Origin: a bacterium
GTDB lineage: Bacteria; Patescibacteriota; Minisyncoccia; Phycocordibacterales; UBA6899
DNA length: 64,000 bases
Reading direction: 5' to 3'
Assembly (NCBI GenBank): GCA_043756865.1
Contig: JAYUQG010000024.1
Location: forward strand, 91,259-155,258
Shown: positions 1 through 64,000 of the stretch, piece after piece
How the letters are laid out: each line of letters opens with the position of its first letter
Numbering within the stretch: the first letter of the stretch is position 1
Translations under genes and position numbers: made by a program
Notes under the pieces: model-generated
Told to the model about the DNA's origin: nothing
What the model saw: the letters and a program-made list of their open reading frames with translations, nothing else
Databases searched by the model: none

Positions 1-645
1 ATTGTGATTCCAAAACTCTCAGCGATTATTTTGGAAACAGGAAAGGATTTACCAATCTATACAAAGGCAGTTATTGGCGCGTCGAATTTTATGATAAATT
101 ACGGCCTGCTTTTTGCAGCAGCCATTGCGCTCTTTATTTTTTCTATATGGCGCTACGTACAAACAGATCACGGGAAGGAAGTTATGGCCCGTCTCTCACT
201 CTCAGTCCCGTATATTGGTGACTTATACAAGAAACTCTATTTGGCCCGCATTGCTGATAACTTAAACACAATGCTTTCTTCGGGTATTGCCGTTGTGCGT
301 GCGGTTGAAATCGCAGCGTCAGTTGTCGGCAACGAAGTCTACAAAAACGCACTCCTGAATGTCGCGTCAGATGTACGTACTGGAGTTTCGCTTTCACAGG
401 CAATGGGAAAGCATCCAGAAATTCCCGGAATTATGATTCAAATGATAAAAGTGGGAGAGGAAACAGGGGAAGTGGGAAGTATTCTCGAGACACTCGCAAA
501 GTTTTATAAACGCGAAGTTGATAATGCTGTTGAAACACTCATTGGTATGATTGAGCCAGCAATGATTATTTTGCTGGGGTTGGGGGTTGGGGGACTGTTG
601 GTATCCATCCTCCTCCCAATCTACGACATCACCGCAAGTTTCTAA
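1..645 (+). CDS. pilC: type IV pilus platform protein PilC (GspF family), C-terminal part; 5' end lies outside the window
   Basis: The ORF is open to the window edge. It has the GspF-type C-terminal repeat ...IQMIKVGEETGEVGSILETLAKFYKREVD... followed by a terminal TM helix. A pilin operon lies downstream. Confidence 0.85.
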   Translation: MVIPKLSAIILETGKDLPIYTKAVIGASNFMINYGLLFAAAIALFIFSIWRYVQTDHGKEVMARLSLSVPYIGDLYKKLYLARIADNLNTMLSSGIAVVRAVEIAASVVGNEVYKNALLNVASDVRTGVSLSQAMGKHPEIPGIMIQMIKVGEETGEVGSILETLAKFYKREVDNAVETLIGMIEPAMIILLGLGVGGLLVSILLPIYDITASF

Positions 646-686
646 AATTGACGCATTGCTCGGTTTTCCCTCACTAAACTCACGCA

Positions 687-740
687 ACGTATAAAACATA
701 CGTCTCGTGAGTATTAGCTCAGTCCAAACCTTCGCACTGC
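687..740 (+). repeat. copy a (diverged) of a ~54 nt intergenic repeat carrying the hairpin ACGTAT-N5-ATACGT
   Basis: acgtataaaacatacgt...gctcagtccaaaccttcgcactgc aligns with copies at 786-839 and 22982-23037. Confidence 0.5.
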
Positions 741-785
741 ATCTCATTTTGTGCGTTTTACTCAGCATTATGAACAGTTTTTTGG

Positions 786-839
786 ACGTATAACTCATAC
801 GCCCATCCAAATATCGCCGCAGTCCAGAACTTCGCAATC
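786..839 (+). repeat. copy b of the ~54 nt intergenic repeat
   Basis: acgtataactcatacgcccatccaaatatcgccgcagtccagaacttcgcaatc is about 83% identical by hand alignment to 22982-23037. Confidence 0.65.
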
Positions 840-867
840 TTGGAGCGAGTGTTACCTTTTGGGGGGA

Positions 868-949
868 CTCTCGCAGGAGGGTTGGCTTGGTGTCGCTCTC
901 TTGAGCGACCAACCCGCCGAGAGTGAAGTTGGCGCCCGCAGGAGGCGCC
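868..949 (+). promoter_or_regulatory. strongly structured segment of the long pilin 5' leader/intergenic region
   Basis: Nested helices are present: actctcg(868-874)/cgagagt(918-924) encloses gggttgg(879-885)/ccaaccc(909-915), which encloses gtcgctc/gagcgac. A second hairpin is ggcgcc(931-936)/ggcgcc(944-949). Confidence 0.4.
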
Positions 950-986
950 GACTTGTGCCCCTCAAAAGGCTAACCCGAGCGGTTAT

Positions 987-998
987 TTATCCACACCC
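987..998 (+). promoter_or_regulatory. 12-mer TTATCCACACCC (contains the DnaA-box consensus TTATCCACA), preceded by CCCGAG; shared with the two units flanking sbmA
   Basis: The exact 12-mer recurs at 33723-33734. A one-mismatch copy (TTATGCACACCC) lies at 32045-32056. CCCGAG precedes the motif here and at 32037-32042. Confidence 0.4.
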
Positions 999-1090
999 TC
1001 TTCCCGTACCCTCATTTTGCATGGTACGATATATACAGTGCTTCGAAAATCTGAAGCAATTACATCAGTTATTAATTTTAGTCATTTCTT

Positions 1091-1690
1091 ATGTTCACCT
1101 CTATTAAAGACACGAAGAAAGGTTTCACCCTGATTGAGCTTCTTGTGGTCATTGCGATCATCGGTATTCTCTCTTCAGTTGTGCTCGCATCGCTTTCAAC
1201 CGCGCGCCAAAAGTCACGTGACGCAAAGCGTATCTCTGACGTAGGGCAGATTCAGCTTGCGCTCGAACTCTTCTTCGACGCACAGCAGAGCTACCCACGA
1301 ACAACGCAGCTTGCAAGTACTGTAACGCAGGATGGAGGAGTGCTCGCTCTTACTGCCGCTCAATTTCTTCCTCAGACACCGGTTCCTCCAGCAGGTGGAA
1401 GTCCAAAGTATTTCTACCGCGGTCGTGTAAGCGCAGCGAATCCCCCCGGCATTGCTGATGAGTGTAATGCACTTGCAGAGACATCATGCACTTCGTACAT
1501 TGTTGCAGTCACGCTGGAGCGTGCGGACAACACCGTGCTGACAAGTGATGCCGACACTGACGCAAGTGCTTGGGTTGCCCATGCAGCTGGAGTGGTAGCA
1601 CAGTATGGTGAAGGAGGTGACATCTTTGGTGGCGCTGCAGCTTGTGGGGTCACTGGTGGTGCAGACCTTTGCTACGACATCTCACCGTAA
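1091..1690 (+). CDS. type IV (major) pilin with prepilin-type N-terminal cleavage/methylation domain
   Basis: N-terminus is MFTSIKDTKKGFTLIELLVVIAIIGILSSVVLASL (G/FTLIE class III signal). A terminator follows. Confidence 0.9.
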   Translation: MFTSIKDTKKGFTLIELLVVIAIIGILSSVVLASLSTARQKSRDAKRISDVGQIQLALELFFDAQQSYPRTTQLASTVTQDGGVLALTAAQFLPQTPVPPAGGSPKYFYRGRVSAANPPGIADECNALAETSCTSYIVAVTLERADNTVLTSDADTDASAWVAHAAGVVAQYGEGGDIFGGAAACGVTGGADLCYDISP

Positions 1691-1718
1691 GCAACAGCGA
1701 ATCTTATTTGATTCCAAC

Positions 1719-1746
1719 ACAAGCCCAAGCGGGGCTTGTTTTGTTT
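1719..1746 (+). terminator. rho-independent terminator after the pilin gene
   Basis: Stem acaagccc/gggcttgt is followed by a T-rich run ttttgttt. Confidence 0.7.
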
Positions 1747-1776
1747 CGGGCCACCAAGTATGTCTGAACACTCGAG

Positions 1777-2628
1777 GTGAGATGGTATACTGTGTTCCAC
1801 ATGACGTTGTATATTGGAGTTATATACTTTCTTGCTTTTCTTCTCGGAGCTACTATCGGGAGCTTTCTCAATGTGGTTATTTATCGTATGGGAAGTGGAG
1901 TGGGGTTGGGGGGAAGGTCAAAGTGTCTTTCCTGCGGGCGCGCACTCACCGTGCGCATGCTCATTCCGTTATTCTCGTATTTCTTCCAGAAGGGAAAATG
2001 TGTATTTTGTCGCACAAAAATTGCAGTACAGTATCCCGCTGTTGAATTGGCACTCGCTTCACTTTTCGTTGCTGTTGTAGTGTTGCGTGGATTTGACCCC
2101 CTGCTCGCCACTTGGGTTGAGGTGTTACGAGTATTGCTTGAAATGACCGTGTGGTCGGTTTTACTTGGGGTACTCGTGTATGATCTCAAGCATAAGATTA
2201 TTCCTGACAGATTTTCTGTCATGTTTGCGGTTACTTCAGGAATATTGTTGTTTGTCACTACGCAATTGCAGACACCATCCGTGCAATATATTCCATTCCT
2301 CAATACTACGCCTGCGTGGATTGATTGGGCGGCTGCCCCCCTTATTGCAATTCCGTTTGCGTTACTGTGGCTTCTCTCGGGTGGTCGCGCGATGGGGTTG
2401 GGTGACGCGAAACTTGCTTGGGGGATAGGGTGGTTTCTCGGTTTTTCAGGTGGCGTAACGGCGGTCATTCTCAGTTTTTGGATTGCATTCATCCCAAGTA
2501 TAGTGCTGTTGTTTCTTCGTGCAAAACACTTTACAATGAAAAGTGAGATTCCATTTGCACCCTTTCTTGTGCTCGGCACACTTGTCACTTATTTGTTTGG
2601 GGTCGACATACTCGCATGGACATTTTAG
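1777..2628 (+). CDS. pilD: prepilin peptidase / N-methyltransferase (A24 family)
   Basis: Paired Cys motifs CLSCGRAL...CVFCRTKI and the aspartyl motif MGLGDAKL are present in a multi-TM protein. The start is GTG at 1777 or ATG at 1801. Confidence 0.9.
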   Translation: MRWYTVFHMTLYIGVIYFLAFLLGATIGSFLNVVIYRMGSGVGLGGRSKCLSCGRALTVRMLIPLFSYFFQKGKCVFCRTKIAVQYPAVELALASLFVAVVVLRGFDPLLATWVEVLRVLLEMTVWSVLLGVLVYDLKHKIIPDRFSVMFAVTSGILLFVTTQLQTPSVQYIPFLNTTPAWIDWAAAPLIAIPFALLWLLSGGRAMGLGDAKLAWGIGWFLGFSGGVTAVILSFWIAFIPSIVLLFLRAKHFTMKSEIPFAPFLVLGTLVTYLFGVDILAWTF

Positions 2629-2647
2629 GCGATTCGGTATTTATAAT

Positions 2648-3292
2648 ATGTACAAGAAACAGCCATACACACAGTCCCAGTCATTGGAGAAAGGATTTTC
2701 CCTGCTCGAACTTATTGTTGCCATTTCCATTTTTATTGTCCTTTCGAGTGCTTTTTTGATTAACTATAATTCGTTTAATAAGCGTATCAGTATTGATACA
2801 TTGGCACATCAGATAGGCCAGTGGGTTCGCGATGCTCAAGTTTCTGCAATGAGCGTGAAGCGGACCAGTGTTTCATCGACCGTATTTCCCGGATATGGGT
2901 TGCATTTTTCGACATTAACTCCCAACAAGTTCATCTTTTTTGCAGATTCCCTGACCGCAAATAATCAATATGATGCAGGTGTGGGAATATGCGGCAGCGC
3001 AACCACTGAATGTGAGCGTGAGGTGCAACTCCTGCAGGGGAATGTGCTTGAGGCGCTCTGCGGCGATGCTCCGTCGGGTGCCGCCATTACGGCAAAATGC
3101 GGACTACTCGATACTTCAGAAACATTTGATATTGTGTTCACGCGACCCAATCCTGATGCGGTAATTACTGGCGACCTTGGCGGGGCATCATTCCCCACAG
3201 CGTATTCTCGGGCACAAATTCATTTGCTTTCCCCTGCAGGACACCGACGTGTGGTGGAGGTGTGGACAACTGGCCAGGTATCAATCAGATAA
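2648..3292 (+). CDS. minor pilin / pseudopilin (prepilin-type N-terminal domain)
   Basis: An internal ATG at 2648 gives MYKKQPYTQSQSLEKGFSLLELIVAISIFIVL. The upstream part of tracked ORF 2543 overlaps pilD. Confidence 0.8.
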   Translation: MYKKQPYTQSQSLEKGFSLLELIVAISIFIVLSSAFLINYNSFNKRISIDTLAHQIGQWVRDAQVSAMSVKRTSVSSTVFPGYGLHFSTLTPNKFIFFADSLTANNQYDAGVGICGSATTECEREVQLLQGNVLEALCGDAPSGAAITAKCGLLDTSETFDIVFTRPNPDAVITGDLGGASFPTAYSRAQIHLLSPAGHRRVVEVWTTGQVSIR

Positions 3293-3296
3293 TGCC

Positions 3297-3908
3297 ATGA
3301 AACCAAACGTTATAAAAAAAGCAGGAAAGAAGAATGGATTCACACTCATTGAGATGATTGTCTCGATGTCTATTTTTACCATCGCACTCCTCATTATCGT
3401 TGGAGCGCTTATCAGTCTTGAAAATGCGAGCAGGAAAGCCCGAACAGTGCGTATTGTGACTGACAACTTGAGTGCGGCCATCGACTCCATGTCGCGCAAT
3501 GTGCGCATGGGCACGTATTACCACTGTGGTTGCGTCGGCCCCTATACTACGCCGCTTAACTGCCCAATGACCGACGACACGGGAGGTGGTGGCGCGACAT
3601 GCTTGGCGTTCGAGAGCCAGCGTGGCGATCCATCTATTTCAACCGACCAATATATCTACCGCCTTTCAGGAAATCGCATAGAACGCTCAACAGATGGCGG
3701 AAGCACGTTTCTCGCGCTCACAGCTCCTGAGCTCGATGTAACAAACCTGCGTTTTTATGTCACGGGAACTGAGACAAGCAGCAATCAACCTTATGTGACA
3801 ATGATAGTTCGTGGCTCGGCGTCCACCACACCAAGGACGGCAACAGATTTTAATATTCAAACAACCATCGGCGAGCGAACCCCAAACTTCGACTTCACAG
3901 CACCGTAG
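3297..3908 (+). CDS. minor pilin / pseudopilin (prepilin-type N-terminal domain)
   Basis: ATG at 3297 gives MKPNVIKKAGKKNGFTLIEMIVSMSIFTIALL. Confidence 0.8.
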   Translation: MKPNVIKKAGKKNGFTLIEMIVSMSIFTIALLIIVGALISLENASRKARTVRIVTDNLSAAIDSMSRNVRMGTYYHCGCVGPYTTPLNCPMTDDTGGGGATCLAFESQRGDPSISTDQYIYRLSGNRIERSTDGGSTFLALTAPELDVTNLRFYVTGTETSSNQPYVTMIVRGSASTTPRTATDFNIQTTIGERTPNFDFTAP

Positions 3909-3910
3909 CC

Positions 3911-4510
3911 ATGAAATACTCAAATGCACATCACAAGGGTTTTACACTCATAGAGGCAGTGGTCTCCATTGCAATTTTAGCGTTTGCGGTCGGAGGTCCC
4001 ATGGCACTTTCCGCACAAAGTTTGCGTGCGTCGCGTGAGGCGCGTATCCAGCTGGAAGCTATACACATTGCAGAAGAGGGAATTGAGATTATTCATAACA
4101 TTCGTGACAATAATTCCGCAAAAGACGTTACGCTCACCCGCGATGCATGGATGTCATCCATACTGGGAACATGCGTAGGCGGTTGTATCGCGGATGTTAC
4201 TGACCACTCCGCTGGTGTATGGGGTCCAGCAGCACTTACTGCATGCCCCGCTGGTGACTGCAGTGTTGTAGGGCGCATTTACTATCATCCAACGTCATCA
4301 TTGTATCGACAACGCCAAATCGCGCTTGCGGCGCCGTGGGTGCCAACGGTGTTTACCCGCTCAATGACCGTTGCGGGCGTTGATGACGTGTCGAATCCTG
4401 TGCGACAGGTCGTGGTTACCTCAACGGTGACGTATCAGGGATATAATGGAGCCATCCGTACAATAAGCGTACGTCAGGATCTTTACAATTGGTTTCCTCG
4501 GCTCAACTGA
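3911..4510 (+). CDS. minor pilin / pseudopilin (prepilin-type N-terminal domain)
   Basis: N-terminus is MKYSNAHHKGFTLIEAVVSIAILAFAV. The gene is tightly packed, 2 nt after the previous stop. Confidence 0.8.
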   Translation: MKYSNAHHKGFTLIEAVVSIAILAFAVGGPMALSAQSLRASREARIQLEAIHIAEEGIEIIHNIRDNNSAKDVTLTRDAWMSSILGTCVGGCIADVTDHSAGVWGPAALTACPAGDCSVVGRIYYHPTSSLYRQRQIALAAPWVPTVFTRSMTVAGVDDVSNPVRQVVVTSTVTYQGYNGAIRTISVRQDLYNWFPRLN

Positions 4511-4516
4511 TACTTC

Positions 4517-5041
4517 ATGAAACACTTACGCACACAACTTGAGGATGAAAAACAAGGAGGATATATTCTTCTGCTCACCGTGCTCATTGTCAGCATTATT
4601 CTTGCAATCAGTTTCAGTATTTATGCACTCAGCATAAAGGAAGTAATTCTCGCATCGTTCCTTCGGGAATCAGAAAAGGCATTTACTGCAGCAGACCGTG
4701 CGGTGGAGTGTACAATCTATTGGGACCGTTCGTTCCCTCAGAATGGTTTACCCTACACTGCGTTTGCAACGTCAACAACTTGGGTAGATCCTGTTAATGT
4801 CAATACGGTTGTCTGTGACACCACCTCGCTTCCGCTCATTCCTTGGGATAACACCACAGGGAGAACTGCAACGAGGGGGATTACCACATTTACCATGCAG
4901 TATGTAGATGGTACGTGCGCTGATGTAACAGTCATCAAAGAAAACGGAGGAACAAACATCACCACCAATGGCTATAACAATTGCACACCCGGTGCAGCGC
5001 GAAGAACGCAGCGGACTATTCTGGTTGACAGTAACATTTAA
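4517..5041 (+). CDS. PilX-like pilus-associated protein (N-terminal hydrophobic helix, no canonical GFTLIE)
   Basis: N-terminus is MKHLRTQLEDEKQGGYILLLTVLIVSIILAISF. It is the last gene of the pilin operon. Confidence 0.55.
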   Translation: MKHLRTQLEDEKQGGYILLLTVLIVSIILAISFSIYALSIKEVILASFLRESEKAFTAADRAVECTIYWDRSFPQNGLPYTAFATSTTWVDPVNVNTVVCDTTSLPLIPWDNTTGRTATRGITTFTMQYVDGTCADVTVIKENGGTNITTNGYNNCTPGAARRTQRTILVDSNI

Positions 5042-5047
5042 CACTAA

Positions 5048-7156
<2,109 letters not shown>

Positions 7157-7253
7157 GACGCAGGGGCGGAAGCCCTCCAAGACAATGGGGAAGATTTTTT
7201 ACGAAAAATTTTCTGTTTTGTCAATGAACTCATCATTTCGCAAATGGTGTAGT

Positions 7254-7547
7254 ATGAAGACCATGCTCACAAAAGATGACATCAGTAATCTGGCAGAACT
7301 CGCGCGACTTTCTATTTCTGACGAAGAAAAAGCACTTTTCGCAGAGCGTCTTGGTCCCGTACTTGCCTACGTATCCGAGGTAACCTCCGTTACTACCGAA
7401 GAAGATGCAGTGCCCCGTGTTGGTGCACTAAGAAATGTTATGCGCGAAGATGGCGCGCCCAGAGAAGGCGGAACCTTCACTGACCGTATCCTCACCAACG
7501 CTCCTGCAACCGAAGACGGGTATGTTAAAGTGCGTCAGATTTTCTAG
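7254..7547 (+). CDS. gatC: Asp/Glu-tRNA amidotransferase subunit C
   Basis: Sequence MKTMLTKDDISNLAELARLSISDEEKALFAERLGPVLAYV... lies immediately upstream of gatA. The start is chosen at ATG 7254; 7263 is an alternative. Confidence 0.85.
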   Translation: MKTMLTKDDISNLAELARLSISDEEKALFAERLGPVLAYVSEVTSVTTEEDAVPRVGALRNVMREDGAPREGGTFTDRILTNAPATEDGYVKVRQIF

Positions 7548-7557
7548 TTTTCCACCT

Positions 7558-8991
7558 ATGTCTATCGATATACACAATCTCACAATTAAAGATGCAAGTG
7601 TCGCGCTTCGCGATGGGGAATACACTTCGGTGCAATTGACCGAAGCAGTGCTTACTAATGCAAAAAAAGAAAATCCAGAAATCAATGCGTATGCGGAAAT
7701 TTTTGAAGATGCGGTGGAGCTCGCCGCAAAGGCGGATGCACTGATTGCCCGCAAAGAGGGTGGACCAATGACCGGCATCCCTGTGTCTATAAAGGACAAT
7801 ATGCTCTATCAAGGCAAAGAATCTACTTCAGGCTCGATGATTTTGCGCGGACACAAAGCGACATACAATGGGACAGCAGTTGAAAAACTCATAGCCGGAG
7901 GAGCGGTCATTATTGGACGCACAAATATGGACGAGTTCGCCATGGGAAGCTCAACAGAGACGTGTGCCTATGGGCAGGTAAAGAACCCTATTGACCCCAC
8001 ACGCGTTCCTGGGGGCTCTTCTGGGGGTGCTGCTGCATCGCTTACTATGGGGGGCGCCCTTGGCTCCTACGGCTCGGATACGGGAGGGTCTATTCGTCAG
8101 CCTGCTGCGTTTTGCGGCATCGTTGGGCTAAAGCCCACCTACGGTGCAGTTTCGCGTTACGGACTTATGGCACTGGCGTCATCATTGGACCAGATTGGAC
8201 CATTCGGGAAAACCGTAGAAGACACGAGACTCCTTTTTGATGCAGTGCGTGGGCACGACCCCATGGATAGCACGTCAGTACCCGAAGCACATGCACTCCG
8301 CGCAAAACGCGATGCACCAAAGACGCTCACCATTGGTATTCCGGAGGCATTTATCGACATGGATGGAATGGATGCAGATGTACGTGAAAATTTTCGTGCA
8401 ACGATCGCCCGACTGGAAGCTTCAGGACACAAAATTAAACCTATTGACCTGCCGTCGATGCCGCGATCGCTTGCGGTGTACTACATCATTCAGCCCGCAG
8501 AAGCTTCCGCAAACCTTGCGCGGTATGATGGTATTCGTTTTGGATTCTCGAAATCCGCAGACCGTCTTCGTGAGGTGTATACAGAGACCCGCGGAGAAGG
8601 GTTTGGCAAAGAGGTCCGCCGACGCATCCTCCTTGGAACGTATGTACTTTCTGCAGGATATTACGATGCGTACTACAACAAAGCAGTTGCAGTTCGCCGC
8701 ATGATTATGGAGGAGATGAAGAAGGCGTTTAGTGAGGTAGATGTTATCGCTACACCCACCACCCCTTCTCCCGCATGGAAATTGGGCGCAATGAACGCGG
8801 ATCCACTCAAGATGTATCTCGAAGACATCTTCACTGTACCCGCCAATATTGCCGGTGTGCCAAGCATCTCCATTCCCTCAGGTGTGGTGACGCGCGACGG
8901 CGTGGTGCTTCCCGTGGGTATACAGTTCATGGCGGATGCATTCAACGAAGACGTGCTGTTTCAGGCGGGTTCTGCAGTTGAGCGTATATGA
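7558..8991 (+). CDS. gatA: Asp/Glu-tRNA amidotransferase subunit A (amidase signature family)
   Basis: Amidase signature GGSSGGAAAS and ...IPVSIKDN... are present. ATG at 7558 gives MSIDIHNLTIKDAS. Confidence 0.95.
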   Translation: MSIDIHNLTIKDASVALRDGEYTSVQLTEAVLTNAKKENPEINAYAEIFEDAVELAAKADALIARKEGGPMTGIPVSIKDNMLYQGKESTSGSMILRGHKATYNGTAVEKLIAGGAVIIGRTNMDEFAMGSSTETCAYGQVKNPIDPTRVPGGSSGGAAASLTMGGALGSYGSDTGGSIRQPAAFCGIVGLKPTYGAVSRYGLMALASSLDQIGPFGKTVEDTRLLFDAVRGHDPMDSTSVPEAHALRAKRDAPKTLTIGIPEAFIDMDGMDADVRENFRATIARLEASGHKIKPIDLPSMPRSLAVYYIIQPAEASANLARYDGIRFGFSKSADRLREVYTETRGEGFGKEVRRRILLGTYVLSAGYYDAYYNKAVAVRRMIMEEMKKAFSEVDVIATPTTPSPAWKLGAMNADPLKMYLEDIFTVPANIAGVPSISIPSGVVTRDGVVLPVGIQFMADAFNEDVLFQAGSAVERI

Positions 8992-9638
8992 CTATGTCAG
9001 ACAAACCCCCAGCAAAAGGACCACCAAAAGCAGCAGTAGGAGCGCCAAGCGGAAACAAGATATTTGCGGAGGTTGGAGGTATTCTCATAGCACTCCTCGT
9101 GTTTCTTCCAATCTTAAGCTCGCTTGCGGGGTCGCTCGGATTTCTTGGAGTGGTTGGTGACACGGTGGCTTCTGTTTTCTCTTATGTAAAGATGCTCGCT
9201 ACGGTTATTTCAATGGTTGCATTGATTATTGCTGTCTATTCGTTTATACGTATTTCAGAAATTGCCGCTGAGGAAACAAAGAAGCTTGGGCTCGCGCTCA
9301 ATTGGACAAGTGAACGAAAGCAGAAGAATGCACGTTGGGAGCGCGTAGAGACATACATGACTTCGCTGAATTCCTCTGACTGGAAAATTGCGATTCTTGA
9401 GGCTGATAACATTCTCGACCAAGTAGTAGAACGGATGGGCTACAAGGGGACCACGCTTGGGGAGCGCATGAAGCATATCGAAGCAAGTGATTTCCCGTAT
9501 CTTGAGGACGCATGGACTGCACATAAGACAAGAAATGCGATAGCGCATAAAGGGACTGACTATGAAGTATCCCGCAGTGATGCGGAGCAAACCATCAATA
9601 TCTATCACAGAATTTTTAAGGAGTTGGGGTATTTGTAA
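8988..9638 (+). CDS. hypothetical membrane protein
   Basis: The start overlaps the gatA stop (ATGA). It has an N-terminal Lys/Pro/Ala-rich tail and 2 TM helices. No family was recognised. Confidence 0.6.
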   Translation: MTMSDKPPAKGPPKAAVGAPSGNKIFAEVGGILIALLVFLPILSSLAGSLGFLGVVGDTVASVFSYVKMLATVISMVALIIAVYSFIRISEIAAEETKKLGLALNWTSERKQKNARWERVETYMTSLNSSDWKIAILEADNILDQVVERMGYKGTTLGERMKHIEASDFPYLEDAWTAHKTRNAIAHKGTDYEVSRSDAEQTINIYHRIFKELGYL

Positions 9639-9646
9639 AGCCCAGT

Positions 9647-10756
9647 TTATTCTGCCCATGGACTCGCCAATGGTTCGCCTACAAAAACACCTTGTGCAGG
9701 AAACGCAACGCTTTTCCAGTATGACTCAATCAGCGTCTCTCCTTGAGTGTAGTGAGTAATCACTATTTGTGGGTCAGGAAATTTTTTTTTCAGCGCGTAC
9801 GGTTCGCTTACTGTGCCGTAACTCCCTGTTACTCCAGCTTCAATAAATTCAAGTATGCTCATTTGCGAAGTGTCAGTCAGCATTCCACCAAATGAGGTTA
9901 GGTGGTCTGCTACTGCCCCATTGGGAAATTTGTTTGACGAAATGTTGGGGACCTTGGTTAGACCCTGAAAATAAAAGAGTGCATCGGTAGTATTAGAAAT
10001 GTAATTTTCTGAGGATGCTTTTGTTGATGTGGCACTCTCGGGTTGCGCAGAAAGAAGTTTCACGTGCACTTGCTGGCTAATTGCATGCCCAAGCATCGAT
10101 TTTGAATAATTATTTGCACGCATGCTTCTTATTTGATCTGATGTTTTCATAATGTACGCACTCCCAAATGGTTGTGAATTGTCAGAGGCGACCCCCCGCT
10201 CAATTAATTTTTTTACGCTCGAGACTGATTTTCCCGCGAGCATCATTGATGGCCTAAACCCAAAATCTGTATATGGTGCCAGAGACAGAGAATTATAATA
10301 GGGAAGTGCATCGGGCACATTCCGAGGATCAACGCACGCCATATCGTTGTACCCGAGAGATATTGCGGAGGTAATTCCGTTGCAATTAACGCGTGAGGGG
10401 TTTGTCCACGCAACGGCAATAATCTGAACTGTCTTTGGCAATGCAGCGTTTACTTCCTGAGATAATGCACCGAATTCCTCAGCAGTTAATTGATTTTTTA
10501 GGGGGAGGCTAACATGGACAATATTTTCATTCGGTATACCCCTTTTTGTTTGGTAGTACCATCCAATCTCGATACTTTCGGGGTCATTTTTGTTAATAAC
10601 AATTCCGGTGTTTTGACTGGTTACTTCCCTGTGAAACGTGAGCAATTTCTTTACTGGGGAGATTGTAACCCCACCTTCACTTCGGAAATGTCCAACAAAG
10701 TAGGTACTTACAAACATATAAGCAAGGACAAAAAGAAATATTTCTTTTCTAGGCAT
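9647..10756 (-). CDS. secreted hypothetical protein, possibly TIGR03790-like
   Basis: ATG at 10756 gives MPRKEIFLFVLAYMFV (signal anchor). The segment GIVINKNDPESIEIGWYYQTKRGIPNENIVHVSLP resembles the TIGR03790 N-terminus as I recall it. The tracked ORF start at 10777 is a TTG. Confidence 0.55.
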   Translation of the reverse strand: MPRKEIFLFVLAYMFVSTYFVGHFRSEGGVTISPVKKLLTFHREVTSQNTGIVINKNDPESIEIGWYYQTKRGIPNENIVHVSLPLKNQLTAEEFGALSQEVNAALPKTVQIIAVAWTNPSRVNCNGITSAISLGYNDMACVDPRNVPDALPYYNSLSLAPYTDFGFRPSMMLAGKSVSSVKKLIERGVASDNSQPFGSAYIMKTSDQIRSMRANNYSKSMLGHAISQQVHVKLLSAQPESATSTKASSENYISNTTDALFYFQGLTKVPNISSNKFPNGAVADHLTSFGGMLTDTSQMSILEFIEAGVTGSYGTVSEPYALKKKFPDPQIVITHYTQGETLIESYWKSVAFPAQGVFVGEPLASPWAE

Positions 10757-11058
10757 GCATACAGAATAGCATAGCAAGAAAGCAGGCTTAGCCTAAGGGA
10801 ACTCTCGGCTACCGCCGCGGGTGATATTCAATCTCGACGACTTGATAATGGATATCCTTTCTTCAGCAGACGGGACTCTAGCATAAGAGGCGCAACACCC
10901 ATTTCCAATTTTCAGAACGAGACTCTGTCGCGAATATTTTGCTTGCCGCCGAGCGCAAAATTTCTCGACCCCAGCTCGTGGTTTCGCCTGCTGACGAAAC
11001 ATCGCTCCGCTTTTCGAGTCCCTCGTTGAGTGCGGCAGCGCACTCAACACCGCCGTGC

Positions 11059-11080
11059 AAAAATACCACCTTACGGTGGC
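11059..11080 (-). terminator. rho-independent terminator closing the tRNA operon
   Basis: The minus strand reads gccacc-gtaa-ggtggt followed by attttt. Confidence 0.65.
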
Positions 11081-11092
11081 TTTTTGTATTTG

Positions 11093-11166
11093 CGCGGCGG
11101 ACGGGACTCGAACCCGCAACCTCCCACGTGACAGGCGGGTGCTCTAACCAGTTGAGCTACCACCGC
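11093..11166 (-). tRNA. tRNA-Asp (GTC); CCA not encoded
   Basis: Hand-folded cloverleaf: GCGGTGG acceptor, anticodon loop CTGTCAC, T-loop TTCGAGT. Confidence 0.85.
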
Positions 11167-11195
11167 AAATATTATTTTCTGGCCACCTTGACCAG

Positions 11196-11272
11196 TGGTG
11201 TCGACGGGAGGGAACGATCCTCCGACCTCGGGCTTATGAGTCCCGCGCTCTAACCAACTGAGCTACGTCGAC
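11196..11272 (-). tRNA. tRNA with CAT anticodon (elongator Met or Ile2); CCA encoded
   Basis: Acceptor GTCGACG/CGTCGAC and anticodon loop CTCATAA. It has an atypical T-loop ATCGTTC (A54, T58) and an A31-G39 mismatch. Confidence 0.75.
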
Positions 11273-11399
11273 ATATAAACATGCGTGCTCCAGTCACACC
11301 AATGAGCACAGTGGATTTATAGCATATTCTGTCTCAAAATCAAACTTGGATGTCATTTGCATGCGGTTAGGAATTAATCACCAGTCCTAAGTTCACAGA

Positions 11400-11519
11400 C
11401 AGGACTCGGTCACGAGTTACTAAGTCTTTTGGTGCGAAGGCCACCAAAAGCCCAAGTACTCCCGACCCCGACTCGCCCGTCTCACAAGGCTTCGACATGG
11501 CTCCGTCTTTCGATTCCTG
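11400..11519 (-). repeat. copy Y of the structured repeat family (see 36030-36186), inside the tRNA operon spacer
   Basis: The minus strand reads caggaatcgaa...cttttggtg-gccttcg-caccaaaag-acttagtaactcgtgaccgagtcctg. The 3' 26 nt match 36152-36178 apart from one mismatch and one 1-nt indel. Confidence 0.6.
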
Positions 11520-11552
11520 ATGAAAGTGCCATTGGGCGCTTTTTTGTAATTG

Positions 11553-11623
11553 TTGCGGGGACAGGAATCGAACCTGTGCCTGAAGGTTATGAGCCTTCCG
11601 AGCTACCGCTGCTCCACCCCGCT
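11553..11623 (-). tRNA. initiator-like tRNA-Met (CAT); CCA not encoded
   Basis: Sequence AGCGGGGTGGAGCAGCGGTAGCTCGGAAGGCTCATAACCTTC... is close to E. coli tRNA-fMet. It has an unpaired 1:72 position (A-A) and A11:T24, but only two G-C pairs next to the anticodon loop. Confidence 0.8.
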
Positions 11624-11672
11624 ATATTCAATAGTTCCTTGTCCGCATGACTAAGGAAGTGATGATTTCGGC

Positions 11673-11701
11673 ATTATAAGCAATAGAGCCATTTTTCGCA
11701 A
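11673..11701 (-). promoter_or_regulatory. sigma70-like promoter of the tRNA operon
   Basis: The minus strand reads TTGCGA-17 nt-TATAAT, about 45 nt upstream of the initiator tRNA. Confidence 0.5.
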
Positions 11702-11748
11702 GGACTTGCGTAGTGGGCGCAAAACGATAAATCCGATATGATGGAACA

Positions 11749-12369
11749 ATGAATTTGTTCTCACATATTGTGCATTCTCCACTCATAAATATCTCCCTCG
11801 GTTTTATGCTTTCTATGGTATGGGTAATCTTTGCATTTTCACACGTACAGGCATGGCAATCGACGGGCGAATTCGCGCTCCTCGCATTCTGCCTTTCGGA
11901 GACTTTGCAGGCAATGTTTTTTTTGTTTCGTAAGGTTCCCGAAACAGTATCTGTCGACCCCTTTGACTGGCTTGTTGCAGGAGGGGGAACTTTTGCGCCA
12001 CTGCTTTTTCGTCCGGGGGGAGAGGTGCTGTTTGCCCATGGCGACAAAATATTGCTTATTGGCGTATTTTTGCAAATTGCCGCATTAATTTCTTTGAATA
12101 GGAGTTTTGCAATTGTTGCTGCCAAGCGCTCGGTGAAAACAAAAGGCATGTATAGGATTGTGCGCCATCCTATGTATGCGAGTTATATATTCCTTTTGTT
12201 TGGCTACATACTGTTCAACGCCTCAATCGTCAATGTTTTTTTGCTTATGATGGCGTTTCTGTTTATGTATCTGCGGATTGAACAAGAAGAAAAGCACTTA
12301 CTGCAGGATTCGCTCTATCTTGCCTTCACAAAAAAAACAAAGTGGCGACTGATTCCTTTCGTGTATTAG
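11749..12369 (+). CDS. isoprenylcysteine carboxyl methyltransferase (ICMT/PEMT) family membrane methyltransferase
   Basis: Motif GMYRIVRHPMYASYIFLLFGY...EEKHL is present in a multi-TM protein. Confidence 0.75.
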   Translation: MNLFSHIVHSPLINISLGFMLSMVWVIFAFSHVQAWQSTGEFALLAFCLSETLQAMFFLFRKVPETVSVDPFDWLVAGGGTFAPLLFRPGGEVLFAHGDKILLIGVFLQIAALISLNRSFAIVAAKRSVKTKGMYRIVRHPMYASYIFLLFGYILFNASIVNVFLLMMAFLFMYLRIEQEEKHLLQDSLYLAFTKKTKWRLIPFVY

Positions 12370-12379
12370 GAGAGAGGAA

Positions 12380-12408
12380 TTGTAAAATAGTGTTGTATCA
12401 TGTATATT
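12380..12408 (+). promoter_or_regulatory. sigma70-like promoter of the tRNA-Thr pair
   Basis: TTGTAA-17 nt-TATATT ends about 30 nt before the first tRNA. Confidence 0.45.
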
Positions 12409-12438
12409 CTCGGTACTGTGAATTGATTCGCGTTTTAT

Positions 12439-12514
12439 GCCGTTTTAGCTCAGCTGGTAGAGCATTTCCATGGTAAGGAAAAGGTCCCCGGTTCGATTCC
12501 GGGAAACGGCTCCA
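12439..12514 (+). tRNA. tRNA-Thr (GGT); CCA encoded
   Basis: Acceptor GCCGTTT/AAACGGC, anticodon loop ATGGTAA, T-loop TTCGATT. Confidence 0.9.
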
Positions 12515-12537
12515 TGCTAGTATCTCGCTACTAGTTT

Positions 12538-12610
12538 GCCGCCTTAGCTCATCTGGTAGAGCAACGGTATCGTAAATCGTAGGTGCCCAGTTCGAGTCTG
12601 GGAGGCGGCT
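12538..12610 (+). tRNA. tRNA-Thr (CGT); CCA not encoded
   Basis: Acceptor GCCGCCT/AGGCGGC, anticodon loop ATCGTAA, T-loop TTCGAGT. Confidence 0.9.
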
Positions 12611-12613
12611 CAA

Positions 12614-13087
12614 ATGAATTCCTCGGCAAATAATCCGCGTGTGGGTATCGGGGTCATGATATTTCGTGACTTTCCTGCGTACGCAGGTGGAACTGTAGTC
12701 AAAAAAATATTACTAGGAAAACGAAAGAGTAAGCTTGGGCAGGGCGATTGGTCGTTTCCCGGCGGACACCTCGAAGCAGGGGAGTCCTTCGCTACGTGCG
12801 CAATTCGCGAAACTCAGGAAGAGACGGGAATAGAAATAACAAATATGCAATTTCAATTATTGGGAAATATTCCCAACACGTTTTCGGCGCATTATGTCCA
12901 GATTGCATTCACGGCGGATTGGAAGTCCGGTGAGCCTACAGTGATGGAACCGGAGAAGTGTGAACGCTGGGAGTGGAGTACGCTAAATGACTTACCTGAA
13001 CCACTGTTTGTACCAACGCGGATGATGATTGATGCATGGAAAGAGGGAATACATTTTTTAGATAGTAAGCAAAAAAGTAATATTTAG
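12614..13087 (+). CDS. NUDIX hydrolase
   Basis: Nudix box GGHLEAGESFATCAIRETQEETGI is present. Confidence 0.85.
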   Translation: MNSSANNPRVGIGVMIFRDFPAYAGGTVVKKILLGKRKSKLGQGDWSFPGGHLEAGESFATCAIRETQEETGIEITNMQFQLLGNIPNTFSAHYVQIAFTADWKSGEPTVMEPEKCERWEWSTLNDLPEPLFVPTRMMIDAWKEGIHFLDSKQKSNI

Positions 13088-13092
13088 TATTT

Positions 13093-13118
13093 AAAAAGCC
13101 GCGCAATGCGCGGCTTGT
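13093..13118. terminator. bidirectional hairpin terminator between convergent genes
   Basis: aaaaa-agccgcgc-aat-gcgcggct-t. The T-run is on the minus-strand reading. Confidence 0.6.
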
Positions 13119-13120
13119 GG

Positions 13121-13612
13121 CTATGTTCTGAGAACTCGTGGAATATCCCCCGAGTAAATACGCCTGAGAATCAGGGGAATGAGCAATGCGTTACTGAGAA
13201 GAAAAAGCACAGTGCCCAACCATCGGCAGAGATCGCCGATACTCACGATGTTTACGCCCCCCTCGAAGGGGTAGTCAAGCCATTTGCCCCACCACCGAAT
13301 TGCGGAACCGATGGCTCCACGCGGAATCTCGTCTTCCCAATTCGGAAAGTCGATACGCACTCGGTCTGCAAGTATGAGCAGTTTGCCATCATCTACGAAC
13401 TGGCGAGGTGTTCCTGCGTTGGTCGTGATAATTCCGGGTATATCGACAATGACCGGCATGACCCCGTCATTTACTTCCACCACTATGCCGTTCATCACAA
13501 CTCCCCATGCATTGAGCGCAAGCCCAATGACGACAAGGAGAGTGAGCGCGGTATCAACGAAACCCCATTTGGTTCGCTCGCGACGAAGATTCAGTTCTTG
13601 AGAGAGTTCCAT
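13121..13612 (-). CDS. hypothetical membrane protein
   Basis: It is a 163 aa ORF with TM helices at both ends. It is chosen over the plus-strand shadow (tracked ORF 13106..14227), whose first ~210 codons look non-protein-like. Confidence 0.55.
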   Translation of the reverse strand: MELSQELNLRRERTKWGFVDTALTLLVVIGLALNAWGVVMNGIVVEVNDGVMPVIVDIPGIITTNAGTPRQFVDDGKLLILADRVRIDFPNWEDEIPRGAIGSAIRWWGKWLDYPFEGGVNIVSIGDLCRWLGTVLFLLSNALLIPLILRRIYSGDIPRVLRT

Positions 13613-13741
13613 GTGTACTCCTTAGAATGGAAAGATGTGTCAGCCAAGTATAATAATAGTACAAAAAAACTGAATTGTCAAACACGCAAGTCAGTAACAA
13701 GGAGGACATGCAGTGTTCGTCTAGGTATTTGCTATACTCGC

Positions 13742-14227
13742 ATGATGAATACGTACACCGTGCGCACCGCAACAAAAAAAGATATAGACGCGCTTATTCC
13801 ACTGCAAAAAGAGATGGCAAAATATCACCACGCGCTCGATTCCATCTGGAATAAGGGAGCAAAGGATGATTCTGTTTGGCGTGAAATGCTTCTTGGGTTT
13901 TTTAAAAGAGGAAAAAATTTTTCCTTTCTCGTGCTTGAGTGTAATGGAAAAATAGTTGGTTATGCGAACGCAGAAATAAAGGTCGCGAGTCCCGCATATG
14001 CAGTCAAGTTGCTCGGGCATATAGGTAGTGTGTATGTGCAAAAACCCTATCGTCGCTCAGGTCTTGCAAGTATGGCAGTTGACCACTCCATGGACTGGTT
14101 TAAGAAAAATAAGGTGACATGGGTTACGCTTCAGGTTGATACAGACAATCCTTTGGGCACTAAAACGTGGAAGAAACTTGGATTTGAGGAGTGGCGCTTG
14201 GTGTTACGCAAGAAGCTACGTACATAG
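13742..14227 (+). CDS. GNAT family N-acetyltransferase
   Basis: ATG at 13742 gives MMNTYTVRTATKKDIDALIPL. The acetyl-CoA motif is VYVQKPYRRSGLASMAV. Confidence 0.8.
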   Translation: MMNTYTVRTATKKDIDALIPLQKEMAKYHHALDSIWNKGAKDDSVWREMLLGFFKRGKNFSFLVLECNGKIVGYANAEIKVASPAYAVKLLGHIGSVYVQKPYRRSGLASMAVDHSMDWFKKNKVTWVTLQVDTDNPLGTKTWKKLGFEEWRLVLRKKLRT

Positions 14228-14269
14228 CCTGTTGGTTGCATCGCGCGCAGTTCTCGCTATGATACCTCT

Positions 14270-14962
14270 ATGTCCAAGCATAAGGAGTTTTGGAATAAAG
14301 AATACAAGACTGCAGAGCACCTGCAGCTTTCAGACGAGCCCGCAGAGGACTTGGAGAAGTTTTGTCGTTGGCTGGAGCGCAATCATGGCAAAAAATATTT
14401 GAACGTGACAACGCGCGTGCTGGACCTCGGCAGCGGCAATGGCCGTAACCTGATTTATCTTGCACAGAACTATGGCATGCGTGCGGTGGGATATGACATT
14501 TCCGAGGAGGGAGTGAAGCTTGCAACTAAGGCATCTCAAGGTATGCCAATCAAATATGTTACTCGTTCGATTGCGGGAGAGTTTGAGGAAAAAGATTCCT
14601 CGTTCGATGTGGTGATGGATATGATGACCTCACATTTTCTTCGCGAACAAGAACGCGAAATGCTGCTTCGCGAGACACTTCGCGTACTTAAGCCAGGGGG
14701 ATGGCTTTTTTATAAATCTTTCCTCGCCGACCAAGACTTGAATGTTAAACGACTCCTAAATAAACATAGTGCAGATGAAAAAGATTCATACATCCACCCG
14801 ACGCTCGGCGTGTACGAGCATGTTTGGACAGAAGAAACATTGCACGAGTTTTTTGCTCCTCATTTCGTTATTGAAAAGGTTGAGAAGTCGTTTAAGCATA
14901 TTCGTGACGGAAAGGCATTTAAGCGCAGAACCGTTGTCGCATATCTCAGAAAGCCTTTTTAG
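14270..14962 (+). CDS. class I SAM-dependent methyltransferase
   Basis: Motif I is VLDLGSGNGRN, with a post-I acidic residue. Confidence 0.8.
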   Translation: MSKHKEFWNKEYKTAEHLQLSDEPAEDLEKFCRWLERNHGKKYLNVTTRVLDLGSGNGRNLIYLAQNYGMRAVGYDISEEGVKLATKASQGMPIKYVTRSIAGEFEEKDSSFDVVMDMMTSHFLREQEREMLLRETLRVLKPGGWLFYKSFLADQDLNVKRLLNKHSADEKDSYIHPTLGVYEHVWTEETLHEFFAPHFVIEKVEKSFKHIRDGKAFKRRTVVAYLRKPF

Positions 14963-15001
14963 GGTAAATAGGATATGTGAGTACTATCGCGCCACGACTT
15001 A

Positions 15002-15030
15002 TAAAAAAGCGCCAGCACAATTTGCTGGCG
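15002..15030 (-). terminator. rho-independent terminator (minus strand) downstream of the small Zn-ribbon ORF
   Basis: The minus strand reads cgccagc-aaattgt-gctggcg followed by ctttttt. Confidence 0.6.
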
Positions 15031-15047
15031 AGTGTTGCTTCATTCTC

Positions 15048-15251
15048 TCACGAGACGCAAACGGGCGTCGCGGTGTGTTTTGCGTGGTACTCACTTGGGG
15101 GAAGTCCACCGATTTGCGCAAATGGCGTTTCGCCTGCGACGTATCCCCAAGAGCAGACGCCGCATGTGCATGAGCCACCTTTGTCAAAGTGGGCTGGGAG
15201 AGTGTCCTTGCATTGCGGGCAATGCGCTGTGATGACCTTCGAGGTGACCAT
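15048..15251 (-). CDS. small (67 aa) putative zinc-ribbon protein
   Basis: GGAAGGA lies 4 nt (cgcc) upstream of the ATG (15251). The sequence MVTSKVITAHCPQCKDTL...CTCGVC carries a CxxC...CxC(x2)C pattern. A terminator follows directly. Confidence 0.5.
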   Translation of the reverse strand: MVTSKVITAHCPQCKDTLPAHFDKGGSCTCGVCSWGYVAGETPFAQIGGLPPSEYHAKHTATPVCVS

Positions 15252-15432
15252 GGCGTCCTTCCATTGATTGTTGCAACCCAAAATATACACTAAGTTATAC
15301 ATATTGTCAATGTTTTTGTTGGAGGGGTACATATTTACAAAGCTTAAATTATCTTGCAAAAAGATGTGGTTGGAATAGCATTAGCCCAGAGCTGTTATTT
15401 CACATAGTTCAACTTTATAAAGGGGATCAGAT

Positions 15433-18027
15433 ATGGGCTGGTTCAAAAATGGGGCGGGTGACGAAGCTGAGCGCAGAAAAAGTGAACGGCGCGCAGCAGC
15501 GTTAGCACAGAACGCAAAGCGCTCCCGTGTCTGGCGTTTCTTTGCTGTCGGACTCCCTGCACTGGCTTGGACACTCTTGTGGCTTGTTGGCCTTCCGCTC
15601 GCATGCTTCGGCATGATTGGATTGTGGTACTTCGCCGACAGTCTGCTCGACACCAATACGCTTGAAAGCGTTGCGATCGTCTTCTCCACCGTTGTGTCCG
15701 AATTCATCTATGCAGTGGATATGCGCACGGGTTGGTTCTCGTATGAGATGCCAAAGGTATTCACGCTCGGAGTCAAAGAGTACATACTCACCATTCCGTT
15801 TGTTTTTTACCTGAAAGTTGCGAGTGCGGCACTCGTTGCGCTTACTGCGTTCTTTGTGGCGATTCGCTACAAAAAGGCGCGCTGGGCAGCATCGCTTATT
15901 GCGCTCATCCTGTTCACCGGAATTTCCGTCGGGTACTACACCGTTTTGGATCCCGTGGCCGCACCTCCTGCCTACGGAACACAGCTGCGCGACTTTCGCA
16001 TGCGTGAAGCTACTCATGTCACCGACGCGACAGGCACAAACGAGATTGGCTGTTTTGCGCATGAAAATCGCAACATCGTCGACCTTGCGCAGGTGAGTCC
16101 GCATCTCCTTCAAGCCATTCTTGCGTCCGAAGACCACAAGTTTTACGACCATGCGGGAGTGAACCTGTACGCGATTGTGCGTGCGGCGTTTGCAAACGCC
16201 ATGAAAGCAAAGATTGCTTCAGGCGCTTCGACGATTCCGATGCAACTGACGAAAAACGTGTTTTTGACTCCGGAAAAGTCGCTTATCCGCAAGGCGCGGG
16301 AGGCGGTCATCGCCATACATCTGGAGCATTCGGTTTCAAAAGACGAACTCCTGTATTTGTACATCAACCTTGTGTACTTCGGTGGCGCATATGGCGTCGA
16401 GGCGGCGAGTCAATCGTACTTCGGCAAGTCGGCAAAAAATGTGACCATTGCGGAAGCGGCATTTCTCGCAGCGCTCATCAACCAACCTGAAGCATATCGC
16501 CGTGGCGGCACTGCTGGGCGAAAAGCAATCATGGTGCGCCAAGTGCGCGTTGTGGACTTGATGGTCAAACGCGGAATGATTTCGGCAAGAGATGGCGACC
16601 TCGCAAAACAGCAAACGCTCGCGCCGCAAGAGTACAAGGGTACCTGCACACGTACTGAGGCGTACATTAACGCTGCGGTGAATCGTGAATTCGGCATTGA
16701 CCGCAAGATACCGATTGCAAGCGCCGGACTCAATATTCAAACGACTATTGACCTCGCGAAGCAGTCGGTGCTCGACAAGGCATGCAGAAAGGCCATTGAA
16801 GACTATCTGAAGCGTCGTCCGGAAAATGCGGAAACGATACGCTGCTCGTCGCTTGCGATAAAGACGCAGACGGGTGAAGTTGTCGCCATGGTGAGCGGTC
16901 AGAACTTTAAGATCGATCAGTATGACCACGTGGAGATGTCTGAACGCCAAGCGGGTTCGGTGTTCAAGCCCTTCGTGTATGCGGCACTCTTGGAAAAAAT
17001 CGAACTCGACGAGCTGGCGCTTCGCGAAGAACGCTGCTCCTCCATCACGGAAGACGAATGCACCGCACTCATGTCCATTCCAATTGACCTGAACTCGCTC
17101 TGCAAGGTCCTCGACGCTCCTGTTTGGGTGCCTCAAGTCGTGGGGTGGAAAGGTCGCATCGTCTCACGGCATGTGATCAACAACTACCCCTATGAGGCGC
17201 GCCCACAGCATCGTGGATGGATTTCCTGCACGCTTGCGCTCGGAGAAAGTCGCAATACTGCAACCATCTGGGGTGAAGGTCAGCTGGCTCCCGCAAGTTG
17301 GGGAGAACTGGAGCGCTGGGTTTACGGGGCGAAGACTGTGGTTAGCATGGCGCACCGCTTGGGTGTGAAGAGTCCGCTCGAACACAAGAGCGTAACCGGC
17401 AAGACCGCAGAAGAGCGTGCACAATCGCTCCCCAACTACACCATCGGCATCGGTTCCGCTGAGGTGACATTGTGGGAAATGGCAGAAGCATTCTTGCCGC
17501 TTATGAATGGAGGATGCAAACAAAGCATCTCATTCATCAAGAAAGCGACGAACGCTGAAGGCAAGGTCATCTACGAACACCTGCTCGCACCTTCGTGCAA
17601 GCGCGTGCTCTCACCGCGAGTGGCGGCCGCAATGCGCGACTTGATGACCGCATCGATTGATGTGCGCGGACAGCGTGGCTCGAATGCTCCCGGGGACGTA
17701 CTCCTCGGCACGGCTGCAAGCTTGCGCAAGTCTTTCCCGGAGGGCGTGCTCTACGGGAAGACAGGTACCGCTACGGGCCCAGATGGAACCTCATCGACCG
17801 AGAACTGGTTCATCGGTGCGAGCGCCGATTACCTTGTGGCGACAAGGCTGAATAACGTCAACAAGACGCCCCTCGGCAAGAAAGAGACCGGCGGCAGGAA
17901 CGCGCTTCCTGTATTTGATATCTTCAACAGGGAATTGAAACTCTTCGACCCGCTCGCCGTTTCTCCTCCCATCGACACCAGTGCGTCGTGGGCCCCTCCG
18001 GCACCACGGCCGATGGCAACCCGTTGA
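15433..18027 (+). CDS. class A penicillin-binding protein (glycosyltransferase GT51 + transpeptidase) with a long multi-TM N-terminal extension
   Basis: GT51 motif ILASEDHKFYDHAGVN. Transpeptidase motifs are GSVFKPF (SxxK), GESRN (SxN) and GKTGTA (KTG). About 190 aa with several hydrophobic helices precede GT51. Confidence 0.9.
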   Translation: MGWFKNGAGDEAERRKSERRAAALAQNAKRSRVWRFFAVGLPALAWTLLWLVGLPLACFGMIGLWYFADSLLDTNTLESVAIVFSTVVSEFIYAVDMRTGWFSYEMPKVFTLGVKEYILTIPFVFYLKVASAALVALTAFFVAIRYKKARWAASLIALILFTGISVGYYTVLDPVAAPPAYGTQLRDFRMREATHVTDATGTNEIGCFAHENRNIVDLAQVSPHLLQAILASEDHKFYDHAGVNLYAIVRAAFANAMKAKIASGASTIPMQLTKNVFLTPEKSLIRKAREAVIAIHLEHSVSKDELLYLYINLVYFGGAYGVEAASQSYFGKSAKNVTIAEAAFLAALINQPEAYRRGGTAGRKAIMVRQVRVVDLMVKRGMISARDGDLAKQQTLAPQEYKGTCTRTEAYINAAVNREFGIDRKIPIASAGLNIQTTIDLAKQSVLDKACRKAIEDYLKRRPENAETIRCSSLAIKTQTGEVVAMVSGQNFKIDQYDHVEMSERQAGSVFKPFVYAALLEKIELDELALREERCSSITEDECTALMSIPIDLNSLCKVLDAPVWVPQVVGWKGRIVSRHVINNYPYEARPQHRGWISCTLALGESRNTATIWGEGQLAPASWGELERWVYGAKTVVSMAHRLGVKSPLEHKSVTGKTAEERAQSLPNYTIGIGSAEVTLWEMAEAFLPLMNGGCKQSISFIKKATNAEGKVIYEHLLAPSCKRVLSPRVAAAMRDLMTASIDVRGQRGSNAPGDVLLGTAASLRKSFPEGVLYGKTGTATGPDGTSSTENWFIGASADYLVATRLNNVNKTPLGKKETGGRNALPVFDIFNRELKLFDPLAVSPPIDTSASWAPPAPRPMATR

Positions 18028-18053
18028 GCGGTATGTGAAATAGTTCTTAGCAT

Positions 18054-18085
18054 CCCCCGCGCCTTGGCGCGGGGGCTTTCTTTTT
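18054..18085 (+). terminator. rho-independent terminator after the PBP gene
   Basis: cccccgcgcc-tt-ggcgcggggg followed by ctttcttttt. Confidence 0.75.
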
Positions 18086-18140
18086 GCCAAATTCACGTTA
18101 TGGTGAGATGAGACAGCTGTTTAACTTTTTGGAGAATAAC

Positions 18141-19466
18141 ATGAAAGCACTCCTCGCAGTGTTTTTGAGCGCTACTACAGTTGCGTGTCTCGCAGCGCCA
18201 CCTTTGCCGACCGTTGCTCCTGAGTTGCGCGGTGAATACATTTTGACTAAAGTCGCCGAGGCAGAAGAGCGTTGTCGCGATGAGCCGCTCACGCTTCCGC
18301 AGTCACCTGATCCGAAGGGCGCAAACAATACCTGGTTCATTGAACGCCCCGTGCTTTTGTGCGCCTACAGTGAAGTCAATCGCACTTGGCACCCCGTTGT
18401 GGTCACGATTCCGTCTCCCGTTCCTCGCGAATATTTTGCGTGTATCGGTGCAGCGCAGACTGTGCAAGACCGCAAATCATGTGTCATGCCCTATCGTATA
18501 ATTAGCGATGGGTATAGGCTCGCACACCTTGGCGGCACTGGAGCAACCCGACTTTCATTCAATGTTTGGCATCAAGCAACGGGGGAGCGTCTCACGGTCT
18601 ACCGTACGCGACATCTCTGGCTTGACGATGATGCACTCAAGAGTAGAGACATTACTCGAGTCATCGCCACGATGCGGACGATTAGCTACACACCGTATCA
18701 CGCCGATCTTTATGATCCTGCGTTGGTGGTCGAGGGGAAAGAGTTTCTCTATCGCGCCGTGGAGCGGTCGCTTGCGGAGATGACACACGTGCCATCAAAC
18801 GCATTTCCTGATCGGACCCTCTCGAAATCAGTCCCATGGGAAATTCCCATGGCACTCGCGATCATTGAGCAGATGGATGACAAGGCATTTGAGGAGTTGC
18901 CCACCGTAACGACAGAGGCAGTGTTTGTGGAATACGCGCTCAACCGCGAGCGCACGTTTATGTGGACGCAATCATCCGCAATGGCAATTGGTCCAATGCA
19001 GTTCACCAACGGTAATGGCAACGGCACCTATTCATCCGTGGTCGCGCGATGCCCAGAGGCCAAGCTCAATCCGAACTTTGATGTTGGCGCACGCGAACTG
19101 ACGAACTCAATTAAGGCAGCGATTTGCCTGATTGATCTTGAGGTTGCGCAGTTCCCACGTATCGCTAAGCTGTTCGAGCGCAGCCCGATCCTGGCAGGTA
19201 TCTATCCTGTCGCTGCCTATAACGGCTCGCCCGCCTCTGCGCGCGCACTCTATGACTGGGTTTTGCGTCGAGGTATCGACATCGAGGCTGACGCCGTGGC
19301 TGTGCCGGATGCACTGCATATGAAACGCCACGAATCATGCCCCTGTCGTCTTGCGAACGGAAAGCTCCGCAAAAAGGGAACTCGGCTTGTGATAAAGCAA
19401 AACACCGAAACACCGGGGTACATCAAGAAATACATTTTTGTCATCAATTACCTTTCAAAGGAATAA
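18141..19466 (+). CDS. secreted/lipoprotein-like hypothetical protein; weak lytic-transglycosylase-like motif
   Basis: GGAGA lies 5 nt before ATG 18141. The N-terminus MKALLAVFLSATTVAC looks like a signal peptide with a lipobox-like Cys. The motif SSAMAIGPMQFT resembles the SLT GLMQ motif, but no clear catalytic E-S was seen. Confidence 0.6.
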   Translation: MKALLAVFLSATTVACLAAPPLPTVAPELRGEYILTKVAEAEERCRDEPLTLPQSPDPKGANNTWFIERPVLLCAYSEVNRTWHPVVVTIPSPVPREYFACIGAAQTVQDRKSCVMPYRIISDGYRLAHLGGTGATRLSFNVWHQATGERLTVYRTRHLWLDDDALKSRDITRVIATMRTISYTPYHADLYDPALVVEGKEFLYRAVERSLAEMTHVPSNAFPDRTLSKSVPWEIPMALAIIEQMDDKAFEELPTVTTEAVFVEYALNRERTFMWTQSSAMAIGPMQFTNGNGNGTYSSVVARCPEAKLNPNFDVGARELTNSIKAAICLIDLEVAQFPRIAKLFERSPILAGIYPVAAYNGSPASARALYDWVLRRGIDIEADAVAVPDALHMKRHESCPCRLANGKLRKKGTRLVIKQNTETPGYIKKYIFVINYLSKE

Positions 19467-19470
19467 ATAA

Positions 19471-19496
19471 ACACCCGCCATGGCGGGTGTTTTCTT
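19471..19496 (+). terminator. rho-independent terminator, overlapping the 3' end of the convergent GDPD gene
   Basis: acacccgcc-at-ggcgggtgt followed by tttctt. Confidence 0.65.
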
Positions 19497-20169
19497 ATGC
19501 AAACAAATGCGGCTTGTCCGTGAAGATGCGCTCGGCTCCCCAGTCATAGACGCGCTTAGCCGTCTTCAGGTCATTTACTGTCCATACCCACACATGAAAG
19601 CTTAGTGCTTTGGCGCGAGCCATGAACTCACCTCCGTTTTGCATGTCCATGTCTGCGTTCATATATTCCATGTGCAGATTATCTATCTGCGCTTCGTGGA
19701 GGATATCGAGGTAGCGCACATCGGGGATAGCGTCCATGATGACGCCGACCGTGAGGCGGGGGGAGCGTTTTTTGATGAGCAACGCAGTGGGGTGGTGAAA
19801 TGTGGAAATGACAAATTGCTCTGCCCGCCATCCAGCATGGGTGATGTACCAATGCATAATCTCCAGCACTCTTTGCCATATGGCTGGGTCTTTGATTTCG
19901 ATATTTACACGACAGGAATCATTGATCACATCGAGCGCATCCACGATAGTTGGAACATTGCCTCCAGAATAAGGGTCATGCGCAATGACAGGAAAATTTT
20001 TATCCCCAAGTGGGTTTATTCTTGCATCGAATTCGATCATTACTGCACCTCTATCAATCGAGGCACGAAACGCCGCAAGTGAGTTTTCGGCAATGAGGAC
20101 AATATGCCCTCCGCAGTTGACATATCCGTGCCGGCCTCGATGGTCGATGAGATCTTTCTGGGTGAACAT
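19495..20169 (-). CDS. glycerophosphodiester phosphodiesterase (GDPD) family protein
   Basis: The HRG...ENSLAAFRASIDRGAVMIEFDARI motif is present. ATG at 20169 is preceded by GGAG. The tracked start at 20181 is a TTG. Confidence 0.75.
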   Translation of the reverse strand: MFTQKDLIDHRGRHGYVNCGGHIVLIAENSLAAFRASIDRGAVMIEFDARINPLGDKNFPVIAHDPYSGGNVPTIVDALDVINDSCRVNIEIKDPAIWQRVLEIMHWYITHAGWRAEQFVISTFHHPTALLIKKRSPRLTVGVIMDAIPDVRYLDILHEAQIDNLHMEYMNADMDMQNGGEFMARAKALSFHVWVWTVNDLKTAKRVYDWGAERIFTDKPHLFA

Positions 20170-20260
20170 GCAACACTCCAAGGAACACTGTCCTCATTCA
20201 ACCAAGTTTACAAAAGGAGTCAACCCGAGATAAAGGTTGCTATTTGCTATACTGGATTTC

Positions 20261-21145
20261 ATGAGTGACCAACCACACCCACATCAAACCCGTATTGCCG
20301 AAATTGAAAACGTAATGCTTACGGGAGATTTCTGGAGTGATAAAGAAAAGGCGCATGCGCTCATTAAGGAGCTTCAGGATTTAAAGACTGAAGTCGAAGG
20401 GGGAGGAAAATATGACAAGGCAAATGCGATTATCACCATCTTCTCTGGCGCCGGTGGCGACGACTCCGAAGATTTCTCCGCAATGTTGGTGCGCATGTAT
20501 TTCAAATACTGCGAACGCAAAGGTTGGGGATACGATGTACTGCACGCCCACGACAATGACCATGGGGGATATCGCAATATCACATTTGAGGTAGTGGGCA
20601 AAGCATCATACGGTGAACTCAAGAATGAATCCGGTGTGCATCGACTGGTGCGCATCTCGCCGTTTAATTCAAATGCAAAACGACACACCTCCTTCTCAAT
20701 GGTCGAGGTCATACCGAAATTCAAAAAAGGTGAAATTGAAGCACTTCCAGAAGCAGAAGTGCGTTTCGAGTACTCGCGCTCTGGTGGCGCAGGTGGGCAG
20801 AACGTAAACAAGCGCGAGACCGCAGTGCGTGCCGTGCATGAGCCAACAGGACTTGCCGTACATGTGTCTGCCGAGCGCTCGCAGCTCCAAAACAAAGAGC
20901 GCGCACTCGAGATTCTCGCTGCGAAGGTTTTTCATTTGCGCGAATCACTCACTCAGGCGGAAAAAGAAAAGATGTATGTATCCAAAACCACAAAGGTGGA
21001 ATGGGGCAATCAGATACGCTCATATGTCCTTCATCCCTACAAGATGGTAAAGGATCATCGCACCGATGTAGAGACATCGAAGGTTGATGACGTACTTCTG
21101 CACGGGGAGCTCGATGAGTTTATTGAGGCCGAGCGAGGGTTGTAG
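20261..21145 (+). CDS. prfB: peptide chain release factor 2, uninterrupted, with a short N-terminal domain
   Basis: It carries the SPF tripeptide (RISPFNSNAKRHTSF) and the GGQ motif (SGGAGGQNVNK). It is 294 aa from ATG 20261. No in-frame TGA or +1 shift site was seen. Confidence 0.9.
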   Translation: MSDQPHPHQTRIAEIENVMLTGDFWSDKEKAHALIKELQDLKTEVEGGGKYDKANAIITIFSGAGGDDSEDFSAMLVRMYFKYCERKGWGYDVLHAHDNDHGGYRNITFEVVGKASYGELKNESGVHRLVRISPFNSNAKRHTSFSMVEVIPKFKKGEIEALPEAEVRFEYSRSGGAGGQNVNKRETAVRAVHEPTGLAVHVSAERSQLQNKERALEILAAKVFHLRESLTQAEKEKMYVSKTTKVEWGNQIRSYVLHPYKMVKDHRTDVETSKVDDVLLHGELDEFIEAERGL

Positions 21146-21246
21146 TTCGGCACCCACTCAGTTTCCTAAGAGTTTCTTGACCCACCAGAGGACTTCCCGT
21201 AGCTTTATATATAGACGCATATTGTTCGTTTACTGGGGGTATCACC

Positions 21247-22158
21247 ATGAAGCACGTGGAAATGCTCAATCGATATTTTGATCCGCTCTCCGTACGAGCA
21301 AGCATCATCCATGAAAATTGGAGCCAAACGCCTTCTCGGAGTTTCGCTCATTTGGTTCGCCGCATTCAAAATGGGTTTGCGCGCATCCTTGATGACGAGT
21401 CACAGCATGCACCGTTTTTGATTTCTGAAGCACTTTACGAGCGCGACGAGAATGGCGAGGAATACGAGGTCGGTCTACTACCTAAGCGCACCGGGGGAGT
21501 GAAGCGTGTACTCACACCCACTGAGGCAATCGAAGGCCGTAAGTCATACGACACAAATAAATGGCGCTTCCATTATGGCGATGACTTGTTACCCCATCTC
21601 GCGGGTCAGACAGAGGTGCTGCGCGCACATCGCGATTTTCTTTCGGCATGCCGCATTATGAACAATCGTGGTGCATATCTCGCCACGCAGCTTGCTCGTG
21701 CATTTGACCAGTGTGGGTACCCTGGTAATCTGGAAGCGAAGTTTGCAAAAGGAAAAGCATTCACGCGTGTGTTGCGCTATGAGCAACCGCAAGGAAATGC
21801 TCCAGACGCGGGACTCCACCGCGACCGGTCTGCACTGACTTTTCACTGGTACTCCTCACACTCGGGACTCGTACTGTTTAACCAGGCGGGCAATCCGATG
21901 CAAGGAAACGAGACCGACCCCCGTGCAGTCATGACGTTTCCGGGAACTAAATTCTGGGCAATGACTCGAGGGAGGTATGGCAAAGGAACCATTCATGGTG
22001 TGCGCGACAACCGTCGTGATTTGCAAGCTGCGACAACAAATCAGGCGCGCTACGCAATTGTGACCTTTGTGCACTCAATGCTCGACCCCGACGACGTATT
22101 GTTTATGCGCGAACACCTACCTGAACTCCGCATCGACCAAGGTGCATACCGTATCTAA
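21247..22158 (+). CDS. putative 2OG-Fe(II) oxygenase superfamily protein
   Basis: A possible HxD...H facial triad (GLHRDRSALTF ... GTIHGV) and a distal RYAIVTF are present. The call is motif-level only. Confidence 0.45.
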   Translation: MKHVEMLNRYFDPLSVRASIIHENWSQTPSRSFAHLVRRIQNGFARILDDESQHAPFLISEALYERDENGEEYEVGLLPKRTGGVKRVLTPTEAIEGRKSYDTNKWRFHYGDDLLPHLAGQTEVLRAHRDFLSACRIMNNRGAYLATQLARAFDQCGYPGNLEAKFAKGKAFTRVLRYEQPQGNAPDAGLHRDRSALTFHWYSSHSGLVLFNQAGNPMQGNETDPRAVMTFPGTKFWAMTRGRYGKGTIHGVRDNRRDLQAATTNQARYAIVTFVHSMLDPDDVLFMREHLPELRIDQGAYRI

Positions 22159-22183
22159 CACCCCGCCGTGGGGTGTTTTCTCT
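22158..22183 (+). terminator. rho-independent terminator
   Basis: acacccc-gccgt-ggggtgt followed by tttctctt. Confidence 0.65.
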
Positions 22184-22260
22184 TGGTGAGCAATAGAACT
22201 ACACATATCCCATTGGAGATTCTTTTCCTTCGTGTGTGAAAAAGCTATACTAGAGCAACG

Positions 22261-22938
22261 ATGATTTATTTCGATAATGTCACCAAGCTGTACTCCGACC
22301 ACGCAGCACTTTCCGATGTGACGTTTGGAATTCAAACGGGGGAGTTCGTCTCTATCGTGGGGCATTCTGGCGCCGGCAAGACTACTATGCTTCGTCTGCT
22401 GATGGTGGAAGACAAGCCGACAAGTGGGGCGATTTTTTTTGAATCTACAAATGTGCACCGTATCAAGTCTTCCAGCGTGCCAGAGTATCGACGCAGAATT
22501 GGGACGGTTTTTCAGGATTTCCGCTTGCTTCCAAATAAGACCGCTTATGAAAACATCGCCTTTGCCATGGAAGCTGCGGGACGCCCCGACGAGGAGATTC
22601 ACTCCGATGTTCCTCAAGTACTCGAACTTGTCGACTTATCATCGAAGGCACTGCATTTTCCTCACGAACTTTCAGGCGGTGAAAAACAGCGCGTCGCTAT
22701 CGCGCGCGCGATCATAAGCCAGCCTGATGTGTTGATAGCTGACGAGCCGACAGGAAACCTTGATCCCGTGAATACATACGACATCATCCAGATACTCAAA
22801 AAGATAAACGACATGGGAACGACGATTATTTTGACGACACACAATAAGGGCATTATTGATGCATTGAAACGACGGGTGATTACGATGGAGCATGGAAAGA
22901 TTATCCGTGACGACCAGCACGGCAAGTATATTCTCTAG
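22261..22938 (+). CDS. ftsE: cell division ATP-binding protein FtsE
   Basis: Walker [10 protein letters not shown], signature [14 protein letters not shown] and Walker [13 protein letters not shown] are present. The size (225 aa) and N-terminus [11 protein letters not shown] are typical of FtsE. Confidence 0.9.
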
Positions 22939-22981
22939 TATTTGGGCGCACTACTCGCCCTTCCTTTGGCAAATTTGGAGG

Positions 22982-23037
22982 ACGTATCACTCATACGCCC
23001 TCGCAAATATTGCCGCAGTCCAGGACTTCGTACTGCG
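22982..23037 (+). repeat. copy c of the ~54 nt intergenic repeat (see 786-839)
   Basis: Sequence is acgtatcactcatacgccctcgcaaatattgccgcagtccaggacttcgtactgcg. It has hairpins cgtat/atacg and gcagt/actgc. Confidence 0.65.
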
Positions 23038-23097
23038 ACCAATTTTTATTAGCGGTATCCGCCTTAGAAAAATGAAGTACTCTTGTGGTGCATCCCA

Positions 23098-23156
23098 AAT
23101 ATTAGAGAATACACGAGTTCTTGCGCCTCGTAATGCGCTGAGAATATTAGAGAATA
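23098..23156 (+). repeat. two exact 14-nt direct repeats AATATTAGAGAATA, 45 nt apart (possible operator pair)
   Basis: The copies lie at 23098-23111 and 23143-23156, upstream of the membrane-protein gene at 23195. Confidence 0.5.
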
Positions 23157-23194
23157 TGCGTGACCGTGATTTTGGTGTGCTATATTTTGGATAC

Positions 23195-24394
23195 ATGGAA
23201 CAAGAAAACAGAGTCCAACACATGAAGCAAAACGGCTCAAATATTTTCCTTGGAATTGTAGCGATACTCACGGGGGTATTCGCATTGCTTGTTGGTTTCG
23301 GCCTCATTCAAACTGACGGGAATGACAATGATGTTCCTCTCGGGATTGCGCGCATTACAGGAGGGATCTTTTTTGTTGCAGGAGTGATGGCGCTTGGAAT
23401 AGGAAAGTTTCCCCCACGTTTATACAACATACTGGGTGCAGTCCTCATGACCCTTTTTTCTTTTATAGCGGGATGGGTGGCATTCGGACCCGGCAACAGA
23501 GTGTTTGGTGGTGCTGGACCAATGTTGGGACGCATGGTTTTTGGATTTTCGGCATTTATTTGTGTTTATATGGCTATAGTGGCATGGAAGCGAGTTTTTA
23601 TGAGCGAAGTAAATGAGGGGAATAAAACCATAGTTATTGATAAGCCTAAAGGATTTTTTACTCTGTTTTTATTTTTATTTCCGTTTATGGTTTGGCCTTT
23701 TGTTGTGTTTTTCTTTGTTCAATCTGACGGGTCGTGGAAGTTCCCCACACTTGATGTCCTGCCGACAACCTCGTCGACAATGCAGCAACATGAAGAATTA
23801 TTAAACCGACAAGGATTCACCCTCCACACTGCGGAAAAGAATGGTACACATATATTCGACGGTGCCATTATTGTCGCGTTTGACAAACAAACAGGGGCGA
23901 TCGTGGGCGAAGCGATTATCGACATGGATGGTAATGCACAATTTATCCTACCGTACGGACATTATGAGTTTCGTCCGCATCCTCTTAAGGAAGATAAAGT
24001 TGTTGGCAGTCTTGATTTTGATATGTTTGCCACAAAACTACAACCAACCATACTGTATCTTTCCGAGATAGGCCCACATGGGTTCGGAACACCACTAAAG
24101 AGTTGCGAAGAAAAAAAGGATGTTCTTGCTGTGGCTGTCGAAAATAAGAATTACTGCGATGATGATGGGGACTGTAAATTTCTGAATACTTATTTTGGCT
24201 GCCCGTATCTTGTAAACAGACATGCTGATCTTGAGATATTTAAGGATCGTGATGAAGATGTTTTAAAATCTTGTCCGACTATTGTGGATATGTTGTGTCC
24301 TCTTTCTTCTCAAAATCTGAGGTGTGAGAAACATTCTTGTGTTTCAGGTTCTCGGGGAAATGGGGAAAGTCAAACAATTGACAATGCTATATAA
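23195..24394 (+). CDS. hypothetical membrane protein with a Cys-rich extracytoplasmic C-terminal region
   Basis: Start is ATG 23195 or 23222. The 5' 300 nt of the tracked ORF cover intergenic repeats. It has at least 5 TM helices, then DGNAQFILPYGHYEF (carboxypeptidase-regulatory-like strand pattern) and a CxxxxDC-rich tail. The gene is A+T-rich. Confidence 0.6.
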   Translation: MEQENRVQHMKQNGSNIFLGIVAILTGVFALLVGFGLIQTDGNDNDVPLGIARITGGIFFVAGVMALGIGKFPPRLYNILGAVLMTLFSFIAGWVAFGPGNRVFGGAGPMLGRMVFGFSAFICVYMAIVAWKRVFMSEVNEGNKTIVIDKPKGFFTLFLFLFPFMVWPFVVFFFVQSDGSWKFPTLDVLPTTSSTMQQHEELLNRQGFTLHTAEKNGTHIFDGAIIVAFDKQTGAIVGEAIIDMDGNAQFILPYGHYEFRPHPLKEDKVVGSLDFDMFATKLQPTILYLSEIGPHGFGTPLKSCEEKKDVLAVAVENKNYCDDDGDCKFLNTYFGCPYLVNRHADLEIFKDRDEDVLKSCPTIVDMLCPLSSQNLRCEKHSCVSGSRGNGESQTIDNAI

Positions 24395-24473
24395 AAGTGA
24401 TATAATATATATGGCACAGTGAATTCTAGTTACGTCCTGTACGTTGGTATTGTCATTCCACTAGGAGAGACAC

Positions 24474-24776
24474 ATGTTGGAAACCGTTCCCGTCCCGTTG
24501 GTCCGCTTCGACCTGAAATCGGAATCCCCATTCGACCTCACCGAGGCTATCTCGGTGACGGAGTGGAAGGGCTTCGCCGTCGGTATGACCGTGGACGTCA
24601 ACATTGCGCGCGGTACGGCACTCGGCGAGATTCACACGATTTGGCTCGGCGCCAAGTCGCACAACGACGCACACGTGGTCGCTTTCGAAGTTCACGTCGA
24701 CAACATACAGCATTACCTCACCCAGCGCGGCGTGCATCACGTCGTCGTCGATGACCTCGCACACCGCCTTCACTGA
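24474..24776 (+). CDS. hypothetical 100 aa protein in a visibly G+C-rich patch
   Basis: AGGAGA lies 5 nt (cacac) before the ATG. A strong terminator lies about 20 nt after the stop. No family was recognised. Confidence 0.6.
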   Translation: MLETVPVPLVRFDLKSESPFDLTEAISVTEWKGFAVGMTVDVNIARGTALGEIHTIWLGAKSHNDAHVVAFEVHVDNIQHYLTQRGVHHVVVDDLAHRLH

Positions 24777-24795
24777 CTCCCTTCGAGGAGTCAAC

Positions 24796-24828
24796 ACACC
24801 GTAGCTATTGCTACGGTGTACTTTTTTC
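24796..24828 (+). terminator. rho-independent terminator
   Basis: acaccgtagc-tatt-gctacggtgt followed by acttttttc. Confidence 0.8.
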
Positions 24829-24842
24829 TAACAGGCTTTTAA

Positions 24843-24867
24843 GAAAAACATCCGCGCGCTGCGGATG
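24843..24867 (-). terminator. rho-independent terminator (minus strand)
   Basis: The minus strand reads catccgc-agcgc-gcggatg followed by tttttc. Confidence 0.65.
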
Positions 24868-24873
24868 TCGATA

Positions 24874-25131
24874 TTAGGAGTTCGGACCTTGTGGGCGCTT
24901 GAGTGCTATCCACCGGACGCGGTGGGTGATGTCAGTTCGAGCGGGGCCTTCTGCGTAGAACCTGCTATTTCGGGCACCGTAAACGGCCATGACTGCATGC
25001 GCGTCACCTGTACATTTCACCATGAGAAATGCGGGAATGACACTTGGTGCTTGTTCCGGCCACTTGAGCCATTCGATTACTTCGCCAATCATATGCACCT
25101 CTGTGAGAACGCTCGTATGACCATAACACAC
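24874..25131 (-). CDS. hypothetical small protein (72-85 aa)
   Basis: The minus-strand terminator directly downstream favours this strand over the overlapping plus ORF 24865..25197. The start is GTG 25131 or ATG 25092. Confidence 0.35.
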   Translation of the reverse strand: MCYGHTSVLTEVHMIGEVIEWLKWPEQAPSVIPAFLMVKCTGDAHAVMAVYGARNSRFYAEGPARTDITHRVRWIALKRPQGPNS

Positions 25132-25251
25132 GAACTTTTAAAGACAAGTATGTGCGTAACTAGGCGTGAATTACTGAATTTCACTAATAATATCTAACGT
25201 CTTTCTATCCCCATTTCGCATTCTCTGCATATCATGGGAAAATAAAGGCTT

Positions 25252-26181
25252 ATGGGAGTTTTCACGAGTACACGCAGGATTATTAAGGCTGGCTTCATTA
25301 ATTTTTGGAGAAATGCGGTGGTTTCGCTTTCTGCGATTTTTGTAATGACCGTCGCACTCTTTGTCGTTGGGGCAACTATCTTGTCTTCAGCGTTTCTCGA
25401 CTCGGCTCTGCGGGAAATCAAAAGCAAGGTTGATATCAACGTCTATTTCAATCCTGACGCTGAGGAATCAGACATCTTCGTGATGAAACGCTCGCTAGAA
25501 GACCTGCCCGAAGTTGCGGCTGTTGAGTATATCGCACGTGAAACCGCTATCGAGAATTTCAAGCAGCGTCATGAGAACGACTATCTCATGAAACAGGCGC
25601 TCGACGAGCTCATTGATAATCCGCTCGGTGCAATTTTGAACATCAAAGCGAAAGACACTTCACAGTACGAGGCTATCGCCAAGCACATTAGGGCAGAACA
25701 AGAAGACGCAGGTCCAAGTGGGAACCTTATCTACAACGTCAACTACGGCAAAAACAAAATTGTTATCGACAAACTGACCGCTATCACAAGGGGTGTCGAG
25801 CGTGTCTCCTTGGCGGTACTCCTACTCCTTATTGTCATTGCTATTGTGATTACGTTTAACACTATTCGCCTCGCTATTTATGTATCGCGCGAAGAAATTG
25901 CAATCATGAGACTCGTTGGTGCGAACAACATGTTTGTCCGAGGGCCATTTGTTGTTGAGGGAATCATGTATGGCATGGTTTCCGCAATTGTGGCCACTGC
26001 GCTCTTCTATCCTGTTACGGTGTGGTTGCGCGATTCCACTGAGAATTTCTACGGAGGGATAGACCTCTTTGTCTACTACATTACAAACTTCAATCAAATA
26101 TTTCTCGTACTGCTTTTTAGTGGAATGTTCCTTGGAGCGGTGTCAGCATTTCTGGCGGTCAGAAGGTATTTAAAAGTATAA
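25252..26181 (+). CDS. ftsX: cell division permease-like protein FtsX
   Basis: The 309 aa protein has the topology N-terminal TM, large periplasmic loop, then three C-terminal TM helices. The motif IAIMRLVGANNMFVRGPF is typical of FtsX. Confidence 0.85.
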   Translation: MGVFTSTRRIIKAGFINFWRNAVVSLSAIFVMTVALFVVGATILSSAFLDSALREIKSKVDINVYFNPDAEESDIFVMKRSLEDLPEVAAVEYIARETAIENFKQRHENDYLMKQALDELIDNPLGAILNIKAKDTSQYEAIAKHIRAEQEDAGPSGNLIYNVNYGKNKIVIDKLTAITRGVERVSLAVLLLLIVIAIVITFNTIRLAIYVSREEIAIMRLVGANNMFVRGPFVVEGIMYGMVSAIVATALFYPVTVWLRDSTENFYGGIDLFVYYITNFNQIFLVLLFSGMFLGAVSAFLAVRRYLKV

Positions 26182-26284
26182 ACACGATTCATGAGTGAAT
26201 GCACACCACAACAAGAAAGTGAGACCCCCTCACTTCTCGTCTCCGAGTTTCGTTTTATACAGCAAGTAATAACACATAAACAGT

Positions 26285-27931
26285 ATGGCAAAAAATCATA
26301 AATACATCTTTGTTGTGGGTGGTGTGATGAGCGGGGTGGGGAAGGGTGTGGCCACTTCATCTATCGCGCTTTTGTTGCAATCACGCGGGTTCAAAATTTC
26401 GCCAATTAAAATTGACCCGTATCTAAACGTGGACGCGGGCACGATGAATCCAACCGAGCACGGTGAGGTGTTTGTATTAAATTCCGGGCTTGAGACTGAC
26501 CAAGACATGGGCTCGTACGAGCGCTTTCTCGGAAGGGACCTGAATACTGAGAACTATATGACGGGAGGATTGGTGTATAAGACCGTGATTGACCGTGAGC
26601 GTGCACTTGGCTATGGCGGAAAATGTGTCGAGCCTGTGCCACATATTCCTGAGGAAGTTATTCGTCGCATTAAAGCGGCAGGAGAGAAAGATAAGTCCGA
26701 TATCACCATTGTGGAAATCGGAGGGACACTCGGCGAGTACCAGAGCGTCATGTTTATCGAAGCGGCACGTACGCTTCATCTCGATAATCCCGATGACGTC
26801 CTCTTTGTACTCGTCTCCTATCTTCCTGTTCCGGGAAAGTTGGGTGAAATGAAGACGAAACCCACACAGTATGCGGTACGCACGATGAATTCGTACGGTG
26901 TGCAGCCTGATATTATCATTGCACGCGGTGAGGTTGCACTCGACCAAAAGCGCAAAGAGAAGATTGCCGCATCTTCGGGTATGCGGGTGGAGCAGGTTAT
27001 TGCTGCCCCTGACGTGGACAGTGTCTATGACGTACCGCTGAACTTCGAAGACGACTACATGGCGGACATTGTCATGAAGATTTTGAAACTCAAAGCGAAG
27101 CGCCCCGTCAATCTTCTGCCATGGAAAGGTTTTGTCCGTAAGGTGAACAACGCAAAGGGTGAAGTCCGTATTGGTATGGTGGGAAAGTATTTTGCAACGG
27201 GAGATTTCGTACTTGCCGACTCTTACCTTTCCGTTATCGAGGCACTGAAATACGCCGCATACCATGCAGGGAAGAAACCCGTGATTGATTGGATTGCCGC
27301 CACGGACTTTGAGGGTAGCGGGGCATCAAAAAATCTTGCGAAGCTCGCAAAGTATGACGGCATTGTCATTCCGGGAGGATTTGGGTCACGCGGTGTGGAG
27401 GGAAAGCTTAAAGTTATAGCATATGCACGCACGCACAAAATTCCGTATTTCGGACTGTGCTATGGCATGCAGCTTATGGTCGTCGAATACGCACGCAATG
27501 TGCTTGGCCTCAAGGGCGCAATCACTACCGAAATTGACCCGAAGACAAAGTATCCTGTAATAGACGTGATGCCCGACCAAAAAGCAAAGCTTGCAGAGGG
27601 GGATTATGGAGGATCTATGCGCCTCGGCACATACCCTGCATATCTGAAGGAAAAGACAGTTGCGCGATTGGCATATAAATCCGAAATGGTGCACGAGCGT
27701 CACCGCCATCGCTATGAGGTGAACCCTGAGTATGTGTCGCAGCTTGAAGCGGCAGGACTCGTCTTTTCAGGCATATCGCCCGATCGTGCACTTATGGAAA
27801 TTGCGGAACTTCCAAAATCAAAGCACCCCTTCTTTTTGGGAACGCAGTTTCACCCCGAGTTTACGGCCCGCCCACTTACCTCGCACCCACTTTTCGACGC
27901 GTTCATCAAGGCAGCGGCAAAAAGAAAGTAG
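26285..27931 (+). CDS. pyrG: CTP synthase
   Basis: It has the N-terminal VVGGVMSGVGKG motif, the GATase Cys motif GLCYGMQ and the C-terminal HPEF motif. Confidence 0.95.
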   Translation: MAKNHKYIFVVGGVMSGVGKGVATSSIALLLQSRGFKISPIKIDPYLNVDAGTMNPTEHGEVFVLNSGLETDQDMGSYERFLGRDLNTENYMTGGLVYKTVIDRERALGYGGKCVEPVPHIPEEVIRRIKAAGEKDKSDITIVEIGGTLGEYQSVMFIEAARTLHLDNPDDVLFVLVSYLPVPGKLGEMKTKPTQYAVRTMNSYGVQPDIIIARGEVALDQKRKEKIAASSGMRVEQVIAAPDVDSVYDVPLNFEDDYMADIVMKILKLKAKRPVNLLPWKGFVRKVNNAKGEVRIGMVGKYFATGDFVLADSYLSVIEALKYAAYHAGKKPVIDWIAATDFEGSGASKNLAKLAKYDGIVIPGGFGSRGVEGKLKVIAYARTHKIPYFGLCYGMQLMVVEYARNVLGLKGAITTEIDPKTKYPVIDVMPDQKAKLAEGDYGGSMRLGTYPAYLKEKTVARLAYKSEMVHERHRHRYEVNPEYVSQLEAAGLVFSGISPDRALMEIAELPKSKHPFFLGTQFHPEFTARPLTSHPLFDAFIKAAAKRK

Positions 27932-28190
27932 CACCCCCTTATGTATCTCTCGCTCCTTCTGCTCCTGCTTGCAAAAGTTCCCTACACTTAACCCCAGATT
28001 CCGTTGGGAATTTATGTGGTAGTAAAGTTCCTTGTGCTCGTAGCCTTCGGGGCTGGAATTGGGCGCTTCTTTGTTTTTTGCCGCGTTTGCGCATTTTATC
28101 GCGCTTCGGCGCCTCGATAACTCTGCCTATGCGTGGTTTGCGGTAGCGGTGATTGGAGCGCTCCTTGTGTCGATGTTATAATAGGGGCAT

Positions 28191-28619
28191 ATGAATTTTG
28201 CGCGTTTGCCATTCTCATTCTGGGTTGTCTTCCTCGTCGCTGATATCGGGCTTCTCTTTACGCTACTTCTCTCCATTTCATACATTACCGACCTCAAATT
28301 TATTCAAGAGCCCGTGAGGTTCTTGCTCGGGCTCCCAATATACTATTTTGAGTTTCTCCTATTTCTTGTCATCGATGTTGTTTCCGTCTTTGTGCTGACG
28401 CGCGATTATGACATCTATCGTGTGCACATGATCACTGGCGCAATGAGCACCCTTGGAATTCTGCTTTCGGGTGTGTACTCAGCACTTGAAATGACCACCC
28501 TCATGCAACAGGGTGTTGGCGCATACACACTGCTGGCACCCACAAGTGTGTTCTCACTCGTATTGTTTATGATTGCGCTCGTGGCGGCCGCGCTGTCACT
28601 GTCGAGTCGACCTGAGTAG
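28191..28619 (+). CDS. hypothetical membrane protein (4 TM)
   Basis: The call rests on the ORF and its hydrophobic helices. No family was recognised. Confidence 0.55.
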   Translation: MNFARLPFSFWVVFLVADIGLLFTLLLSISYITDLKFIQEPVRFLLGLPIYYFEFLLFLVIDVVSVFVLTRDYDIYRVHMITGAMSTLGILLSGVYSALEMTTLMQQGVGAYTLLAPTSVFSLVLFMIALVAAALSLSSRPE

Positions 28620-29181
28620 TGGTGCTTCGCTTCCCTAGAATTAGGGTCACCGAGATTAGTACATTAATCACAAGCAAGTATGCAGGGATCAACATGTCGG
28701 GGAGTGCATAGGCGGGTATCGCATATAATGCAAGTGAGTTTGCAATTACAGATAATGCATAGGTTAAGAATGTTTCTTCGCTCGGCCTTCTCCATGCATG
28801 AAGAACGGTGGGTATTGCGCCAATGGCGTCCGTGACTACGAAGCCGATTATCGCTGCAGTGGGGTTGTCGGTGAGCCACCATGCCAATAGACCAAGTAAC
28901 GCACCTGCTTGGCAAAATGCGTCGAAACGCGTGTATGTGTAATGCCCTTTCCCAAGTGAAAATAGCACGATGACAAAACTTTCTATCGTAAGCGCCATGG
29001 CCAAAATAGCCGATGCATAGGCGCCCTCTATAAACGCCGCAATTGATGCAATTCCCGCAAGCACCATCCATGTCATCCAGCTCACTATCGCGGGCTTAGT
29101 CGTTCCACGACGAATATCACGAATGTACGGAAGAGCTGTACTTGCTTCAAGGATTCCGGCCAGAATAAGGAGTGGCAGCAT
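28567..29181 (-). CDS. hypothetical multi-TM membrane protein
   Basis: ATG at 29181 gives MLPLLILAGILEAS. The protein has about 7 TM helices. Its 3' end overlaps the convergent gene by about 50 nt. Confidence 0.55.
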   Translation of the reverse strand: MLPLLILAGILEASTALPYIRDIRRGTTKPAIVSWMTWMVLAGIASIAAFIEGAYASAILAMALTIESFVIVLFSLGKGHYTYTRFDAFCQAGALLGLLAWWLTDNPTAAIIGFVVTDAIGAIPTVLHAWRRPSEETFLTYALSVIANSLALYAIPAYALPDMLIPAYLLVINVLISVTLILGKRSTTTQVDSTVTARPPRAQS

Positions 29182-29243
29182 TTTTCGATAATAACACATG
29201 AACCCCATGGAATGGTTGAGTCGTCTGCATATGTTGCTATACT

Positions 29244-30059
29244 GTGATGTATATGAAAAATAACACAATATTGAGCATCGGAGTGGGTGTTGTTGCACTC
29301 GTTTTTACTCCAGCGGGACTTATTACTGCAGAAACTACAGGTGCGGGAGTACAGAGTAAGCCGCAGCCGCTCCTTTATATGGAGGCAGGTGGTGAGGCGG
29401 GAGGAGAAGGGGGTATTATCATGGAAGACCGGGTGAAAATGGAAGGAACTACCATGACAAAAGAAGAGATGGAAAATGCTCGTCCCATGGAAAAAAATAT
29501 TGATGCAATCAAAAACGAAATAGACACGGACGATGATACTGACGAGGATCTTTTTGATATCGAGATAGATATTGATGTGGACGCACTCATGAATGATAAG
29601 AATGAGTCAAGTCATACTCATGAAGGTAAGAGTGATATAGATGAGGCAGATGATGTTGACTCTGCGGCTGATTTCGAACATTTCGTCTCTTTTAAAGTGA
29701 AGGCAGATGATCGCATCAAAGATGTTGATATTAAGGACGGAAATCTCGTTGTCACCTACGCTCTCCCTGTTAAATTCTTTGGATTTTGGAAAACATCGTT
29801 GAACACTACAGCGGAGGTGGATAGTGCGGGCACTGTGGAAGTCCGATACCCCTGGTATGCGATATTCATGAGAAAAGAGTTTTCGAAGAAAACACTCGAG
29901 CCAATATTCACCGCATCGCTTGAAGCAGAGCAGGGCGGAAGTGCAAAGGCCTATGTCGTACCCCATGTTTTTGATACTGTTGTAAAAACTTTTAGCGAAG
30001 TTTCTTCCAGTGAGTTGTCTTACTCCGCGAAAACAGGAAAAACGGGAAAGACGAAGTAG
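29244..30059 (+). CDS. secreted acidic hypothetical protein
   Basis: A signal-like N-terminus is followed by a D/E-rich region (DTDDDTDEDLFDIEIDIDVD). A terminator follows. Confidence 0.6.
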   Translation: MMYMKNNTILSIGVGVVALVFTPAGLITAETTGAGVQSKPQPLLYMEAGGEAGGEGGIIMEDRVKMEGTTMTKEEMENARPMEKNIDAIKNEIDTDDDTDEDLFDIEIDIDVDALMNDKNESSHTHEGKSDIDEADDVDSAADFEHFVSFKVKADDRIKDVDIKDGNLVVTYALPVKFFGFWKTSLNTTAEVDSAGTVEVRYPWYAIFMRKEFSKKTLEPIFTASLEAEQGGSAKAYVVPHVFDTVVKTFSEVSSSELSYSAKTGKTGKTK

Positions 30060-30068
30060 CGTTAAAAA

Positions 30069-30091
30069 AGACCCCGATTGGGGTCTTTTTG
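30069..30091 (+). terminator. rho-independent terminator
   Basis: agacccc-gatt-ggggtct followed by ttttt. Confidence 0.75.
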
Positions 30092-30150
30092 CTATCCCTT
30101 GATGTATCACCGTAAACCCGTTACGCTACAGCTACTCATTTGTATAACGT

Positions 30151-32034
30151 ATGACACAAGACACCGCACTTACAATTATGAAAACCGGGGCAAATATTTT
30201 CCTCACTGGTGAGCCGGGGTCTGGAAAAACACATACCGTGAACGCATATGTGCGGTACCTGAAGGAGCATGGTATTCAACCTTCCATCACTGCGTCGACG
30301 GGGATTGCCGCAACACATGTCGGAGGTATGACGATTCACTCATGGAGCGGTATTGGGATACGTCGCGCACTCTCCGAATATGACCTTGATGCAATGGCCT
30401 CGAACGAGGGGCTGGTCCGCCGACTCGCGAAAGCCAAAGTGCTTATCATCGACGAAATCTCGATGCTTGATGGCACGGTGCTCGACATGGTCGACCAAGT
30501 CTCGCGCACGATAAGGATGAAACAAGAACCCTTTGGCGGGCTACAGGTGATTTTGGTGGGTGACTTCTTTCAGCTCCCGCCGATTGCAAAGCAAGGCGAA
30601 CGTGCGCAGTTTGCGTTTGATTCAAAGGCGTGGAAACTCGCCAATCCAATTATTTGCTATCTTTCTGAACAGCATCGCCAAGAAGACACGGCGTTTCTCT
30701 CGACCTTGGGTGCGATACGTCGCGGGGAATTGGAGGACAGTGTCTTTGAGTATATTGGTGAGCGTAACGTGGCACCGGGTGAACACCCACTCGATATTCC
30801 CCAACTGTACACACACAATATCGACGTCGACAAAAAGAACACCATAGAACTAGAAAAGCTCACCAGCGCACCTGTGGTCTTTCTGATGGAAACAAAGGGG
30901 AGTACGGGGCGGGTAGAACAGTTGGTAAAAGGATGCCTCTCGCCAGAGGAATTGGTCTTGAAGGAAGGTGCGTCTGTCATGTTTACCAAGAACAGCTTTG
31001 ATTCAGGTTATGTAAATGGCACACTCGGTACGGTCATCGGGTTTGATGCTGACAACGGATTTCCTATCGTGGAAACACGTGATGGCGATGAGATAACGGC
31101 GTTTCCGTCGGAGTGGGCAGTGGACGATAGTGGCAAGGTCCTCGCGACCATCACGCAAGTGCCACTACGACTCGCATGGGCTATCACGGTGCACAAAAGC
31201 CAAGGACTCTCGCTGGACGCGGCGGTCATGGACCTCTCACGTGCGTTTGAGTACGGTCAGGGGTATGTCGCACTCTCACGTGTTCGTGAATTCGCTGGTC
31301 TGCATATTCTTGGTATCAACCAGCGCGCGTTTGAGGTACATCCACTCGTCCTTGAACGCGATCAAGCATTCCGCGAACGCTCCGACGATGCAGAGCGTGG
31401 TTTTGAAGACATGCCACCGTCTGATCTCCTGGCACTCCACAATAATTTTATTACTGCTATGGGGGGAACGATTCATGCCGTCGCGCTTGATGAAGCGACA
31501 AAAGCCCCGAAGATTTCTACATATGAACAAACACTCGCACTGGTCGCAGACGGAAAAACTCTTGCAGAGATTATCGCACTTCGCGGGATGACCGAGGGTA
31601 CAATTGTGAAACATCTCGAAGAGCTCGCGCTTTCGGGCAATCTTCCGCCCCTCGAGATGGCACAATTCACAGGACTCGAGCAGCGTGGGCTCGACGATAT
31701 ACGGGAAGCCATCCTCGGCGTAGAAGGAGGTTACTTAAAGCCTATTTATGAAGCGCTCGATGAAGCCTATTCTTATGAAATGATTCGACTTGTGCGCTTA
31801 GCCACAGGCGCTCTGGCAAAGCGTAAAGAAGAGAGCACAGAGCAAAAAGTCGCTCGTAAAGAACCAGCCACTGCGAAGCCAGACAATCTTGGTGCCAAAT
31901 GGTCAACGGAAGAGGAGTCACGTCTGAGAGAAATGTTTCAATCGGGAATGAAGACTGCGCACATCGCCCGCGAGCTCAAGCGTCAATCGGGAGGTATCCG
32001 TGCGCGACTCAAGAAGCTCGGGTTGCTTGAATAG
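30151..32034 (+). CDS. Pif1/RecD-like SF1 DNA helicase with a C-terminal helical/HTH-like extension
   Basis: Walker A GEPGSGKTH, Walker B LIIDEISML, and motifs VGDFFQLPP and ITVHKSQGLS are present. Confidence 0.85.
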   Translation: MTQDTALTIMKTGANIFLTGEPGSGKTHTVNAYVRYLKEHGIQPSITASTGIAATHVGGMTIHSWSGIGIRRALSEYDLDAMASNEGLVRRLAKAKVLIIDEISMLDGTVLDMVDQVSRTIRMKQEPFGGLQVILVGDFFQLPPIAKQGERAQFAFDSKAWKLANPIICYLSEQHRQEDTAFLSTLGAIRRGELEDSVFEYIGERNVAPGEHPLDIPQLYTHNIDVDKKNTIELEKLTSAPVVFLMETKGSTGRVEQLVKGCLSPEELVLKEGASVMFTKNSFDSGYVNGTLGTVIGFDADNGFPIVETRDGDEITAFPSEWAVDDSGKVLATITQVPLRLAWAITVHKSQGLSLDAAVMDLSRAFEYGQGYVALSRVREFAGLHILGINQRAFEVHPLVLERDQAFRERSDDAERGFEDMPPSDLLALHNNFITAMGGTIHAVALDEATKAPKISTYEQTLALVADGKTLAEIIALRGMTEGTIVKHLEELALSGNLPPLEMAQFTGLEQRGLDDIREAILGVEGGYLKPIYEALDEAYSYEMIRLVRLATGALAKRKEESTEQKVARKEPATAKPDNLGAKWSTEEESRLREMFQSGMKTAHIARELKRQSGGIRARLKKLGLLE

Positions 32035-32061
32035 CTATCCCGAGTTATGCACACCCACCCC

Positions 32062-32089
32062 TTGCGTAATTCTACACAGGGTGTATATT
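32062..32089 (+). promoter_or_regulatory. sigma70-like promoter of repeat unit A1
   Basis: TTGCGT-16 nt-TATATT has the same architecture as the tRNA promoters in this window. Confidence 0.45.
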
Positions 32090-32095
32090 TCATTC

Positions 32096-32150
32096 ATCGA
32101 GACGATACGTCGTCTCAATTTAACAAAGCCTGTCACCCGACGGGCTTTTT
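32096..32150 (+). ncRNA. candidate ~55 nt sRNA, copy 1 (inside repeat unit A1, 32043-32154)
   Basis: Downstream of the promoter lies a 7-bp hairpin gagacga-tacg-tcgtctc (32099-32116). It is followed by the linker aatttaacaaa and a terminator gcctgtc-accc-gacgggc + tttttt. There is no ORF, and both neighbouring genes end or point away. Confidence 0.45.
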
Positions 32151-32177
32151 TACGCCTCGATAAAGTATTAAGTATTT

Positions 32178-32226
32178 CAGCGCGAAGCGCAGAGATAGTG
32201 AGTCCTCGAGCGACAACGCCAAATAG
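32178..32226 (+). repeat. repeat B, copy 1
   Basis: cagcgcgaagcgcagagatagtgagtcctcgagcgacaacgccaaatag is about 80% identical to 33667-33714. Confidence 0.55.
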
Positions 32227-32254
32227 AAAGAAAAAACCGCCTTTTAGAGGCGGT
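32227..32254 (-). terminator. rho-independent terminator of sbmA
   Basis: The minus strand reads accgcc-tctaaaa-ggcggt followed by ttttttt. Confidence 0.7.
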
Positions 32255-32262
32255 CTGGTTTT

Positions 32263-33591
32263 TTAAGCTACTTCGTCGATTTTCTCAAGCGGGCGATCAT
32301 TGATTGCACGTTCAAGTGAACTCAAACGTTTGTAGATTGAGAGCATTTCGACAATAGTCGGCCAATTGAGGACCAAATATTGAAAAGAACTTTCTACTCT
32401 TCCGAATGCGCGCACAATCTGCTGCATGACTCCAAGGGTGAATCCTGCAAGTATCGCCTCTTTGGAAAGCAGGGTTGGTGCGAGTGCGATGTAGGGAACG
32501 AGTGCACCCGCCTGTAGATAGCTATACCGCACCATGTTGAAGTACATGTAGTGAAAGTACATCCGAAAGTAGTTTGTTCTCACGTGACCAAACAGCTCAC
32601 GCAATGTCTTCGGTTGTGCCCGAGTTTCGTCCTCTTCGCCGAATACTAGCTCCTTGCGGTAAGCGTGCTCCACTCGTTGGTTGTGGAATTTCAATGTCGG
32701 CAGATAATAACCCGTCAGTGCGAGCACAATCGTACCGAAAACAGACCAGCAGACTGCAATAATCACCAATCCATGGGCGATCGGTCCGATGACGGGTATC
32801 TCCGAGACAAACTTCGTCGAGAGCATCCAAAGAATCGGCAAGAACGCAATGAGCGTCATCACCGCATCAAGCAGTCCCGCACCCAATCCTTCCATGATGT
32901 CTGCAAAACGCATCGTGTCGTCTTGAATACGTTGGGACGCTCCTTCGATGTGACGGACTTTGCTCCATTTCCCAGTATAGTACTCGTTCATCGCGGTGCG
33001 CCACCGGAAGTTGTAGTGCTGGATGAAATAGTTTCCCAGCGTTCTCACAATCACAAACACCGCTGCAATGGTGAAAAAGGTGGCCAGACGTCCGTAGTAC
33101 TCAGTATTTTCGATAGTTCCGGGGTTCGCAAACATGGTTTGAATCATGTTGTAAAACCCACCGAACCATTCGTTAATCATGACATCGAGTTGCACCTGAA
33201 ACCACGTGAAAAAGATAATCACAGCGGAACCAAGAAGCGACCACTTCAGCCATTTGTGTGAACTACAGAAGTACCAGCAGGCAATAAATATTCCGTAGCA
33301 AGGGATGAGGAATTGGTATGCCCAAAAAGTCACCGCGCTTCCGAGCGCACTTATCTGGGATTGCACCAACTTTACTCGCTCGGGGTCTGTCTTTGCACCG
33401 AATCGCGCCGCTTCCTTTTGTAGCGTTTCGAGTAATCCGTAGTCGAGTTGAGCAAAGCCGAACCATTGACCAACGGAATACATTTGACCTGTTTGCTCTC
33501 CTAATGTGAACCAAAACACCAAGCAGGCAAGTGCCCATATCACAAATGAGCCAAAGAAGAGGAGCGGCCTCGGAAAGAAGGAATTAAACAT
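32263..33591 (-). CDS. sbmA: SbmA/BacA-family peptide (antimicrobial peptide/cofactor) transporter
   Basis: It is collinear with E. coli SbmA as I recall it. Examples: MFNSFFPRPLLFFGSFVIWAL vs MFKSFFPKPGTFFLSAFVWAL, FRWRTAMNEYY, RHIEGASQRIQDDTMRFA, FHNQRVEHAYRKELV, YFHYMYFN and SIYKRL. Confidence 0.9.
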   Translation of the reverse strand: MFNSFFPRPLLFFGSFVIWALACLVFWFTLGEQTGQMYSVGQWFGFAQLDYGLLETLQKEAARFGAKTDPERVKLVQSQISALGSAVTFWAYQFLIPCYGIFIACWYFCSSHKWLKWSLLGSAVIIFFTWFQVQLDVMINEWFGGFYNMIQTMFANPGTIENTEYYGRLATFFTIAAVFVIVRTLGNYFIQHYNFRWRTAMNEYYTGKWSKVRHIEGASQRIQDDTMRFADIMEGLGAGLLDAVMTLIAFLPILWMLSTKFVSEIPVIGPIAHGLVIIAVCWSVFGTIVLALTGYYLPTLKFHNQRVEHAYRKELVFGEEDETRAQPKTLRELFGHVRTNYFRMYFHYMYFNMVRYSYLQAGALVPYIALAPTLLSKEAILAGFTLGVMQQIVRAFGRVESSFQYLVLNWPTIVEMLSIYKRLSSLERAINDRPLEKIDEVA

Positions 33592-33666
33592 TGGGGGACC
33601 CCTTTTGTGTCGAGAACTTTGTCTGTCAAAAGTCTAAAGGAAGGCGCAAATATAGCAACTGCATTA

Positions 33667-33714
33667 AGCGCGAAGCACCCGGATAGTGAGTCCGCGAGCG
33701 GTAACGTCAAATAG
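33667..33714 (+). repeat. repeat B, copy 2 (directly abuts unit A2)
   Basis: Sequence is agcgcgaagcacccggatagtgagtccgcgagcggtaacgtcaaatag. Confidence 0.55.
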
Positions 33715-33739
33715 CCCCCAAGTTATCCACACCCACCCC

Positions 33740-33767
33740 TTGCGTAATTCTACACAGGGTGTATATT
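33740..33767 (+). promoter_or_regulatory. sigma70-like promoter of repeat unit A2
   Basis: The sequence is identical to 32062-32089. Confidence 0.45.
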
Positions 33768-33773
33768 TCATTC

Positions 33774-33828
33774 ATCGAGACGATACGTCGTCTCAATTTA
33801 ACAAAGCCCGTCTCTGACGGGCTTTTTT
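33774..33828 (+). ncRNA. candidate ~55 nt sRNA, copy 2 (inside repeat unit A2, 33721-33831)
   Basis: Copy 2 is identical to copy 1 through the hairpin and linker. Its terminator stem is gcccgtc-tct-gacgggc, and the differences from copy 1 keep pairing (C-G in place of the T-G wobble). Confidence 0.45.
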
Positions 33829-33856
33829 ACGTCTCCACAACCGCCACAGCTTTTTC

Positions 33857-33887
33857 AAGAAAAAAACCGCCAACTGTTGATGGCGGT
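33857..33887 (-). terminator. rho-independent terminator of the 33902..34621 gene
   Basis: The minus strand reads accgcc-atcaacagtt-ggcggt followed by ttttttt. The stem sequence is the same as in the sbmA terminator. Confidence 0.65.
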
Positions 33888-33901
33888 TTATTGTGTTTCT
33901 G

Positions 33902-34621
33902 CTATTTACGCAGTTTGCGAATGAGCGGTTTCACGAGTATGAGGGTGATGTTGAGTGCAATCAGGCAAAGCCACAATCCAAATAGGTATTTCATGGCTGT
34001 GAAAAACCAGTCATGTTCAGTCCAGATTTCTTTGAGCGTGAACACGAAGTAGTCTGGGTCATGCCACGCGAATGCGACGATTGCTGCCACAAAAAGTGAG
34101 GTGAGGATGATTTGCCCTCGTGGTTCCTCCACAAGCCACGCGCCGATGCGCTCGAGACGATTCGTGATTTTGCTCCACCCCTCCGCCGTTCGTACGGCGA
34201 TGGGTGTCCAGAATGCACGGAGTGCTTCGTGAATTGGATCCCATGCCATATGCCAAATCTTGGTGACCCAACTTGCGGTAGCATTCCACATGCGGGCAAG
34301 TCTGTCGCCGAGTCTCAGCACGCTCACGATGGCCACTATGGTGAGGGCGACCTGACCCAAGATTGCAAAGGGAAGTCCCACAATAAGGAGCGGAATACCC
34401 CACCATGCACCTGCAGAAATTCGTTCAACAAATGCACTGCCGAGCAGTAGCGCAAAAGAGAGAATCGCCACTCCCCATGCAGGTAAGAGTGGCATTTCAT
34501 GGCGGAGCCAAAATTTGAGCCCCACAAACAGGTGGAAGTAATAAGCAATTCCTGATTTCTCGGGAACTGATTCATGCCTTGCGAGGTACGGACGCTCAAA
34601 GAAAAACCGTGCAATGTTCAT
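33902..34621 (-). CDS. hypothetical multi-TM membrane protein
   Basis: It is a 239 aa ORF with hydrophobic helices. No family was recognised. Confidence 0.55.
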   Translation of the reverse strand: MNIARFFFERPYLARHESVPEKSGIAYYFHLFVGLKFWLRHEMPLLPAWGVAILSFALLLGSAFVERISAGAWWGIPLLIVGLPFAILGQVALTIVAIVSVLRLGDRLARMWNATASWVTKIWHMAWDPIHEALRAFWTPIAVRTAEGWSKITNRLERIGAWLVEEPRGQIILTSLFVAAIVAFAWHDPDYFVFTLKEIWTEHDWFFTAMKYLFGLWLCLIALNITLILVKPLIRKLRK

Positions 34622-34758
34622 GTGATGAACCCCTTTTTATCTTTCTGCAAACTACAACGATAAATGGTTATTGTAAAGAGCTTGTCGTCATGTGGTGTAT
34701 TGCACTCTCCGCCCCCACCCCGTATCATTTGCACCAGCATGTACAGCGGGAAAAGGTA

Positions 34759-35055
34759 ATGGGCAAAATGGATACATGGCGTATGACCGAAACAGGCACG
34801 GTCGGAGAATGGATACAGGCACCCAATGGTGAATTTGTGGGGACTATTGTCTCCGACTGTGGCGATGTGTACATCGCAGGAAGCAAGGACTGCCCTGATC
34901 CCTACGATGGCGCGCTCATTACCAAAGGCACGCGCGTGCGCTTCGTCCCCGAGCAAAAGGGGAACAAGGTGAAAGACATGGACACGGGTGTTCCGTACTC
35001 TTGGGGCGTCGCTCGAGAAATCGCGATTGTTCCTAAAACACTCAAGCACCGTTAG
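34759..35055 (+). CDS. small hypothetical protein (98 aa), possibly an OB-fold/cold-shock-like beta protein
   Basis: ATG at 34759 gives MGKMDTWRMTETGTVGEWIQAPNGEFVGTIV... The upstream part of the tracked ORF overlaps the divergent gene start. Family assignment is weak. Confidence 0.45.
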   Translation: MGKMDTWRMTETGTVGEWIQAPNGEFVGTIVSDCGDVYIAGSKDCPDPYDGALITKGTRVRFVPEQKGNKVKDMDTGVPYSWGVAREIAIVPKTLKHR

Positions 35056-35396
35056 CGGTGCTTTTTCTTTGCACCGCTAATTTCCGCGGACTCACGCACC
35101 CAGGCGTCGATTTGCTCGCGGTCAGTCATGATTTCTTCGGGGACTTCCCAGTAGCTCATGGCTACCTTCTTTTGGTCTTTGCTTGAATATGCAAACGGGG
35201 CGCTGCCTAGCGTTTCATAGTGAGCACGGTTTGTCTCGTTCACCTTGAAATAAAGCGTGCTTTCGGCAATGATTCCAAAAATTATCCCGTCTAAGTACAG
35301 CCCATAGCCGCCAAACATGGATTTGGAGGTAATGCCACGAATGCGCCCTAAGACATCATGCACCACATAGTCGTGGAACTCACTCGATTTTTTCAT
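35052..35396 (-). CDS. TfoX N-terminal domain protein
   Basis: The SKSMFGGYGLYLDGIIFGIIAESTLYFKVNE pattern is typical of TfoX_N. Confidence 0.75.
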   Translation of the reverse strand: MKKSSEFHDYVVHDVLGRIRGITSKSMFGGYGLYLDGIIFGIIAESTLYFKVNETNRAHYETLGSAPFAYSSKDQKKVAMSYWEVPEEIMTDREQIDAWVRESAEISGAKKKHR

Positions 35397-35848
35397 GGAC
35401 GTGGTTTGTGCAATGCTTCTTGCTCAGTCTTAAAACGAAACCATACTTTTCTCCAGTACTGGTAAGTGAGAAAAATAAAGACTCCTGCTAAGGCCGACCA
35501 TGCTCCAAGCAGAAAAAAGTAGGCACACCAGAAAAGTTCTTTGATATAAAAATATTTGATGAGTTTTGGGTAGCAACTCACCTCCGCCTGTGTGGCGTCG
35601 GGGTACTTTCTGCGCTGCGCTTCTTCTAGACTGTTTGCCACTGATGCGTGCATCCAAGAAAAGAATACCGCACAGACACCGAGATATTCGATCCAACCCT
35701 TGTTTGAAATATACGCAGTAGTAAGCAATACGAAAGCCACAATAATGGATTCAACTTGCCACGTATGCATGCCCGTCAGCTTCTGTATGCGCACCATACC
35801 GAGGCAAAAGAGGTTTTTCATAGTGCAAATTGTAACATGGACAGACAT
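35393..35848 (-). CDS. hypothetical membrane protein
   Basis: The stop overlaps the start of the TfoX gene. The protein has 3-4 TM helices. The start is uncertain; alternative ATGs lie at 35821 and 35770. Confidence 0.5.
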   Translation of the reverse strand: MSVHVTICTMKNLFCLGMVRIQKLTGMHTWQVESIIVAFVLLTTAYISNKGWIEYLGVCAVFFSWMHASVANSLEEAQRRKYPDATQAEVSCYPKLIKYFYIKELFWCAYFFLLGAWSALAGVFIFLTYQYWRKVWFRFKTEQEALHKPRP

Positions 35849-35860
35849 GGGGGTAATACC

Positions 35861-35888
35861 TTGAAAAATAGACGCATTTGGCTATACT
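35861..35888 (+). promoter_or_regulatory. sigma70-like promoter of tRNA-Gln
   Basis: TTGAAA-16 nt-TATACT ends 30 nt upstream of the tRNA. Confidence 0.5.
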
Positions 35889-35918
35889 GCGTAGGTTAGT
35901 TGGATTGATATAACATAT

Positions 35919-35989
35919 TGCGGGTTCGTCTAATGGTAGGACGTTACCCTCTGGAGGTAAATATTGGGGTTCGAGTCCCTGACCCGCAG
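35919..35989 (+). tRNA. tRNA-Gln (CTG); CCA not encoded
   Basis: Acceptor TGCGGGT/ACCCGCA has the U1-A72 pair typical of bacterial tRNA-Gln. The anticodon loop is CTCTGGA and the T-loop is TTCGAGT. Confidence 0.85.
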
Positions 35990-36002
35990 TTACCACACAA
36001 AA

Positions 36003-36029
36003 ACACTCTGCCAAGAGTGTTTTTGTTTT
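36003..36029 (+). terminator. rho-independent terminator of tRNA-Gln
   Basis: acactct-gcca-agagtgt followed by ttttgtttt. Confidence 0.75.
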
Positions 36030-36186
36030 GTGGTAACTCGCGGGTCAGGGACTCGAAATGCGTAAGGTGGTATACAAGACGAGCGAAGCGAGTGCTTGTC
36101 ACCGAGCCGGGGTCGAGAGCACTTTGTAGTTCGGTGGCCTTGCGCCGAAATACTTAGTGACTCGTGACCGAGTCCCTGACCCGCAG
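36030..36186 (+). repeat. copy X of a structured repeat family with 16-bp terminal inverted repeats derived from, or identical to, the tRNA-Gln 3' end
   Basis: gcgggtcagggactcg (36040-36055) is the exact reverse complement of cgagtccctgacccgc (36169-36184). An internal hairpin ttcggtg-gccttg-cgccgaa lies at 36130-36149. The unit is homologous to 11400-11519(-) and, at its ends, to 37154-37331. Confidence 0.65.
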
Positions 36187-36199
36187 CAATGTCGCAACG

Positions 36200-36221
36200 T
36201 CACCCTTTTTGGGTGATTTTG
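36200..36221 (+). terminator. hairpin plus T-run directly after repeat X (plus strand)
   Basis: tcaccc-ttttt-gggtga followed by tttt. Confidence 0.45.
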
Positions 36222-36392
36222 CTATGGGTGAAAATTGTTTGTGAGGGTGATGTTTTTCTCCCCCCGCTCAATTATGCCAATATATGTGCGGTGCACCTCG
36301 GCGCGCTCTGTGAGTTTTTCTTGGGAAAGCTCGCGTTTCAAGCGTTCCTCGCGGACTCGTTTGCCGAATTTGGTTAGCAACTGTTTATTCAT
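36222..36392 (-). CDS. XRE-family helix-turn-helix transcriptional regulator (56 aa; below the ORF-track cutoff)
   Basis: My translation of the minus strand is MNKQLLTKFGKRVREERLKRELSQEKLTERAEVHRTYIGIIERGEKNITLTNNFHP. This is the classic HTH_3 pattern (LSQEKLAE...RTYI..IERGE.N.T). Confidence 0.7.
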   Translation of the reverse strand: MNKQLLTKFGKRVREERLKRELSQEKLTERAEVHRTYIGIIERGEKNITLTNNFHP

Positions 36393-36452
36393 ATCTACAT
36401 GTACAGTGTAGGAAGTTGCCTACCATGGTTCTACATACTAAAGTTAGCAAAT

Positions 36453-37043
36453 ATGGACAATAATGCGGTGATATTTATACTAGTTGTTTTTGTTGTTTTT
36501 ATTGTGATGAAGATGTTTTTTCAAAAAAAGACACACACAAACACTCATTCAAAAAGCGGACTAATCCTTTCAATCATCTCGCTTTTGTTACCATTCGCGA
36601 AGGAGTTTTTAGAAAAGAGACAGGAGGAAAAGAAGTATATTACAGAAGACGCTCGATATAGTAAAAAACAATATTTCATGACGACCGCTGAGCATCATGT
36701 TTTCGACCAGTTGTTAAAAATAGCAGGGGAGAAATATCACGTCTTTCCGCAGGTGCACTACAGTAAAATTATGTACGCCGAGGGACAGCAGAATTTCCAT
36801 AATCCGTGGTTCAACAAGATAGACCGAAAGTCCGCAGACTTTGTACTTTTTGACAAGCACGACATTTCTCCTGTTTTGGTGATTGAGCATGACGATAAGA
36901 CTCATAATCGTAAAGACCGAATTGAAAGGGACGATTTTATTGACCACACACTTGAAAAAAGTGGAATTTCAATTGTGCATGTTCGACCATTCGCGACCGA
37001 AGAGGAACTGAAGAAACTACTCCAAGTAAAAATCAGTATATAA
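36453..37043 (+). CDS. DUF2726-domain (restriction-endonuclease-like fold) protein with N-terminal TM helices
   Basis: The pattern ...FMTTAEHHVFDQLLKIAGEKYHVFPQVHYSKIM...KSADFVLFDKHDISPVLVIEHDDKTHNRKDRIERDDFI...GISIVHV matches DUF2726. ATG at 36453 is the chosen start. Confidence 0.65.
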   Translation: MDNNAVIFILVVFVVFIVMKMFFQKKTHTNTHSKSGLILSIISLLLPFAKEFLEKRQEEKKYITEDARYSKKQYFMTTAEHHVFDQLLKIAGEKYHVFPQVHYSKIMYAEGQQNFHNPWFNKIDRKSADFVLFDKHDISPVLVIEHDDKTHNRKDRIERDDFIDHTLEKSGISIVHVRPFATEEELKKLLQVKISI

Positions 37044-37153
37044 GCTTGGATTGGCTTAAAATTGTTCCAACGTCGTCCCACACTCCCAGCAAATGGAAGC
37101 ACCCCTTGGGGGTGTTTTCATTTGCGGGAAAAAGTGCTCTGCAGCACTTTTGG

Positions 37154-37331
37154 CAGGGACTCGAAGCCGTTCTCCCCTATTTGTGAAGGATTCTTATCCT
37201 GAGTAAATGGAAAACGGGTACTGCCCCTGTAAGGGGAGAGTCTCTGACTCGGAAGACTGAGGCGAAACACTTGGCACATAAGCACTCCTGTGCGAATATG
37301 TTTAGTAACTAATGACCAGTCCCTGACCCGC
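37154..37331 (+). repeat. copy Z of the structured repeat family (ends conserved, interior different)
   Basis: The 5' end is cagggactcgaagcc. The 3' end gtttagtaactaatgaccagtccctgacccgc compares with acttagtgactcgtgaccgagtccctgacccgc in copy X. Confidence 0.5.
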
Positions 37332-37364
37332 TACTAAATTGAGTGAGGTTCGGTTCGCGAGAGT

Positions 37365-37790
37365 ATGATTATGACGCCAGAAAATTTAATAAACATAATA
37401 AGTATCGGAGGGGCACTACTAGGTGTTGTTGTTGGAGCACTCCTTAATCACTTTCTAGAAAAAGATAGAAATAAAGACTCTTTAATCTTAAATAAGAAAA
37501 TTGATATTTACTCCTCCCTGTTAGTTAAATTAAATACAGTATTTCAAGACAGTGAGAAAAATATTCTTAATGACCCACTCTTTGAAACAACAATCAGAAC
37601 AACCCTTGCACAATCATTGTCAGAAGCTCGCCTAATAGCTGATGCAAAATTAGAACAGAAACTCAGGGACTACTATGATGAAGCAGTGCTTTTTTGGGAG
37701 AATAAAAAGTACGACAACACCATGCCTAATTTAGTTATTGAGATTGAGCAGTTGATGCGAATTGAGCTAGGAAAAGAACGTCTGCATTAA
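37365..37790 (+). CDS. hypothetical protein with one N-terminal TM helix and a helical C-terminal domain
   Basis: It is a 141 aa A+T-rich ORF. No family was recognised. Confidence 0.5.
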   Translation: MIMTPENLINIISIGGALLGVVVGALLNHFLEKDRNKDSLILNKKIDIYSSLLVKLNTVFQDSEKNILNDPLFETTIRTTLAQSLSEARLIADAKLEQKLRDYYDEAVLFWENKKYDNTMPNLVIEIEQLMRIELGKERLH

Positions 37791-37894
37791 TCATTTTGCT
37801 GAGCGCCGAAATGACTTCTTTCAAATCGCCTTATATATCATTATTGGCTTAATGGGGGAAAGTAGGACGCAGGGGGCTGCGGTAAAACCACGAA

Positions 37895-38614
37895 GTGAAA
37901 AGAAGTATCGATCCAATGAAAAACGAAAAAATTAACTCAAAAATCATCGCTCTGTGGAACAAGTATTTTCAGAATGACACTGAGGTGTACGCACCGATGT
38001 TCTACGATGACTTCAAGCGGGGCGGGTTATTGTTTGTCGGCATGAACCCGTCATTTAGCGAGCGAGGATTCAAGACGATCTTGAAAGGCACAAAGTATGA
38101 GAAGATTGACCCCACTTCGTTTTTCAGGTGGAGTAATATTTCCTCAAACCCTGATCTTATCAGCGACTGTATTGCGGTCGAGACCCATGCGTACGAGAAT
38201 TACAAACCCTTCTTTGCTCGTCCTGTTGCGATCGCAAAAGAAGTCGGGCTTGATTGGCAACACATTGATCTATTTCTTTATAAAGAAACATCGCAGGCAG
38301 ATTTCAAGAAACGCATTAAGGATGGTGACTTGCTGAATCAATTTGCACTCGAGCAAATCGCGCTCTTTGAGGAGGTGCTCCTTGCGATTGAGCCGAAGTG
38401 CATCATCGTTGCGAACGCATTCGGCTCCGAGCTTCTCCGTGAACACATCAAGAATGACCTCTTGTGGGATAAAGAGCGGGGATTTCACTGGTTCACCAAA
38501 GGAGGACGAAAGATTCCCATGCTCTTTTCCTCCATGCTTAGTGGGCAAAGAGCACTTGATCGGTGGTCGTATGAACGCTTGAAATGGCACGTTGGGCAGG
38601 CGGTAAAATCATGA
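37895..38614 (+). CDS. hypothetical protein with weak uracil-DNA-glycosylase-superfamily-like motifs
   Basis: LLFVGMNPSF resembles the GxNPG/GMNPG motif of MUG/SMUG-type enzymes. ...MLFSSMLSGQRA resembles the PSxSxxN/R-type second motif. This is motif-level only. The start is GTG 37895 or ATG 37916. Confidence 0.5.
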   Translation: MKRSIDPMKNEKINSKIIALWNKYFQNDTEVYAPMFYDDFKRGGLLFVGMNPSFSERGFKTILKGTKYEKIDPTSFFRWSNISSNPDLISDCIAVETHAYENYKPFFARPVAIAKEVGLDWQHIDLFLYKETSQADFKKRIKDGDLLNQFALEQIALFEEVLLAIEPKCIIVANAFGSELLREHIKNDLLWDKERGFHWFTKGGRKIPMLFSSMLSGQRALDRWSYERLKWHVGQAVKS

Positions 38615-39321
38615 AAATTATGACAGGAATATTTTTTTCACATCCACATACACTTTCAGATCAAGTAGGTAAAATCTTGGAAAGAGTTGGTCCTCAGAAA
38701 TTCTTTTCAAGTTCTGACAAAGAAGTGAAGAAAGCACAAGAAGGATTCGCGGCATATTTCTTCACTCTTACTTTAAAGAAATACACAGGAAGAGACTGGT
38801 GGTTAGCTCAATACGATCAAGCGGCTCGGTCTTATCCAGATTTTAATTTTATATCATTCGCCGAAAATCCTGGCGATATAAAGATGGAACCAGTAGAACT
38901 AACTGGTATTTATCCTCATTTCAAAACTTTTGATGAGGCCTTAAGAGTTGTTGAAAATAAAAAGAAGAAATATGGATCTGAGCCAGTGAATTTTAGTCTG
39001 CTGGTATTTGTTAATCACGAAAAAAGCGAAGAGTGGATTAATCTGCTAAGGGAGAAAGTGAGTAGCGAGCATCCATTCCTAAGTATTTGGACTATACACT
39101 TGAGATTCAAGAAGGGTGGAAAGGAAGTTGGTAAGTCGGTCGCCCAAAGCATACCCCCCTTGCCATGGCTGAGGATTGAAGCAGATACTGATGATTCAGA
39201 AGTGCACAAGCGCCAGCCGCTCCCATCCTATATGGAAGAGCATCATGAAGGAAGGAATACTTACGTCACATTCAAACCCGAGTTTCTTGATAAGATCAGG
39301 TCGTTGCAAAAAAGTGCCTAG
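38611..39321 (+). CDS. hypothetical protein, translationally coupled to the preceding gene
   Basis: ATG 38611 overlaps the upstream TGA (ATGA). The protein is 236 aa. No family was recognised. Confidence 0.5.
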   Translation: MKIMTGIFFSHPHTLSDQVGKILERVGPQKFFSSSDKEVKKAQEGFAAYFFTLTLKKYTGRDWWLAQYDQAARSYPDFNFISFAENPGDIKMEPVELTGIYPHFKTFDEALRVVENKKKKYGSEPVNFSLLVFVNHEKSEEWINLLREKVSSEHPFLSIWTIHLRFKKGGKEVGKSVAQSIPPLPWLRIEADTDDSEVHKRQPLPSYMEEHHEGRNTYVTFKPEFLDKIRSLQKSA

Positions 39322-39806
39322 TTTGTTGGTGCTGTAAGAATATCCCCGAATGGCTTCACTGTACGGTATTTGTTGTAAATGAGGCAGAGACAGAGACGGG
39401 TGTTTTGTGTCTTATCTGTAGCATTCACAAAATGACCCCAGTGACCGAGACGCCTAGTTACAAGAGTAGAAGGGGTGGTAAGATATCCGTATAAGGTCTT
39501 GCCCTACATGTTTGAGACCGAGATAGTCAGCTATCAACAATAGGTTCGGCTGACCGAGTGCTATCAGAACTGGAAATTTAAAGATTCACTCAATTCCATC
39601 CCGACATACCGGCTGAGTGCCGTATCTAGAAACTCAAAGTCGCTCAATGGGCGACTTTGAGTTTGAGTTGTAGAATAGGTCTGTAATCTATAGGATATAC
39701 AAATGTCAGTCAAACTCATTCTGAAGAGATAGTCCGCTTCTTGAAAACCACAGAGCCGGAAGCCATTTGTATTAGGGGTGAATAGGGTGTCAGATTTGCA
39801 ACTTTC

Positions 39807-39835
39807 GGTTCGAATCCCTGAAGCATTACCTCCAC
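39807..39835 (+). repeat. degenerate copy of the tRNA-Gln T-arm/3' flank (possible distal island boundary)
   Basis: ggttcgaatccctga matches tRNA 35968-35982 ggttcgagtccctga at 14/15. It is followed by ..ttacctccac, compared with ..ttaccacac after the tRNA. Confidence 0.4.
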
Positions 39836-39933
39836 GGAATTGCACTGTACTTTCACCTTTTTTTATATTGCCTTGCGTTTTGTGCAGATATTGATAGTTT
39901 GAGCAGTATTATTTATCAACGCACGGCTTCTTT

Positions 39934-42681
39934 ATGCGTAAACTCGTCACCGTCTTATTCCTCGCCCTCACGCTTTTAGCTATCTCTCTGCCCACTGCGT
40001 TTGCAGCCTTCCCTGTTTTTCCTCCGACACTCAATAAAAGTCCCGACGCTGGGTATGCGGATGATTCAGTGAGCAGTGGAGTGGTGCCGAACATTGGTAC
40101 AACGAGTGCTACAGTCTTCACCTTTAAGGTGCTGTATGCACAGTCACAGAATCGTGAGCCATGGGACATTAATCTTGTTGTCACTGATGGAACAACCACT
40201 GCAATTCATGCGATGAATCATGATGTGGGTGCGAATGATCCAATATTACGCGATGGGAATTATGCGAATGGGGAACAGTACATCTTCGCTGCAACGCTCA
40301 CTCCAGGCATGTGGCAATACCACTTTGAAAGCGATTTCGGCGCACAACTTCCGGGAGCGGGGGAGTGGGATTTCACAGTGAGTGTCGATACGACTCCTTC
40401 GAAGTGTGGGGTGGATTGTTACTCAAATGTGCTTTTCCTGCCTGGACTTGAGGCGAGCAGATTATTTTGGACAGATCCAAATTGCATTTTCCTCAATTGC
40501 GAAAACCAACTATGGCTTGCCAATAGTGATACAGATGCAAAACAACTCTACCTTAATTCAAACGGCACAAGCATATTGAATGACATTTATACGAGTGTTG
40601 AACGAGGTGCGATCGACGAGGCGGCGATTCCTGTGGCGGGCACAAATATATATAAAACTTTTCTCAATAGTCTCAGTGAATGGAAGAATGAAGAGCATCT
40701 TATTGCCGACTACGCAGTAGCACCGTATGACTGGAGATTGTCAGTTGATGATGTGCTCACGAAGGGAATAAAAAACGGAGACAATATTTATTATGGTGGC
40801 GCGAGCGGGACATATATTCTTGATGAACTTTTACGCATGGCGTCCACGTCGAAAACGCAAAAAGTTACAATTGTTGCGCACTCAAATGGTGGATTAGTTG
40901 CAAAACAGTTAATGCTGAAGCTCCGCGAGCTAGGCAAGGAGGACTTGATTGACAGGCTCATTCTCGTCGCTGTTCCACAGGTTGGAACACCAAAGGCAGT
41001 CGGTGGACTACTTCACGGAACAGATCTTGGTCTCCCGTTCATTCTTGATGAGGAGCACGCTCGAACTCTTGGCGAGAATATGCCGAGTGCCTATGCATTG
41101 ATGCCATCTCAGAAATATTTCGAGACCATCAATCCGAATTCAATTACAAACAAACTCATTTCATTTACCGACTCACCGCTGTATGCGCCAGAGAGATCAC
41201 AGTACGGATTTTTGGTGAGCAACATGACGGAGCTTCGGGGCTATCTACTCGGCAGTGAAGGACGAACAGAGCCTGCCGATTCTGATCTCGATTCACCAAA
41301 TGTGCTGAAGTTCGAACTTCTCGATCAAGCATCATCAACCCATGCGCTACTCGATGAATGGCAACCTGCGAGTACGACCGAAGTGGTGCAAATTGGGGGA
41401 TGGGGAGAGAAAACCATATCCGGAGTCAGCTATTACACGGAACAACAACGTGATTGTGTGACTGTGCAGGGTCAGTTTGGCGCTAGTCACCAAGAGTGCG
41501 GTCCGTATTATGAGGTGAAAAAATACAAACCCAATTTTACGACAGAGGGCGATGGTACGGTGGTTGTTCCGAGTGCGCTTTGGATAGCGACAAGCACTTC
41601 GCAGGTTGAGAGGTATTGGGTGGATTTGAAAAAATACAATGATGAGAACATCGATAAAGACCACGCGAAAATACTGGAAGTGAGCACTCTCCTCGACTTC
41701 ATTAAGACCAAACTCACTAATGTGACGTCCTCACTCCCGAACTACATAGTAAACTCCGCATCGACGCTGAGCGACGCTCCAGACATAAAGTTTGTCTATA
41801 CACTCCACTCGCCGCTTTCGCTCAATCTCTACGACACTTTAGGAAATCATACGGGAATATCTACCACAACAGGTTACGTGGAGCAAAATATCTCAGGGTC
41901 TCGCTACGGCACATTCGGCGAAGTGAAGTATATTATTGCAAATGCCGATGTCGCTCAACATCTTGCGCTTCAGGGGTATGCGACAGGAACGTTCAGTTTG
42001 GATGTTGAAAAAGTACGTGGAGATATAATTCTCGCGAGCACCACCTTTGCTTCGGTGCCCGTATCTCCAAACACCATTGCGACATTCTCGCTTCCTGCAA
42101 ATGGTGACTTCTCATCTTCGACACCATTACGGGTTGACGTTGATGGAAATGGGGCAAATGATATCGTGCTCGTACCAGAGATTGGAGCAACTGTATATCC
42201 AGACTTCACTCCACCCGAAGCGATATTCTCATTTAATGCAATTACTAAAGATGTTGTGATTTTGGGGGAAGATAACGTTGGGACAACCTCAACACTAATC
42301 ACACCAACGTCGACCACCATCACTGACCAGTCGGGAAATACACTCAGCATCCCATTCATCAAGTTCAAAGAGAAGCCAACTAAATTAAAAATTGCATTCG
42401 ATACGTTAATTTATAACGGAGTAGCGACCGCAACACCATGGGTGACTATTGAGTATGAATGGGTGATTAAGAATAACGGCATGCTCCAGTCACTTTCACA
42501 GGATATTCGCATCAAGGGTGCGCGCCGTGTGACTGCAGACTATTCTTTGAGCAAGGGTGAAACCAAGATTATGGACAGAATCAGGGAGGATGGGGAAAAG
42601 AGTGTCACAAAAACTGTAAAAACGGGTGTAACCGTGCTTCCGCTGTCGACAAAAGCAGGAGCACTCGACGTGACGTATTGA
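39934..42681 (+). CDS. large secreted alpha/beta-hydrolase, LCAT-like (lecithin:cholesterol acyltransferase / phospholipase family)
   Basis: It has the signal peptide MRKLVTVLFLALTLLAISLPTAFA. LCAT-type motifs are FLPGLEASRLF and APYDWRLS, and the nucleophile elbow is VAHSNGG. The long C-terminal half is beta-rich and 915 aa in total. Confidence 0.7.
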   Translation: MRKLVTVLFLALTLLAISLPTAFAAFPVFPPTLNKSPDAGYADDSVSSGVVPNIGTTSATVFTFKVLYAQSQNREPWDINLVVTDGTTTAIHAMNHDVGANDPILRDGNYANGEQYIFAATLTPGMWQYHFESDFGAQLPGAGEWDFTVSVDTTPSKCGVDCYSNVLFLPGLEASRLFWTDPNCIFLNCENQLWLANSDTDAKQLYLNSNGTSILNDIYTSVERGAIDEAAIPVAGTNIYKTFLNSLSEWKNEEHLIADYAVAPYDWRLSVDDVLTKGIKNGDNIYYGGASGTYILDELLRMASTSKTQKVTIVAHSNGGLVAKQLMLKLRELGKEDLIDRLILVAVPQVGTPKAVGGLLHGTDLGLPFILDEEHARTLGENMPSAYALMPSQKYFETINPNSITNKLISFTDSPLYAPERSQYGFLVSNMTELRGYLLGSEGRTEPADSDLDSPNVLKFELLDQASSTHALLDEWQPASTTEVVQIGGWGEKTISGVSYYTEQQRDCVTVQGQFGASHQECGPYYEVKKYKPNFTTEGDGTVVVPSALWIATSTSQVERYWVDLKKYNDENIDKDHAKILEVSTLLDFIKTKLTNVTSSLPNYIVNSASTLSDAPDIKFVYTLHSPLSLNLYDTLGNHTGISTTTGYVEQNISGSRYGTFGEVKYIIANADVAQHLALQGYATGTFSLDVEKVRGDIILASTTFASVPVSPNTIATFSLPANGDFSSSTPLRVDVDGNGANDIVLVPEIGATVYPDFTPPEAIFSFNAITKDVVILGEDNVGTTSTLITPTSTTITDQSGNTLSIPFIKFKEKPTKLKIAFDTLIYNGVATATPWVTIEYEWVIKNNGMLQSLSQDIRIKGARRVTADYSLSKGETKIMDRIREDGEKSVTKTVKTGVTVLPLSTKAGALDVTY

Positions 42682-42709
42682 TTTAGGATTTGAGGTATAA
42701 TTAAAATGT

Positions 42710-43090
42710 ATGGAGATATTGCAAAAATCTAGTTTTAAGTTTTTCTTGACGACAGCCGTCTTGTTGGCTGCAGTCTTTTTGGTCGGAATTTTTACTGGCG
42801 CACACCTCATGAACTTAGATGGCACCCTCCAAACAGTGGGGTCTGTACTACTTTCCCTCTTCGTGTGTTCTTTTTTTGCGTTATTTGTGAAGCCAGAAGT
42901 ATTTAAGTCATGGCTACACTATATGTATTGGTGGATTGTTCCACTACTCTTCGCATACAGTCTCACATTAAGTCGTGGGGGCGGGTTCAGTGGCATTAAT
43001 CCTTGGGAACCCCTGTTTCCAATTTTTCTCTTTTTGTTTGTCCTCTCGACTCCGATTTATCTCTATATCAAATCTAAAAGGCTGAAATAG
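42710..43090 (+). CDS. hypothetical membrane protein (4 TM)
   Basis: The ORF lies 28 nt downstream of the hydrolase gene and is hydrophobic. Confidence 0.5.
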   Translation: MEILQKSSFKFFLTTAVLLAAVFLVGIFTGAHLMNLDGTLQTVGSVLLSLFVCSFFALFVKPEVFKSWLHYMYWWIVPLLFAYSLTLSRGGGFSGINPWEPLFPIFLFLFVLSTPIYLYIKSKRLK

Positions 43091-43423
43091 TGCGGAAAGA
43101 AATTAATAAAAAACGGCTTTATTACGAGGTCGTTTTGGAAAGAGGAGATTTTAATCCCTCAATTCCCCTCAGCTTGCTGGGGGGTATCCGCTAAGGAAGA
43201 GTTTGAGAAACCGCTGGTTTCTCAAGATGATTCAGAGCGGAGCTCCTATGATACCCCGCCGATACGGAGCGGTAGCGGAGTGAGGGTAGCAGCTTGCTGC
43301 GGGGAGCTTCATTATTCTCAGCGATCATCGTCTCGGGCTGTGTGTATTTTCTCGTGAGGAAGTAGGGAAAGGCCTATTATAAAAAGACGTGCACGTTTTT
43401 CCTCCCTTTCCTCTATACTCGAT

Positions 43424-44034
43424 ATGTCCCAACCCCCCTATCTTGCACCAACAGAAAATGGGTGTAAGTTTACTCATGCGATAAAAAAGAAATTCTCGCT
43501 TGCCTCTGGAGCACTCATGATTCTCGGTGGGTTATTCACTGCAGAGGGTTGCCATAGCGGCGGGTGGTTCGCCGTTTGACCGACTTGCGGCTGCACTCGG
43601 AGAGCTGCGGAGAGACCTCTCCAGCCTCGAAGTGTGCATTAACAACTTGGTACTTGTACCCGGTCCGCAGGGACCTCGAGGTATTCAGGGAGAGGTTGGA
43701 CCGCAGGGTTTACAGGGTGCTCCTGGTACACAGGGAGCGGTCGGTCGACTGATTACTTACCGTGTGACCTTACCATTCGCCGACATCGCGCTTAATTCTT
43801 CGGCTGCTGCAATCGCAAGGTGCGAACGCGGTGACCAGATACTCTGGTGGGTACTTCCTTCAGGGCTCGACTACTCAGATAGTGGACACAAGGCCTGACT
43901 ATATGGATTGGAACGGAACAAGTTTCGTCGAAGGATGGAAAGTCGTAGGTAGCAATACGAATCCTCCGGCAGGAATTCCCTCAAGCATCGGACTCATTGC
44001 CGCATACGCGCTGTGTAATGACGCCACGCCGTAG
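43424..44034 (+). pseudogene. collagen-like triple-helix-repeat surface protein disrupted by two +1 frameshifts
   Basis: Frame 1 (43424-43579) encodes MSQPPYLAPTENGCKFTHAIKKKFSLASGALMILGGLFTAEG..., a signal anchor. Frame 2 (to 43898) encodes GPQGPRGIQGEVGPQGLQGAPGTQGAVG. Frame 3 (43831-44034) encodes a globular C-terminal domain. Confidence 0.6.
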
Positions 44035-44178
44035 TCTTGCTCGTTTATCAAAAAAACCGCTACTTGGCGTTGCCGCTCGAAGACTCACTTTTTTTGCGCG
44101 CTTTGCGCGGTAGATACAAAAAGCCATCACGTGGTTTTTTGGTAACACGGTCTCTATGTATTTTGCTAGAATACATTA

Positions 44179-44529
44179 ATGGAAAAACACCGTATCTACA
44201 CAATGAGCTTTGCTAGTGTTTATCCATTGTATGTCGCCAAGGCAGAGAAAAAGGGGCGTACGAAAAAAGAGGTGGATGAGGTCATCCGTTGGCTGACGAG
44301 GTACAGCCAGAAAGAATTGGGCACGCAACTGAAAAAACAAACAGACTTCGAGACGTTTTTTGGTGAGGCACCCGAAATGAATCCTGCGCGAGCATTAATT
44401 ACCGGTGTTATTTGTGGTGTGCGATTAGAAGATATTGAGGAAGCGCTTATGCGCGAAATCCGTTATCTGGATAAACTTATCGACGAGCTGGCTAAGGGGC
44501 GTACGATGGAGAGGATTTTGCGAAAGTAA
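44179..44529 (+). CDS. DUF2200 family protein
   Basis: The N-terminus [36 protein letters not shown] is characteristic of the family. Confidence 0.75.
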
Positions 44530-44577
44530 CACATCATCAGATGATGGAGTCACCAAGCTAAATGTTACAATTCCAAT

Positions 44578-44967
44578 ATGACAAAAAATAAAACAAAGTA
44601 TGTCGACGGGTTCGTGCTTATTGTTCCTCAAAAAAATGTAGCAGCTTACAAAAAAATGGCACAGAGTGCAGGGAAAATGTGGATGCGCTGTGGCGCTCTT
44701 GAGTACGTGGAATGTATGGGAGACGACATGTATCCACCATCCATGGGCATGCAGTCACTCACTTTTCCTAAATTGGCAAACGCGAAAAAGGGCGAGACGG
44801 TGTGGTTCTCCTACATTACGTACAAGTCTCGTGCGCATCGTGATCAGGTGAACAAAAAAGTATACGCAGAAATGAATAAAGTTGCTGCAAAGTACAAGAA
44901 CATGAAGATGCCCTTTGACATGAAGAAAATGGCATTCGGAGGCTTTAAGGTGATGGTACACAACTAA
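44578..44967 (+). CDS. DUF1428 family protein
   Basis: YVDGFVLIVPQKNVAAYKKMAQSAGKMWMRCGALEYVECMGDD matches the DUF1428 pattern. Confidence 0.75.
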   Translation: MTKNKTKYVDGFVLIVPQKNVAAYKKMAQSAGKMWMRCGALEYVECMGDDMYPPSMGMQSLTFPKLANAKKGETVWFSYITYKSRAHRDQVNKKVYAEMNKVAAKYKNMKMPFDMKKMAFGGFKVMVHN

Positions 44968-44972
44968 TCTCT

Positions 44973-45380
44973 ATGCCGAAATCAGTCACAAAGTTACACG
45001 CAGACATCGAAGCATACAACAAGGCACAGTCTCGTGACGACAAAGCGATTTGCGTCATGTTGGCAGAAGAGATAATGCACAATCTTCCCGATGCTGAAAA
45101 TAAAATCTGGCACAGGCATCCTGTATGGTTTCTGGATGGAAATCCTGTTGTGGGGTATAGCAAGCTGAAGGATTCCGTCCGTCTCCTGTTTTGGAGCGGG
45201 CAGTCTTTTGATGAAGCGGGTTTAACGAATGAGGGAAGTTTTAAGGCAGCGGACATGCGCTATACGGAACTGTCACAGATAAACAAAAAAGACCTCAAGC
45301 GCTGGCTAAGGAAATCCGAGGATATTCAATGGGACTACAAAAACATTGTCAAAAGAAAGGGTGTGCTGATTAGATTGTAA
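44973..45380 (+). CDS. DUF1801 (YdhG-like) domain protein
   Basis: The pattern ...NKIWHRHPVWFLDGNPVVGYSKLKDSVRLLFWSGQSF is present. Confidence 0.65.
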   Translation: MPKSVTKLHADIEAYNKAQSRDDKAICVMLAEEIMHNLPDAENKIWHRHPVWFLDGNPVVGYSKLKDSVRLLFWSGQSFDEAGLTNEGSFKAADMRYTELSQINKKDLKRWLRKSEDIQWDYKNIVKRKGVLIRL

Positions 45381-45482
45381 GCAGCGTTGTGGGTGCATAA
45401 TAACTTCAATATTTGCGAGGGAAAAATTTTGACAACCAGCCGTACGTATTCAAGACGGGAATTCTTTTGATATAATTAGTGC

Positions 45483-45830
45483 ATGCCTGATTTCGTCGTG
45501 AATACGTTTATTTCACTCGAGTCCAACGAACTGAGTGGAATTACATTGCTTGCAGCATTGGGGATCGTGTTTGTATTTTTTTGTTATTGGGGGATGCGAC
45601 TACTTCTGCCTTTGTTCCAAACAAATAAGCTACATATTTCAAAAAGACAAAAAATGATTTATGCATGGGGAGTCGTGGGTATTCTTTCACTTATTTTTTT
45701 AGGTATGATCAGAGAAAAGTTCCTTCCTTGGGTAGATAGCGATATCTTTATTTTCACATTCTCAGCAATTATTGTGTCGGGTTGTATCTATTTTTTGTTG
45801 AAGAAGGAGGATAAGACTATGCAAAAGTGA
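45483..45830 (+). CDS. hypothetical membrane protein (3 TM)
   Basis: The call rests on the ORF and its hydrophobic helices. Confidence 0.5.
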   Translation: MPDFVVNTFISLESNELSGITLLAALGIVFVFFCYWGMRLLLPLFQTNKLHISKRQKMIYAWGVVGILSLIFLGMIREKFLPWVDSDIFIFTFSAIIVSGCIYFLLKKEDKTMQK

Positions 45831-45980
45831 ACTACTGTTTATTCAACCATTCACTCGTTCTCCCTTACGTTTGCTTTAGCATGCACTACGGGACCACGTA
45901 AGATCTGGGGGTGTCACCATGCCCATTCCGCTTAATGATATATTCTGCTACTCTCATTTCATAAATCTAATTTTATACAC

Positions 45981-46424
45981 ATGGCACGCGTCAGCACTTA
46001 TCTCAATTTCACTCGTTCGACGGAAGAAGCATTCAATTTTTACCAGTCAATCTTTGGAGGTACGTTCACGGGCGGAATCGCACGACTCGGTGATGCGCCT
46101 GCACAAGAGGGCATGCCCCCACTTGCTGATGGAGACAAAAATCTCGTTATGCATGTTGCACTCCCGATTCTCGGCGGTCACGTACTCATGGGCACCGATG
46201 CTCCAGAATCACTGGGATTTAAAGTCAGCTTTGGGAACAATATCTATATTAACCTTGAGCCGGACACTCGTACCCAAACAAAGAAATTGTTTGATGCGTT
46301 GTCGCAAGGAGGTAAAATTGAAATGGAGTTACAGGAAATGTTTTGGGGAGACTACTATGGTTCATGCACGGACAAATATGGGGTGCACTGGATGTTTAAT
46401 TGTAGTACTGCCCTTTCCAAATAA
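45981..46424 (+). CDS. VOC (glyoxalase/PhnB-like) family protein
   Basis: MARVSTYLNFTRSTEEAFNFYQSIFGG...LVMHVAL...FWGDYYGSCTDKYGVHWMFN is the typical PhnB/3-demethylubiquinone-methyltransferase-like pattern. Confidence 0.8.
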   Translation: MARVSTYLNFTRSTEEAFNFYQSIFGGTFTGGIARLGDAPAQEGMPPLADGDKNLVMHVALPILGGHVLMGTDAPESLGFKVSFGNNIYINLEPDTRTQTKKLFDALSQGGKIEMELQEMFWGDYYGSCTDKYGVHWMFNCSTALSK

Positions 46425-46603
46425 ACTTAATGAAAAACATGCCACTTTTGCCCCATGCACACCATTCCCGCAAAACCCCTTTTCACCGTAATGCTATTAC
46501 GCCTCAAGGGTTTTTGCGCTTCATGGCAGCGCATGAGACAAAAGTCATCACGTTTGTTCTTGTTAAGTTAATTTAGAAAGAGCAGTAGTAAAACATAACT
46601 CAT

Positions 46604-47011
46604 ATGCCACAAATCACCGTTCACACAAGCGTAAACGCACCGGTGGAAAAAGTTTGGCAATATTACACGGAACCTATGCATGTCACGATGTGGAATAACG
46701 CCTCACCTGATTGGCACTCACCCCACGCAGAGAACGACTTGCGTGTCGGGGGCAACTTTAGCTTCAGAATGGAGGCGATGGACGGCAGTGCGGGATTTGA
46801 TTTTGCGGGGACATACACTGAAATAGTGCCCCTCCAAAAGATTGCATACACTTTTGGTGGCAGAAATGCATCTGTTTTATTTGCAGAACAAGGGGAAAAG
46901 ACCGACGTAACCATTGTGTTTGATGCAGAGTCTGAAAACTCCCTCGTAATGCAGCAAGACGGGTGGCAGGCGATTCTTGATAATTTCAAGAAGCATGTTG
47001 AAGCTGTGTAA
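46604..47011 (+). CDS. SRPBCC (AHSA1/START-like) domain protein
   Basis: The pattern ITVHTSVNAPVEKVWQYYTEP...GGNFSFRMEAMDGSAGFDFAGTYTEIVPLQKIAYTF is present. Confidence 0.8.
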   Translation: MPQITVHTSVNAPVEKVWQYYTEPMHVTMWNNASPDWHSPHAENDLRVGGNFSFRMEAMDGSAGFDFAGTYTEIVPLQKIAYTFGGRNASVLFAEQGEKTDVTIVFDAESENSLVMQQDGWQAILDNFKKHVEAV

Positions 47012-47060
47012 CCTGTTCTGTGCGTTGACAGCACCACAAAGCCATCTATCATGAACTGAG

Positions 47061-47717
47061 ATGTCCCCTGAAGGGAAGCGCATGAATACGCCCATTGCTC
47101 CTCGCCGCGACACTCAACCAAAGCGTACGCGCAAACCGCCACTTCGCTATGCGTTTGATCATCTTGCGATCGTGCTCGATGAGCAAACATATAGGGCATT
47201 GCGTCTGCGCCTGCCTATCCCAAAAGCGCGCGTCGCTTACGAAACACCGTATGTCGGAAACGATGCGGACGGCATGGAGACGTTCGTACTTCAGCGCGAT
47301 GACGTACGTATTGCATTTATGGTGGGAAGAGAAAAAGCAGCGGGTGCTGTTTCTCAGATCACACGGTACCAGATACGTTATGGAAATATGAAGCTCCAGC
47401 ACATCGCACTGCGCACAAATAACATCGAGCGCGCCGTGAGGGAATGGGAACGTGACGGACATCGTTTTCTCACCCGTTCCGCAGACGGCAAGCCTGCGAT
47501 ACTCAAGAGTGTAGATGAGCGTGGTGTGGTGTATCAGTGTTTTACCATGCCGATCGCGGACGGTCTGTTTTTTGAACTGAAGGAAGTATGCAAAAAAGAA
47601 CGCACACTTGTCGGCTTTCAGGAATTTCGAGACGACAACATTGAAGGCCTCTGGGGAGCCGTTGAACGCGAAATTCATGACGGCGAAGATCGATTCTGGC
47701 AGTACACTCTTTTTTGA
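47061..47717 (+). CDS. VOC-superfamily protein resembling the C-terminal module of 4-hydroxyphenylpyruvate dioxygenase
   Basis: The pattern LQHIALRTNNIERAVREWERDGHRFL...VVYQCFTMPIADGLFFELKEV...GFQEFRDDNIEGLWGAVEREI is present. A terminator follows. ATG 47082 is an alternative start. Confidence 0.6.
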   Translation: MSPEGKRMNTPIAPRRDTQPKRTRKPPLRYAFDHLAIVLDEQTYRALRLRLPIPKARVAYETPYVGNDADGMETFVLQRDDVRIAFMVGREKAAGAVSQITRYQIRYGNMKLQHIALRTNNIERAVREWERDGHRFLTRSADGKPAILKSVDERGVVYQCFTMPIADGLFFELKEVCKKERTLVGFQEFRDDNIEGLWGAVEREIHDGEDRFWQYTLF

Positions 47718-47723
47718 CTCCCT

Positions 47724-47752
47724 CCCGCCATCTTGCGCACGGCGGGTTTTTT
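47724..47752 (+). terminator. rho-independent terminator
   Basis: cccgcc-11 nt loop-ggcggg followed by tttttt. Confidence 0.65.
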
Positions 47753-47853
47753 ATACGTTTTTAAAAATCGTATAGGAACGGATTGCATTTGAAGCCCACT
47801 TCAATTGCGCATGCGTGGGCGCACTTGCTATGTAGCTGATAGAATAAGCATAT

Positions 47854-48045
47854 ATGAATCCGAAACTCACATATTTTTCAACCGCGATTATCTTGTCGCT
47901 TTTTATTTTAGTACTCGCAATGTTTGCAGGGTCAGCTTTAAAGGAACCGCAATTATTTTGGCTAGGTACAGTAGCCGTTATTTTTTGTGTTAATCTCGTG
48001 TGCTACATGCTGAGTCGGCGCGCCGCAAAGAAAAAAGCAAAGTGA
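47854..48045 (+). CDS. small two-TM membrane protein (63 aa)
   Basis: The ORF has two hydrophobic helices and a K-rich C-terminus. Confidence 0.45.
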   Translation: MNPKLTYFSTAIILSLFILVLAMFAGSALKEPQLFWLGTVAVIFCVNLVCYMLSRRAAKKKAK

Positions 48046-48174
48046 CTGCCGCTATTTCCAGCTGTGCACCGCAATTACAGTTTTAATGCACCCACACCAT
48101 CCTCTTTGAGTCTGGGCGCTTTTCATTCAAAACACATCTTGAAGGGGTAACGTGAAGGCATAAACGCAAAACAT

Positions 48175-48378
48175 ATGTCCAAACCCAAAATCACCGCACA
48201 GTCACAAGTGGTATTGGATACTTGCGCAAAAAAACTCGATGAGGCGGGGATAGAAGTCTCACACACGGAATACAAGGGAGTCTTTCATGAATTCTTTGGG
48301 ATGATAGGAGCTATCGATGAGGCGAGCGATGCCCTCGCCGAAGCAGCGAGGCGTTTGAATGTGGTATTTGGACAATAA
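48175..48378 (+). pseudogene. C-terminal fragment of an alpha/beta-hydrolase-fold-3 esterase/lipase
   Basis: The 67 aa ORF ...CAKKLDEAGIEVSHTEYKGVFHEFFGMIGAIDEA... matches only the last ~60 residues (catalytic His region, HxF) of ~300 aa esterases. Confidence 0.5.
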
Positions 48379-48426
48379 GCAATCTTCATATTCCGGACTT
48401 TTTGCCGGAGTGTTATACTAGCTCAC

Positions 48427-48852
48427 ATGGACCAAAATTACACATTGATACTCTTGGCTACGGTCGCCCAGTTTATCTTGGGAGCGATGTGGTATTCGCC
48501 GCTTATGTTCGGGAAGTGGTGGATGGAAATCATGGAAAGCACTCATTTATCAAAAGAAGAATTGCAGAAGATACAAAAAGCAATGGCGCCATTCTATGGC
48601 CTGCAATTTTTGCTGACTGTACTCTCTACGTTTGTCCTTTCCCTGTTTATTCATTACCTTCAGATGGCGAACGTTGGTTTTTACGCATACGGCATCGCGG
48701 GGTGGGTGTGGCTCGGTTTTATAGTACCCAGCCAAGTGGCTGGTGTGGTGTGGGCGAATACAAAACAAAAATATTGGGTGAAACAAATTTTTGTGATGAC
48801 CAGCTATTCGTTGGTGGCGATGATGATTGCCGCATGGATATTGTCGCAATAG
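48427..48852 (+). CDS. DUF1761 family membrane protein
   Basis: The N-terminus LILLATVAQFILGAMWYSPLMFGKWWME is characteristic of the family. Confidence 0.7.
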   Translation: MDQNYTLILLATVAQFILGAMWYSPLMFGKWWMEIMESTHLSKEELQKIQKAMAPFYGLQFLLTVLSTFVLSLFIHYLQMANVGFYAYGIAGWVWLGFIVPSQVAGVVWANTKQKYWVKQIFVMTSYSLVAMMIAAWILSQ

Positions 48853-48885
48853 TATCGCAGTAGTAGTATAAATTAAGTACTGAGT

Positions 48886-49080
48886 ATGATCGAAGAAACA
48901 GAGAATGAAGTAAGCACAGAGGCTCCACAAGAAAACAGTCGAGAACTGGGTGATTCACTTGTACCCGACGCTGGTCCCAGTCCTGTTGGCGAAGATACAA
49001 AACTGGGCAGCGGCATCCTTGTCATGGCACTTGTTGGAGTTGCGGTAATTGTGTATGTCTTGTTAATTCAGTCCAATTAA
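48886..49080 (+). CDS. small C-terminally membrane-anchored acidic protein (64 aa)
   Basis: The call rests on the ORF and one C-terminal TM helix. Confidence 0.4.
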   Translation: MIEETENEVSTEAPQENSRELGDSLVPDAGPSPVGEDTKLGSGILVMALVGVAVIVYVLLIQSN

Positions 49081-49120
49081 TGCCATCCCCAACTAATCAT
49101 CTTATAAAAAACTCCTCACT

Positions 49121-49708
49121 ATGTTACATATATATCTCGTACGACACGGCGAGGACCAAGACAATATGCACGGGGTATTGAATGGCCGCAGGGATCAATC
49201 ACTGACGTTGCGCGGTGAAGCGCAGGCTATGAGCGCTGCAAAGCAACTACGCGCACTGGATATACCTTTTGCTGTTGTATACACATCACCACTTGTGCGT
49301 GCCGTCAAAACTGCGGAAATTATTACCAATGAGCTTCGCGCGAAAAGGGCGGAGATACTCTCGGACCTTATTGAGAGAGATTTTGGAGTGATGACTGGGG
49401 AATTGGTTACACGAATTCCCGAATTGTGTGGGCCGAACATTCTCGTGACAGAAAAGAATACATATTTTCTCTCTGCAAAAAAAGCAGAGGCATTTCCTCA
49501 GATGATGACACGGGCACGCCGATTGCTAAAACGCATTGCCTTACGTACGCCGAATGGAGCGGTTATTCTGGTTACTCATGGCGATATCGGGAAGATGATT
49601 TACGCGAGTTACTACGAGTTAGACTGGAAAGAAGTGCTCGAATCGTTACATTTCGACAATTGCGATGTTCTGCTCCTTTCGCCAGATGCAGACCTCGACG
49701 AACCTTAG
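49121..49708 (+). CDS. histidine phosphatase (phosphoglycerate-mutase-like) family protein
   Basis: The RHG motif (LVRHGE) and the distal LVTHGD motif are present. Confidence 0.8.
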   Translation: MLHIYLVRHGEDQDNMHGVLNGRRDQSLTLRGEAQAMSAAKQLRALDIPFAVVYTSPLVRAVKTAEIITNELRAKRAEILSDLIERDFGVMTGELVTRIPELCGPNILVTEKNTYFLSAKKAEAFPQMMTRARRLLKRIALRTPNGAVILVTHGDIGKMIYASYYELDWKEVLESLHFDNCDVLLLSPDADLDEP

Positions 49709-49866
49709 AGCCTATCCCAGCAGGAACTTTCCTGCTGCAACACGCGATCTTCAATAAAAACACGCAAAACCTTTGTCGTCTTGTCTCGACAAGCCTTCGC
49801 AGGTTTTGCATGTTTTTATAATAAAGCTCTCGCGTTTCGCTACGGAGGTCCTACTGGGATAGGCTC
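49708..49866. repeat. ~159 nt nested palindromic element (MITE-like or large RNA hairpin) containing a bidirectional terminator
   Basis: The outer 14-bp inverted repeat is perfect: agagcctatcccag / ctgggataggctct. The inner 17-nt arms aaaaacacgcaaaacct / aggttttgcatgttttt match at 16/17. A small hairpin caggaa-cttt-cctg is also present. Confidence 0.55.
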
Positions 49867-49950
49867 TTATGTGTTCATGCAGGAAGACCGCAATAACTAG
49901 TCCGCACATCCCGTTTCTGCTAATTGCTAAAGTGCGTATAATAGCCACAT

Positions 49951-50502
49951 ATGCAAAAAGTCACACTCAGCGCACTTGTATTCTTACTCGTGCTTTTCCC
50001 GTACTCCGCAAGCGCACACGGAGCAGGGGAGAGTATCCAAGTTGAGCACAACGGATACACGCTTTCGCTCGGTTCTGCTGCGGAATTTGTCACCGCTGCC
50101 GCCGCTGAGCGACTAAATTTGGAAATTGAGACAGTGGGCGATGAGGATTTTCAGGGATATACCGGCGTGTGGGTGCGCATCGTCGACCCAAGCGGTGAGT
50201 TTCTTTTTGCAGGAACAATCGACAAGGCACCTACGGGGCTGTTGACCGGTATGACTTTTTTCTTTCCTGTATCTGGAACATACGATATGACACTGCGATT
50301 TATGGACGATGAAAAAGTCATTGCAGAGGGACAATTCCCGCTTCCAGTCCGCGACAGCAAAGTCTCAGCTGGGGGCACAAAAGAGAATGGGGAAAGTGGT
50401 AAGATGCTGCCGTTGTATTTTTTTGTTTCTGGTTTGGGGGGTCTCATCATCGGACTACTGTTTGCCGTGCGGTTACGCAAGTCAGCACTTACACAAAAGT
50501 AA
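49951..50502 (+). CDS. secreted hypothetical protein with a C-terminal TM anchor
   Basis: It has a signal peptide ...PYSASAHG and a beta-rich domain. It lies upstream of the DUF411 gene. Confidence 0.55.
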   Translation: MQKVTLSALVFLLVLFPYSASAHGAGESIQVEHNGYTLSLGSAAEFVTAAAAERLNLEIETVGDEDFQGYTGVWVRIVDPSGEFLFAGTIDKAPTGLLTGMTFFFPVSGTYDMTLRFMDDEKVIAEGQFPLPVRDSKVSAGGTKENGESGKMLPLYFFVSGLGGLIIGLLFAVRLRKSALTQK

Positions 50503-50510
50503 TTTCTATC

Positions 50511-51212
50511 ATGATTATTCAACGATACTTTTTCGCCCTCATGAGTGTGGTTTGTGTCAGCGTCCCGAGCGCCGTGTTTGCGCACGGTGGCGAGCATCCC
50601 ATGATGATGACTGAGCCACGGTACGCAGCCTACCTCTTGCCGGCGAGCGCCATCTTTGCGGGGTGCATTATTGGCGGGCTTTTGTTTGCGAAAACTCGTT
50701 CAAAAAAAGATGCCGGTATGCTCGGCCTTATCTCCGCACTTGTTGTGTTGATAGTCAGTCCGATGGTGTTCCCGCAATTGGGTAGTACGCCACATGACAT
50801 GAGCACTATGGCACCGATCGGAATGACTCCTGTGGGACAAATACTGTTGGGGTCTACTGCGACCGTGTATCGTTCACCTGGATGCGGTTGCTGTGGAGGA
50901 TATATAGAGGAGCTTAAGGCTGCGGGGGCTGCCGTCACCGAGACACAAGTGACGGATGCGGAGCTGGCTCTATTAAAACAGAAGCATAACGTTCCAAATG
51001 AGTTATATAGTTGCCACACAAGCATCATTGACGGATACGTCGTTGAGGGTCATGTGCCTTTTGAGGCAGTCGCCAAACTCTTGAAAGAGAAACCTACTAT
51101 ATCAGGAATCGCACTCCCGGGGATGCCGATTGGAACACCCGGGATGCCGGGCACGAAGACGAAACCCTTTGAAATTAAAACACTTTCAGGGGAAGAGTTC
51201 ATGAATCTTTAA
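50511..51212 (+). CDS. DUF411 (CopG-like) metal-binding protein with N-terminal TM region
   Basis: The motif SPGCGCCGGYIEELK...CHTSIIDGYVVEGHVP...GMPIGTPGM is present. Confidence 0.8.
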   Translation: MIIQRYFFALMSVVCVSVPSAVFAHGGEHPMMMTEPRYAAYLLPASAIFAGCIIGGLLFAKTRSKKDAGMLGLISALVVLIVSPMVFPQLGSTPHDMSTMAPIGMTPVGQILLGSTATVYRSPGCGCCGGYIEELKAAGAAVTETQVTDAELALLKQKHNVPNELYSCHTSIIDGYVVEGHVPFEAVAKLLKEKPTISGIALPGMPIGTPGMPGTKTKPFEIKTLSGEEFMNL

Positions 51213-51261
51213 TTAAATAGGTTCGTTCAGGGCACGGTATTCAAATGCTATAATAAGTTTA

Positions 51262-52467
51262 ATGAAAAAAATCCTCCTTATCCTTGTGGGAATAGTGCTC
51301 CTCGTTCTCCTTGGGGCCGCACTCTTTGTTTGGTACACCTACGGCAGTATTAATGTTCCTCGCAAGAGTGGCACTCCCGCCACCGCAGGAGCATTCACTG
51401 TCCCAGCAGGTTTTGCGTTCACGGAATTTTCGGGTGACGTGCCTCACGCACGCACGATGGCTATTGCACCGCGGGGAGTGCTTATTGTGGCGCAACCAGC
51501 AGAGGGGATTATTTCCGCACTTCCAGATGCGGACGGAAACCACAAGGCGGAAACACCGGTCATCGTTGTGGAAGGACTTAATCATCCGCATGGCCTCGCG
51601 TTTCGTTGTGTAAATATTGAAACACCTGACGTGTGCAACCTCTATGTAGCCGAACACGATGCACTGAGTGTGTTTACGTACGACGCAGCAACTATGCGTG
51701 CAACAAACAAACAGCATCTCCTCGACCTTCCTGTGTCGAAAGCAATAGGTGCACACAAAACACGTTCGCTCCTTTTTCTTCCGTCACCAAATGAGGATGA
51801 ACTCCTCATTGCGCTCGGCTCCACATGCAATGTGTGCGAAGAAGATGACGAACGTTTTGCGGCGGTGCTTAAATACAACATCAAATCAAAGAAAGTGGAG
51901 CAGTATGCGTCGGGACTCCGAAATGCAGTATATATGACACTCCACCCCGTCACTGGGGCAGTGTGGGCTACTGAGATGGGACGCGATGGGTTGGGTGACG
52001 ACTTGCCTCCAGACGAAGTAAATATTGTGCAGGAAGGTGCATGGTATGGATGGCCGTGGTTTTATGGAAAAAATACTGAGGACATGACGTTTCATCCGAA
52101 TATGCGCCCAAGCTTTGGGCAAATGGCAGCAGAAAGTCTTGTTGATATTCCTGCACACTCCGCACCCCTTGGCATCGGGTTTATACCAGAGGAAGGCTGG
52201 CCTGAGGAATATTGGTTTAATGCGCTTGTGGCTTACCATGGGTCGTGGAATAGAAGTACTCCAACGGGATACAAGGTTGTGCGCATGATGTTTGATCAAG
52301 CGGGAACATACAAGGGTGAAGTAGATTTTATTACCGGTTGGTTGGGTGCTGACGGAAAAACTATTGGCAGGCCCGCTGATGTGCTTGTGCTTTCAGGGGG
52401 CACAATGTATGTGTCCGACGACCAAGCAGGGAAGGTATACGTCCTCACGAACGCTCGAGGAGAGTAA
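51262..52467 (+). CDS. PQQ-dependent sugar (glucose/sorbosone) dehydrogenase-like beta-propeller protein
   Basis: An N-terminal anchor is followed by ...GRDGLGDDLPPDEVNIV..GAWYGWPWFYG...AYHGSWNRS. Confidence 0.7.
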   Translation: MKKILLILVGIVLLVLLGAALFVWYTYGSINVPRKSGTPATAGAFTVPAGFAFTEFSGDVPHARTMAIAPRGVLIVAQPAEGIISALPDADGNHKAETPVIVVEGLNHPHGLAFRCVNIETPDVCNLYVAEHDALSVFTYDAATMRATNKQHLLDLPVSKAIGAHKTRSLLFLPSPNEDELLIALGSTCNVCEEDDERFAAVLKYNIKSKKVEQYASGLRNAVYMTLHPVTGAVWATEMGRDGLGDDLPPDEVNIVQEGAWYGWPWFYGKNTEDMTFHPNMRPSFGQMAAESLVDIPAHSAPLGIGFIPEEGWPEEYWFNALVAYHGSWNRSTPTGYKVVRMMFDQAGTYKGEVDFITGWLGADGKTIGRPADVLVLSGGTMYVSDDQAGKVYVLTNARGE

Positions 52468-52514
52468 TCGTATCCTGTATTGTCATCCGATACGAGACTG
52501 GTAACATAGAACGT

Positions 52515-53858
52515 ATGCACAAAGCCTTCACCTGCGTACTTGGCGTGTTCGTACTATTCTCAGGAACAGTGGTTTATGCACAAGCAGGAGACGGTACTTC
52601 GGGAGGACTCCCTCCTCGCGATTCTTCGGCAGCAACAACTTCAACGGGACAAACGTCACCGACGGGCGACCCCAAACCCGATACTACCCCTTCTCCCGCG
52701 CCCGCAAGCAGCACGCCCCCTTTAGCTGTAGCATCTTCCACCGCTTCCACCCCACCGAGTACTCCCACCGGAAATGCTGTGGCCACCACCTCACCAGCGA
52801 CATTCCCAGTAACGCAAGAGGCACTTCCTGACCCCCAAGTATTCCCCCCGTTCATAGCGCCAATCAGTCACCCTTCTCCTCTCGACCCTCTTGAAGCGAA
52901 CACGGGGGAAAACATCAGCATGTTGCTTTCAATTGTTCTCGCAGGAGCCACTTTTTCGTTGATCGGCGGAGTTCTCGTTGCTGCACGAGCAAAAAAGAAA
53001 ATACCCAAAAGCGACCCATGTGGTGCATTACAAAAAAAGCTCGAACTTGCGCAGTCCGCGCACGAAATGGTTACGGAGCGCATCAGCATGCAGGAGCGAA
53101 TTATTACGCAACTAGAGCGTTCGATAGTTGAAGTGAGAGACGCACTCAAAGGAAAGATACAGGCACAGGTGCGACATGTCGCAGTCAAGATGACGACAGA
53201 AATATTGGAAGCAGAAAAAAGTGGAATACTGGAAGAGTCACTCGCCCTCGCAGGAGAAGCCAAAGTGGCATATGAGCAACTCTCAAAGCGATATAAGCAG
53301 GCGAAAGAATTGATGGAAATACTACAGGCGCGAGCGCATGGACTTTCCAACGAGGTCCGCGAACAGCAAGCACTACTGCAGATTTGCCAAGATGGTGTTG
53401 CTGCACTCACCACGAATCAAGGTGGCGGAGAAAAAATCGCAACTATCGGACACGTGCCCGAAGAAAAAACCATTCTGGTTGACGCGATTGATGCATTTGT
53501 AACCGACGAGGGCATTTTCCGCGAAATGTATGACCTACTCGAGACATACCCACACAGGAAAATTCTACTGACGGGTGCAAATGACGAGCAATGTGCAAAG
53601 TTCAGTTTAGGACTGATGCCCTATGAAGTGTTTACGCAGAAGCACAATCCGGAAAAGACCGACCCCCAATATTATGAACTTATGCTCCGCAATTTTGGTT
53701 TATCGAAAGACGATGTCATTTATTTTGAGCACAACGAGCAGGCCGCGCAAAGCGCAATATCGGTGGGGATTCCGACGTATCATTACGACAGCGCAACCCG
53801 AGACCTGCAATCACTGAAGCAATTTCTTGACACACAGTTAACTTCTCCAATTTTATGA
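52515..53858 (+). CDS. composite membrane protein: signal peptide, P/T/S-rich region, TM helix, coiled coil, C-terminal HAD-like domain
   Basis: The parts are the low-complexity PTGDPKPDTTPSPAPASSTPP region, the TM helix LLSIVLAGATFSLIGGVLVAA, and the C-terminal ...KILLTGANDEQ...KTDPQYYELMLRNFGLSKDDVIYFEHNEQAAQSAISVGI. HAD motif I looks degenerate (VDAIDAF). Confidence 0.5.
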   Translation: MHKAFTCVLGVFVLFSGTVVYAQAGDGTSGGLPPRDSSAATTSTGQTSPTGDPKPDTTPSPAPASSTPPLAVASSTASTPPSTPTGNAVATTSPATFPVTQEALPDPQVFPPFIAPISHPSPLDPLEANTGENISMLLSIVLAGATFSLIGGVLVAARAKKKIPKSDPCGALQKKLELAQSAHEMVTERISMQERIITQLERSIVEVRDALKGKIQAQVRHVAVKMTTEILEAEKSGILEESLALAGEAKVAYEQLSKRYKQAKELMEILQARAHGLSNEVREQQALLQICQDGVAALTTNQGGGEKIATIGHVPEEKTILVDAIDAFVTDEGIFREMYDLLETYPHRKILLTGANDEQCAKFSLGLMPYEVFTQKHNPEKTDPQYYELMLRNFGLSKDDVIYFEHNEQAAQSAISVGIPTYHYDSATRDLQSLKQFLDTQLTSPIL

Positions 53859-54040
53859 AAGATGTAGTTGTTATTTTGGGTGTGGAATAAATGTGGACGG
53901 CTCATTGCCTGAGTTGCCTCGGCGATGCGTCGACAAAGGAATTAGCTTCTGTAATGCCCATGACACTGCTAATATGATTAACATCAGGTACCATAAGAAG
54001 GGCGTTCTCGCTTGGTGAGCAGAGTGTTACCATAAGACAT

Positions 54041-54334
54041 ATGACAAACAGCGCAACCAATAACGCACCCACCGTCTCCATTCAAAAGCTCTCTGACGCA
54101 GAGCTTCGCGAGCGGGGAGTTTTCAATTGGGAGATATGGGAGAAAGAGGTCTCCGAATTTGCATATCATTACGACTCGGAAGAGCAATGTTATTTTCTTG
54201 CTGGGGATGTGGTGGTGACCACTGAGGAGGCAACGTATGCATTCGGAAAAGGAGATTTTGTGGTGTTCCCCAAAGGACTTTCCTGCACTTGGCACATTCG
54301 CGAGGCGGTACGCAAGCACTATCGCTTTGTGTAG
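54041..54334 (+). CDS. cupin domain protein (DUF861 / cupin_3)
   Basis: The pattern WEIWEKEVSEFAYHYDSEEQCYFLAGDVVVT...GDFVVFPKGLSCTWHIREAVRKHYRF is present. Confidence 0.75.
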   Translation: MTNSATNNAPTVSIQKLSDAELRERGVFNWEIWEKEVSEFAYHYDSEEQCYFLAGDVVVTTEEATYAFGKGDFVVFPKGLSCTWHIREAVRKHYRFV

Positions 54335-54413
54335 CACACCCCATCTCCTAGGCCACTTTACGCTCGGGCGGTACAATACTATACATCATTACATAAGCGT
54401 ACTGTCCCAATCT

Positions 54414-55307
54414 GTGAATAAACAATATCTTATTTTTGGAGCAATCGGCGTAATCGTGCTCGCCACAGGGGGATTCCTGTTGATGCAAAAGGGAAACGCT
54501 ACGGGTGGAGTTGCTAATTCGGTGACGCAGGGCATGGCAAAGCTTTTTAATGCAGAGTGTCGATATAATGACGCCGAGCTGTGTAAGTTTATGAATGACT
54601 GGGAAATGCCCACAGAGTATGCGATGCGCTTGACCATGACTTCAAAGGGCGGGCCCAAAACAGAATTTGAAAGCATAATAAAGGGTGAGGATTCCCACAC
54701 TACTATGAAGGAATCGGGGAAGGTAATCCAAGAGTTGATTACGCTATCAGGAGTCGACTACATCAAAGACTTGAGTGATGGGAAGTGGTGGAAGGTTCCC
54801 AAGGAAAAGGCGACGGAGACACCAGCTGAAGACATGATAGAGGTGGACTATGACTTTACTGAGAAAATGCAAGAAGTGGAGGACAAGACAACATATGTAC
54901 GTATTGGAATGGACGCGTGCGGATCTGCCCAGTGTTACAAATATGAGGTGGTTGATCCCGCAAACAAAACATTAAAAGAATTTATTTGGTTCGATGACGA
55001 AGACTACCTCATGCGCAAGAAGCGCTCTGAGGAGATTGGCGGAGAAATGTCTGTGTCGGAAGTTGAGAACACATACGGCAACATGACTATTGTGACGCCT
55101 GCCCCAGTGAAGGAAGGCACCGCACTTGATGTGTATGGTGCATCTTCCGGCATGAGCAAGGCAGAGATTGAACAAATGAAGAAAGACCAAGTTGAGGCTG
55201 AAAAAGAAGCTGCCTCGTATATGAAAATGATGAACAATCCAAGCGCGAGTGGAGATATGCAAATGCAGTGGGGTACATCGCCTGACATGCCTCAGGATGC
55301 TCCTTAG
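54414..55307 (+). CDS. membrane-anchored secreted hypothetical protein
   Basis: GTG at 54414 gives (M)NKQYLIFGAIGVIVLATGGFLL. The upstream part of the tracked ORF overlaps the cupin gene. Confidence 0.5.
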   Translation: MNKQYLIFGAIGVIVLATGGFLLMQKGNATGGVANSVTQGMAKLFNAECRYNDAELCKFMNDWEMPTEYAMRLTMTSKGGPKTEFESIIKGEDSHTTMKESGKVIQELITLSGVDYIKDLSDGKWWKVPKEKATETPAEDMIEVDYDFTEKMQEVEDKTTYVRIGMDACGSAQCYKYEVVDPANKTLKEFIWFDDEDYLMRKKRSEEIGGEMSVSEVENTYGNMTIVTPAPVKEGTALDVYGASSGMSKAEIEQMKKDQVEAEKEAASYMKMMNNPSASGDMQMQWGTSPDMPQDAP

Positions 55308-55443
55308 CAGGAGATGGCCTACTGGGGGAGTGGGAGCACGAGGTTATGTAAATGCGAAATACGAAAAAGTCGCAAGTGTTCCGTGCTCCTTGCCCGATTC
55401 CTTGCCGGTCTATATGCTTTGAGTAGAAGTTAACGGAGTATCC

Positions 55444-56041
55444 ATGAACATTATTCTTTCTAGTCGGAACAAAAGCAAAATTCTCCAAATTAAAGCCGCC
55501 CTGGACGGCCTCGGGGTAGATGTCCTCTCACTTGAAGACGCGGGCATCGTAGGCGAGGCTGTCGAGGATGGGACAACACTTCATGAGAATGCACTCAAAA
55601 AGGCGCTTTTCGCTCACCAACAAACAGGGGGGGTGGGTAGTTGCCGAGGACACTGGTTTCTTCATTGACGCCTTGGGTGGCAGGCCCGGTATTTATGCCG
55701 CACGGTGGGCTGGTGATGGGCTTACAACCGAAGAAATTATGCACTACACACTTCGTGAACTGAAAGACATTCCTGAAGAAGCCCGCACGGCAACATTCAC
55801 CACCGTCGCGGTACTCGTATCTCCCGAAGGAGTTGTTTCTGTCTTTACAGGTTCGGTTCTCGGAAGTCTGCTCACAAGTCCACGGACGGAATGTCAACCG
55901 AATATGCCGTACAGCGCACTATTTATGCCGAGTGGCACGAACAAAGTTTGGGCGGAAATGGAAGTCGCAGAAGAGAACGCCATTAGTCACCGTGGTAAAG
56001 CGTTTCGTCAGGTACGCGACTACCTGAGTGAGATACTCTAG
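55444..56041 (+). pseudogene. rdgB: dITP/XTP pyrophosphatase (RdgB/HAM1 family) interrupted by a frameshift in a G7 run
   Basis: ORF 55444..55668 gives the N-terminal part MNIILSSRNKSKILQIK... ORF 55568..56041 gives ...WVVAEDTGFFIDALGGRPGIYAARWAG...ISHRGKAF. Deleting one G in 55627-55633 restores a single frame. Confidence 0.75.
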
Positions 56042-56175
56042 CGCTCAAAAGACATGCGAATGCATGTCTGTTTATTTACAGACGCGATAGCCGTGGAGTA
56101 CAATCAGCACACGAGTATCCACCTCAAATAATCACAGCAAGGTCATTTCCTTTTTCTTCACGTACTACCCGAATT

Positions 56176-56652
56176 ATGAAAACTACGAGCACAACACAGC
56201 GTATTACCGTATTTTTCCTGCGCATATGCTTGGGGTGGTTTATGTTTTTTGCTGGTTTTGAGAAGGTGCTTGACCCCGCATGGACTGCCAAGGGCTTTCT
56301 TCTCGGTGCTAAAACTTTTCCTGACTTTTATGTGTGGTTCGCACTCCCCGCAAATACGTGGTGGGTAGATCCCCTAAATGCATGGGGGATACTTTTGGTT
56401 GGAGTTGCACTCCTCTTGGGACTAGGGGTGCGGCTTGCCTCATTGTGTGGCGCAGCACTCATGACCCTCTACTACTTCCCGCAAATTACGTTTCCGTATG
56501 TCCCGCATGGCTATATCGTCGACGACCATATTATCTACGCAGCGGCATTCATTTTTCTTGCGTTACTTCCACATAAAGAACATTTTGGTATCGGCAACGT
56601 CCTGCGCCGCACCCGCCTCGGACGTGTTCCCGTGGTTCGCTCACTCCTCTGA
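56176..56652 (+). CDS. DoxX family membrane protein
   Basis: The N-terminus ITVFFLRICLGWFMFFAGFEKVLDP is present in a 4-TM protein. Confidence 0.7.
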   Translation: MKTTSTTQRITVFFLRICLGWFMFFAGFEKVLDPAWTAKGFLLGAKTFPDFYVWFALPANTWWVDPLNAWGILLVGVALLLGLGVRLASLCGAALMTLYYFPQITFPYVPHGYIVDDHIIYAAAFIFLALLPHKEHFGIGNVLRRTRLGRVPVVRSLL

Positions 56653-56847
56653 TTGAGCCGCTGTGTGTATTTCACGCTCTTTTGTGGATTTCCGCGACGC
56701 AAAAACCTCACTTTGAGGTCGCGCGCACCTCGATAATAGTCAAGAAAGACAAGCCCGTTTTAAATATGTCCCAAAAGGAGGGGGGTGCTTGACCTGAGGC
56801 CACAGGACTCTGTTTAAACCTATTTTCCTAGCCAGAGCCCTGTAGGG

Positions 56848-56856
56848 TGGTATAAT
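56848..56856 (+). promoter_or_regulatory. extended -10 promoter element TGgTATAAT upstream of the SWIB gene
   Basis: It matches the extended -10 consensus exactly and ends 28 nt before the ATG. The -35 is weak. Confidence 0.4.
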
Positions 56857-56884
56857 GGATGGATTAATTAAACATCAGTAAAAC

Positions 56885-57175
56885 ATGCCAACAGCAAAAC
56901 CAGCAGCAAAAGCAAAACCAGCTGCAAAAGCAAATTCCGCGTTTATGAAACCGCTTGCAGTGAGCGAAGAACTCGCCGCAGTGGTCGGAACGGGCCCGCT
57001 GCCTCGCTCAGAAGTCGTCAAGAAACTCTGGGTGTATATCAAGAAGCATGATCTTCAGGATCCAAAAAACAAGCGCAATATCATCGCTGACGTCAATCTC
57101 CTCCCTGTATTTGGTGGAAAGGATGTGGTCAACATGTTTGAAATGACGAAACTCGTTTCAAAACATCTCTCATAA
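56885..57175 (+). CDS. SWIB/MDM2 domain protein with a Lys/Ala/Pro-rich N-terminal tail
   Basis: The tail is PTAKPAAKAKPAAKA. The SWIB pattern is LPRSEVVKKLWVYIKKHDLQDPKNKRNIIAD..L..VFG. Confidence 0.8.
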   Translation: MPTAKPAAKAKPAAKANSAFMKPLAVSEELAAVVGTGPLPRSEVVKKLWVYIKKHDLQDPKNKRNIIADVNLLPVFGGKDVVNMFEMTKLVSKHLS

Positions 57176-57264
57176 TTGCCATCTTACGGTAATGCACAAA
57201 TTGCTCCAATTGGAGCGATTTTTGTTACGCCTCGTTGGCGCAGATGTTGTGTTACCATGAATTT

Positions 57265-57777
57265 ATGAAGGAAAAGGTGTTTATTGTTGACTATGCATCC
57301 GGATTTCTTCCTGAGATTTGTGCCCCAGACCACATCTCGGTTGCGCGCACTCAAGCTGCACTTCGTGCCTTCCACGCATACCCCAATGCGAAGATTGTGC
57401 TTGGGGCGGGCCTTCGTGAGCGCACTATGGGTTGCGGTCCGCTTGCAGAAATGATGCATACCGCTCTCACTCTGCAGGGGATACCCGAGGATGCTATTTT
57501 AGAGAACGCACTTGGGCACGATACACTTTCGGAAACCGAAGCTGCATATGCGGTCATCGTGAAACAGGGAGGGGGAACAATAGTCTGTGCAACCTCGCGC
57601 TATCACATGCGCCGCGTGTGGTGTTTGTGGTTTTTTCGTTTCGGAATTACTCCAAAAATGTTCCCCGCGGAGATTCGTCCCAGTAGTCAAGAGCAATTTC
57701 GCGAGTATTGCAAGCTCCCTGTTGATTGTCTACGTGCATTAATCCATCGATTCACCAATGAAACCTCAAGCCAATAA
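57265..57777 (+). CDS. DUF218 (YdcF/ElyC-like) domain protein
   Basis: The pattern ...GHDTLSETEAAYAVIVKQGGGTIVCATSRYHMRRV is present. The start is uncertain (57235 TTG, 57244 or 57265 ATG). Confidence 0.6.
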   Translation: MKEKVFIVDYASGFLPEICAPDHISVARTQAALRAFHAYPNAKIVLGAGLRERTMGCGPLAEMMHTALTLQGIPEDAILENALGHDTLSETEAAYAVIVKQGGGTIVCATSRYHMRRVWCLWFFRFGITPKMFPAEIRPSSQEQFREYCKLPVDCLRALIHRFTNETSSQ

Positions 57778-58093
57778 GATTACCTTTTCGGAGCGTGTTG
57801 TGCGGCTTGCGCGCGCGATACCTGCCGGCCGCGTGACTACGTACGGACGTATTTCTCGGGCTGCTGGTGGCGGAGGCATGGCGGCACAAAGCATTACAAC
57901 TATTCTTAGCAAAGCGTGGGATGTGGGTATTAAAGATATTCCCTTTCATCGTATTGTGTATGCGAATGGGAGAATTTGGGTTGACGAAGCGCATCGCGCG
58001 AAACGCATGCAGCTCTACAAAAAAGAAGGAATTCTTATCGACAATCGTGACCGTGTTGTGCATTTTAACGACATTCTTCTTGAGTATAAGTAG
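57758..58093 (+). CDS. MGMT-family DNA-binding protein lacking the acceptor Cys (alkyltransferase-like, ATL)
   Basis: The pattern VVRLARAIPAGRVTTYGRISRAAG...IPFHRIV places F where O6-alkylguanine transferases have the PCHR cysteine. The protein is 111 aa. Confidence 0.7.
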   Translation: MKPQANKITFSERVVRLARAIPAGRVTTYGRISRAAGGGGMAAQSITTILSKAWDVGIKDIPFHRIVYANGRIWVDEAHRAKRMQLYKKEGILIDNRDRVVHFNDILLEYK

Positions 58094-58155
58094 CATGTTG
58101 CGAAACTGAGGTATCTGCCTATACTCATGAGAGATGTCAGTCACTGGAGTTTAAA

Positions 58156-58842
58156 ATGCAGTTTCGTCCTCAGACCATTCTGGCCTACGTGATGGTTGCC
58201 ATGGTTGCAATCTACTTATTCTTCCCTTCCACTTCACCTGAGATAGAAACGGTGGTGGTGCCGAGTCGCCCAGATACACAGACCTTGATGAATGAGTCAG
58301 TCATTCGCATCAAGGATTTCGAACTGACCGTCCGGCTTGCTGGAGGGCATGCAGAATTTCCCGCAGACCCAAACGAGCCTGATGGCGTGAAGGGTACAGT
58401 TGAGCTGCTCCCAATCGTCGCCAAGAAGGAGGTCATTGTCGGGGAGGGTGACCCACCGCGGAAGGCCACATATGTCTTTAGCGTCGCTGTGGTGAATGCA
58501 GGGGGGAGCGGAAGCTTCTCATATCTTCTGATGTACTACGATGACGGCAAATCGCTTGGCCACGTTGCCTCCGCCGGTCTTGGTGACCGCGTAGTTATCC
58601 AAGAACTGAAAGTGGGAGAGTTTCTGGATAGGGGAGGAGAAAACTTCCCTGTGATGGTCCGCATACTTGGGCGTGAAGAAGGTGGTGCAGGTGGAAGCCC
58701 TCCACAGGTTTCAAAAGTGCTCATCTTTCGAGTCAAAAAAGACTCAGAAACATTGACTCCTGAAGTTATGTCGCCACAGGTGGTTCCGTATGTTCCGGGT
58801 AATCCGACAATCCCACCGGCTCCACCGTTGGGCGGGGATTAA
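58156..58842 (+). CDS. membrane-anchored secreted hypothetical protein
   Basis: It has an N-terminal TM helix. No family was recognised. A terminator follows. Confidence 0.55.
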   Translation: MQFRPQTILAYVMVAMVAIYLFFPSTSPEIETVVVPSRPDTQTLMNESVIRIKDFELTVRLAGGHAEFPADPNEPDGVKGTVELLPIVAKKEVIVGEGDPPRKATYVFSVAVVNAGGSGSFSYLLMYYDDGKSLGHVASAGLGDRVVIQELKVGEFLDRGGENFPVMVRILGREEGGAGGSPPQVSKVLIFRVKKDSETLTPEVMSPQVVPYVPGNPTIPPAPPLGGD

Positions 58843-58844
58843 TC

Positions 58845-58872
58845 AAAACCGCGAAAGTATCGCGGTTTTTTT
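58845..58872. terminator. bidirectional rho-independent terminator between convergent genes
   Basis: aaaa-accgcga-aagta-tcgcggt-ttttttt. Confidence 0.75.
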
Positions 58873-58877
58873 ATATC

Positions 58878-59888
58878 TCAGAGAGTGTACGCGCCACCTT
58901 CAAAAATTATTTCGTCGTCGACAAGTACGCGGTCAACGACGGGGAAGAGGTCGACATGAAAGCGCGCTTTGTGTGTTACGATGCCCTCCTTTTTGTATAC
59001 GCTATGCTTTTCTCCAAGCGAAAGATGCTGCCCAAGAATTCGTTCAAACGCGGTAACGTCATCGATGTAGCGTTCGCGTGTAATGGCACGATTTAGTCCA
59101 AAGCCGATTTCGCGCACCAGGGGTCGCTCGTTTGCGGTGATGCTCGCAATAACTTCGGGAAATGATGCAGGGGCATTCTCCGCCCAGCCTATAACGACGC
59201 CTTCTTTCACATCTACGCGAAAGGGTTCGTGCATAGCAACTGAGAAGTCGCTTCCCGCATACGCATAGACGACGAAGGAGCCATTCATTTGTGCAAAGTC
59301 GCGACTTTCAGTAAATACTTCTCCGATAGGGAATGTGCCGCCGATGTTCTCCATACCCGCATAGTCACCAAGATTTGGTTTCGGGGTTTCAAGCCCCCCT
59401 GTCACCACAAGTGCATGTGTGCCCGCTTCGATGCGCAGCACTTTGCAGTTGGCCAGCTTTGTTTGGAGCTTCGGTCCGATGACTCGGTACCACGATGGGT
59501 CATAGGCAAGCGCGTTGATATACACATCCCACACCTCTTCTTTGTTGCGATAGAGATGGGTGTGCTCGATAACCTTTAGCTTGAGTTTAAAGAGATGCAG
59601 ACGTATGCGAAAGTCATCCAGTCGGAAACTCGAGGTTTGGATAAGCACAACAAGGTCGCGCGGACTGAGTCCGTCGAATGCGGCAATCACTTCCTCCTTT
59701 GTCACCGTATCGAAGTCGATAAACTGTGCGTGAGGTAGCACGGTGCGATATGCAGCAGTCAGAATGTCTGTAAGACCATTTTGGGTGTCATAGACGACAA
59801 GTGCCCGCTCGGGGCTCTTGTGTTCGAGTGCAAGGGTGACCATGTCGCCGATATTCTTTGTTGCGAGCTGGAGCAGTTCCGCGTTCAT
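58878..59888 (-). CDS. aminopeptidase, M29 (aminopeptidase T/AmpS)-like
   Basis: The C-terminal pattern REIGFGLNRAI...ERILGQHLSLGEKHS...HVDLF resembles the M29 E.G.G.N...EK..G..H.A.G...H.D arrangement. The call is motif-level only. Confidence 0.55.
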   Translation of the reverse strand: MNAELLQLATKNIGDMVTLALEHKSPERALVVYDTQNGLTDILTAAYRTVLPHAQFIDFDTVTKEEVIAAFDGLSPRDLVVLIQTSSFRLDDFRIRLHLFKLKLKVIEHTHLYRNKEEVWDVYINALAYDPSWYRVIGPKLQTKLANCKVLRIEAGTHALVVTGGLETPKPNLGDYAGMENIGGTFPIGEVFTESRDFAQMNGSFVVYAYAGSDFSVAMHEPFRVDVKEGVVIGWAENAPASFPEVIASITANERPLVREIGFGLNRAITRERYIDDVTAFERILGQHLSLGEKHSVYKKEGIVTHKARFHVDLFPVVDRVLVDDEIIFEGGAYTL

Positions 59889-60065
59889 ACCAAGAGCCTA
59901 TCGTAAATATATTGAAATACCAAATTTATTTTGTTCAACAAAAAACCCGACATTGGCGTGGATGTATCACGGTTTCCCTGAGGAGTGATCTGGGAACTGC
60001 TGTTCAGCTATAACACACTTGCTTGACTGGCACACACATTCATGTTATTTTAAAACCAGTAACAC

Positions 60066-60656
60066 ATGACAACACTTCCCGATTTATCGATAGGAACACA
60101 AATGAGTTTTGAACAAATGGTGACTGCAGTACGCGAACTTGGTGACAATGGCGCCTATATCGGCCGGCTTTGCCCTCCGCATTTGGGGCACCTCTATCTC
60201 GCCGACCTCCTGCTTCAGGCGTTTCCCAGCACGCACATGATTGGGGTCGGAAGTTGCAACGAGAAGGTTTCGTTCAAGCACCTCTTCAACTACGGTGATA
60301 AGCGCGATGTGTTGCGCCTCGTATATCCACAAGCGACGATTCTCCCAGTTCCCGACTTCGGCAACGATGCGCTCTGGTTTTCCGCCATCGATGACCAGTT
60401 GAGTGCAATGGGAAGAAATCCCAAGGACACCGTCTTCATCGGCGGGTGCGAAGAAGAAGTTGAGTTCTACTACAAGGCTGGGCGAAAGGTCTTCATCGTG
60501 AATCGCTTCGGGGGGCTCACCACCAAGGTGAGCGGCACTGAAGTACGCGACGCACTCATCGAAGGGAGACCACTTGATGGAATGCTCCATCCAAGCACAA
60601 TTCCACTTGTGAAAGAACGTTTCGTGTTGCGCTGGGAAGAATTGCGCAGCAAATAG
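60066..60656 (+). CDS. nicotinamide-nucleotide adenylyltransferase-like cytidylyltransferase-family protein
   Basis: It has the (H/T)xGH motif in GAYIGRLCPPHLGHLYL and the distal SGTEVRDAL motif. ATG 60102 is an alternative start. Confidence 0.6.
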   Translation: MTTLPDLSIGTQMSFEQMVTAVRELGDNGAYIGRLCPPHLGHLYLADLLLQAFPSTHMIGVGSCNEKVSFKHLFNYGDKRDVLRLVYPQATILPVPDFGNDALWFSAIDDQLSAMGRNPKDTVFIGGCEEEVEFYYKAGRKVFIVNRFGGLTTKVSGTEVRDALIEGRPLDGMLHPSTIPLVKERFVLRWEELRSK

Positions 60657-60667
60657 CAAACAGACAG

Positions 60668-60693
60668 CACCCGCATGATGCGGGTGTTTTTTT
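60668..60693 (+). terminator. rho-independent terminator
   Basis: cacccgca-tga-tgcgggtg followed by ttttttt. Confidence 0.8.
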
Positions 60694-60720
60694 GTGTACA
60701 AAATAACACGCCTTGGCGTG

Positions 60721-61365
60721 TTATGTAATTACGATGCGCAGATTTTTTCCCGTTCTCTGTGCATGCCCGACTACTTTCTCACCGATATATATCATCGTGT
60801 CCGCAAGTGTGGAACAAACAAAAAACGCACTTGCGATATATTCTTGAAACATGAAGAGCGTTGCAGTTTCGATGCGGGAGTACTGCCTGTGCAGATACAT
60901 GTGGTACAGGGAGAGTCGGTGGGGAAGCCAGCCTGGCGCAATCCTCCGTTCTGCCAAGAGGTCAATTTCGAATTGCATCGATTCCCCCGTGTCTTCGCAC
61001 GGACGCGATATTGCCTCTTTCGGAAGCGTAATCGTGAGTGCCGTCGCAGGAGAGTGGGCGAATGACTTCAGCACAGTTTCAAATGCGGTATGGTGACATA
61101 GAGTTCCGGTGTGCCCGACAATCGTAAGTTCGGTGCAATCGGCAAGGATTTGTCGCGTAAAGTCCTCGTGCATTTCACCAAGTGACGAACGTTGGTGCTG
61201 CAGGGTGTCGCTTTTGCGTAAGTACGTGAACGCCTCGGCTCGGTTGAGAATGACGAAGATGTCTCGTTCGTCATACTGTGTAACGTGAGCGATAATTGCA
61301 GCTCGCGTGAGGTGCATTGTGTCGTAGCGGGTTTGCGGATGCACCACGAGAAGTTTCTTTCCCAT
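60721..61365 (-). CDS. hypothetical protein (weak isochorismatase/cysteine-hydrolase-like pattern)
   Basis: AGAGAGGA lies 2 nt (ct) before the ATG. LTIVGHTGTLCHHTAFETV resembles the l.i.G..t..CV..TA motif. The assignment is weak. Confidence 0.5.
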   Translation of the reverse strand: MGKKLLVVHPQTRYDTMHLTRAAIIAHVTQYDERDIFVILNRAEAFTYLRKSDTLQHQRSSLGEMHEDFTRQILADCTELTIVGHTGTLCHHTAFETVLKSFAHSPATALTITLPKEAISRPCEDTGESMQFEIDLLAERRIAPGWLPHRLSLYHMYLHRQYSRIETATLFMFQEYIASAFFVCSTLADTMIYIGEKVVGHAQRTGKNLRIVIT

Positions 61366-61440
61366 AGTCCTCTCTTAACAAGTCTGTCATCAGAAAACAC
61401 CCACAGTGCTACTTTTGCAAGTTTGCGCGAAGCACACAAT

Positions 61441-61460
61441 AAAAAAGCCCCCTAGGGGGC
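61441..61460 (-). terminator. rho-independent terminator (minus strand)
   Basis: The minus strand reads gccccc-tagggggc followed by tttttt. Confidence 0.65.
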
Positions 61461-61479
61461 TTTGTGTACAAAAGTAGAT

Positions 61480-62733
61480 TCAGTCTTTCCCGACTTCGCG
61501 AAGCATCGGTGCTTCGGCTGGGCCAGTCGGGGTGGGGGTGCCACCACGGCGAGAGACAACTTCGTCTTCGATTCTGTTCTTGGCTTCGATATTGTCGTAG
61601 ATGTAGCCGAAACGCTTCAGGAAGGCGTTGAAGACATCATGCAGGATGCGCAACGTGATGATCTTGCGGATTGCGCGCAGGCCCATGCTGAAAGGCCAGA
61701 AGAAGACCCACAGGAACAGTTGCCCCTTGTGTTCGTTCTTCGTCGTGGGGCTACGCTTCGTTGCCTTGCCGATGATGTAGTCGCTGAACTCGGGAACGAG
61801 GACGGTTTTCTCGGGCGTCGAACGACCAAGTTGCTGCGACCAGTACTTCAGGTCTTCGTCGGTGAAGGGGGCGTCTTCGGCTCCCTCTGCTTTCGTGAAC
61901 GCAGCCCTGAGTCTGTTTTCTTCGTCAGAGATGGCTTTCAGACCATACTGCACATCTTGCGAGTTGAAACTGCCCATCGAGACAGCCTTGGTGGGCAAGG
62001 GGTCATCTTTCGACAGTCCCGTACCCTTGCGGAAGTCCGTGCGCAGCTTGACCAGTGCGTCCATGCTCTCCTTGAGTTGGAGCGCCAGTTGCGTCTTGGT
62101 CTCGGTGAAGAGTTCGTGCAGGAAGGCACTGAAGTCTTTCCAGCGGTACACGCTCCAGCCGATGCCGATGGCCACCCAGATGGCGATTGCAGGCGCTGCC
62201 TTCCATGACATCAGCGTTTCCCAGATGGGAAGACCACCGTAGTTCAGGAATGCGAGCATGCCGACGAAAATCAGGGTTGTGGCGAACTCGTGCGTGTCGA
62301 TGCGCTCGCGCTGTCCGCGCTTGCTTTCACGCCAGAACCACCCGATACGCGAGTCGGAATATTCCGACAAGATACCGATTGCAGCCATGGGAATGAAGAG
62401 CACGAGGGCAAACGCGAGCCAGCCGATGGTGCCCATGCCGACCAAGAGCCAGCCACCCGCAAAGAGTGCGCCGAATGCAGCGGTGACACCAACGAACAGG
62501 CCTTTGAGAAAGCCGGTGTTTTCAGATTGCGCTGTGGTTGTTTCCGCGGCGACGCGGACGACGGTTTCAGGTGCGCGGGAGGGTGTGGACTGCGCAGCAG
62601 TACCCGATGGTGTTTGCGCATTTGCCACGACGGTAGCCGTTGCAACAGTACTTGCTGTCGTCGCGTCAGCGGGCGGTTTGAAGACAAACCATCCTGCTAT
62701 CGCAAGAACTATTACGAAAAACAAAGTCTTCAT
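61480..62733 (-). CDS. hypothetical multi-TM membrane protein in a visibly G+C-rich segment
   Basis: The 417 aa protein has the signal/TM sequence MKTLFFVIVLAIAGWFVF and a T/A-rich linker. Further features are several TM helices and a minus-strand terminator. The long plus-strand ORFs here are read as GC-driven shadows. Confidence 0.6.
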   Translation of the reverse strand: MKTLFFVIVLAIAGWFVFKPPADATTASTVATATVVANAQTPSGTAAQSTPSRAPETVVRVAAETTTAQSENTGFLKGLFVGVTAAFGALFAGGWLLVGMGTIGWLAFALVLFIPMAAIGILSEYSDSRIGWFWRESKRGQRERIDTHEFATTLIFVGMLAFLNYGGLPIWETLMSWKAAPAIAIWVAIGIGWSVYRWKDFSAFLHELFTETKTQLALQLKESMDALVKLRTDFRKGTGLSKDDPLPTKAVSMGSFNSQDVQYGLKAISDEENRLRAAFTKAEGAEDAPFTDEDLKYWSQQLGRSTPEKTVLVPEFSDYIIGKATKRSPTTKNEHKGQLFLWVFFWPFSMGLRAIRKIITLRILHDVFNAFLKRFGYIYDNIEAKNRIEDEVVSRRGGTPTPTGPAEAPMLREVGKD

Positions 62734-62883
62734 GTCTCAATCTCTCTTTCTCACTGTGTTGTAAAGAAGGGCCTCCGTAATAACTACTACGTTTTATAAA
62801 ATTGTCAAGCGTCTCTGTTGGGAGCATGTGTTTAATTTTTCAAAATCACTTATAATAGAGTAAATCACTTAACCTCATCTACT

Positions 62884-63090
62884 ATGAATAAAACAACCCT
62901 TATTGGGATACTGCTATTTATCGCACTTTTGCTTGTCGGGGCATTAGGGTTTCTTTTGTTTGGCTCGTCGGGCAGCGACGAGGCTCGCGCGTGTACCGAA
63001 GAAGCAAAACTTTGCCCAGATGGAAGTGCTGTTGGCAGGACTGGCCCCAATTGTGCATTCGCTGTATGTCCCGAAGTCTCAAAGCTGTAG
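62884..63090 (+). CDS. small secreted Cys-containing protein (68 aa)
   Basis: It has a signal anchor MNKTTLIGILLFIALLLVGALGFLLF and the four-Cys motif ACTEEAKLCPDGS...GPNCAFAVCP. Confidence 0.5.
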   Translation: MNKTTLIGILLFIALLLVGALGFLLFGSSGSDEARACTEEAKLCPDGSAVGRTGPNCAFAVCPEVSKL

Positions 63091-63190
63091 GTTTTTGACA
63101 TTGCAGATGGTACGGAAATCAAGTGGAGATTTGACGGAGTACTGCCCACACTTATACTGCACTTAGTTGGTACAACATCTTGGAGGTCGA

Positions 63191-63961
63191 ATGACCGAAG
63201 CTATAAATGTGCGCATTCCCGACCTTATCACTCCGAAAACGGATGAAGACTTCTTTGCAATTGGCAGGTTGCTCTTGCCACGCTCGACGTGCTTGAAGAC
63301 TCAAACTGCTGCGCTTATCGTGCAGGACGGTGTCATCGTCTCGTACGGGTACAACATGTGCTGTCCGCAGGGGCAACTTTACGGCATGCCCGTAGCGCAC
63401 TGTCCTCGTGTGGACACGAAGACGGGTACCGCATATGCACTTTGCAAGCCGATTCATGCTGAGGTGGTTGCAGTCTTAAACGCATTTGGTATTAGCCACG
63501 CAGAACGCACATCGCTCTGGCATTTCCCTGGGCATCTGGTGAAGCTTTTTCAGTACAAAGACTACTTCAGGGGTAAGGCGACGTTATACTTGCTCGGTCA
63601 CTACTGGGCGTGCGAGGAGTGTGTTGCCTTTCTCAAGCTCATTGGAATAACGGAAATAAAGTTTGATGACCTCTCTGGCAATGCAACGCTCTCGACATAT
63701 GCCAGAGCAGGGCTGACTGGTACCGAAAGCGGCTGTGTCACTTCGGGGACGCTGCTTATGGGTGTGGTATCCGTTACGCTCACACCTACGGCAAGCGAAA
63801 GCGAACTCTGCGCACGCCTCGGCCTCACCACAGGGCTCTGTCTACCTAAAGAAACAGGTGTTGCACTCCTGCGGGTTCCTGCCGGGACAGAGTTTGAGTG
63901 GGCGAAGCTCCTCGCAACCGATGCTTCCGTCATTGAAGCAAACTTGATTTATCGGCACTGA
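63191..63961 (+). CDS. dCMP/cytidine deaminase zinc-binding family protein with a ~100 aa C-terminal extension
   Basis: GGAGG lies 4 nt before ATG 63191. The motifs are HAEVVAV and YWACEECVAF (HAE...CxxC). Confidence 0.75.
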   Translation: MTEAINVRIPDLITPKTDEDFFAIGRLLLPRSTCLKTQTAALIVQDGVIVSYGYNMCCPQGQLYGMPVAHCPRVDTKTGTAYALCKPIHAEVVAVLNAFGISHAERTSLWHFPGHLVKLFQYKDYFRGKATLYLLGHYWACEECVAFLKLIGITEIKFDDLSGNATLSTYARAGLTGTESGCVTSGTLLMGVVSVTLTPTASESELCARLGLTTGLCLPKETGVALLRVPAGTEFEWAKLLATDASVIEANLIYRH

Positions 63962-63965
63962 CGCT

Positions 63966-63990
63966 ACCGGCACAACACTGTGCCGGTTTT
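63966..63990 (+). terminator. rho-independent terminator
   Basis: accggcaca-acac-tgtgccggt followed by tttgcttt. Confidence 0.7.
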
Positions 63991-64000
63991 GCTTTGCAAA

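Follow-up and report, generated by a model that had tools for sequence, protein, structure and literature searches.

A three-way-junction element carrying two copies of the neighboring tRNA tail lies behind tRNA genes of Patescibacteria

The long spacer between two tRNA genes in a 64,000-nt stretch of a Patescibacteriota genome (GCA_043756865.1, contig JAYUQG010000024.1, positions 91,259 to 155,258; hereafter the window) contains a structured element, U, whose tie is to the upstream tRNA rather than to the spacer itself. The element folds as a three-way junction on the tRNA-sense strand, with helices P1, P2 and P3. P1 is formed by an inverted copy (a') of positions 56-65 of the neighboring tRNA, paired with a direct copy (a2) of the same positions. 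The window holds three copies, U_iMet, U_Asp and U_Gln, and the family as a whole, unannotated and absent from Rfam 15, is conserved across Patescibacteria despite its loss at individual sites. The reading we favor, with somewhat less than even confidence, makes U a non-autonomous element of insertion or recombination that targets the T-loop/3' end of tRNAs and is co-transcribed with them.

A preliminary description of the window had proposed that the spacer, lying in a single operon of three tRNAs, might be the source of a co-transcribed RNA. Much of what it saw is there. A structured gap of 279 nt containing a repeat does separate two of the tRNAs; the promoter-like site TTGCGA-17-TATAAT was recovered by a promoter scan and is 84% identical over 50 nt to the equivalent position in a relative (locus L123); a terminator scan recovered the hairpin behind tRNA-Asp at 11080-11065; and the two spacer hairpins, one of 9 bp and one formed by AGTCCT/AGGACT (11383-11406), both exist. 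The minus strand of the element is predicted to fold at -49.8 kcal/mol (z = -2.9 against shuffles) and the opposite strand at -37.7. The repeat, called Y (11402-11475 matches 36175-36103, 82% over 74 nt, E = 8.5e-15), corresponds to helix P3 of the larger element. The single operon fares less well, as the spacer holds a second promoter (Table 1), which a simple scan missed because its second hexamer ends in A. That stretch is conserved in relatives: over 31 nt it shares 90% identity with L125 3132-3161, which precedes tRNA-Met/Asp in a Lloydbacteria relative whose initiator tRNA lies on the other strand from tRNA-Met/Asp, and in L133 a strong terminator comes after the initiator tRNA, with the same promoter motif next. 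One operon is doubtful, then, because tRNA-CAT no. 2 and tRNA-Asp have their own promoter, and the spacer is long because a U of ~125 nt adjoins the 3' end of the initiator tRNA and is followed by that promoter. What stands of the proposed RNA source is a conserved, structured, sense-strand element; what does not is its tie to an inter-tRNA spacer within one operon, since U also follows terminal tRNAs and the downstream tRNAs are separately promoted.

Table 1. Features at the three sites of U in the window. R1 is the covariance model built for the U family; the three copies sat in its seed alignment, so the R1 scores given here are partly circular.
Feature	Positions	Strand	Basis or remark
Promoter-like site TTGCGA-17-TATAAT before initiator-like tRNA-CAT	11673-11701	-	promoter scan
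Initiator-like tRNA-CAT	11552-11623	-	ARAGORN and Rfam tRNA, 62.2 bits; C1xA72 mismatch read from sequence
Source sequence a1 of initiator-like tRNA-CAT	11553-11570	-	tRNA positions 56-73
Gap, initiator-like tRNA-CAT to tRNA-CAT no. 2	11273-11551		279 nt
Hairpin T, between tRNA and U_iMet	11523-11542	-	C.A mismatch in stem, then only UUU
U_iMet, three-way junction	11398-11520	-	R1 85.3 bits, E = 2.5e-21; fold z = -2.9
U_iMet P1 5' strand a'	11511-11520	-	inverted copy of tRNA 56-65
U_iMet J1/2 AAA, then P2	11470-11507	-	
U_iMet J2/3 GGG and P3	11409-11469	-	repeat Y; tip is the 9-bp hairpin 11426-11450
U_iMet P1 3' strand a2	11399-11408	-	direct copy of tRNA 56-65, 9/10 identical
Decayed copy of tRNA acceptor 3' strand	11391-11398	-	3/8 identical
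3' half of AGTCCT/AGGACT hairpin	11383-11398	-	in piece with decayed acceptor copy
Separate promoter of tRNA-CAT no. 2 and tRNA-Asp	11315-11343	-	TTGATT 11343-11338, 16 nt, TGcTATAAA(T) 11324-11315; read from sequence
tRNA-CAT no. 2	11196-11272	-	tRNA scans; 98-100% identical to relatives
tRNA-Asp	11092-11166	-	29 nt from tRNA-CAT no. 2; 98-100% identical to relatives
Terminator T_Asp	11059-11085	-	recovered on both strands by scan
U_Asp, behind tRNA-Asp	10916-11058	-	R1 82.2 bits
U_Asp acceptor-complement	11050-11058	-	
U_Asp CUGC-loop hairpin	11025-11049	-	
U_Asp P1 5' strand	11015-11024	-	
U_Asp P2	10973-11011	-	
U_Asp P3	10927-10972	-	
U_Asp a2	10917-10926	-	8/10 identical; acceptor part decayed
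Remnant, third tRNA-Asp tail fragment AGAGTCCCGTCTGC	10866-10879	-	read from sequence
Remnant CCCGCGGCGGTAGCCGAGAGTTCCC	10797-10821	-	read from sequence
tRNA-Gln(CTG) and T_Gln	35918-36024	+	a1 = 35972-35989
Bidirectional terminator T_Gln	35999-36024	+	
U_Gln, most complete copy	36040-36189	+	R1 78.3 bits; -77.1 kcal/mol, z = -7.2
U_Gln a'	36040-36055	+	complementary to tRNA 56-72 as a single 16-bp helix
U_Gln P2	36059-36108	+	
U_Gln P3	36109-36168	+	
U_Gln a2	36169-36189	+	identical to tRNA 56-73 (18/18), plus C74
Second hairpin and T-run directly 3' of U_Gln	36199-36222	+	read from sequence

U begins 32 nt from the end of the tRNA in U_iMet, 68 nt in U_Asp and 56 nt in U_Gln. Measured against tRNA positions 56-65, a2 is identical at 9, 8 and 10 of 10 positions, respectively, and a' is complementary at the same numbers. 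The next-best R1 match in the window scores 10.6 bits. Beyond U_Asp, the stretch 10797-10879 reads as the remnants of older units, the piece at 10797-10821 being 96% identical over 25 nt to tandem units behind tRNA-Asp in L123 and 89% identical to L129. Recent copying of repeat Y within the genome was considered and rejected: at P3, U_iMet is barely nearer to U_Gln (80% identical) than to copies in other genomes (79%).

The pattern of substitution bears out the fold. P2 is an RNC/GNY helix with a GGAG/CGAG loop and P3 has the form GGGGUCGRGA ... CGYGAC; both score in R1 and both are kept by compensatory change. Over 58 copies, pairing cells amount to 90.8%, against 72.4% after shuffling and 31-40% after sliding, the covariation score is 0.49 (0.15 shuffled, 0.06-0.10 slid), and 369 cells have changed on both sides, compared with 130 in the shuffles. 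Compensatory change can also be read from the sequences of orthologous copies in L086 and L093. The tRNA-sense strand is the folded one, since G-U far exceeds A-C in the copies (106:19); the opposite strand folds more weakly in all three window copies, and an RNA from that strand was rejected on both counts. RNAalifold chose to pair the GGG of J2/3 with the CCY of a2, a pairing that was set aside, as it shows no compensatory change, includes G-A and G-G cells, and fits less well than P1. A 43-aa ORF (11367-11498) overlaps helices that vary by compensatory change.

The junction has purine-rich joiners, AAA and GGG, and a tandem G.A loop. These, together with the boundary of tRNA identity falling exactly at 55/56 and the reasoning that the two pairings of a' (with the tRNA's own tail, a1, or with a2) would bring U55 beside a second C56, raise the idea of a small catalytic RNA, a self-cleaving ribozyme or an intron-like T-loop element acting at 55/56. 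Such an RNA is highly improbable. Core classes vary in their junction nucleotides; splicing is not needed, as every upstream tRNA in the window is already complete (62-67 bits); and no Rfam ribozyme or intron model matched, even at E = 10 on short stretches, neither the self-cleaving classes (hammerhead, twister, twister-sister, pistol, hatchet, hairpin and HDV-like) for U nor Intron_gpI. A hammerhead-like reading, with GAAA after P1 and UGACCGA before, fails in particular, as the UGAC of 'CGUGACCGA' that would serve in its core is paired with GUCG, and this helix shows covariation, with GUCC/GGAC and CCC/GGG as its counterparts.

P1 tracks the tRNA that precedes it. Behind tRNAs with the T-loops CAACU, CGAUU and CAAUU, the copies bear the matching a' and a2. 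The direct repeat begins at C56 and stops at 73/74, with at least 16 of 18 positions identical in 48 of 80 copies. Identity between a1 and a2 is 8.7/10 over positions 56-65 and 5.7/8 over positions 66-73 (2.6/8 in controls), the latter being bimodal and ending at 73/74. Often, then, a2 extends to 73/74, in many copies exactly to N73-C74, and both nucleotides are retained in 42 of the 48 well-preserved copies; the acceptor part has decayed in ~30% of copies, including two of the three in the window. Where a tRNA has its T-loop, U has, as read from the sequence, a core of ~100 nt. In some copies an acceptor-complement stands 5' of a', with or without a CUGC-loop hairpin: about a dozen have a perfect 7-nt complement 24-29 nt upstream of a', separated from it by a covarying CUGC-loop hairpin to give a mini-cloverleaf, and others have one continuous helix of 16-17 bp ending at the discriminator (16 bp plus G73 in U_Gln). 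The acceptor-like stem is absent or decayed in U_iMet and U_Asp. U is not a degenerate tRNA paralogue, for at T-stem G.U positions a' is the Watson-Crick complement of the tRNA's 3' strand in 16 cases, versus 4 that match its own 5' strand. Nor was CCA after a2 accepted as the sign of an RNA intermediate, 7/48 against 3/48 being too weak a difference and C74 being common to these tRNA genes whether or not U follows. In L101, a' and a2 match each other rather than the tRNA, and the Val copy of L083 likewise has a P1 that pairs with itself and is unmatched to its tRNA. Two L083 copies have identical cores, an identity for which gene conversion can account.

Several of these features would suit the main alternative, a possible one though on the doubtful side, which puts the idea of the preliminary description in specific terms: that U is a small RNA useful to the host, mimicking the acceptor/T-arm end of a tRNA and made by read-through from the tRNA gene. 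RNase P would cut the acceptor-like stem, RNase Z or exonucleases are predicted to act after N73, and the conserved junction, with P2 and P3, would work with some tRNA-binding enzyme or factor. The strong conservation of structure on the sense strand, extending to compensatory change between orthologous copies, counts in its favor, as do the mini-cloverleaf and continuous-helix copies and the retention of N73 and C74. So does P2: the P2 module of U_Gln has 90% identity with copies behind Leu, Trp and Gln tRNAs in MAGs of Saccharibacteria and Parcubacteria, a conservation between distant lineages that is also a point for a mobile element. The acceptor-like stem and discriminator of the complete forms make release of the RNase P/Z type conceivable. 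A generic processing handle, however, needs no tail from a particular neighboring tRNA, and the decay of the acceptor part in so many copies also weighs against a host RNA.

The distribution of the family bears on the same question. An exact sequence pattern gave 121 matches in 119 genome loci, 61 of the 121 no more than 400 nt downstream of a same-strand tRNA and mostly at 60-160 nt. R1 found 98 copies in 71 loci, all from named Patescibacteria or unclassified MAGs except L056 and L112, which are probably mis-binned MAGs; copies outside the seed score 28-92 bits, and the 21 loci found by the pattern only that were included in the R1 search (Actinomycetota, Acidobacteriota and others) gave no R1 score. 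The element is ~125-190 nt in size. In the 71 loci, 74 tRNAs have U within ~130 nt downstream on the same strand, and U follows at least 16 tRNA types. In the sampled loci it was never seen behind Gly, Ala or Phe tRNAs, and ~40% of the terminal tRNAs there lack it, absences that tell against a host RNA. Tandem copies occur, with decayed distal ones. The nearest downstream genes are on the same strand in 53 of 81 cases and on the opposite strand in 28, from which it follows that U is not the leader of a particular gene; normally it is followed at once by housekeeping genes.

U is very probably transcribed together with its tRNA. On the tRNA strand hairpin T is a poor terminator, and in about a third of the family, as assessed by eye, no terminator of any kind stands between tRNA and U, which also favors a host RNA. 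On the plus strand hairpin T is terminator-like, and only there did the terminator scan list it (11522-11543, then TTTTTTG). Most copies, again by eye, lie behind apparently efficient bidirectional terminators, a difficulty for a host RNA. Perhaps U is itself a cis-acting end module of the tRNA unit, concerned with 3'-end formation or with blocking read-through or antisense transcription, for example through a' having the tRNA tail and a2 as alternative partners. It invariably comes straight after the last tRNA of the unit and in the same orientation, usually with an A-tract/hairpin/T-tract able to terminate both ways; a single palindrome of ~40 bp takes in the tRNA tail, trailer, terminator and a' at U_Gln; and the 28 opposite-strand neighbors converge on U. 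Even so, this explanation is an improbable one. The long duplex of a1, T and a' is not conserved (U_iMet has an internal loop of 17 nt vs 4 nt) and in many copies is broken by an inserted hairpin. Where a1 and a2 differ (L101, L083), a' follows a2 and not the tRNA. Nearly half of the sampled tRNA units do without U, and a terminator needs no conserved junction of 100 nt.

At individual sites U is turned over. The preliminary description would have had the same spacer recur between orthologous tRNAs, but none of the recovered relatives has U in the orthologous initiator-Met spacer: L123/L124 (140 nt), L133 (199 nt) and L125-L130 (inverted arrangement), relatives that are distant, with 57-59% identity in a neighboring protein. 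At the orthologous tRNA-Asp site the core classes are different ones, and both tandem and decayed units occur there. That orthologous sites lose U or swap core classes argues against a host RNA. Up to the T-loop of tRNA-Thr(CGT) the sequences of L128 and L125 agree at 100%, and beyond it they are unrelated, each having a different insert and a variant tRNA tail, and in L062 and L035 full or partial copies of U flank gene cassettes. The T-loop breakpoint, the turnover and the flanked cassettes all favor a mobile element, along with the position of the family behind tRNAs, the covarying sense-strand fold, the tracking of the tRNA by P1, and the remnants downstream of U_Asp.

According to the model of a mobile element, each event would put a unit (tRNA tail, hairpin, a' and core) at position 55/56, leaving the tRNA intact and shifting the older copy of the tail, a2, downstream, where only the part held in P1 would stay conserved. 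The unit would be transcribed by read-through from the tRNA promoter, and a putative trans-acting factor would recognize it in folded form, as RNA or as the corresponding single strand of DNA. The model does not account for the way in which a new tRNA type acquires a matching a' and a2 (compare L083 and L101); the compensatory change between L086 and L093 looks like purifying selection at the level of the host; tandem arrays show no consistent pattern as to which copy is younger; and no precise pair of empty and filled sites was found. One might also imagine, with little confidence, that U is a guide-bearing element, a' and a2 being a two-strand address copied from the T-arm; a putative recombinase acting in trans (in the manner of bridge RNAs), or the folded RNA, would insert at 55/56 and rewrite the address for each target. 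Equally tentatively, a2 may be a spare 3' piece (56-73) for the repair of tRNAs cleaved in the T-loop.

A protein partner was sought near U. A Pfam scan of 144 neighboring ORFs showed no family enriched, and among them no recombinase, transposase or reverse transcriptase linked to U was found, which counts against a mobile element. Among the 25 commonest of the 151 matched Pfam families near U there was no tyrosine integrase, Y1 transposase or TnpB. Serine recombinases made up 2 of the 144, both abutting other tRNAs, in two loci. IMG/VR gave three matches to the pattern, none accepted by R1 and none with a tRNA; a phage or attP origin was rejected, these matches being due to chance, and the want of accepted copies in IMG/VR is a second point against a mobile element. 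The same searches bear on the idea that the tail repeats are ordinary attL/attR scars of integrase-driven T-loop elements and U an inactive, functionless leftover. As Williams reportedly set out in 2002, the block from the T-loop to the 3' end of the tRNA is the classical region of identity for elements that integrate at the T-loop, and the direct repeat of U spans just that block; the tandem arrays with decayed distal copies and the serine-recombinase genes abutting tRNAs point the same way. Relics, though, would not keep a three-way junction by compensatory substitution across a phylum, nor an inverted copy a' that tracks a2, and housekeeping genes stand directly after U, without integrase or phage genes. 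With no accepted copy in IMG/VR besides, scars of this kind are a very unlikely explanation.

Known systems resemble U in part. Remnants of the att type, CIMEs and tycheposon remnants share with it the direct repeat from T-loop to 3' end, the intact tRNA, the tandem arrays, the decaying distal copies and the strain-level T-loop breakpoint; unlike them, U is only 125-190 nt long, has an inverted copy of the repeat and a fold conserved across the phylum, follows at least 16 tRNA types, and has no integrase nearby. IS200/IS605 derivatives (PATEs) and integron attC sites are likewise small non-autonomous units with a strand-specific structure, G.T(U) pairs and bulges, conserved in fold rather than sequence, and offer the idea of a short guide pairing with a flank. 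U differs in lacking a Y1 transposase, TnpB or IntI nearby among the 25 commonest of 151 Pfam families, in a 'guide' of 10-17 nt that is copied from the target, and in an orientation that follows the tRNA and not replication; in the window U occurs on both strands although GC skew is positive throughout. A further parallel comes from Escherichia coli, where rtT RNA and the tyrT repeats form a unit that has a copy of the tRNA 3' end, can be tandem and is released from the tRNA transcript by processing. Like U, rtT (RF00391) is a structured unit downstream of a tRNA gene; it is, however, enterobacterial, tied to tyrT only, and without an inverted copy of the tRNA tail or a three-way junction. 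No Rfam family accounts for the spacer: searches at E up to 10 of 9000-14000, 11273-11552 and 35985-36200 gave only tRNAs and chance matches, with no match to rtT, and a search at E up to 1 of the relative locus L125 gave the same.

In mascRNA and the t-elements of plant mitochondria, a non-tRNA RNA that shares a transcript with a tRNA-like fold, or lies beside one, is released by RNase P/Z. Plant tRNA-snoRNA dicistrons, cited in PMC12045711, do likewise. U differs from all of these in having a core instead of a T-loop, and an acceptor-like stem in only part of its copies. Full-text searches of the literature turned up no description of U, the nearest being group I introns at position 35/36, in the anticodon loop of Patescibacteria tRNA genes, which often escape annotation (PMC13011429). 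These are tRNA-associated RNA elements of the same phylum, but they interrupt the tRNA and match group I models, whereas the tRNA before U is complete and no intron model fits the element.

The genomes of Patescibacteria are tiny and have little non-coding DNA, and yet about half of the tRNA genes in the sampled loci are followed by 125-190 nt of an element absent from Rfam 15. Should U prove mobile, it would represent an insertion element without a protein, dependent on structure and borrowing its closing helix from the target, and the rearranged tRNA loci of the phylum, rich in fragments, would in part be explained. Should it instead be a host RNA, organisms with pared-down RNA processing would be making a new class of tRNA-end mimic out of their tRNA transcripts. 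In both cases U can now be annotated with a covariance model, the element explains long 'spacers' and spurious ORFs beside tRNAs in these genomes, and the T-loop is marked as a recombination breakpoint able to mislead assembly and the comparison of strains.

The long spacer of the preliminary description, between two tRNAs of anticodon CAT, is real, since the tRNAs, the 279-nt gap, the promoter-like site, the terminator-like hairpin and both spacer hairpins were all located in the sequence. Repeat Y is there as well: when the window is searched with the spacer by BLAST, 11402-11475 matches 36175-36103 (82% over 74 nt), oriented to the initiator tRNA as the distant copy is to tRNA-Gln. Y is a single arm of a larger element, here called U, which is tied to the tRNA upstream of it.

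Features of the window (U_iMet, U_Asp and U_Gln are the copies of U behind the respective tRNAs)
Feature	Position	Strand	Basis or remark
tRNA-CAT, initiator-like	11552-11623	-	ARAGORN and Rfam agree
tRNA-CAT, second	11196-11272	-	ARAGORN and Rfam agree
tRNA-Asp	11092-11166	-	ARAGORN and Rfam agree
tRNA-Thr, two genes		+	ARAGORN and Rfam agree
tRNA-Gln	35918-35990	+	ARAGORN and Rfam agree
Gap between CAT tRNAs	11273-11551
Promoter-like site	11701-11673	-	consensus scan
Hairpin and T-run	11080-11065	-	consensus scan
9-bp hairpin	11426-11450		read in sequence
AGTCCT/AGGACT hairpin	11383-11406		read in sequence
Promoter-like TTGATT-16-TGcTATAAA	11343-11315	-	3' of U_iMet
U_iMet	11398-11520	-
U_Asp	10916-11058	-	CUGC-loop region 11025-11049
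U remnants behind tRNA-Asp	10797-10879
U_Gln	36040-36189	+	P2 36059-36108
376-aa ORF	9647-10777	-	no Pfam match
PIF1-like helicase	30151-32034		upstream of U_Gln
SbmA/BacA-family gene	32263-33591	-	repeats 32039-32226, 33664-33840
Short XRE-type HTH ORF	about 36230-36395	-	by eye
DUF2726 protein	36399-37043		beyond U_Gln

Contrary to the earlier claim, the spacer probably does not lie within a single operon, because a conserved second promoter precedes the Met and Asp tRNAs. Its 29-31-nt sequence stands before tRNA-Met/Asp in Lloydbacteria contigs (90% identity), where the initiator tRNA is on the opposite strand, and in another relative (L133) the same sequence comes after the initiator tRNA and a strong terminator. 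On this conservation, the window most likely holds two predicted units, one of promoter, initiator tRNA, weak hairpin and U_iMet, the other of promoter, tRNA-Met, tRNA-Asp, terminator and U_Asp. The 376-aa ORF sits between a 216-aa protein and the tRNA cluster, a position that in relatives is empty or taken by a Band_7 gene.

Two motifs, GGGGTCGRGA and CGYGACNGAGTC, have only three mismatch-free copies each in the 64 kb, behind the initiator-Met, Asp and Gln tRNAs. Alignment gives the three loci a common order: tRNA, hairpin, a', a core of about 100 nt, and a2, where a' is the reverse complement of the T-loop and T-stem 3' strand of the locus's own tRNA and a2 a direct copy. In U_Gln, a' complements tRNA positions 56-72 and a2 is identical to 56-73. 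Structure prediction, a check that had been proposed for the minus-strand spacer, gave all three copies a more stable fold on the tRNA strand than on its complement: -49.8/-37.7 kcal/mol for U_iMet, -77.1/-61.8 for U_Gln and -56.8/-48.0 for U_Asp.

A hand-drawn structure was tested on 58 aligned copies. In it, helix P1 pairs a' with a2 (10 bp) and is followed by the joiner AAA; P2 is a 3-bp RNC/GNY helix with a GGAG/CGAG loop and a variable hairpin, followed by the joiner GGG; and P3 consists of GUCG/UGAC, GAG/CUC and a long variable hairpin. Paired cells amount to 90.8%, against 72.4% in shuffled and 31-40% in slid alignments, double-sided changes to 369 cells (130 shuffled, 34-77 slid), and the covariation score to 0.486 (0.152 shuffled, 0.055-0.103 slid). 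The scan motifs are invariant by construction and so uninformative for covariation; the support derives from P1, P2 and outer P3. G-U exceeds A-C in the paired columns by 106 to 19 (49 to 19 without one invariant pair), which argues that the folded strand is the tRNA-sense strand. The tips of P2 and P3 recurrently carry GCGAAGC-type mini-hairpins with tandem G.A on their flanks. Copies behind Leu, Trp and Gln tRNAs in MAGs of Saccharibacteria and Parcubacteria match the P2 of U_Gln (GGUAUACAAGACGAGCGAAGCGAGUGCUUGUC) at 90% identity, and this variant is conserved far more than neighbouring proteins between close relatives.

In the closing helix of U, an inverted copy of positions 56-65 of the neighbouring tRNA pairs with a direct one; to our knowledge, such a target-derived helix has no close precedent. 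Among hits of a covariance model (R1) that were beyond the reach of the motif scan, P1 changes with the tRNA: where T-loops read CAACU, CGAUU or CAAUU, both a' and a2 of the element behind carry the corresponding letters. Across 80 tRNA/element pairs, a2 agrees with the tRNA at 8.7 of 10 positions in 56-65 and at 5.7 of 8 in 66-73 (2.6 of 8 for unrelated tRNAs), the latter stretch being bimodal, either intact or decayed, and identity ends at position 73/74. With or without U, position 74 is C in 83-89% of tRNA genes at the Patescibacteria loci L001-L119, and the base after it is mostly A (N73-C-A). Only 13 of 150 have the full CCA, which is somewhat commoner after a2 (7 of 48) than after the tRNA itself (3 of 48).

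Could a' be the remnant of a duplicated tRNA? At G.U positions of the T-stem, 16 cases of a' show the Watson-Crick complement of the 3' strand and 4 the letter of the tRNA's own 5' strand, which rules this out and makes a' an inverted copy. Where a2 and the tRNA are unlike (L101; the Val copy of L083), a' agrees with a2, so the conserved interaction is that of a' with a2. In about a dozen copies, a further stretch of 7 nt, lying 24-29 nt upstream of a', is fully complementary to the acceptor 3' strand; a covarying hairpin, often with a CUGC loop, separates it from a', as in U_Asp. Some copies (e.g., U_Gln) form a single continuous helix, others (e.g., U_iMet) P1 alone. By eye, an A-tract, hairpin and T-tract lie between tRNA and a' in most copies and are missing in roughly a third; a simple terminator detector flagged 17 of 74, an under-count. 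That U is a cis-acting module of the transcript end seems improbable.

U is a phylum-wide element, always directly 3' of a tRNA. An exact two-motif scan of one genome per species found at least 119 loci; among the 121 matches listed, 61 have a same-strand tRNA end within 400 nt upstream, mostly at 60-160 nt, and the tRNAs upstream represent 15 isotypes. In the window, R1 detects the three copies and no others (85, 82 and 78 bits); over the 92 loci searched it has 98 matches, which fall in 71 loci, with none in the 21 pattern-only loci included (Actinomycetota, Acidobacteriota, Planctomycetota and others). The positives belong to Saccharibacteria, Moraniibacteriota, Kaiser-, Nomura-, Lloyd- and Yonathbacteria, Paceibacterota/Parcubacteria and unclassified MAGs; L056 and L112, both labelled Bdellovibrionales but with cores near Moraniibacteriota copies, are probably mis-binned MAGs. 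At the 71 loci, U stands behind 74 tRNAs, never behind a Gly, Ala or Phe tRNA; a further 30 tRNAs have another tRNA next, and 47 have neither. At L104 (155-400) and L092 (498-770), no intact tRNA is detected, and what precedes U is a degenerate tRNA tail (GGTTCGAGCAAAGGTTAGCAATTCACCA) overlapping the last part of an apparent ORF (...GSSKG*); the L104 unit occurs in tandem.

The proposed Rfam check gave no Rfam 15 family for U, even with the elements scanned alone up to E = 10, nor is U described in the searchable full-text literature. The closest subject there, group I introns located at 35/36 in tRNAs of Patescibacteria (PMC13011429), is distinct from U; that U is itself a ribozyme or intron is very unlikely. 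The earlier idea of a structured RNA on a tRNA transcript pointed in the right general direction, but the true unit is a tRNA-tail element that recurs behind many tRNAs across the phylum.

Other core classes (L123 3060-3230, L133 1600-1730, L024, L128 1705-1814, L060 1973-2129, L022 3806-3914, L038 356-457) have the same 5' module (acceptor complement, CUGC hairpin, a', GAA(A/G)G, P2) and a different P3. Class B reads GUGCCYAGAC ... GUCGARGGAG, and the class C form is a short hairpin of the CCCUGUAAGGG type. With R1 these classes obtain low scores (14-58 bits) or none.

U is patchy, with tandem and decayed copies and with core classes swapped at orthologous sites. The nearest relatives available share with the window the order LigA, GatC, GatA, 216-aa protein, tRNA cluster, ICMT-like methyltransferase (57-59% identity) and two tRNA-Thr, and only the tRNAs, two promoters and one 25-nt remnant can be aligned. 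The initiator-Met spacer, whose conservation in relatives had been put forward for checking, lacks U in L123/L124 (140 nt) and L133 (199 nt). Behind tRNA-Asp, the window has a class-A core with remnants; L123 has three tandem, partly decayed units, one with a short hairpin replacing P3; L133 has a core of that type; and L125 has a further, distinct sequence. L128 and L125-L127 are identical along 270 nt, as far as the T-loop of tRNA-Thr(CGT), and unrelated beyond; their inserts differ, as do two bases of the tRNA tail. Elsewhere, a 361-aa ORF lies between two full units (L062), and a perfect copy of P3 and a2 recurs 1.7 kb downstream, past two ordinary genes (L035). At L125 4840-5230 (also L126-L128), a complete tRNA-Thr(CGT) lies between partial copies of itself, leader and positions 1-19 about 95 nt upstream and positions ~20-73 about 150 nt downstream, as if the D-loop of an older copy had received a unit with a complete tRNA. 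This insert, which has no Rfam match, ends in ACGATCTCGAA, as does the unit behind tRNA-Asp on the same contig.

We tentatively regard U as a non-autonomous insertion or recombination element whose targets in tRNA genes would be the T-loop and the 3' end and which would be co-transcribed with its tRNA. Insertion would restore the tRNA tail and leave the old tail behind, which would account for repeats bounded at 55/56 and 73/74, decay of a2 where it is unpaired, tandem arrays and the strain-level breakpoint. Its weak points are that empty-site proof is missing among the compared loci, that it does not explain how a' and a2 adapt to a new type of tRNA, and that no enzyme linked to U was found: the 144 ORFs scanned (the two nearest downstream of each copy) share no Pfam family beyond chance, and the two large serine recombinases among them each end against a different tRNA. 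These genes (L072 2586-4352, L108 1780-3384; Resolvase, Recombinase and Zn_ribbon_recom) share a few terminal bases with the 3' end of a tRNA on the opposite strand that has no U, Gly-GCC and His-GTG, respectively, and are likely integrated elements at Patescibacteria tRNA ends. That the copies of U are inert scars of integrases is very unlikely. IMG/VR contains no copies of U. The nearest gene is on the strand of U in 53 cases and on the other in 28. GC skew is positive across the whole window and U occurs on both strands, so its orientation is set by the tRNA, not by replication.

The SbmA/BacA-family gene, which has three direct repeats on both sides (96 nt at 97% identity, 51 nt, 25 nt) in permuted order (left D1-D7-D5, right D5-D1-D7), looks like a repeat-bounded cassette unrelated in sequence to U. 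The XRE-type ORF, which follows U_Gln and a second hairpin, may form a small foreign island by tRNA-Gln together with the DUF2726 protein and the PIF1-like helicase.

The main rival to insertion, that U is a host-useful RNA mimicking a tRNA end and excised by tRNA-processing enzymes, is possible but doubtful. It accounts for long-term compensatory evolution and for the mini-cloverleaf forms, but it explains neither the need for the tail of a particular neighbour nor the turnover. The two are compatible, however: U may be an element that spreads at tRNA ends and yields an RNA product as well.

Follow-up and report, generated by a model that had tools for sequence, protein, structure and literature searches.

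The closest described systems are, as we take it, the sibling trans-acting sRNAs with Rho-independent terminators, such as Qrr1-5, PrrF1/PrrF2, OmrA/OmrB and LhrC1-5. The three short units described here, termed A1, A2 and A3, share several traits with them: a predicted RNA length in the range of ~50-110 nt, a promoter-like site of their own, a 5’ hairpin followed by a single-stranded region and an intrinsic terminator, and the lack of a coding function. As in these systems several paralogues reside in one genome, some of them adjacent and near-identical and others diverged. In contrast to the sibling sRNAs named above, the A family has no sequence or Rfam relationship to any of them and is confined to one CPR genome. 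Moreover the comparison of A1/A2 with A3 shows its candidate seed to be the less conserved part, a region usually preserved among sibling sRNAs.

Genes for sRNAs are also located at or inside the 3’ end of protein genes, from where they are transcribed by their own promoter, as in the case of DapZ and MicL. A1 and A3 are similar in that they lie directly behind a co-directional stop codon and exhibit a promoter-like site and a terminator of their own. However, the promoters of DapZ and MicL are located within the coding sequence and their terminators are shared with the mRNA, which does not apply to the A units. A1 and A3 are insertions that separate the stop codon from the ancestral terminator, and A2 is free-standing.

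A different class is given by short intergenic repeats with promoters or terminators, such as the Correia elements of Neisseria, the pneumococcal RUP and BOX and the enterobacterial ERIC and REP sequences. The A units resemble these by a size of ~100-150 nt, by their dispersed intergenic location, by a presence that varies between close relatives and by the potential to supply promoters, terminators and stable hairpins. They differ by the lack of terminal inverted repeats and target duplications, by a copy number that is very low so far, by boundaries that coincide with the putative transcription unit and by helices which appear to covary on one strand.

Two near-identical units on either side of sbmA

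Analysis was based on a stretch of 64 kb, in the following referred to as the window. Together with adjoining sequence the examined part amounts to ~70 kb, the whole contig having a length of at least 184 kb. The proteins flanking the A units are closest to those of Candidatus Lloydbacteria MAGs (Patescibacteria/CPR), with ~70-80% protein identity to the nearest relatives. SbmA is 81% identical to its homologues in Lloydbacteria MAGs while the Pif1/HTH_40 helicase shows ≤ 74% identity to its closest homologues. Judged by these proteins the host is an uncultivated Lloydbacteria-like CPR (Patescibacteria) bacterium. The features of the locus are as follows.

30151-32034, plus strand: Pif1/HTH_40 helicase gene, its stop codon just before A1
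32039..32163, plus strand: unit A1, whole copy, starting 4 nt past the helicase stop codon
32062..32089, plus strand: promoter-like site of A1, TTGCGT-16 nt-TATATT (-35 at 32062-67, -10 at 32084-89, predicted start A32096)
32099..32116, plus strand: hairpin 1 of A1, GAGACGA-UACG-UCGUCUC, 7 bp with UACG tetraloop (predicted fold)
32117..32127, plus strand: unpaired AU-rich linker of A1, 11 nt, AAUUUAACAAA, candidate seed (predicted fold)
32128..32151, plus strand: intrinsic terminator of A1, GCCUGUC-ACCC-GACGGGC followed by U6, -14.2 kcal/mol
32176..32226, plus strand: repeat B1, 51 nt, 12 nt downstream of A1
32234..32256, bidirectional: ancestral terminator common to the helicase gene and sbmA, the sole element between the two genes in relatives
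32263..33591, minus strand: sbmA/bacA-family transporter gene (PF05992, E 3.5e-131), enclosed by A1/B1 and B2/A2
33664..33714, plus strand: repeat B2, 2 nt upstream of A2, at -73 to -123 from the sbmA start codon
33717..33840, plus strand: unit A2, whole copy, back to back with the sbmA promoter and converging on ORF 33902-34621
33740..33767, plus strand: promoter-like site of A2, TTGCGT-16 nt-TATATT, predicted start A33774
33777..33794, plus strand: hairpin 1 of A2, same as that of A1 (sequence and fold)
33806..33828, plus strand: intrinsic terminator of A2, GCCCGUC-UCU-GACGGGC followed by U6, -15.1 kcal/mol
33902-34621, minus strand: ORF without Pfam match, convergent with A2

Hence the order is helicase gene (plus), A1, B1, bidirectional terminator, sbmA (minus), sbmA promoter, B2, A2, a terminator and a four-gene minus-strand cluster including tfoX, and tRNA-Gln. 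The synteny of helicase gene, sbmA and tRNA-Gln is kept in the nearest relatives (L002 and L003). There, the spacer between helicase gene and sbmA comprises only ~40 nt with a single bidirectional terminator, and neither A nor B is found upstream of sbmA. We conclude from these sites that A and B are insertions specific to the lineage of the host.

A1 and A2 are direct repeats of ~125 nt. A preceding sequence-only reading had described them as a near-identical pair of about 95% identity over about 111 nt, and this was borne out by blastn (95.5% over 112 nt) as well as by a repeat finder (96 nt at 97% plus 25 nt at 88%). The identical run, given there as 79 nt, in fact measures 81 nt (32050-32130 corresponding to 33728-33808). 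The window holds only these two copies, where the chance expectation for 64 kb is none, and a covariance model search with filters off revealed no further one. Logan unitigs of run SRR23617209, an independent assembly, are identical to the window, and their breaks coincide precisely with the borders of the shared core (L001 covers 32101-33757, L085 ends at 32079). Both copies are thus real features of the organism rather than products of assembly. Promoter-like site, hairpin 1 and linker are free of any difference between A1 and A2. The copies deviate at two positions upstream of the -35, in the tail past the U tract and in the terminator, where one position of the 5’ arm (U·G in A1, C-G in A2) and the loop (ACCC vs UCU) are altered. 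As had been proposed from the letters, the terminator stems differ and yet remain paired: the only stem change keeps its pair while the terminator loop varies freely.

The promoter-like sites of A1 and A2 had been likened to those of the tRNA genes. Indeed three tRNA genes of the window share this layout (tRNA-Met TTGCGA-17-TATAAT, tRNA-Thr TTGTAA-17-TATATT, tRNA-Gln TTGAAA-16-TATACT). A strict sigma-70 scan did not call the A site because its -35 matches at only 3/6 positions; among the A units the -35 is weak in general, with 3 or 4 of 6 positions matching. There is no co-directional gene upstream of A2, the plus strand at this position being antisense to sbmA, and A2 would therefore need a promoter of its own. 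A perfect palindrome, TACAC-AGG-GTGTA, overlaps the -10 of A1 (32073-32085) and A2 (33751-33763). It is not conserved in A3 and could be an operator.

The minimum free energy folds of both copies consist of hairpin 1 and the terminator (-25.0 and -25.9 kcal/mol, z-scores -7.2 and -6.5). They agree with the earlier description of a 7-bp UACG hairpin, an unpaired linker and a canonical terminator. The opposite strand of the A units folds less well. In addition, the tail of A1 behind the U tract, CGCCTCGATAAA (32153-32164), is complementary to the predicted 5’ end of the RNA (32093-32104), and in read-through transcripts this pairing could close a long stem. In the tail of A2 only CGTCTC is complementary to the predicted RNA 5’ end.

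A coding role had been denied to the units from the beginning. ORFs 32000-32266 and 33759-34052 run through them, but the frames diverge past the loop indel, and the ORF through A1 has zero homologues among 5.8 billion proteins. An antisense ORF of 20-22 aa within the A units was dismissed as a gene since its frame is not conserved and it is absent from A3. The same applies to a type I toxin-antitoxin locus: the sole small ORF (MNEIYTLCRITQGVGV..., minus strand, 32035-32097) is not hydrophobic, lacks a Shine-Dalgarno sequence and is missing from A3. The genes downstream of A1 and A2, i.e. sbmA (32263-33591) and ORF 33902-34621, are both located on the minus strand, again in line with the sequence-only reading. 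Each of the two units is followed by a second terminator and then by a convergent gene, and an attenuator, leader or riboswitch was rejected on this basis. The A units do not belong to a curated Rfam family either, as they gave no match at gathering score.

A pairing of the linker with the start codon of sbmA had been suggested as well. The complementarity at 8 of 9 positions is present. It is, however, not special: with RNAduplex the linker reaches -5.6 kcal/mol at the sbmA initiation region and thereby rank 38 among the translation-initiation regions of 71 crude genes. We rejected this pairing accordingly.

A third copy, covariation and distribution of the family

A1 and A2 served to build a covariance model (R1), with which the window and fetched Patescibacteria loci were scanned. 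The scan yielded one more strong match, A3, on the Logan contig L082 (60-2, 40.3 bits, E 5e-8).

L082 92-6, corresponding to window coordinates of about 68262-68348, minus strand of L082, same strand as A1/A2: unit A3 (R1 match at 60-2)

L082 overlaps the right end of the window without a mismatch in 6874 nt, which places A3 in the same genome. It is located ~4.3 kb past the right end of the window and 34 kb from A1/A2. A3 follows an ABC transporter operon, with ~40 nt between the stop codon of the co-directional transporter gene (PF16949) and the -35 hexamer of A3, and the Logan unitig ends right after the U tract.

From the -35 to the U tract A3 is identical to A1 at 61/92 positions (66%). 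The promoter-like site TTGCAA-16 nt-TAAATT is in register with those of A1 and A2, and the start region reads AUCAAG in A3 and AUCGAG in A1. The hairpin, AAGGUGA-UUCG-UCGCCUU, again has 7 bp and an UNCG loop. It is followed by an AU-rich linker of 11 nt, UAUAUUUAAAA, which is partly conserved with respect to A1/A2 (AUUUAA and AAAGCC are common to them), and by the terminator GCCCCU-CCCA-AGGGGC with U5. The terminators of all three copies thereby consist of GC-rich stems of 6-7 bp (10 bp with flanking A-U pairs) followed by U5-U6. The similarity of A3 to A1/A2 sets in a few nt ahead of the -35 and ceases at the U tract. Because it is bounded by these two elements, the conserved unit appears to be the transcription unit itself. 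Conservation is best in the promoter hexamers, around the start site, at the apex of the hairpin and at the base of the terminator.

An alignment of A1, A2 and A3 has 97.6% of cells paired across both helices. Double changes that retain pairing occur in 3/14 pairs. Two of them are located in hairpin 1 (A1 vs A3: G-C to A-U and A-U to G-C), which shows one wobble change in addition, and one in the terminator (G-C to C-G). Covariation of the stems had been named as a check. Slid controls gave double-change pairs in 0/6 cases, but the observed covariation score was reached by 20/500 column shuffles, and there are three sequences only, two of which are nearly identical. On the other strand the U·G pairs in the hairpin of A3 and in the terminator of A1 would turn into A·C mismatches, which favours the plus strand.

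A second covariance model (R2) was built from all three sequences. With this model no additional copy was obtained from the tested Patescibacteria loci or from the window, where filters were switched off as well. A model match at 61438-61481 is an ordinary terminator behind a gene and not a family member. An examination of the genome and of relatives had also been called for in advance; its yield was the third copy in the same genome, while the corresponding sites of the relatives are empty. All three copies are absent at the orthologous sites of the nearest relatives. In the syntenic loci L002, L003 and L086-L093 the A1/A2 family was not detected by blastn, motif or covariance model scans. 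At the A3 locus the spacer of the closest relative (L096, with a permease of 70% identity) is 43 nt long and gives no model match.

Searches of larger collections were negative, too. GTDB representative genomes gave no match to an exact 33-mer of A, JGI metagenomes none to a pattern with 24 specified bases, and neither did a pattern search of IMG/VR. These scans needed exact patterns, such that diverged A homologues would escape them. Blastn against phages and plasmids retrieved only a chance match of 28 nt in the terminator region. Of the Rfam families, tRNAs alone reach the gathering score in the window. When E values up to 10 are allowed, the A region shows only sub-threshold matches driven by the terminator. 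By sequence, the A family is a candidate new RNA family which is so far private to one CPR genome.

Repeat B and further observations around the units

A1 and A2 adjoin copies of a second repeat, B, a family of ~51 nt with the core AGTGAGTCnnCGAGCGnnAACGnCAAnTAG and three copies in the window. In addition to B1 and B2 these comprise the following.

44060..44110, minus strand: repeat B3, no A unit nearby, ahead of the DUF2200 gene (44179-44529) at -69 to -119

B2 and B3 are alike in orientation relative to the start of the downstream gene (sbmA and the DUF2200 gene, respectively) at about -70 to -120. One more copy is found in an unrelated JGI metagenome contig (L094 1250-1350), where it overlaps the 3’ end of trmD and is followed by two tandem partial units of 26 nt, each ending in ATAG. 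B1 is nearer to this copy (1 mismatch in 30) than to B2. In one frame the copies of B read ...SESxSxNxK-stop, which in L094 is the C-terminus of TrmD. As a coding tail B was rejected for the window, since the respective frames stay open over no more than 21 and 55 codons and contain no gene. A structured RNA was likewise rejected as RNAalifold was unconvincing for either strand. A resemblance of the 3’ tail of A to a degenerate B unit was not significant by shuffling (p about 0.2-0.3).

The orientation of sbmA varies between the loci compared. Relative to the helicase gene it is inverted here (window 32263-33591) and in L002/L003, as opposed to the Lloydbacteria loci L086 (13830-14819) and L092 (12026-13351), where it is on the helicase strand. 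The segment from sbmA to tRNA-Gln is variable in gene content, and ORFs 33902-34621 and 34618-35049, both without Pfam match, are found, among these loci, in the window only. sbmA itself apparently has an extended -10 promoter, TGCTATATT (33649-33657, minus strand), conserved in L002 and L003. A -35 is not recognisable at this putative promoter; B2 fills the -35 region and the sequence upstream.

Separate from A and B, an element of ~170-250 nt was observed immediately 3’ of tRNA genes.

35991-36187, plus strand: element after tRNA-Gln
about 11385-11551, minus strand: element after tRNA-Met
L086 15780-16205 and L003 1-116: element in relatives

It starts with a terminator-like hairpin, followed by the tRNA 3’ end in antisense, by a conserved core and by the tRNA 3’ end once more as a direct copy (GAGTCCCTGACCCGCAG for tRNA-Gln). 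The element is missing in L002 and present twice in tandem in L086. Its core forms a 23-bp hairpin with three compensatory pairs (n=3 sequences), and the tRNA strand is favoured by G·U pairs that do not vary. Rfam gave no match to the element, which may represent either an unknown structured RNA or a miniature integrative element that targets tRNAs. Furthermore a direct repeat of 51 nt with 88% identity connects 784-834 and 22980-23030. As the latter copy lies inside ORF 22892-24394, this is probably a conserved motif of paralogous genes.

Interpretation of the A units

The comparison of the three copies establishes, as far as sequence goes, the architecture of the units and its predicted stability, and likewise that a paralogue of 66% identity has kept this architecture with compensatory changes. 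We infer from this level that the units are transcribed and that the resulting RNA acts in trans. With moderate confidence we favour the interpretation that A1, A2 and A3 are paralogous genes of a lineage-specific family of small non-coding RNAs, i.e. sibling sRNAs. The initial proposal, a sRNA of ~55 nt in two copies, gains from A3, which keeps the promoter spacing, both helices and the UNCG loop, but a homologue outside of the genome was not found. Several traits of sRNA genes are present: a promoter-like site at the right distance from the predicted 5’ end and a Rho-independent terminator at the 3’ end in all three copies, as well as an intergenic, non-coding location. Conservation in related species, a further trait, was not observed among the relatives’ loci and public collections searched.

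According to this model each A unit would be transcribed on its own and span ~90 nt. Transcription would start from a sigma-70-type promoter, TTGCrw-16 nt-TAwATT, at the conserved A in AUCrAG and give rise to a RNA of ~52-56 nt. This RNA would begin with the 5’-proximal 7-bp hairpin capped by an UNCG tetraloop, continue with 11 nt of AU-rich single strand and end with the Rho-independent terminator. The most likely mode of action would be base-pairing through the AU-rich linker, while the ends of the RNA would be protected by the terminator and the stable 5’ hairpin. Alternatively, a protein might bind the conserved hairpin apex GAU-N-CGUCG, given that the linker as candidate seed is only partly conserved in A3. 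That two copies flank sbmA may be an accident of the landing place. The adjacency of A1 and A2 to repeat B is not explained by the sRNA model.

The main rival is a small non-autonomous intergenic repeat, mobile or spread by recombination, that carries promoter-like and terminator-like sequence. Its hairpins would be kept for reasons at the DNA level or as terminators, and the RNA would not be regulatory. We regard this as rather unlikely although it accounts for a number of observations. Like in MITEs, the three sites occupied here are all empty in the nearest relatives (~40-nt spacer in L002/L003, 43-nt spacer in L096), and three insertions into otherwise compact intergenic spacers are a repeat-like behaviour. 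The near-identity of A1 and A2 suggests recent spread or gene conversion, both of them abut B, a dispersed repeat that forms short tandem units in another organism, and the Logan contig stops immediately past A3. However, the ends of the units carry no inverted repeats, the only inverted repeats being the two hairpins and a 12-nt internal pair in A1 only. Target-site duplications around the copies are not found and the flanks differ between them. Neither a transposase nor an integrase is present within 26-50 kb (the scanned ORFs lie between 26 and 45 kb of the window), and ~70 kb contain only three copies. Moreover the homology of A3 has its limits at the -35 and the U tract and not at element ends, the best conservation falls on promoter hexamers, start site, hairpin apex and terminator base, and the compensatory changes together with the G·U pairs suggest that selection acts on the RNA of one strand.

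If the promoter-like hexamers were incidental, the A units might instead serve as a cis-acting module of gene 3’ ends, be it an extra terminator, a hairpin that stabilises the mRNA or an insulator. The position of A1 4 nt past the helicase stop codon, that of the A3 -35 ~40 nt past the co-directional ABC transporter stop codon and the strength of the terminators agree with such a role, which we nonetheless consider improbable: A2 has no co-directional gene upstream, relatives manage with one bidirectional terminator that is still present in the window (32234-32256), and a pure terminator has no need for -35 and -10 elements kept in register in the diverged A3. An action of A1/A2 as DNA appears least plausible, with only a slight chance of being correct. 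As direct repeats of 81-125 nt they would allow RecA-mediated loss or amplification of sbmA, a gene for peptide uptake, or they would be scars of its inversion; they bracket sbmA exactly, and the orientation of this gene varies among Lloydbacteria (L086 and L092 vs the host and L002/L003). But L002/L003 carry the inverted sbmA without A or B, hence these repeats did not cause the inversion, which would require inverted repeats while A1/A2 are direct. A3 is unrelated to sbmA in any case, and the unitig assemblies, in which a deletion variant would not show up, give no sign of one. The related idea of attL/attR sites of a sbmA cassette was discarded since sbmA is located between the helicase gene and tRNA-Gln in L002/L003 without the repeats; an integrase near sbmA was not found. 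As a side effect, excision of sbmA through the direct repeats A1/A2 could occur. A combined scenario, to which we assign a small likelihood, would have a promoter-to-terminator sRNA gene spreading as a module into gene 3’ flanks, the first sibling-sRNA family to be described from Patescibacteria, with the element also providing direct repeats for a reversible loss of the bracketed sbmA.

Our literature search found no study characterising regulatory small RNAs in CPR bacteria, whose regulatory RNAs are essentially uncharted. Returning to the preferred interpretation as sibling sRNAs, a three-member family with a defined putative promoter, an UNCG hairpin and a terminator is a concrete target for metatranscriptomic validation. 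It also is a test case for the origin and duplication of sRNA genes in very small genomes. If A turned out to be a selfish repeat instead, it would show the insertion of promoters and terminators next to transporter genes in CPR bacteria.

Follow-up and report, generated by a model that had tools for sequence, protein, structure and literature searches.

A putative accretion array of acquired cassettes and structured non-coding modules at the 3' end of a patescibacterial tRNA-Gln gene

Direct repeats that run from the T-loop to the 3' end of a tRNA gene are the classical pattern of tyrosine integrases that target the T-loop. In Escherichia coli, the tyrT locus contains 178-bp repeats, in each of which the end of tRNA-Tyr is present. 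We analysed a tRNA-Gln(CTG) gene and its downstream region within a 64,000-nt stretch (the window) of a contig from an uncultured bacterium of the Patescibacteria (CPR). The units found here are not mutual copies and comprise modules of two types, A and B, together with gene-bearing cassettes. We consider it somewhat probable that positions 35990-39530 represent a foreign-DNA accretion array at the tRNA-Gln 3' end, in which cargo cassettes are interleaved with non-coding mobile modules (Table 1). The closest relatives were MAGs of Candidatus Lloydbacteria.

Copies of the tRNA 3' end and extent of the island

The tRNA-Gln gene does not encode its CCA. Its final 18 nt (CGAGTCCCTGACCCGCAG, 35972-35989; referred to here as S) recurred exactly at 36169-36186, in inverted orientation with 2 mismatches at 36038-36055, and with 15 of 18 bases conserved, 14 of them consecutive, at 37316-37333. 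The window held 4 matches to this sequence compared to 0.06 expected, and 4 were reached in none of 100 shuffles, confirming that the repeats on which the original prediction was built are real. Further copies that it did not list were an inverted T-arm copy (37153-37167), a 13/18 copy of S (37237-37254), and the tRNA-3'-end variants TCCCACACTCCCAG (inside 37075-37089) and GAGACCGAGATAGTCAG (39514-39530). The inverted copy had been described as 27 nt long; an inverted copy is present, but the antisense segment spans 22 nt (36038-36059) and abuts a 40-nt hairpin (35992-36031). The tRNA 3' end, this hairpin and the antisense segment together fold, as DNA, into a single long hairpin (-46.5 kcal/mol, z = -12.6).

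The GC content of positions 35991-39527 was 0.425 compared to 0.484 for the window, below that of all same-size stretches elsewhere in it (minimum 0.448), and the tetranucleotide distance was similarly extreme (0.292, with a maximum of 0.246 elsewhere). This was the most compositionally deviant stretch of the window, in agreement with the A+T-richness first perceived by eye. The A+T-rich parts were the cassettes (Table 1) and not the modules (GC 0.50-0.54). The right bound had been placed at a T-arm-like 15-mer (GGTTCGAATCCCTGA, 14/15, 39807-39821); this falls outside the island, which ends at about 39530, where the native tRNA-Gln trailer, recognised by its similarity to locus L074, starts (resuming at 39528-39531). 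In L074, the trailer follows that locus's own island, and its first ~30 nt are also found directly 3' of the tRNA-Gln gene. These data support the original view that horizontally acquired DNA accreted at tRNA-Gln, with at least two cassettes that came in separately; the anatomy, with its modules and nearer boundary, differs from that proposed.

Table 1. Coordinates of features in and around the tRNA-Gln array
Feature	Position	Strand	Evidence or remark
tRNA-Gln(CTG), array anchor	35918-35990	+	ARAGORN; Rfam tRNA 56.6 bits
hp1 hairpin, between tRNA and type B module	35992-36031	+	Inverted repeat I2; fold; alignment to L058
Type B module	36038-36186	+	Covariance model R1, 67.8 bits, E = 1.4e-20
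Remnant of large-serine-recombinase gene 3' end	36169-36240	-	Encodes KQFSPIAKSPKKGDVATLLRVRDS
Cassette 1	36187-37089	.	blastn; right-end motif survey; GC 0.404
XRE helix-turn-helix protein, 56 aa	36222-36392	-	Pfam HTH_3 E = 1.1e-6; PADLOC Control_protein E = 3e-14
DUF2726 protein, hydrophobic N-terminal stretch	36453-37043	+	Pfam PF10881 E = 7.5e-24
Cassette 1 right-end motif GTTCCAACGTCGTCCCACACTCCCAG, tRNA-3'-end-like	37064-37089	+	Motif survey
Type A lead-in	37090-37151	+	76% identical to L058 tRNA-Gln trailer
Type A module	37153-37254	+	Covariance model R2, 87.6 bits, E = 7e-20
Candidate degenerate type B module	37245-37333	+	Comparison by eye with B consensus
Cassette 2	37334-39530	+	Three genes and 200 nt non-coding; blastn, tblastn; GC 0.415
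p141, 141 aa	37365-37790	+	No family match
p239, predicted uracil-DNA-glycosylase-superfamily fold	37895-38614	+	AlphaFold2 pLDDT 92.9; 240 homologues
p245, conserved	38611-39321	+	144 homologues; pLDDT 86.2
Cassette 2 right-end motif TTGAGACCGAGATAGTCAG, right boundary of island	39512-39530	+	L226 similarity stops here
Native tRNA-Gln trailer of lineage	39531-39664	+	85% identical to L074 post-island sequence
Intrinsic-terminator-like hairpin in native trailer	39630-39664	+	Inverted repeat I4

Two cassettes and their cargo

Judged by its sequence, cassette 1 is a decayed large-serine-recombinase integrative element inserted beside the tRNA-Gln 3' end. Its left end (36187-36236) was 97% identical by blastn to the stretch immediately 3' of the L090 tRNA-Gln gene, where this homologous stretch and an intact recombinase gene directly adjoin the tRNA. 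The L090 recombinase has 504 aa with Resolvase, Recombinase and Zn_ribbon_recom domains, and 21 of the final 24 residues encoded before the window junction (36240-36169, minus strand) were identical to its residues 468-491 (tblastn). Full-length homologues were present in L055, L020, L018 and L051 with position and orientation unchanged. The gene is normally encoded on the strand opposite to that of the tRNA and runs into it, and in the window it has been deleted to its last 24 codons. The predicted loss of an integrase thus holds insofar as a recombinase gene was lost, but the enzyme was a large serine recombinase and not a tyrosine integrase. None of ten integrase-sized ORFs of the window contained a recombinase domain. 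L090 also provided the one presence/absence comparison with the window, and its site holds another element.

Among 225 loci (L001-L225) and the window, the first 16 nt of the cassette 1 right-end motif (up to 2 mismatches) was confined to sites 3' of a tRNA-Gln gene and in its orientation, in six cases (L012, L054, L058, L059, L074 and the window). For cassette 2, positions 37900-39531 were 83% identical to L226 (blastn/tblastn), with similarity ceasing at exactly 39531, and the right-end motif was present there with 1 mismatch. A RecD2-like helicase gene lies upstream of the two cassette 2 genes that L226 shares with the window. Random decay was rejected as the origin of the two seemingly decayed tRNA copies at the cassette ends, which are conserved element-end motifs common to other genomes.

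Pfam searches bore out the reading of 36222-37043 as encoding XRE and DUF2726 proteins. The former resembles the control (C) proteins of restriction-modification systems; the latter had no match in PADLOC, and p141 had none in Pfam, PADLOC or NCBIfam. The true start of p239 is probably 37916. Its homologues share an invariant G-x-N-P-S motif, and Foldseek matched its predicted structure to family 4 UDG, UdgX, TDG and SMUG1 (E = 3e-4, probability 1.0), pointing to a uracil-DNA-glycosylase fold, although at TM-scores of only 0.41-0.48. No significant match to the predicted structure of p245 was found in the PDB; its homologues elsewhere end restriction-type clusters, and in L227 the homologue is the final gene of a methylase and GmrSD/HNH cluster. 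By the C-protein match, the p239 fold and the p245 contexts, the cargo of both cassettes looks defence-like, as had been suspected, but 4 of the 5 proteins were without a PADLOC match and a defence role is only faintly suggested.

A family of structured modules downstream of tRNA genes

The exact 18-nt copy and both inverted copies were closing-helix strands of conserved structured modules rather than integration scars of the cargo. These modules are an undescribed family of structured, non-coding units of ~100-150 nt, each preceded by a hairpin, with no match in Rfam. In each, an antisense copy of the tRNA segment from T-loop to 3' end comes first and a sense copy last, and together they close a conserved three-way junction. 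The type B module begins with the segment antisense to tRNA positions 54-71 (36038-36059), followed by the junction, and ends in the exact copy of S. Its hairpin, hp1, is homologous to the one at the start of the second L058 unit, and the hp1 and B unit is homologous to that unit from end to end. The type A lead-in consists of a terminator-like hairpin (37090-37124), an anti-acceptor (TGCGGG, 37123-37128) and a second hairpin (37130-37151), a layout that recurs at other loci; the module itself runs from the inverted T-arm copy through a three-way junction to the 13/18 copy of S, and was the only strong match to R2 in the window. Positions 37245-37333 end in the B-type 3' motif TTAGTAACTAATGACC and the 15/18 copy of S. 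Model R1 gave no detection there at E ≤ 1, and by eye we tentatively regard this stretch as a degenerate third module, of type B, of which the 14-nt copy, originally read as a scar, seems to be the end.

R1 had exactly three matches in the window, scoring 83 bits behind tRNA-Met, 77 bits behind tRNA-Asp and 68 bits behind tRNA-Gln; the first two are full copies and each is matched to its own tRNA. The model also detected 12 copies across 100 genomic tRNA-Gln loci, and 98 across 100 loci from metagenomes. Modules were found behind tRNAs with at least 29 different anticodons, and their hosts were Patescibacteria and, for at least one contig, Elusimicrobiales; none was found on a phage, plasmid or viral contig. 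Pattern matches preceded by at least 400 nt of sequence numbered 110, a set that included chance matches in coding DNA; 66 of them followed a same-strand tRNA at a distance of 28-242 nt (29 anticodons). In most of the tRNA-linked matches, the 3' end was an exact repeat of the last ~17 nt of the module's own tRNA, CCA included when gene-encoded. A genome-wide repeat had been named as evidence against integration; the family is indeed widespread, but is itself tied to tRNA 3' ends.

Pairing in the R1 family was strongly conserved, with 93.2% of cells paired (69.4% in shuffles), double changes in 27 of 28 pairs, and a covariation score of 0.569 compared to 0.159 for shuffles (reached by 0 of 500) and 0.05-0.09 for slid partners. 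Type A showed compensatory changes in 13 of 18 pairs. Inside the modules, the junction nucleotides were highly conserved and one G-U pair, on the tRNA-sense strand, was invariant. The anti-acceptor was present in 35 of 63 modules (14 expected), directly adjoining the anti-T-stem or 28-29 nt upstream of it, with the second hairpin exactly at the acceptor/T-stem boundary. Of 41 modules, 20 were separated from their tRNA by a terminator-like hairpin, and only 7 were followed by one. In L128, R1 matches alternate with tRNA genes along a cluster; matched B modules were clear for three tRNAs (Cys, Lys-like and Leu), and that of the fourth was weak and divergent.

Origin of the modules

If the tRNA 3' flank had undergone tandem duplication and unequal crossing-over, no site-specific recombination would be involved; tyrT is a precedent for a trailer with direct repeats of its tRNA's 3' end, and interiors of modules at one locus were slightly more alike than between loci (0.67 vs 0.58, p = 0.007, n = 14). 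However, the array units differ in type, the neighbouring B and A modules of the window are not each other's closest relatives, homologous units occur in unrelated genomic contexts in two phyla, and the Rfam RtT family gave no match. As the antisense copies and conserved fold would also go unexplained, we consider local duplication very improbable. We give equally little credence to the proposal that every copy is an attL or attR scar of serial tyrosine-integrase insertions whose integrase was then lost. Repeats running from T-loop to 3' end, the deviant composition and the differing cassettes among relatives all agree with it, but it leaves inverted copies unexplained, the sole recombinase trace is that of a serine recombinase, and two of the "scars" turned out to be conserved element ends and not decayed tRNA sequence. 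It is already contradicted with respect to the module copies: the exact and both inverted copies lie inside conserved modules that also occur behind other tRNAs, usually cargo-free.

The main rival, which we regard as unlikely although well short of negligible, is that the modules are functional RNAs and not mobile DNA, with a tRNA-like "minihelix" predicted to be made when tRNA transcription reads through into the module. In it, the strands that a tRNA contributes from the 5' sides of its acceptor and T stems would come from the antisense segments, the place of the tRNA body would be taken by the second hairpin and that of the T-loop by the three-way junction, and the acceptor end and discriminator, supplied by the sense copy, would be those of the tRNA located upstream. 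RNase P and RNase Z could cleave such a molecule, CCA could be added to it, and it might be recognised in the manner of its cognate tRNA; the cassettes would be ordinary integrative elements for which sense copies are merely extra attachment sites. The very strong covariation, the conserved junction nucleotides and G-U pair, the excess of anti-acceptors, the placement of the second hairpin and the L128 alternation all favour this reading. Moreover, modules are always on the tRNA's strand (median ~62 nt downstream), the sense copy extends exactly to the discriminator, or to CCA if gene-encoded, and in the predicted minimum-energy RNA fold the partner of the tRNA body is the sense copy further downstream. 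Conversely, the terminator-like hairpin usually precedes the module, which argues against simple co-transcription. The sense copy is more exact than pairing requires and the antisense copy is less exact; closing-helix mismatches show no bias towards wobble pairs; and two or three modules that differ in type mimic one tRNA in tandem, in either order.

We favour, over such a tRNA-mimicking RNA, miniature, non-autonomous integrative units that recombine in the T-loop. We infer that units would both insert at and leave a tRNA gene's 3' part, or an earlier unit's sense copy, through reciprocal recombination inside the T-loop/T-stem core, with a recombinase supplied in trans. Insertion would restore the tRNA, and about half of the units would supply a terminator-like hairpin. 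New units would enter beside the tRNA and the array would grow outwards, with which the exactness of the copy nearest the tRNA is consistent. Sense copies would act as extra landing sites for serine-recombinase elements, which would explain the interleaving of cassettes and modules.

Against mobility of the modules, the serine recombinase was linked to the tRNA-Gln cassettes only and no candidate recombinase for the modules was found. A classical attP element would need, for each of the 29 or more anticodons, either a recombinase of matching specificity or retargeting, and the conserved junction nucleotides and invariant G-U pair look more like a functional RNA than a recombination site. The position of the second hairpin is also that in which the tRNA body sits. 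For mobility, a unit 90% identical to one behind tRNA-Gly is located inside a tRNA-Pro T-arm copy in L184, such that its antisense copy fits tRNA-Gly and its sense copy tRNA-Pro, a chimera that counts against functional RNA. Both junctions fall within 13 nt common to the two tRNAs, and gene conversion could also have produced it. Counted from the tRNA, A and B are arranged in a different order in the window than in L058. In L130, which has no integrase, a Type III restriction-modification pair lies between tRNA-Ser and an A+B pair.

Extent and composition of the tRNA-Gln island

The island lies directly 3' of the tRNA-Gln(CTG) gene and is bounded by repeats of the tRNA end. The original prediction of reiterated tRNA 3' ends was borne out: four matches to the last 18 nt were found, where 0.06 would be expected in the window, together with copies that it had not listed. 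One of the latter, at 37075-37089, is not a decayed tRNA end but a conserved arm of cassette 1 that resembles one. The visible A+T richness of the segment was likewise real, with a GC content of 0.425 (35991-39527) compared to 0.484 for the window. Of 534 stretches of equal size from the rest of the window, none had a GC as low, and the tetranucleotide distance was the highest of 37 stretches compared.

Features of the tRNA-Gln island and of the modules in the window
Feature	Position	Strand	Remark
tRNA-Gln(CTG)	35918-35990	+	anchor of the island
Hairpin hp1	35992-36031
Type B module, full	36038-36186		after tRNA-Gln
Inverted copy of tRNA-Gln end	36038-36055
Exact 18-nt copy of tRNA-Gln end	36169-36186
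Recombinase remnant (residues 468-491)	36240-36169		21/24 identical; fused to XRE gene end
Cassette 1	36187-37089		XRE regulator and DUF2726 protein
Variant copy of tRNA-Gln end	37075-37089		not in original prediction
Type A module, full	37153-37254		after tRNA-Gln
Inverted copy of tRNA-Gln end	37153-37167		not in original prediction
13/18 copy of tRNA-Gln end	37237-37254		not in original prediction
15/18 copy of tRNA-Gln end	37316-37333
Cassette 2	37334-39530		p141, p239 and p245
p141	37365-37790	+
p239	37895-38614	+
p245	38611-39321	+
Right-boundary motif	39512-39530		followed by native trailer
Variant copy of tRNA-Gln end	39514-39530		not in original prediction
Terminator in native trailer	39630-39664
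Type B module	11390-11521	-	follows tRNA-Met 11552-11623
Type B module	10908-11025	-	follows tRNA-Asp 11092-11166

The T-arm-like 15-mer GGTTCGAATCCCTGA at 39807-39821 exists as predicted, but it does not form the right edge of the island, since it lies outside a boundary at about 39530. The native tRNA-Gln trailer served as the landmark for this boundary in place of the LCAT-like gene, of which the proposed synteny check revealed no homologue near tRNA-Gln in the relatives compared. From 39528-39531 on, the window matches the sequence that follows the island at comparison locus L074, where the first ~30 nt of the native trailer are also found directly 3' of tRNA-Gln. Window positions 37900-39531 were 83% identical to a second locus, L226, with similarity ending right after GAGACCGAGAYAGTCAG. 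As similarity to L226 stops and the native trailer resumes, the island was concluded to end at about 39530. A motif just 5' of the trailer terminator, GACATACCGGCTGAGYGCCGTATC (39603-39626), is kept in the window, L074 and L226. The 15-mer sits in the interval (context 39665-39933) that separates the LCAT-like gene from the native trailer. It forms no cloverleaf, is not matched as a tRNA at E ≤ 1, and may be left over from an earlier tRNA or att site.

Scanning with the tRNA 3' 21-mer, using one genome per species, yielded 103 loci. Their names belonged to the Patescibacteria group, except for one Solirubrobacterales record and some unclassified 'bacterium' MAGs. The closest relatives were two Candidatus Lloydbacteria MAGs (L090 and L102), with ~75% nucleotide identity in the upstream SbmA gene. 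Upstream of tRNA-Gln are genes for a 151-aa membrane protein, a TfoX_N protein and SbmA/BacA. The TfoX_N competence-regulator-like gene (35052-35396, minus strand) and the SbmA/BacA transporter gene (32263-33591, minus strand) are core genes conserved in both MAGs. Contigs L022, L062 and L069 stop no more than 1 nt from the 3' end of tRNA-Gln, and L002 stops within the tRNA itself; the locus seems to be a hot spot for assembly breaks.

Content at tRNA-Gln differs among L090, L074, L058 and L012, and the end motifs are common to them. No truly empty tRNA-Gln site was seen in the loci compared, nor was an excised form of any unit. No integrase gene was found in the island, where 24 codons of a serine recombinase remain, and recombinase domains were absent from the flanking ORFs and from 10 integrase-sized ORFs of the window. 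By itself, the island is an ordinary object: decayed mobile cassettes accreted at a tRNA gene.

A structured module family behind tRNA genes

Interleaved with the cassettes behind the tRNA are structured units of ~100-150 nt, termed modules; in each, one copy of the 3' end of its own tRNA is antisense and another is sense. Type B modules read ..TCG-AAAG-N-CGGAG-(hairpin)-GAG-N'-CGGGGTCG-(long hairpin)-GTGACCG-A-(tRNA copy), and type A modules read ..CTCGAAGCC-(hairpin)-GG-N-TACTG-(hairpin with YGTAR loop)-GAGA-Y-TCCCTG... A covariance model built from 34 type B modules (R1) gave exactly three matches in the window, namely the modules after tRNA-Met, tRNA-Asp and tRNA-Gln, at 83, 77 and 68 bits. 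By eye, 37245-37333 resembles a degenerate type B module, and R1 gives no detection there. The full type B modules that follow tRNA-Met and tRNA-Asp have antisense ends that fit their own tRNA and not tRNA-Gln, with partly decayed sense copies, and their presence there indicates that the family extends beyond tRNA-Gln. Of the four tRNA-unit ends in the window, only that of the tRNA-Thr pair (12439-12611) lacks a module. Past the tRNA-Asp module, at about 10800-10910 on the minus strand, are an extra sense copy of the tRNA-Asp end, AGAGTCCCGTCTGC, and the stretch CACCCGCGGCGGTAGCCGAGAGT; L080 has this stretch in its tRNA-Gln trailer as well, and it is a possible third type of module (C).

About a quarter of the assessable tRNA-Gln loci (21 of 93) have a hairpin and then an antisense T-loop/T-stem copy directly after the tRNA, and at many of these a variable interior and a sense tRNA 3' copy come next. 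A metagenome sample picked by the B-core pattern comprised at least 120 loci. Among the 110 listed matches that had at least 400 nt upstream, 66 sit 28-242 nt 3' of a same-strand tRNA, and the tRNAs concerned represent at least 29 anticodons. Of the other 44, roughly half seem to be coding DNA that fits the pattern by chance. In most of the 66 modules, the 3' end copies the last ~17 nt of the module's own tRNA exactly, including CCA if encoded, and the 5' end is antisense to the T-loop and T-stem of that tRNA. An anti-acceptor segment is present in about half, either contiguous or 28-29 nt upstream; the latter arrangement produces a second hairpin exactly at the acceptor/T-stem boundary.

The fold was assessed by covariation. 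In 98 type B modules, 93.2% of cells pair, compared to 69.4% in shuffled sequences, and changes on both sides were observed in 27 of 28 pairs. The covariation score was 0.569, compared to 0.159 for shuffles and 0.05-0.09 for slid partners. The nucleotide that follows AAAG and the one that follows GAG covary (AU 12, CG 12, GC 7 and UA 3, with none broken, in the 34 seeds). For type A, 13 of 18 pairs are compensatory, and 11 further matches were found, frequently in tandem with type B in either order. A conserved G-U pair assigns the fold to the tRNA-sense strand.

In Patescibacteria and on at least one Elusimicrobiales contig, modules were found behind all kinds of tRNA gene tested. That contig (L157) is of high GC (0.65), carries type B modules and encodes proteins named Elusimicrobiales by NCBI; the family is therefore not confined to Patescibacteria. 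Two modules lie tail to tail after tRNA-Arg on this contig (entries L157 and L187). At L128 (reverse complement, 6100-7500), five R1 matches alternate with four tRNA genes in a cluster. Clear matched type B modules follow the Cys, Lys-like and Leu tRNAs, one Leu tRNA has a weak, divergent module, and one R1 match has no recognised tRNA upstream. Searches against Rfam 15 matched only tRNAs, and no module, in window 35500-40200 (E ≤ 1) and in the three module-rich loci L179, L157 and L128 (E ≤ 0.1). No description of such modules was found in the literature searched. Modules thus apparently constitute an undescribed family, whose interiors are of at least two types, A and B, and perhaps of a third.

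Possible mobility or RNA function, and known systems

We favour, with moderate confidence, the reading that the modules are miniature integrative units over the reading that they are tRNA-mimicking RNAs, which we consider rather unlikely; the two are not mutually exclusive. An RNA role would fit the conservation of the junction, a topology like that of a tRNA, the fact that module and tRNA strictly share one orientation, and a fold prediction that pairs the tRNA body with the copy downstream of it. Against it, and in favour of mobility, stands a chimera at L184 (reverse complement, 649-1010 and 2240-2483), which joins a tRNA-Gly-type antisense end and interior to a tRNA-Pro-type sense end. This unit is 90% identical to the one behind tRNA-Gly and sits within a tRNA-Pro T-arm copy. 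Both junctions fall inside a 13-nt T-arm identity, GAGTTCGATTCTC, common to tRNA-Gly and tRNA-Pro, which is what reciprocal insertion of a circularised unit would produce. Mobility is also favoured by the window's hp1 and type B module, which are homologous end to end with the second unit of L058, where type A is on the opposite side, and by the fact that the exact copy is the one closest to the tRNA. Moreover, a terminator-like hairpin lies between tRNA and module in 20 of 41 cases and after the module in 7 of 41. The layout of L130 (reverse complement, 5927-11540) points the same way: the Mod and Res genes of a Type III restriction-modification pair lie between tRNA-Ser and a displaced A+B pair, the junction holds a decayed copy of the tRNA 3' part, and no integrase was found in the segment.

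By flank comparison, L090 versus the window was the only presence/absence pair obtained for modules, and screening for chimeras by simple mismatch was confounded by small hairpin insertions. No recombinase that moves modules was found among the integrase-sized ORFs of the window. If the modules are mobile, no smaller integrative units that target tRNAs would be known to us, and their movement would explain both the frequent contig breaks at tRNA genes in these genomes and the arrival of integrase-less defence cassettes at such genes. If they are RNAs, they would form a new class of tRNA mimics in minimal-genome organisms.

A more speculative and improbable proposal is that in Patescibacteria, and in at least some Elusimicrobia, tRNA genes anchor integron-like cassettes, with modules acting as attC-like sites in the form of a folded single strand. 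The module stem would reproduce the duplex of the T-stem and acceptor end of that tRNA gene, and units, with any cargo between them, would be inserted and excised in a tRNA-proximal position by a putative trans-acting recombinase. If true, these sites would make up a new, structure-specific class of recombination site that has been reprogrammed to at least 29 tRNA targets. The module fold and its strand-specific G-U pair are supported, and recombination is a candidate role. Integrons have an attI anchor beside the intI gene, a fixed GTTRRRY core and a variable attC loop. As with integron cassettes, the units, which are empty or carry promoter-less cargo, form an array behind an anchor site, the newest probably beside the anchor; as with attC, an imperfect inverted repeat closes each unit, its outer arms antisense and sense to the anchor core, and the site would be set by the fold of one strand. 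Unlike in integrons, the anchor is the 3' end of a tRNA gene, most units are empty, and the core is 12-18 nt long and differs per tRNA. RYYYAAC/GTTRRRY boxes were absent, the module ends being tRNA-derived (e.g., CAGGGACTCGAA and CGAGTCCCTG) and different for each tRNA. In place of the variable attC loop, the modules have a conserved three-way junction that contains invariant nucleotides. No integron integrase or intI gene was found near tRNA-Gln.

Other systems share fewer features. CIMEs (cis-mobilisable elements left by ICEs) and the tycheposon arrays of Prochlorococcus consist of kilobase-sized elements with plain att sites as repeats. Here, as there, integration is serial and site-specific at one tRNA 3' end, partial tRNA repeats bound the array, some members have lost their recombinase and cargo appears to be of adaptive or defence type; in contrast, most repeats here lie in 100-150-nt structured modules with an added antisense copy, and the one identifiable recombinase is of the large serine type. 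RtT RNA, or the tyrT repeats of Escherichia coli (RF00391), consists of trailer repeats that each contain the last ~19 nt of the tRNA. Modules similarly occupy tRNA trailers and carry the tRNA end, but they add an antisense copy that RtT is not known to have and follow at least 29 anticodons, whereas RtT is known after one tRNA only. Like MITEs and REPINs, modules are short, non-coding, hairpin-forming and non-autonomous and accumulate intergenically after genes. Unlike them, they have terminal inverted repeats that are not constant but co-vary with the neighbouring tRNA, and a fixed position relative to it.

Several further candidates were rejected. Rfam gave no match to known RNA classes; by eye, the junction strands misfit the hammerhead core (CUGANGA/GAAA), and there was no resemblance to HDV-like, twister, pistol or hatchet ribozymes, RNase P RNA or tmRNA. 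In a retroviral-type primer-binding site the copy would pair with CCA, whereas the antisense copy pairs on into the trailer. As for tRNA pseudogenes, ARAGORN and Rfam call no tRNA in the modules, and the module 5' strands are Watson-Crick complements of tRNA 3' strands rather than wobble-containing 5' copies. A phage or plasmid origin was examined by searching IMG/VR with the B core pattern (0 matches) and by blastn against INPHARED phages and PLSDB plasmids (no match).

The serine recombinase and the cassette cargo

Cassette 1 appears to be a decayed serine-recombinase element. At L090, tRNA-Gln is followed without a gap by the equivalent of window 36187-36236 (97% identical), and the next gene, which is convergent, encodes a 504-aa protein with Resolvase, Recombinase and zinc-ribbon domains (L090 230-1744). 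Full-length homologues occupy the same position at L055, L020, L018 and L051, where the ORF extends ~20 codons into the antisense of tRNA-Gln; integration would therefore change the C-terminus of the protein. The cassette ends are conserved across relatives and are candidate att sites. The far end, GTTCCAACGTCGTCCC.., was found only downstream of tRNA-Gln, in six genomes and 0.4-3.1 kb away, when 225 loci and the window were screened. The surviving cargo is a control-protein-like regulator and a DUF2726 protein.

This domain content, the position of the recombinase at the very element edge by the attachment site and the targeting of a conserved gene 3' end are shared with phiC31/Bxb1-type prophages and SCCmec (Ccr). 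Unlike in those elements, the target is a tRNA 3' end, the ORF runs ~20 codons into the tRNA antisense, and the window retains 24 recombinase codons. No description of tRNA-targeting serine recombinases in Patescibacteria was found in the literature searched, and large serine recombinases that target the tRNA-Gln 3' end with an ORF running into the tRNA seem to be an undescribed family. Such an enzyme could serve as a site-specific integration tool.

Original speculation on defence-type cargo finds suggestive support only. The 56-aa regulator was the sole island protein with a PADLOC match (Control_protein, E = 3e-14); the other four of the five (the DUF2726 protein, p141, p239 and p245) had no PADLOC or NCBIfam hit, and none of the PADLOC models matched the island proteins to a described anti-phage defence system. 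Sequence searches of the PDB likewise gave no match. The predicted model of p239 (pLDDT 92.9) resembles the uracil-DNA glycosylase superfamily, making it a putative member of that fold (Foldseek probability 1.0 and E = 3e-4, with a TM of only 0.41-0.48). G42, N44, P45 and S46 of its G-x-N-P-S motif are invariant, and p239 had no Pfam hit. At L226, a RecD2-like helicase gene lies upstream of the p239 and p245 homologues.

The predicted model of p245 had no significant structural neighbour in the PDB, and its homologues share 59-81% identity across ~40 aligned sequences. One is the last gene of a methylase and GmrSD/HNH cluster (L227 7001-7693). The p245 family thus ends otherwise unlike clusters, either helicase plus glycosylase-like or methylase plus GmrSD/HNH, and may be a common accessory or mobility gene.
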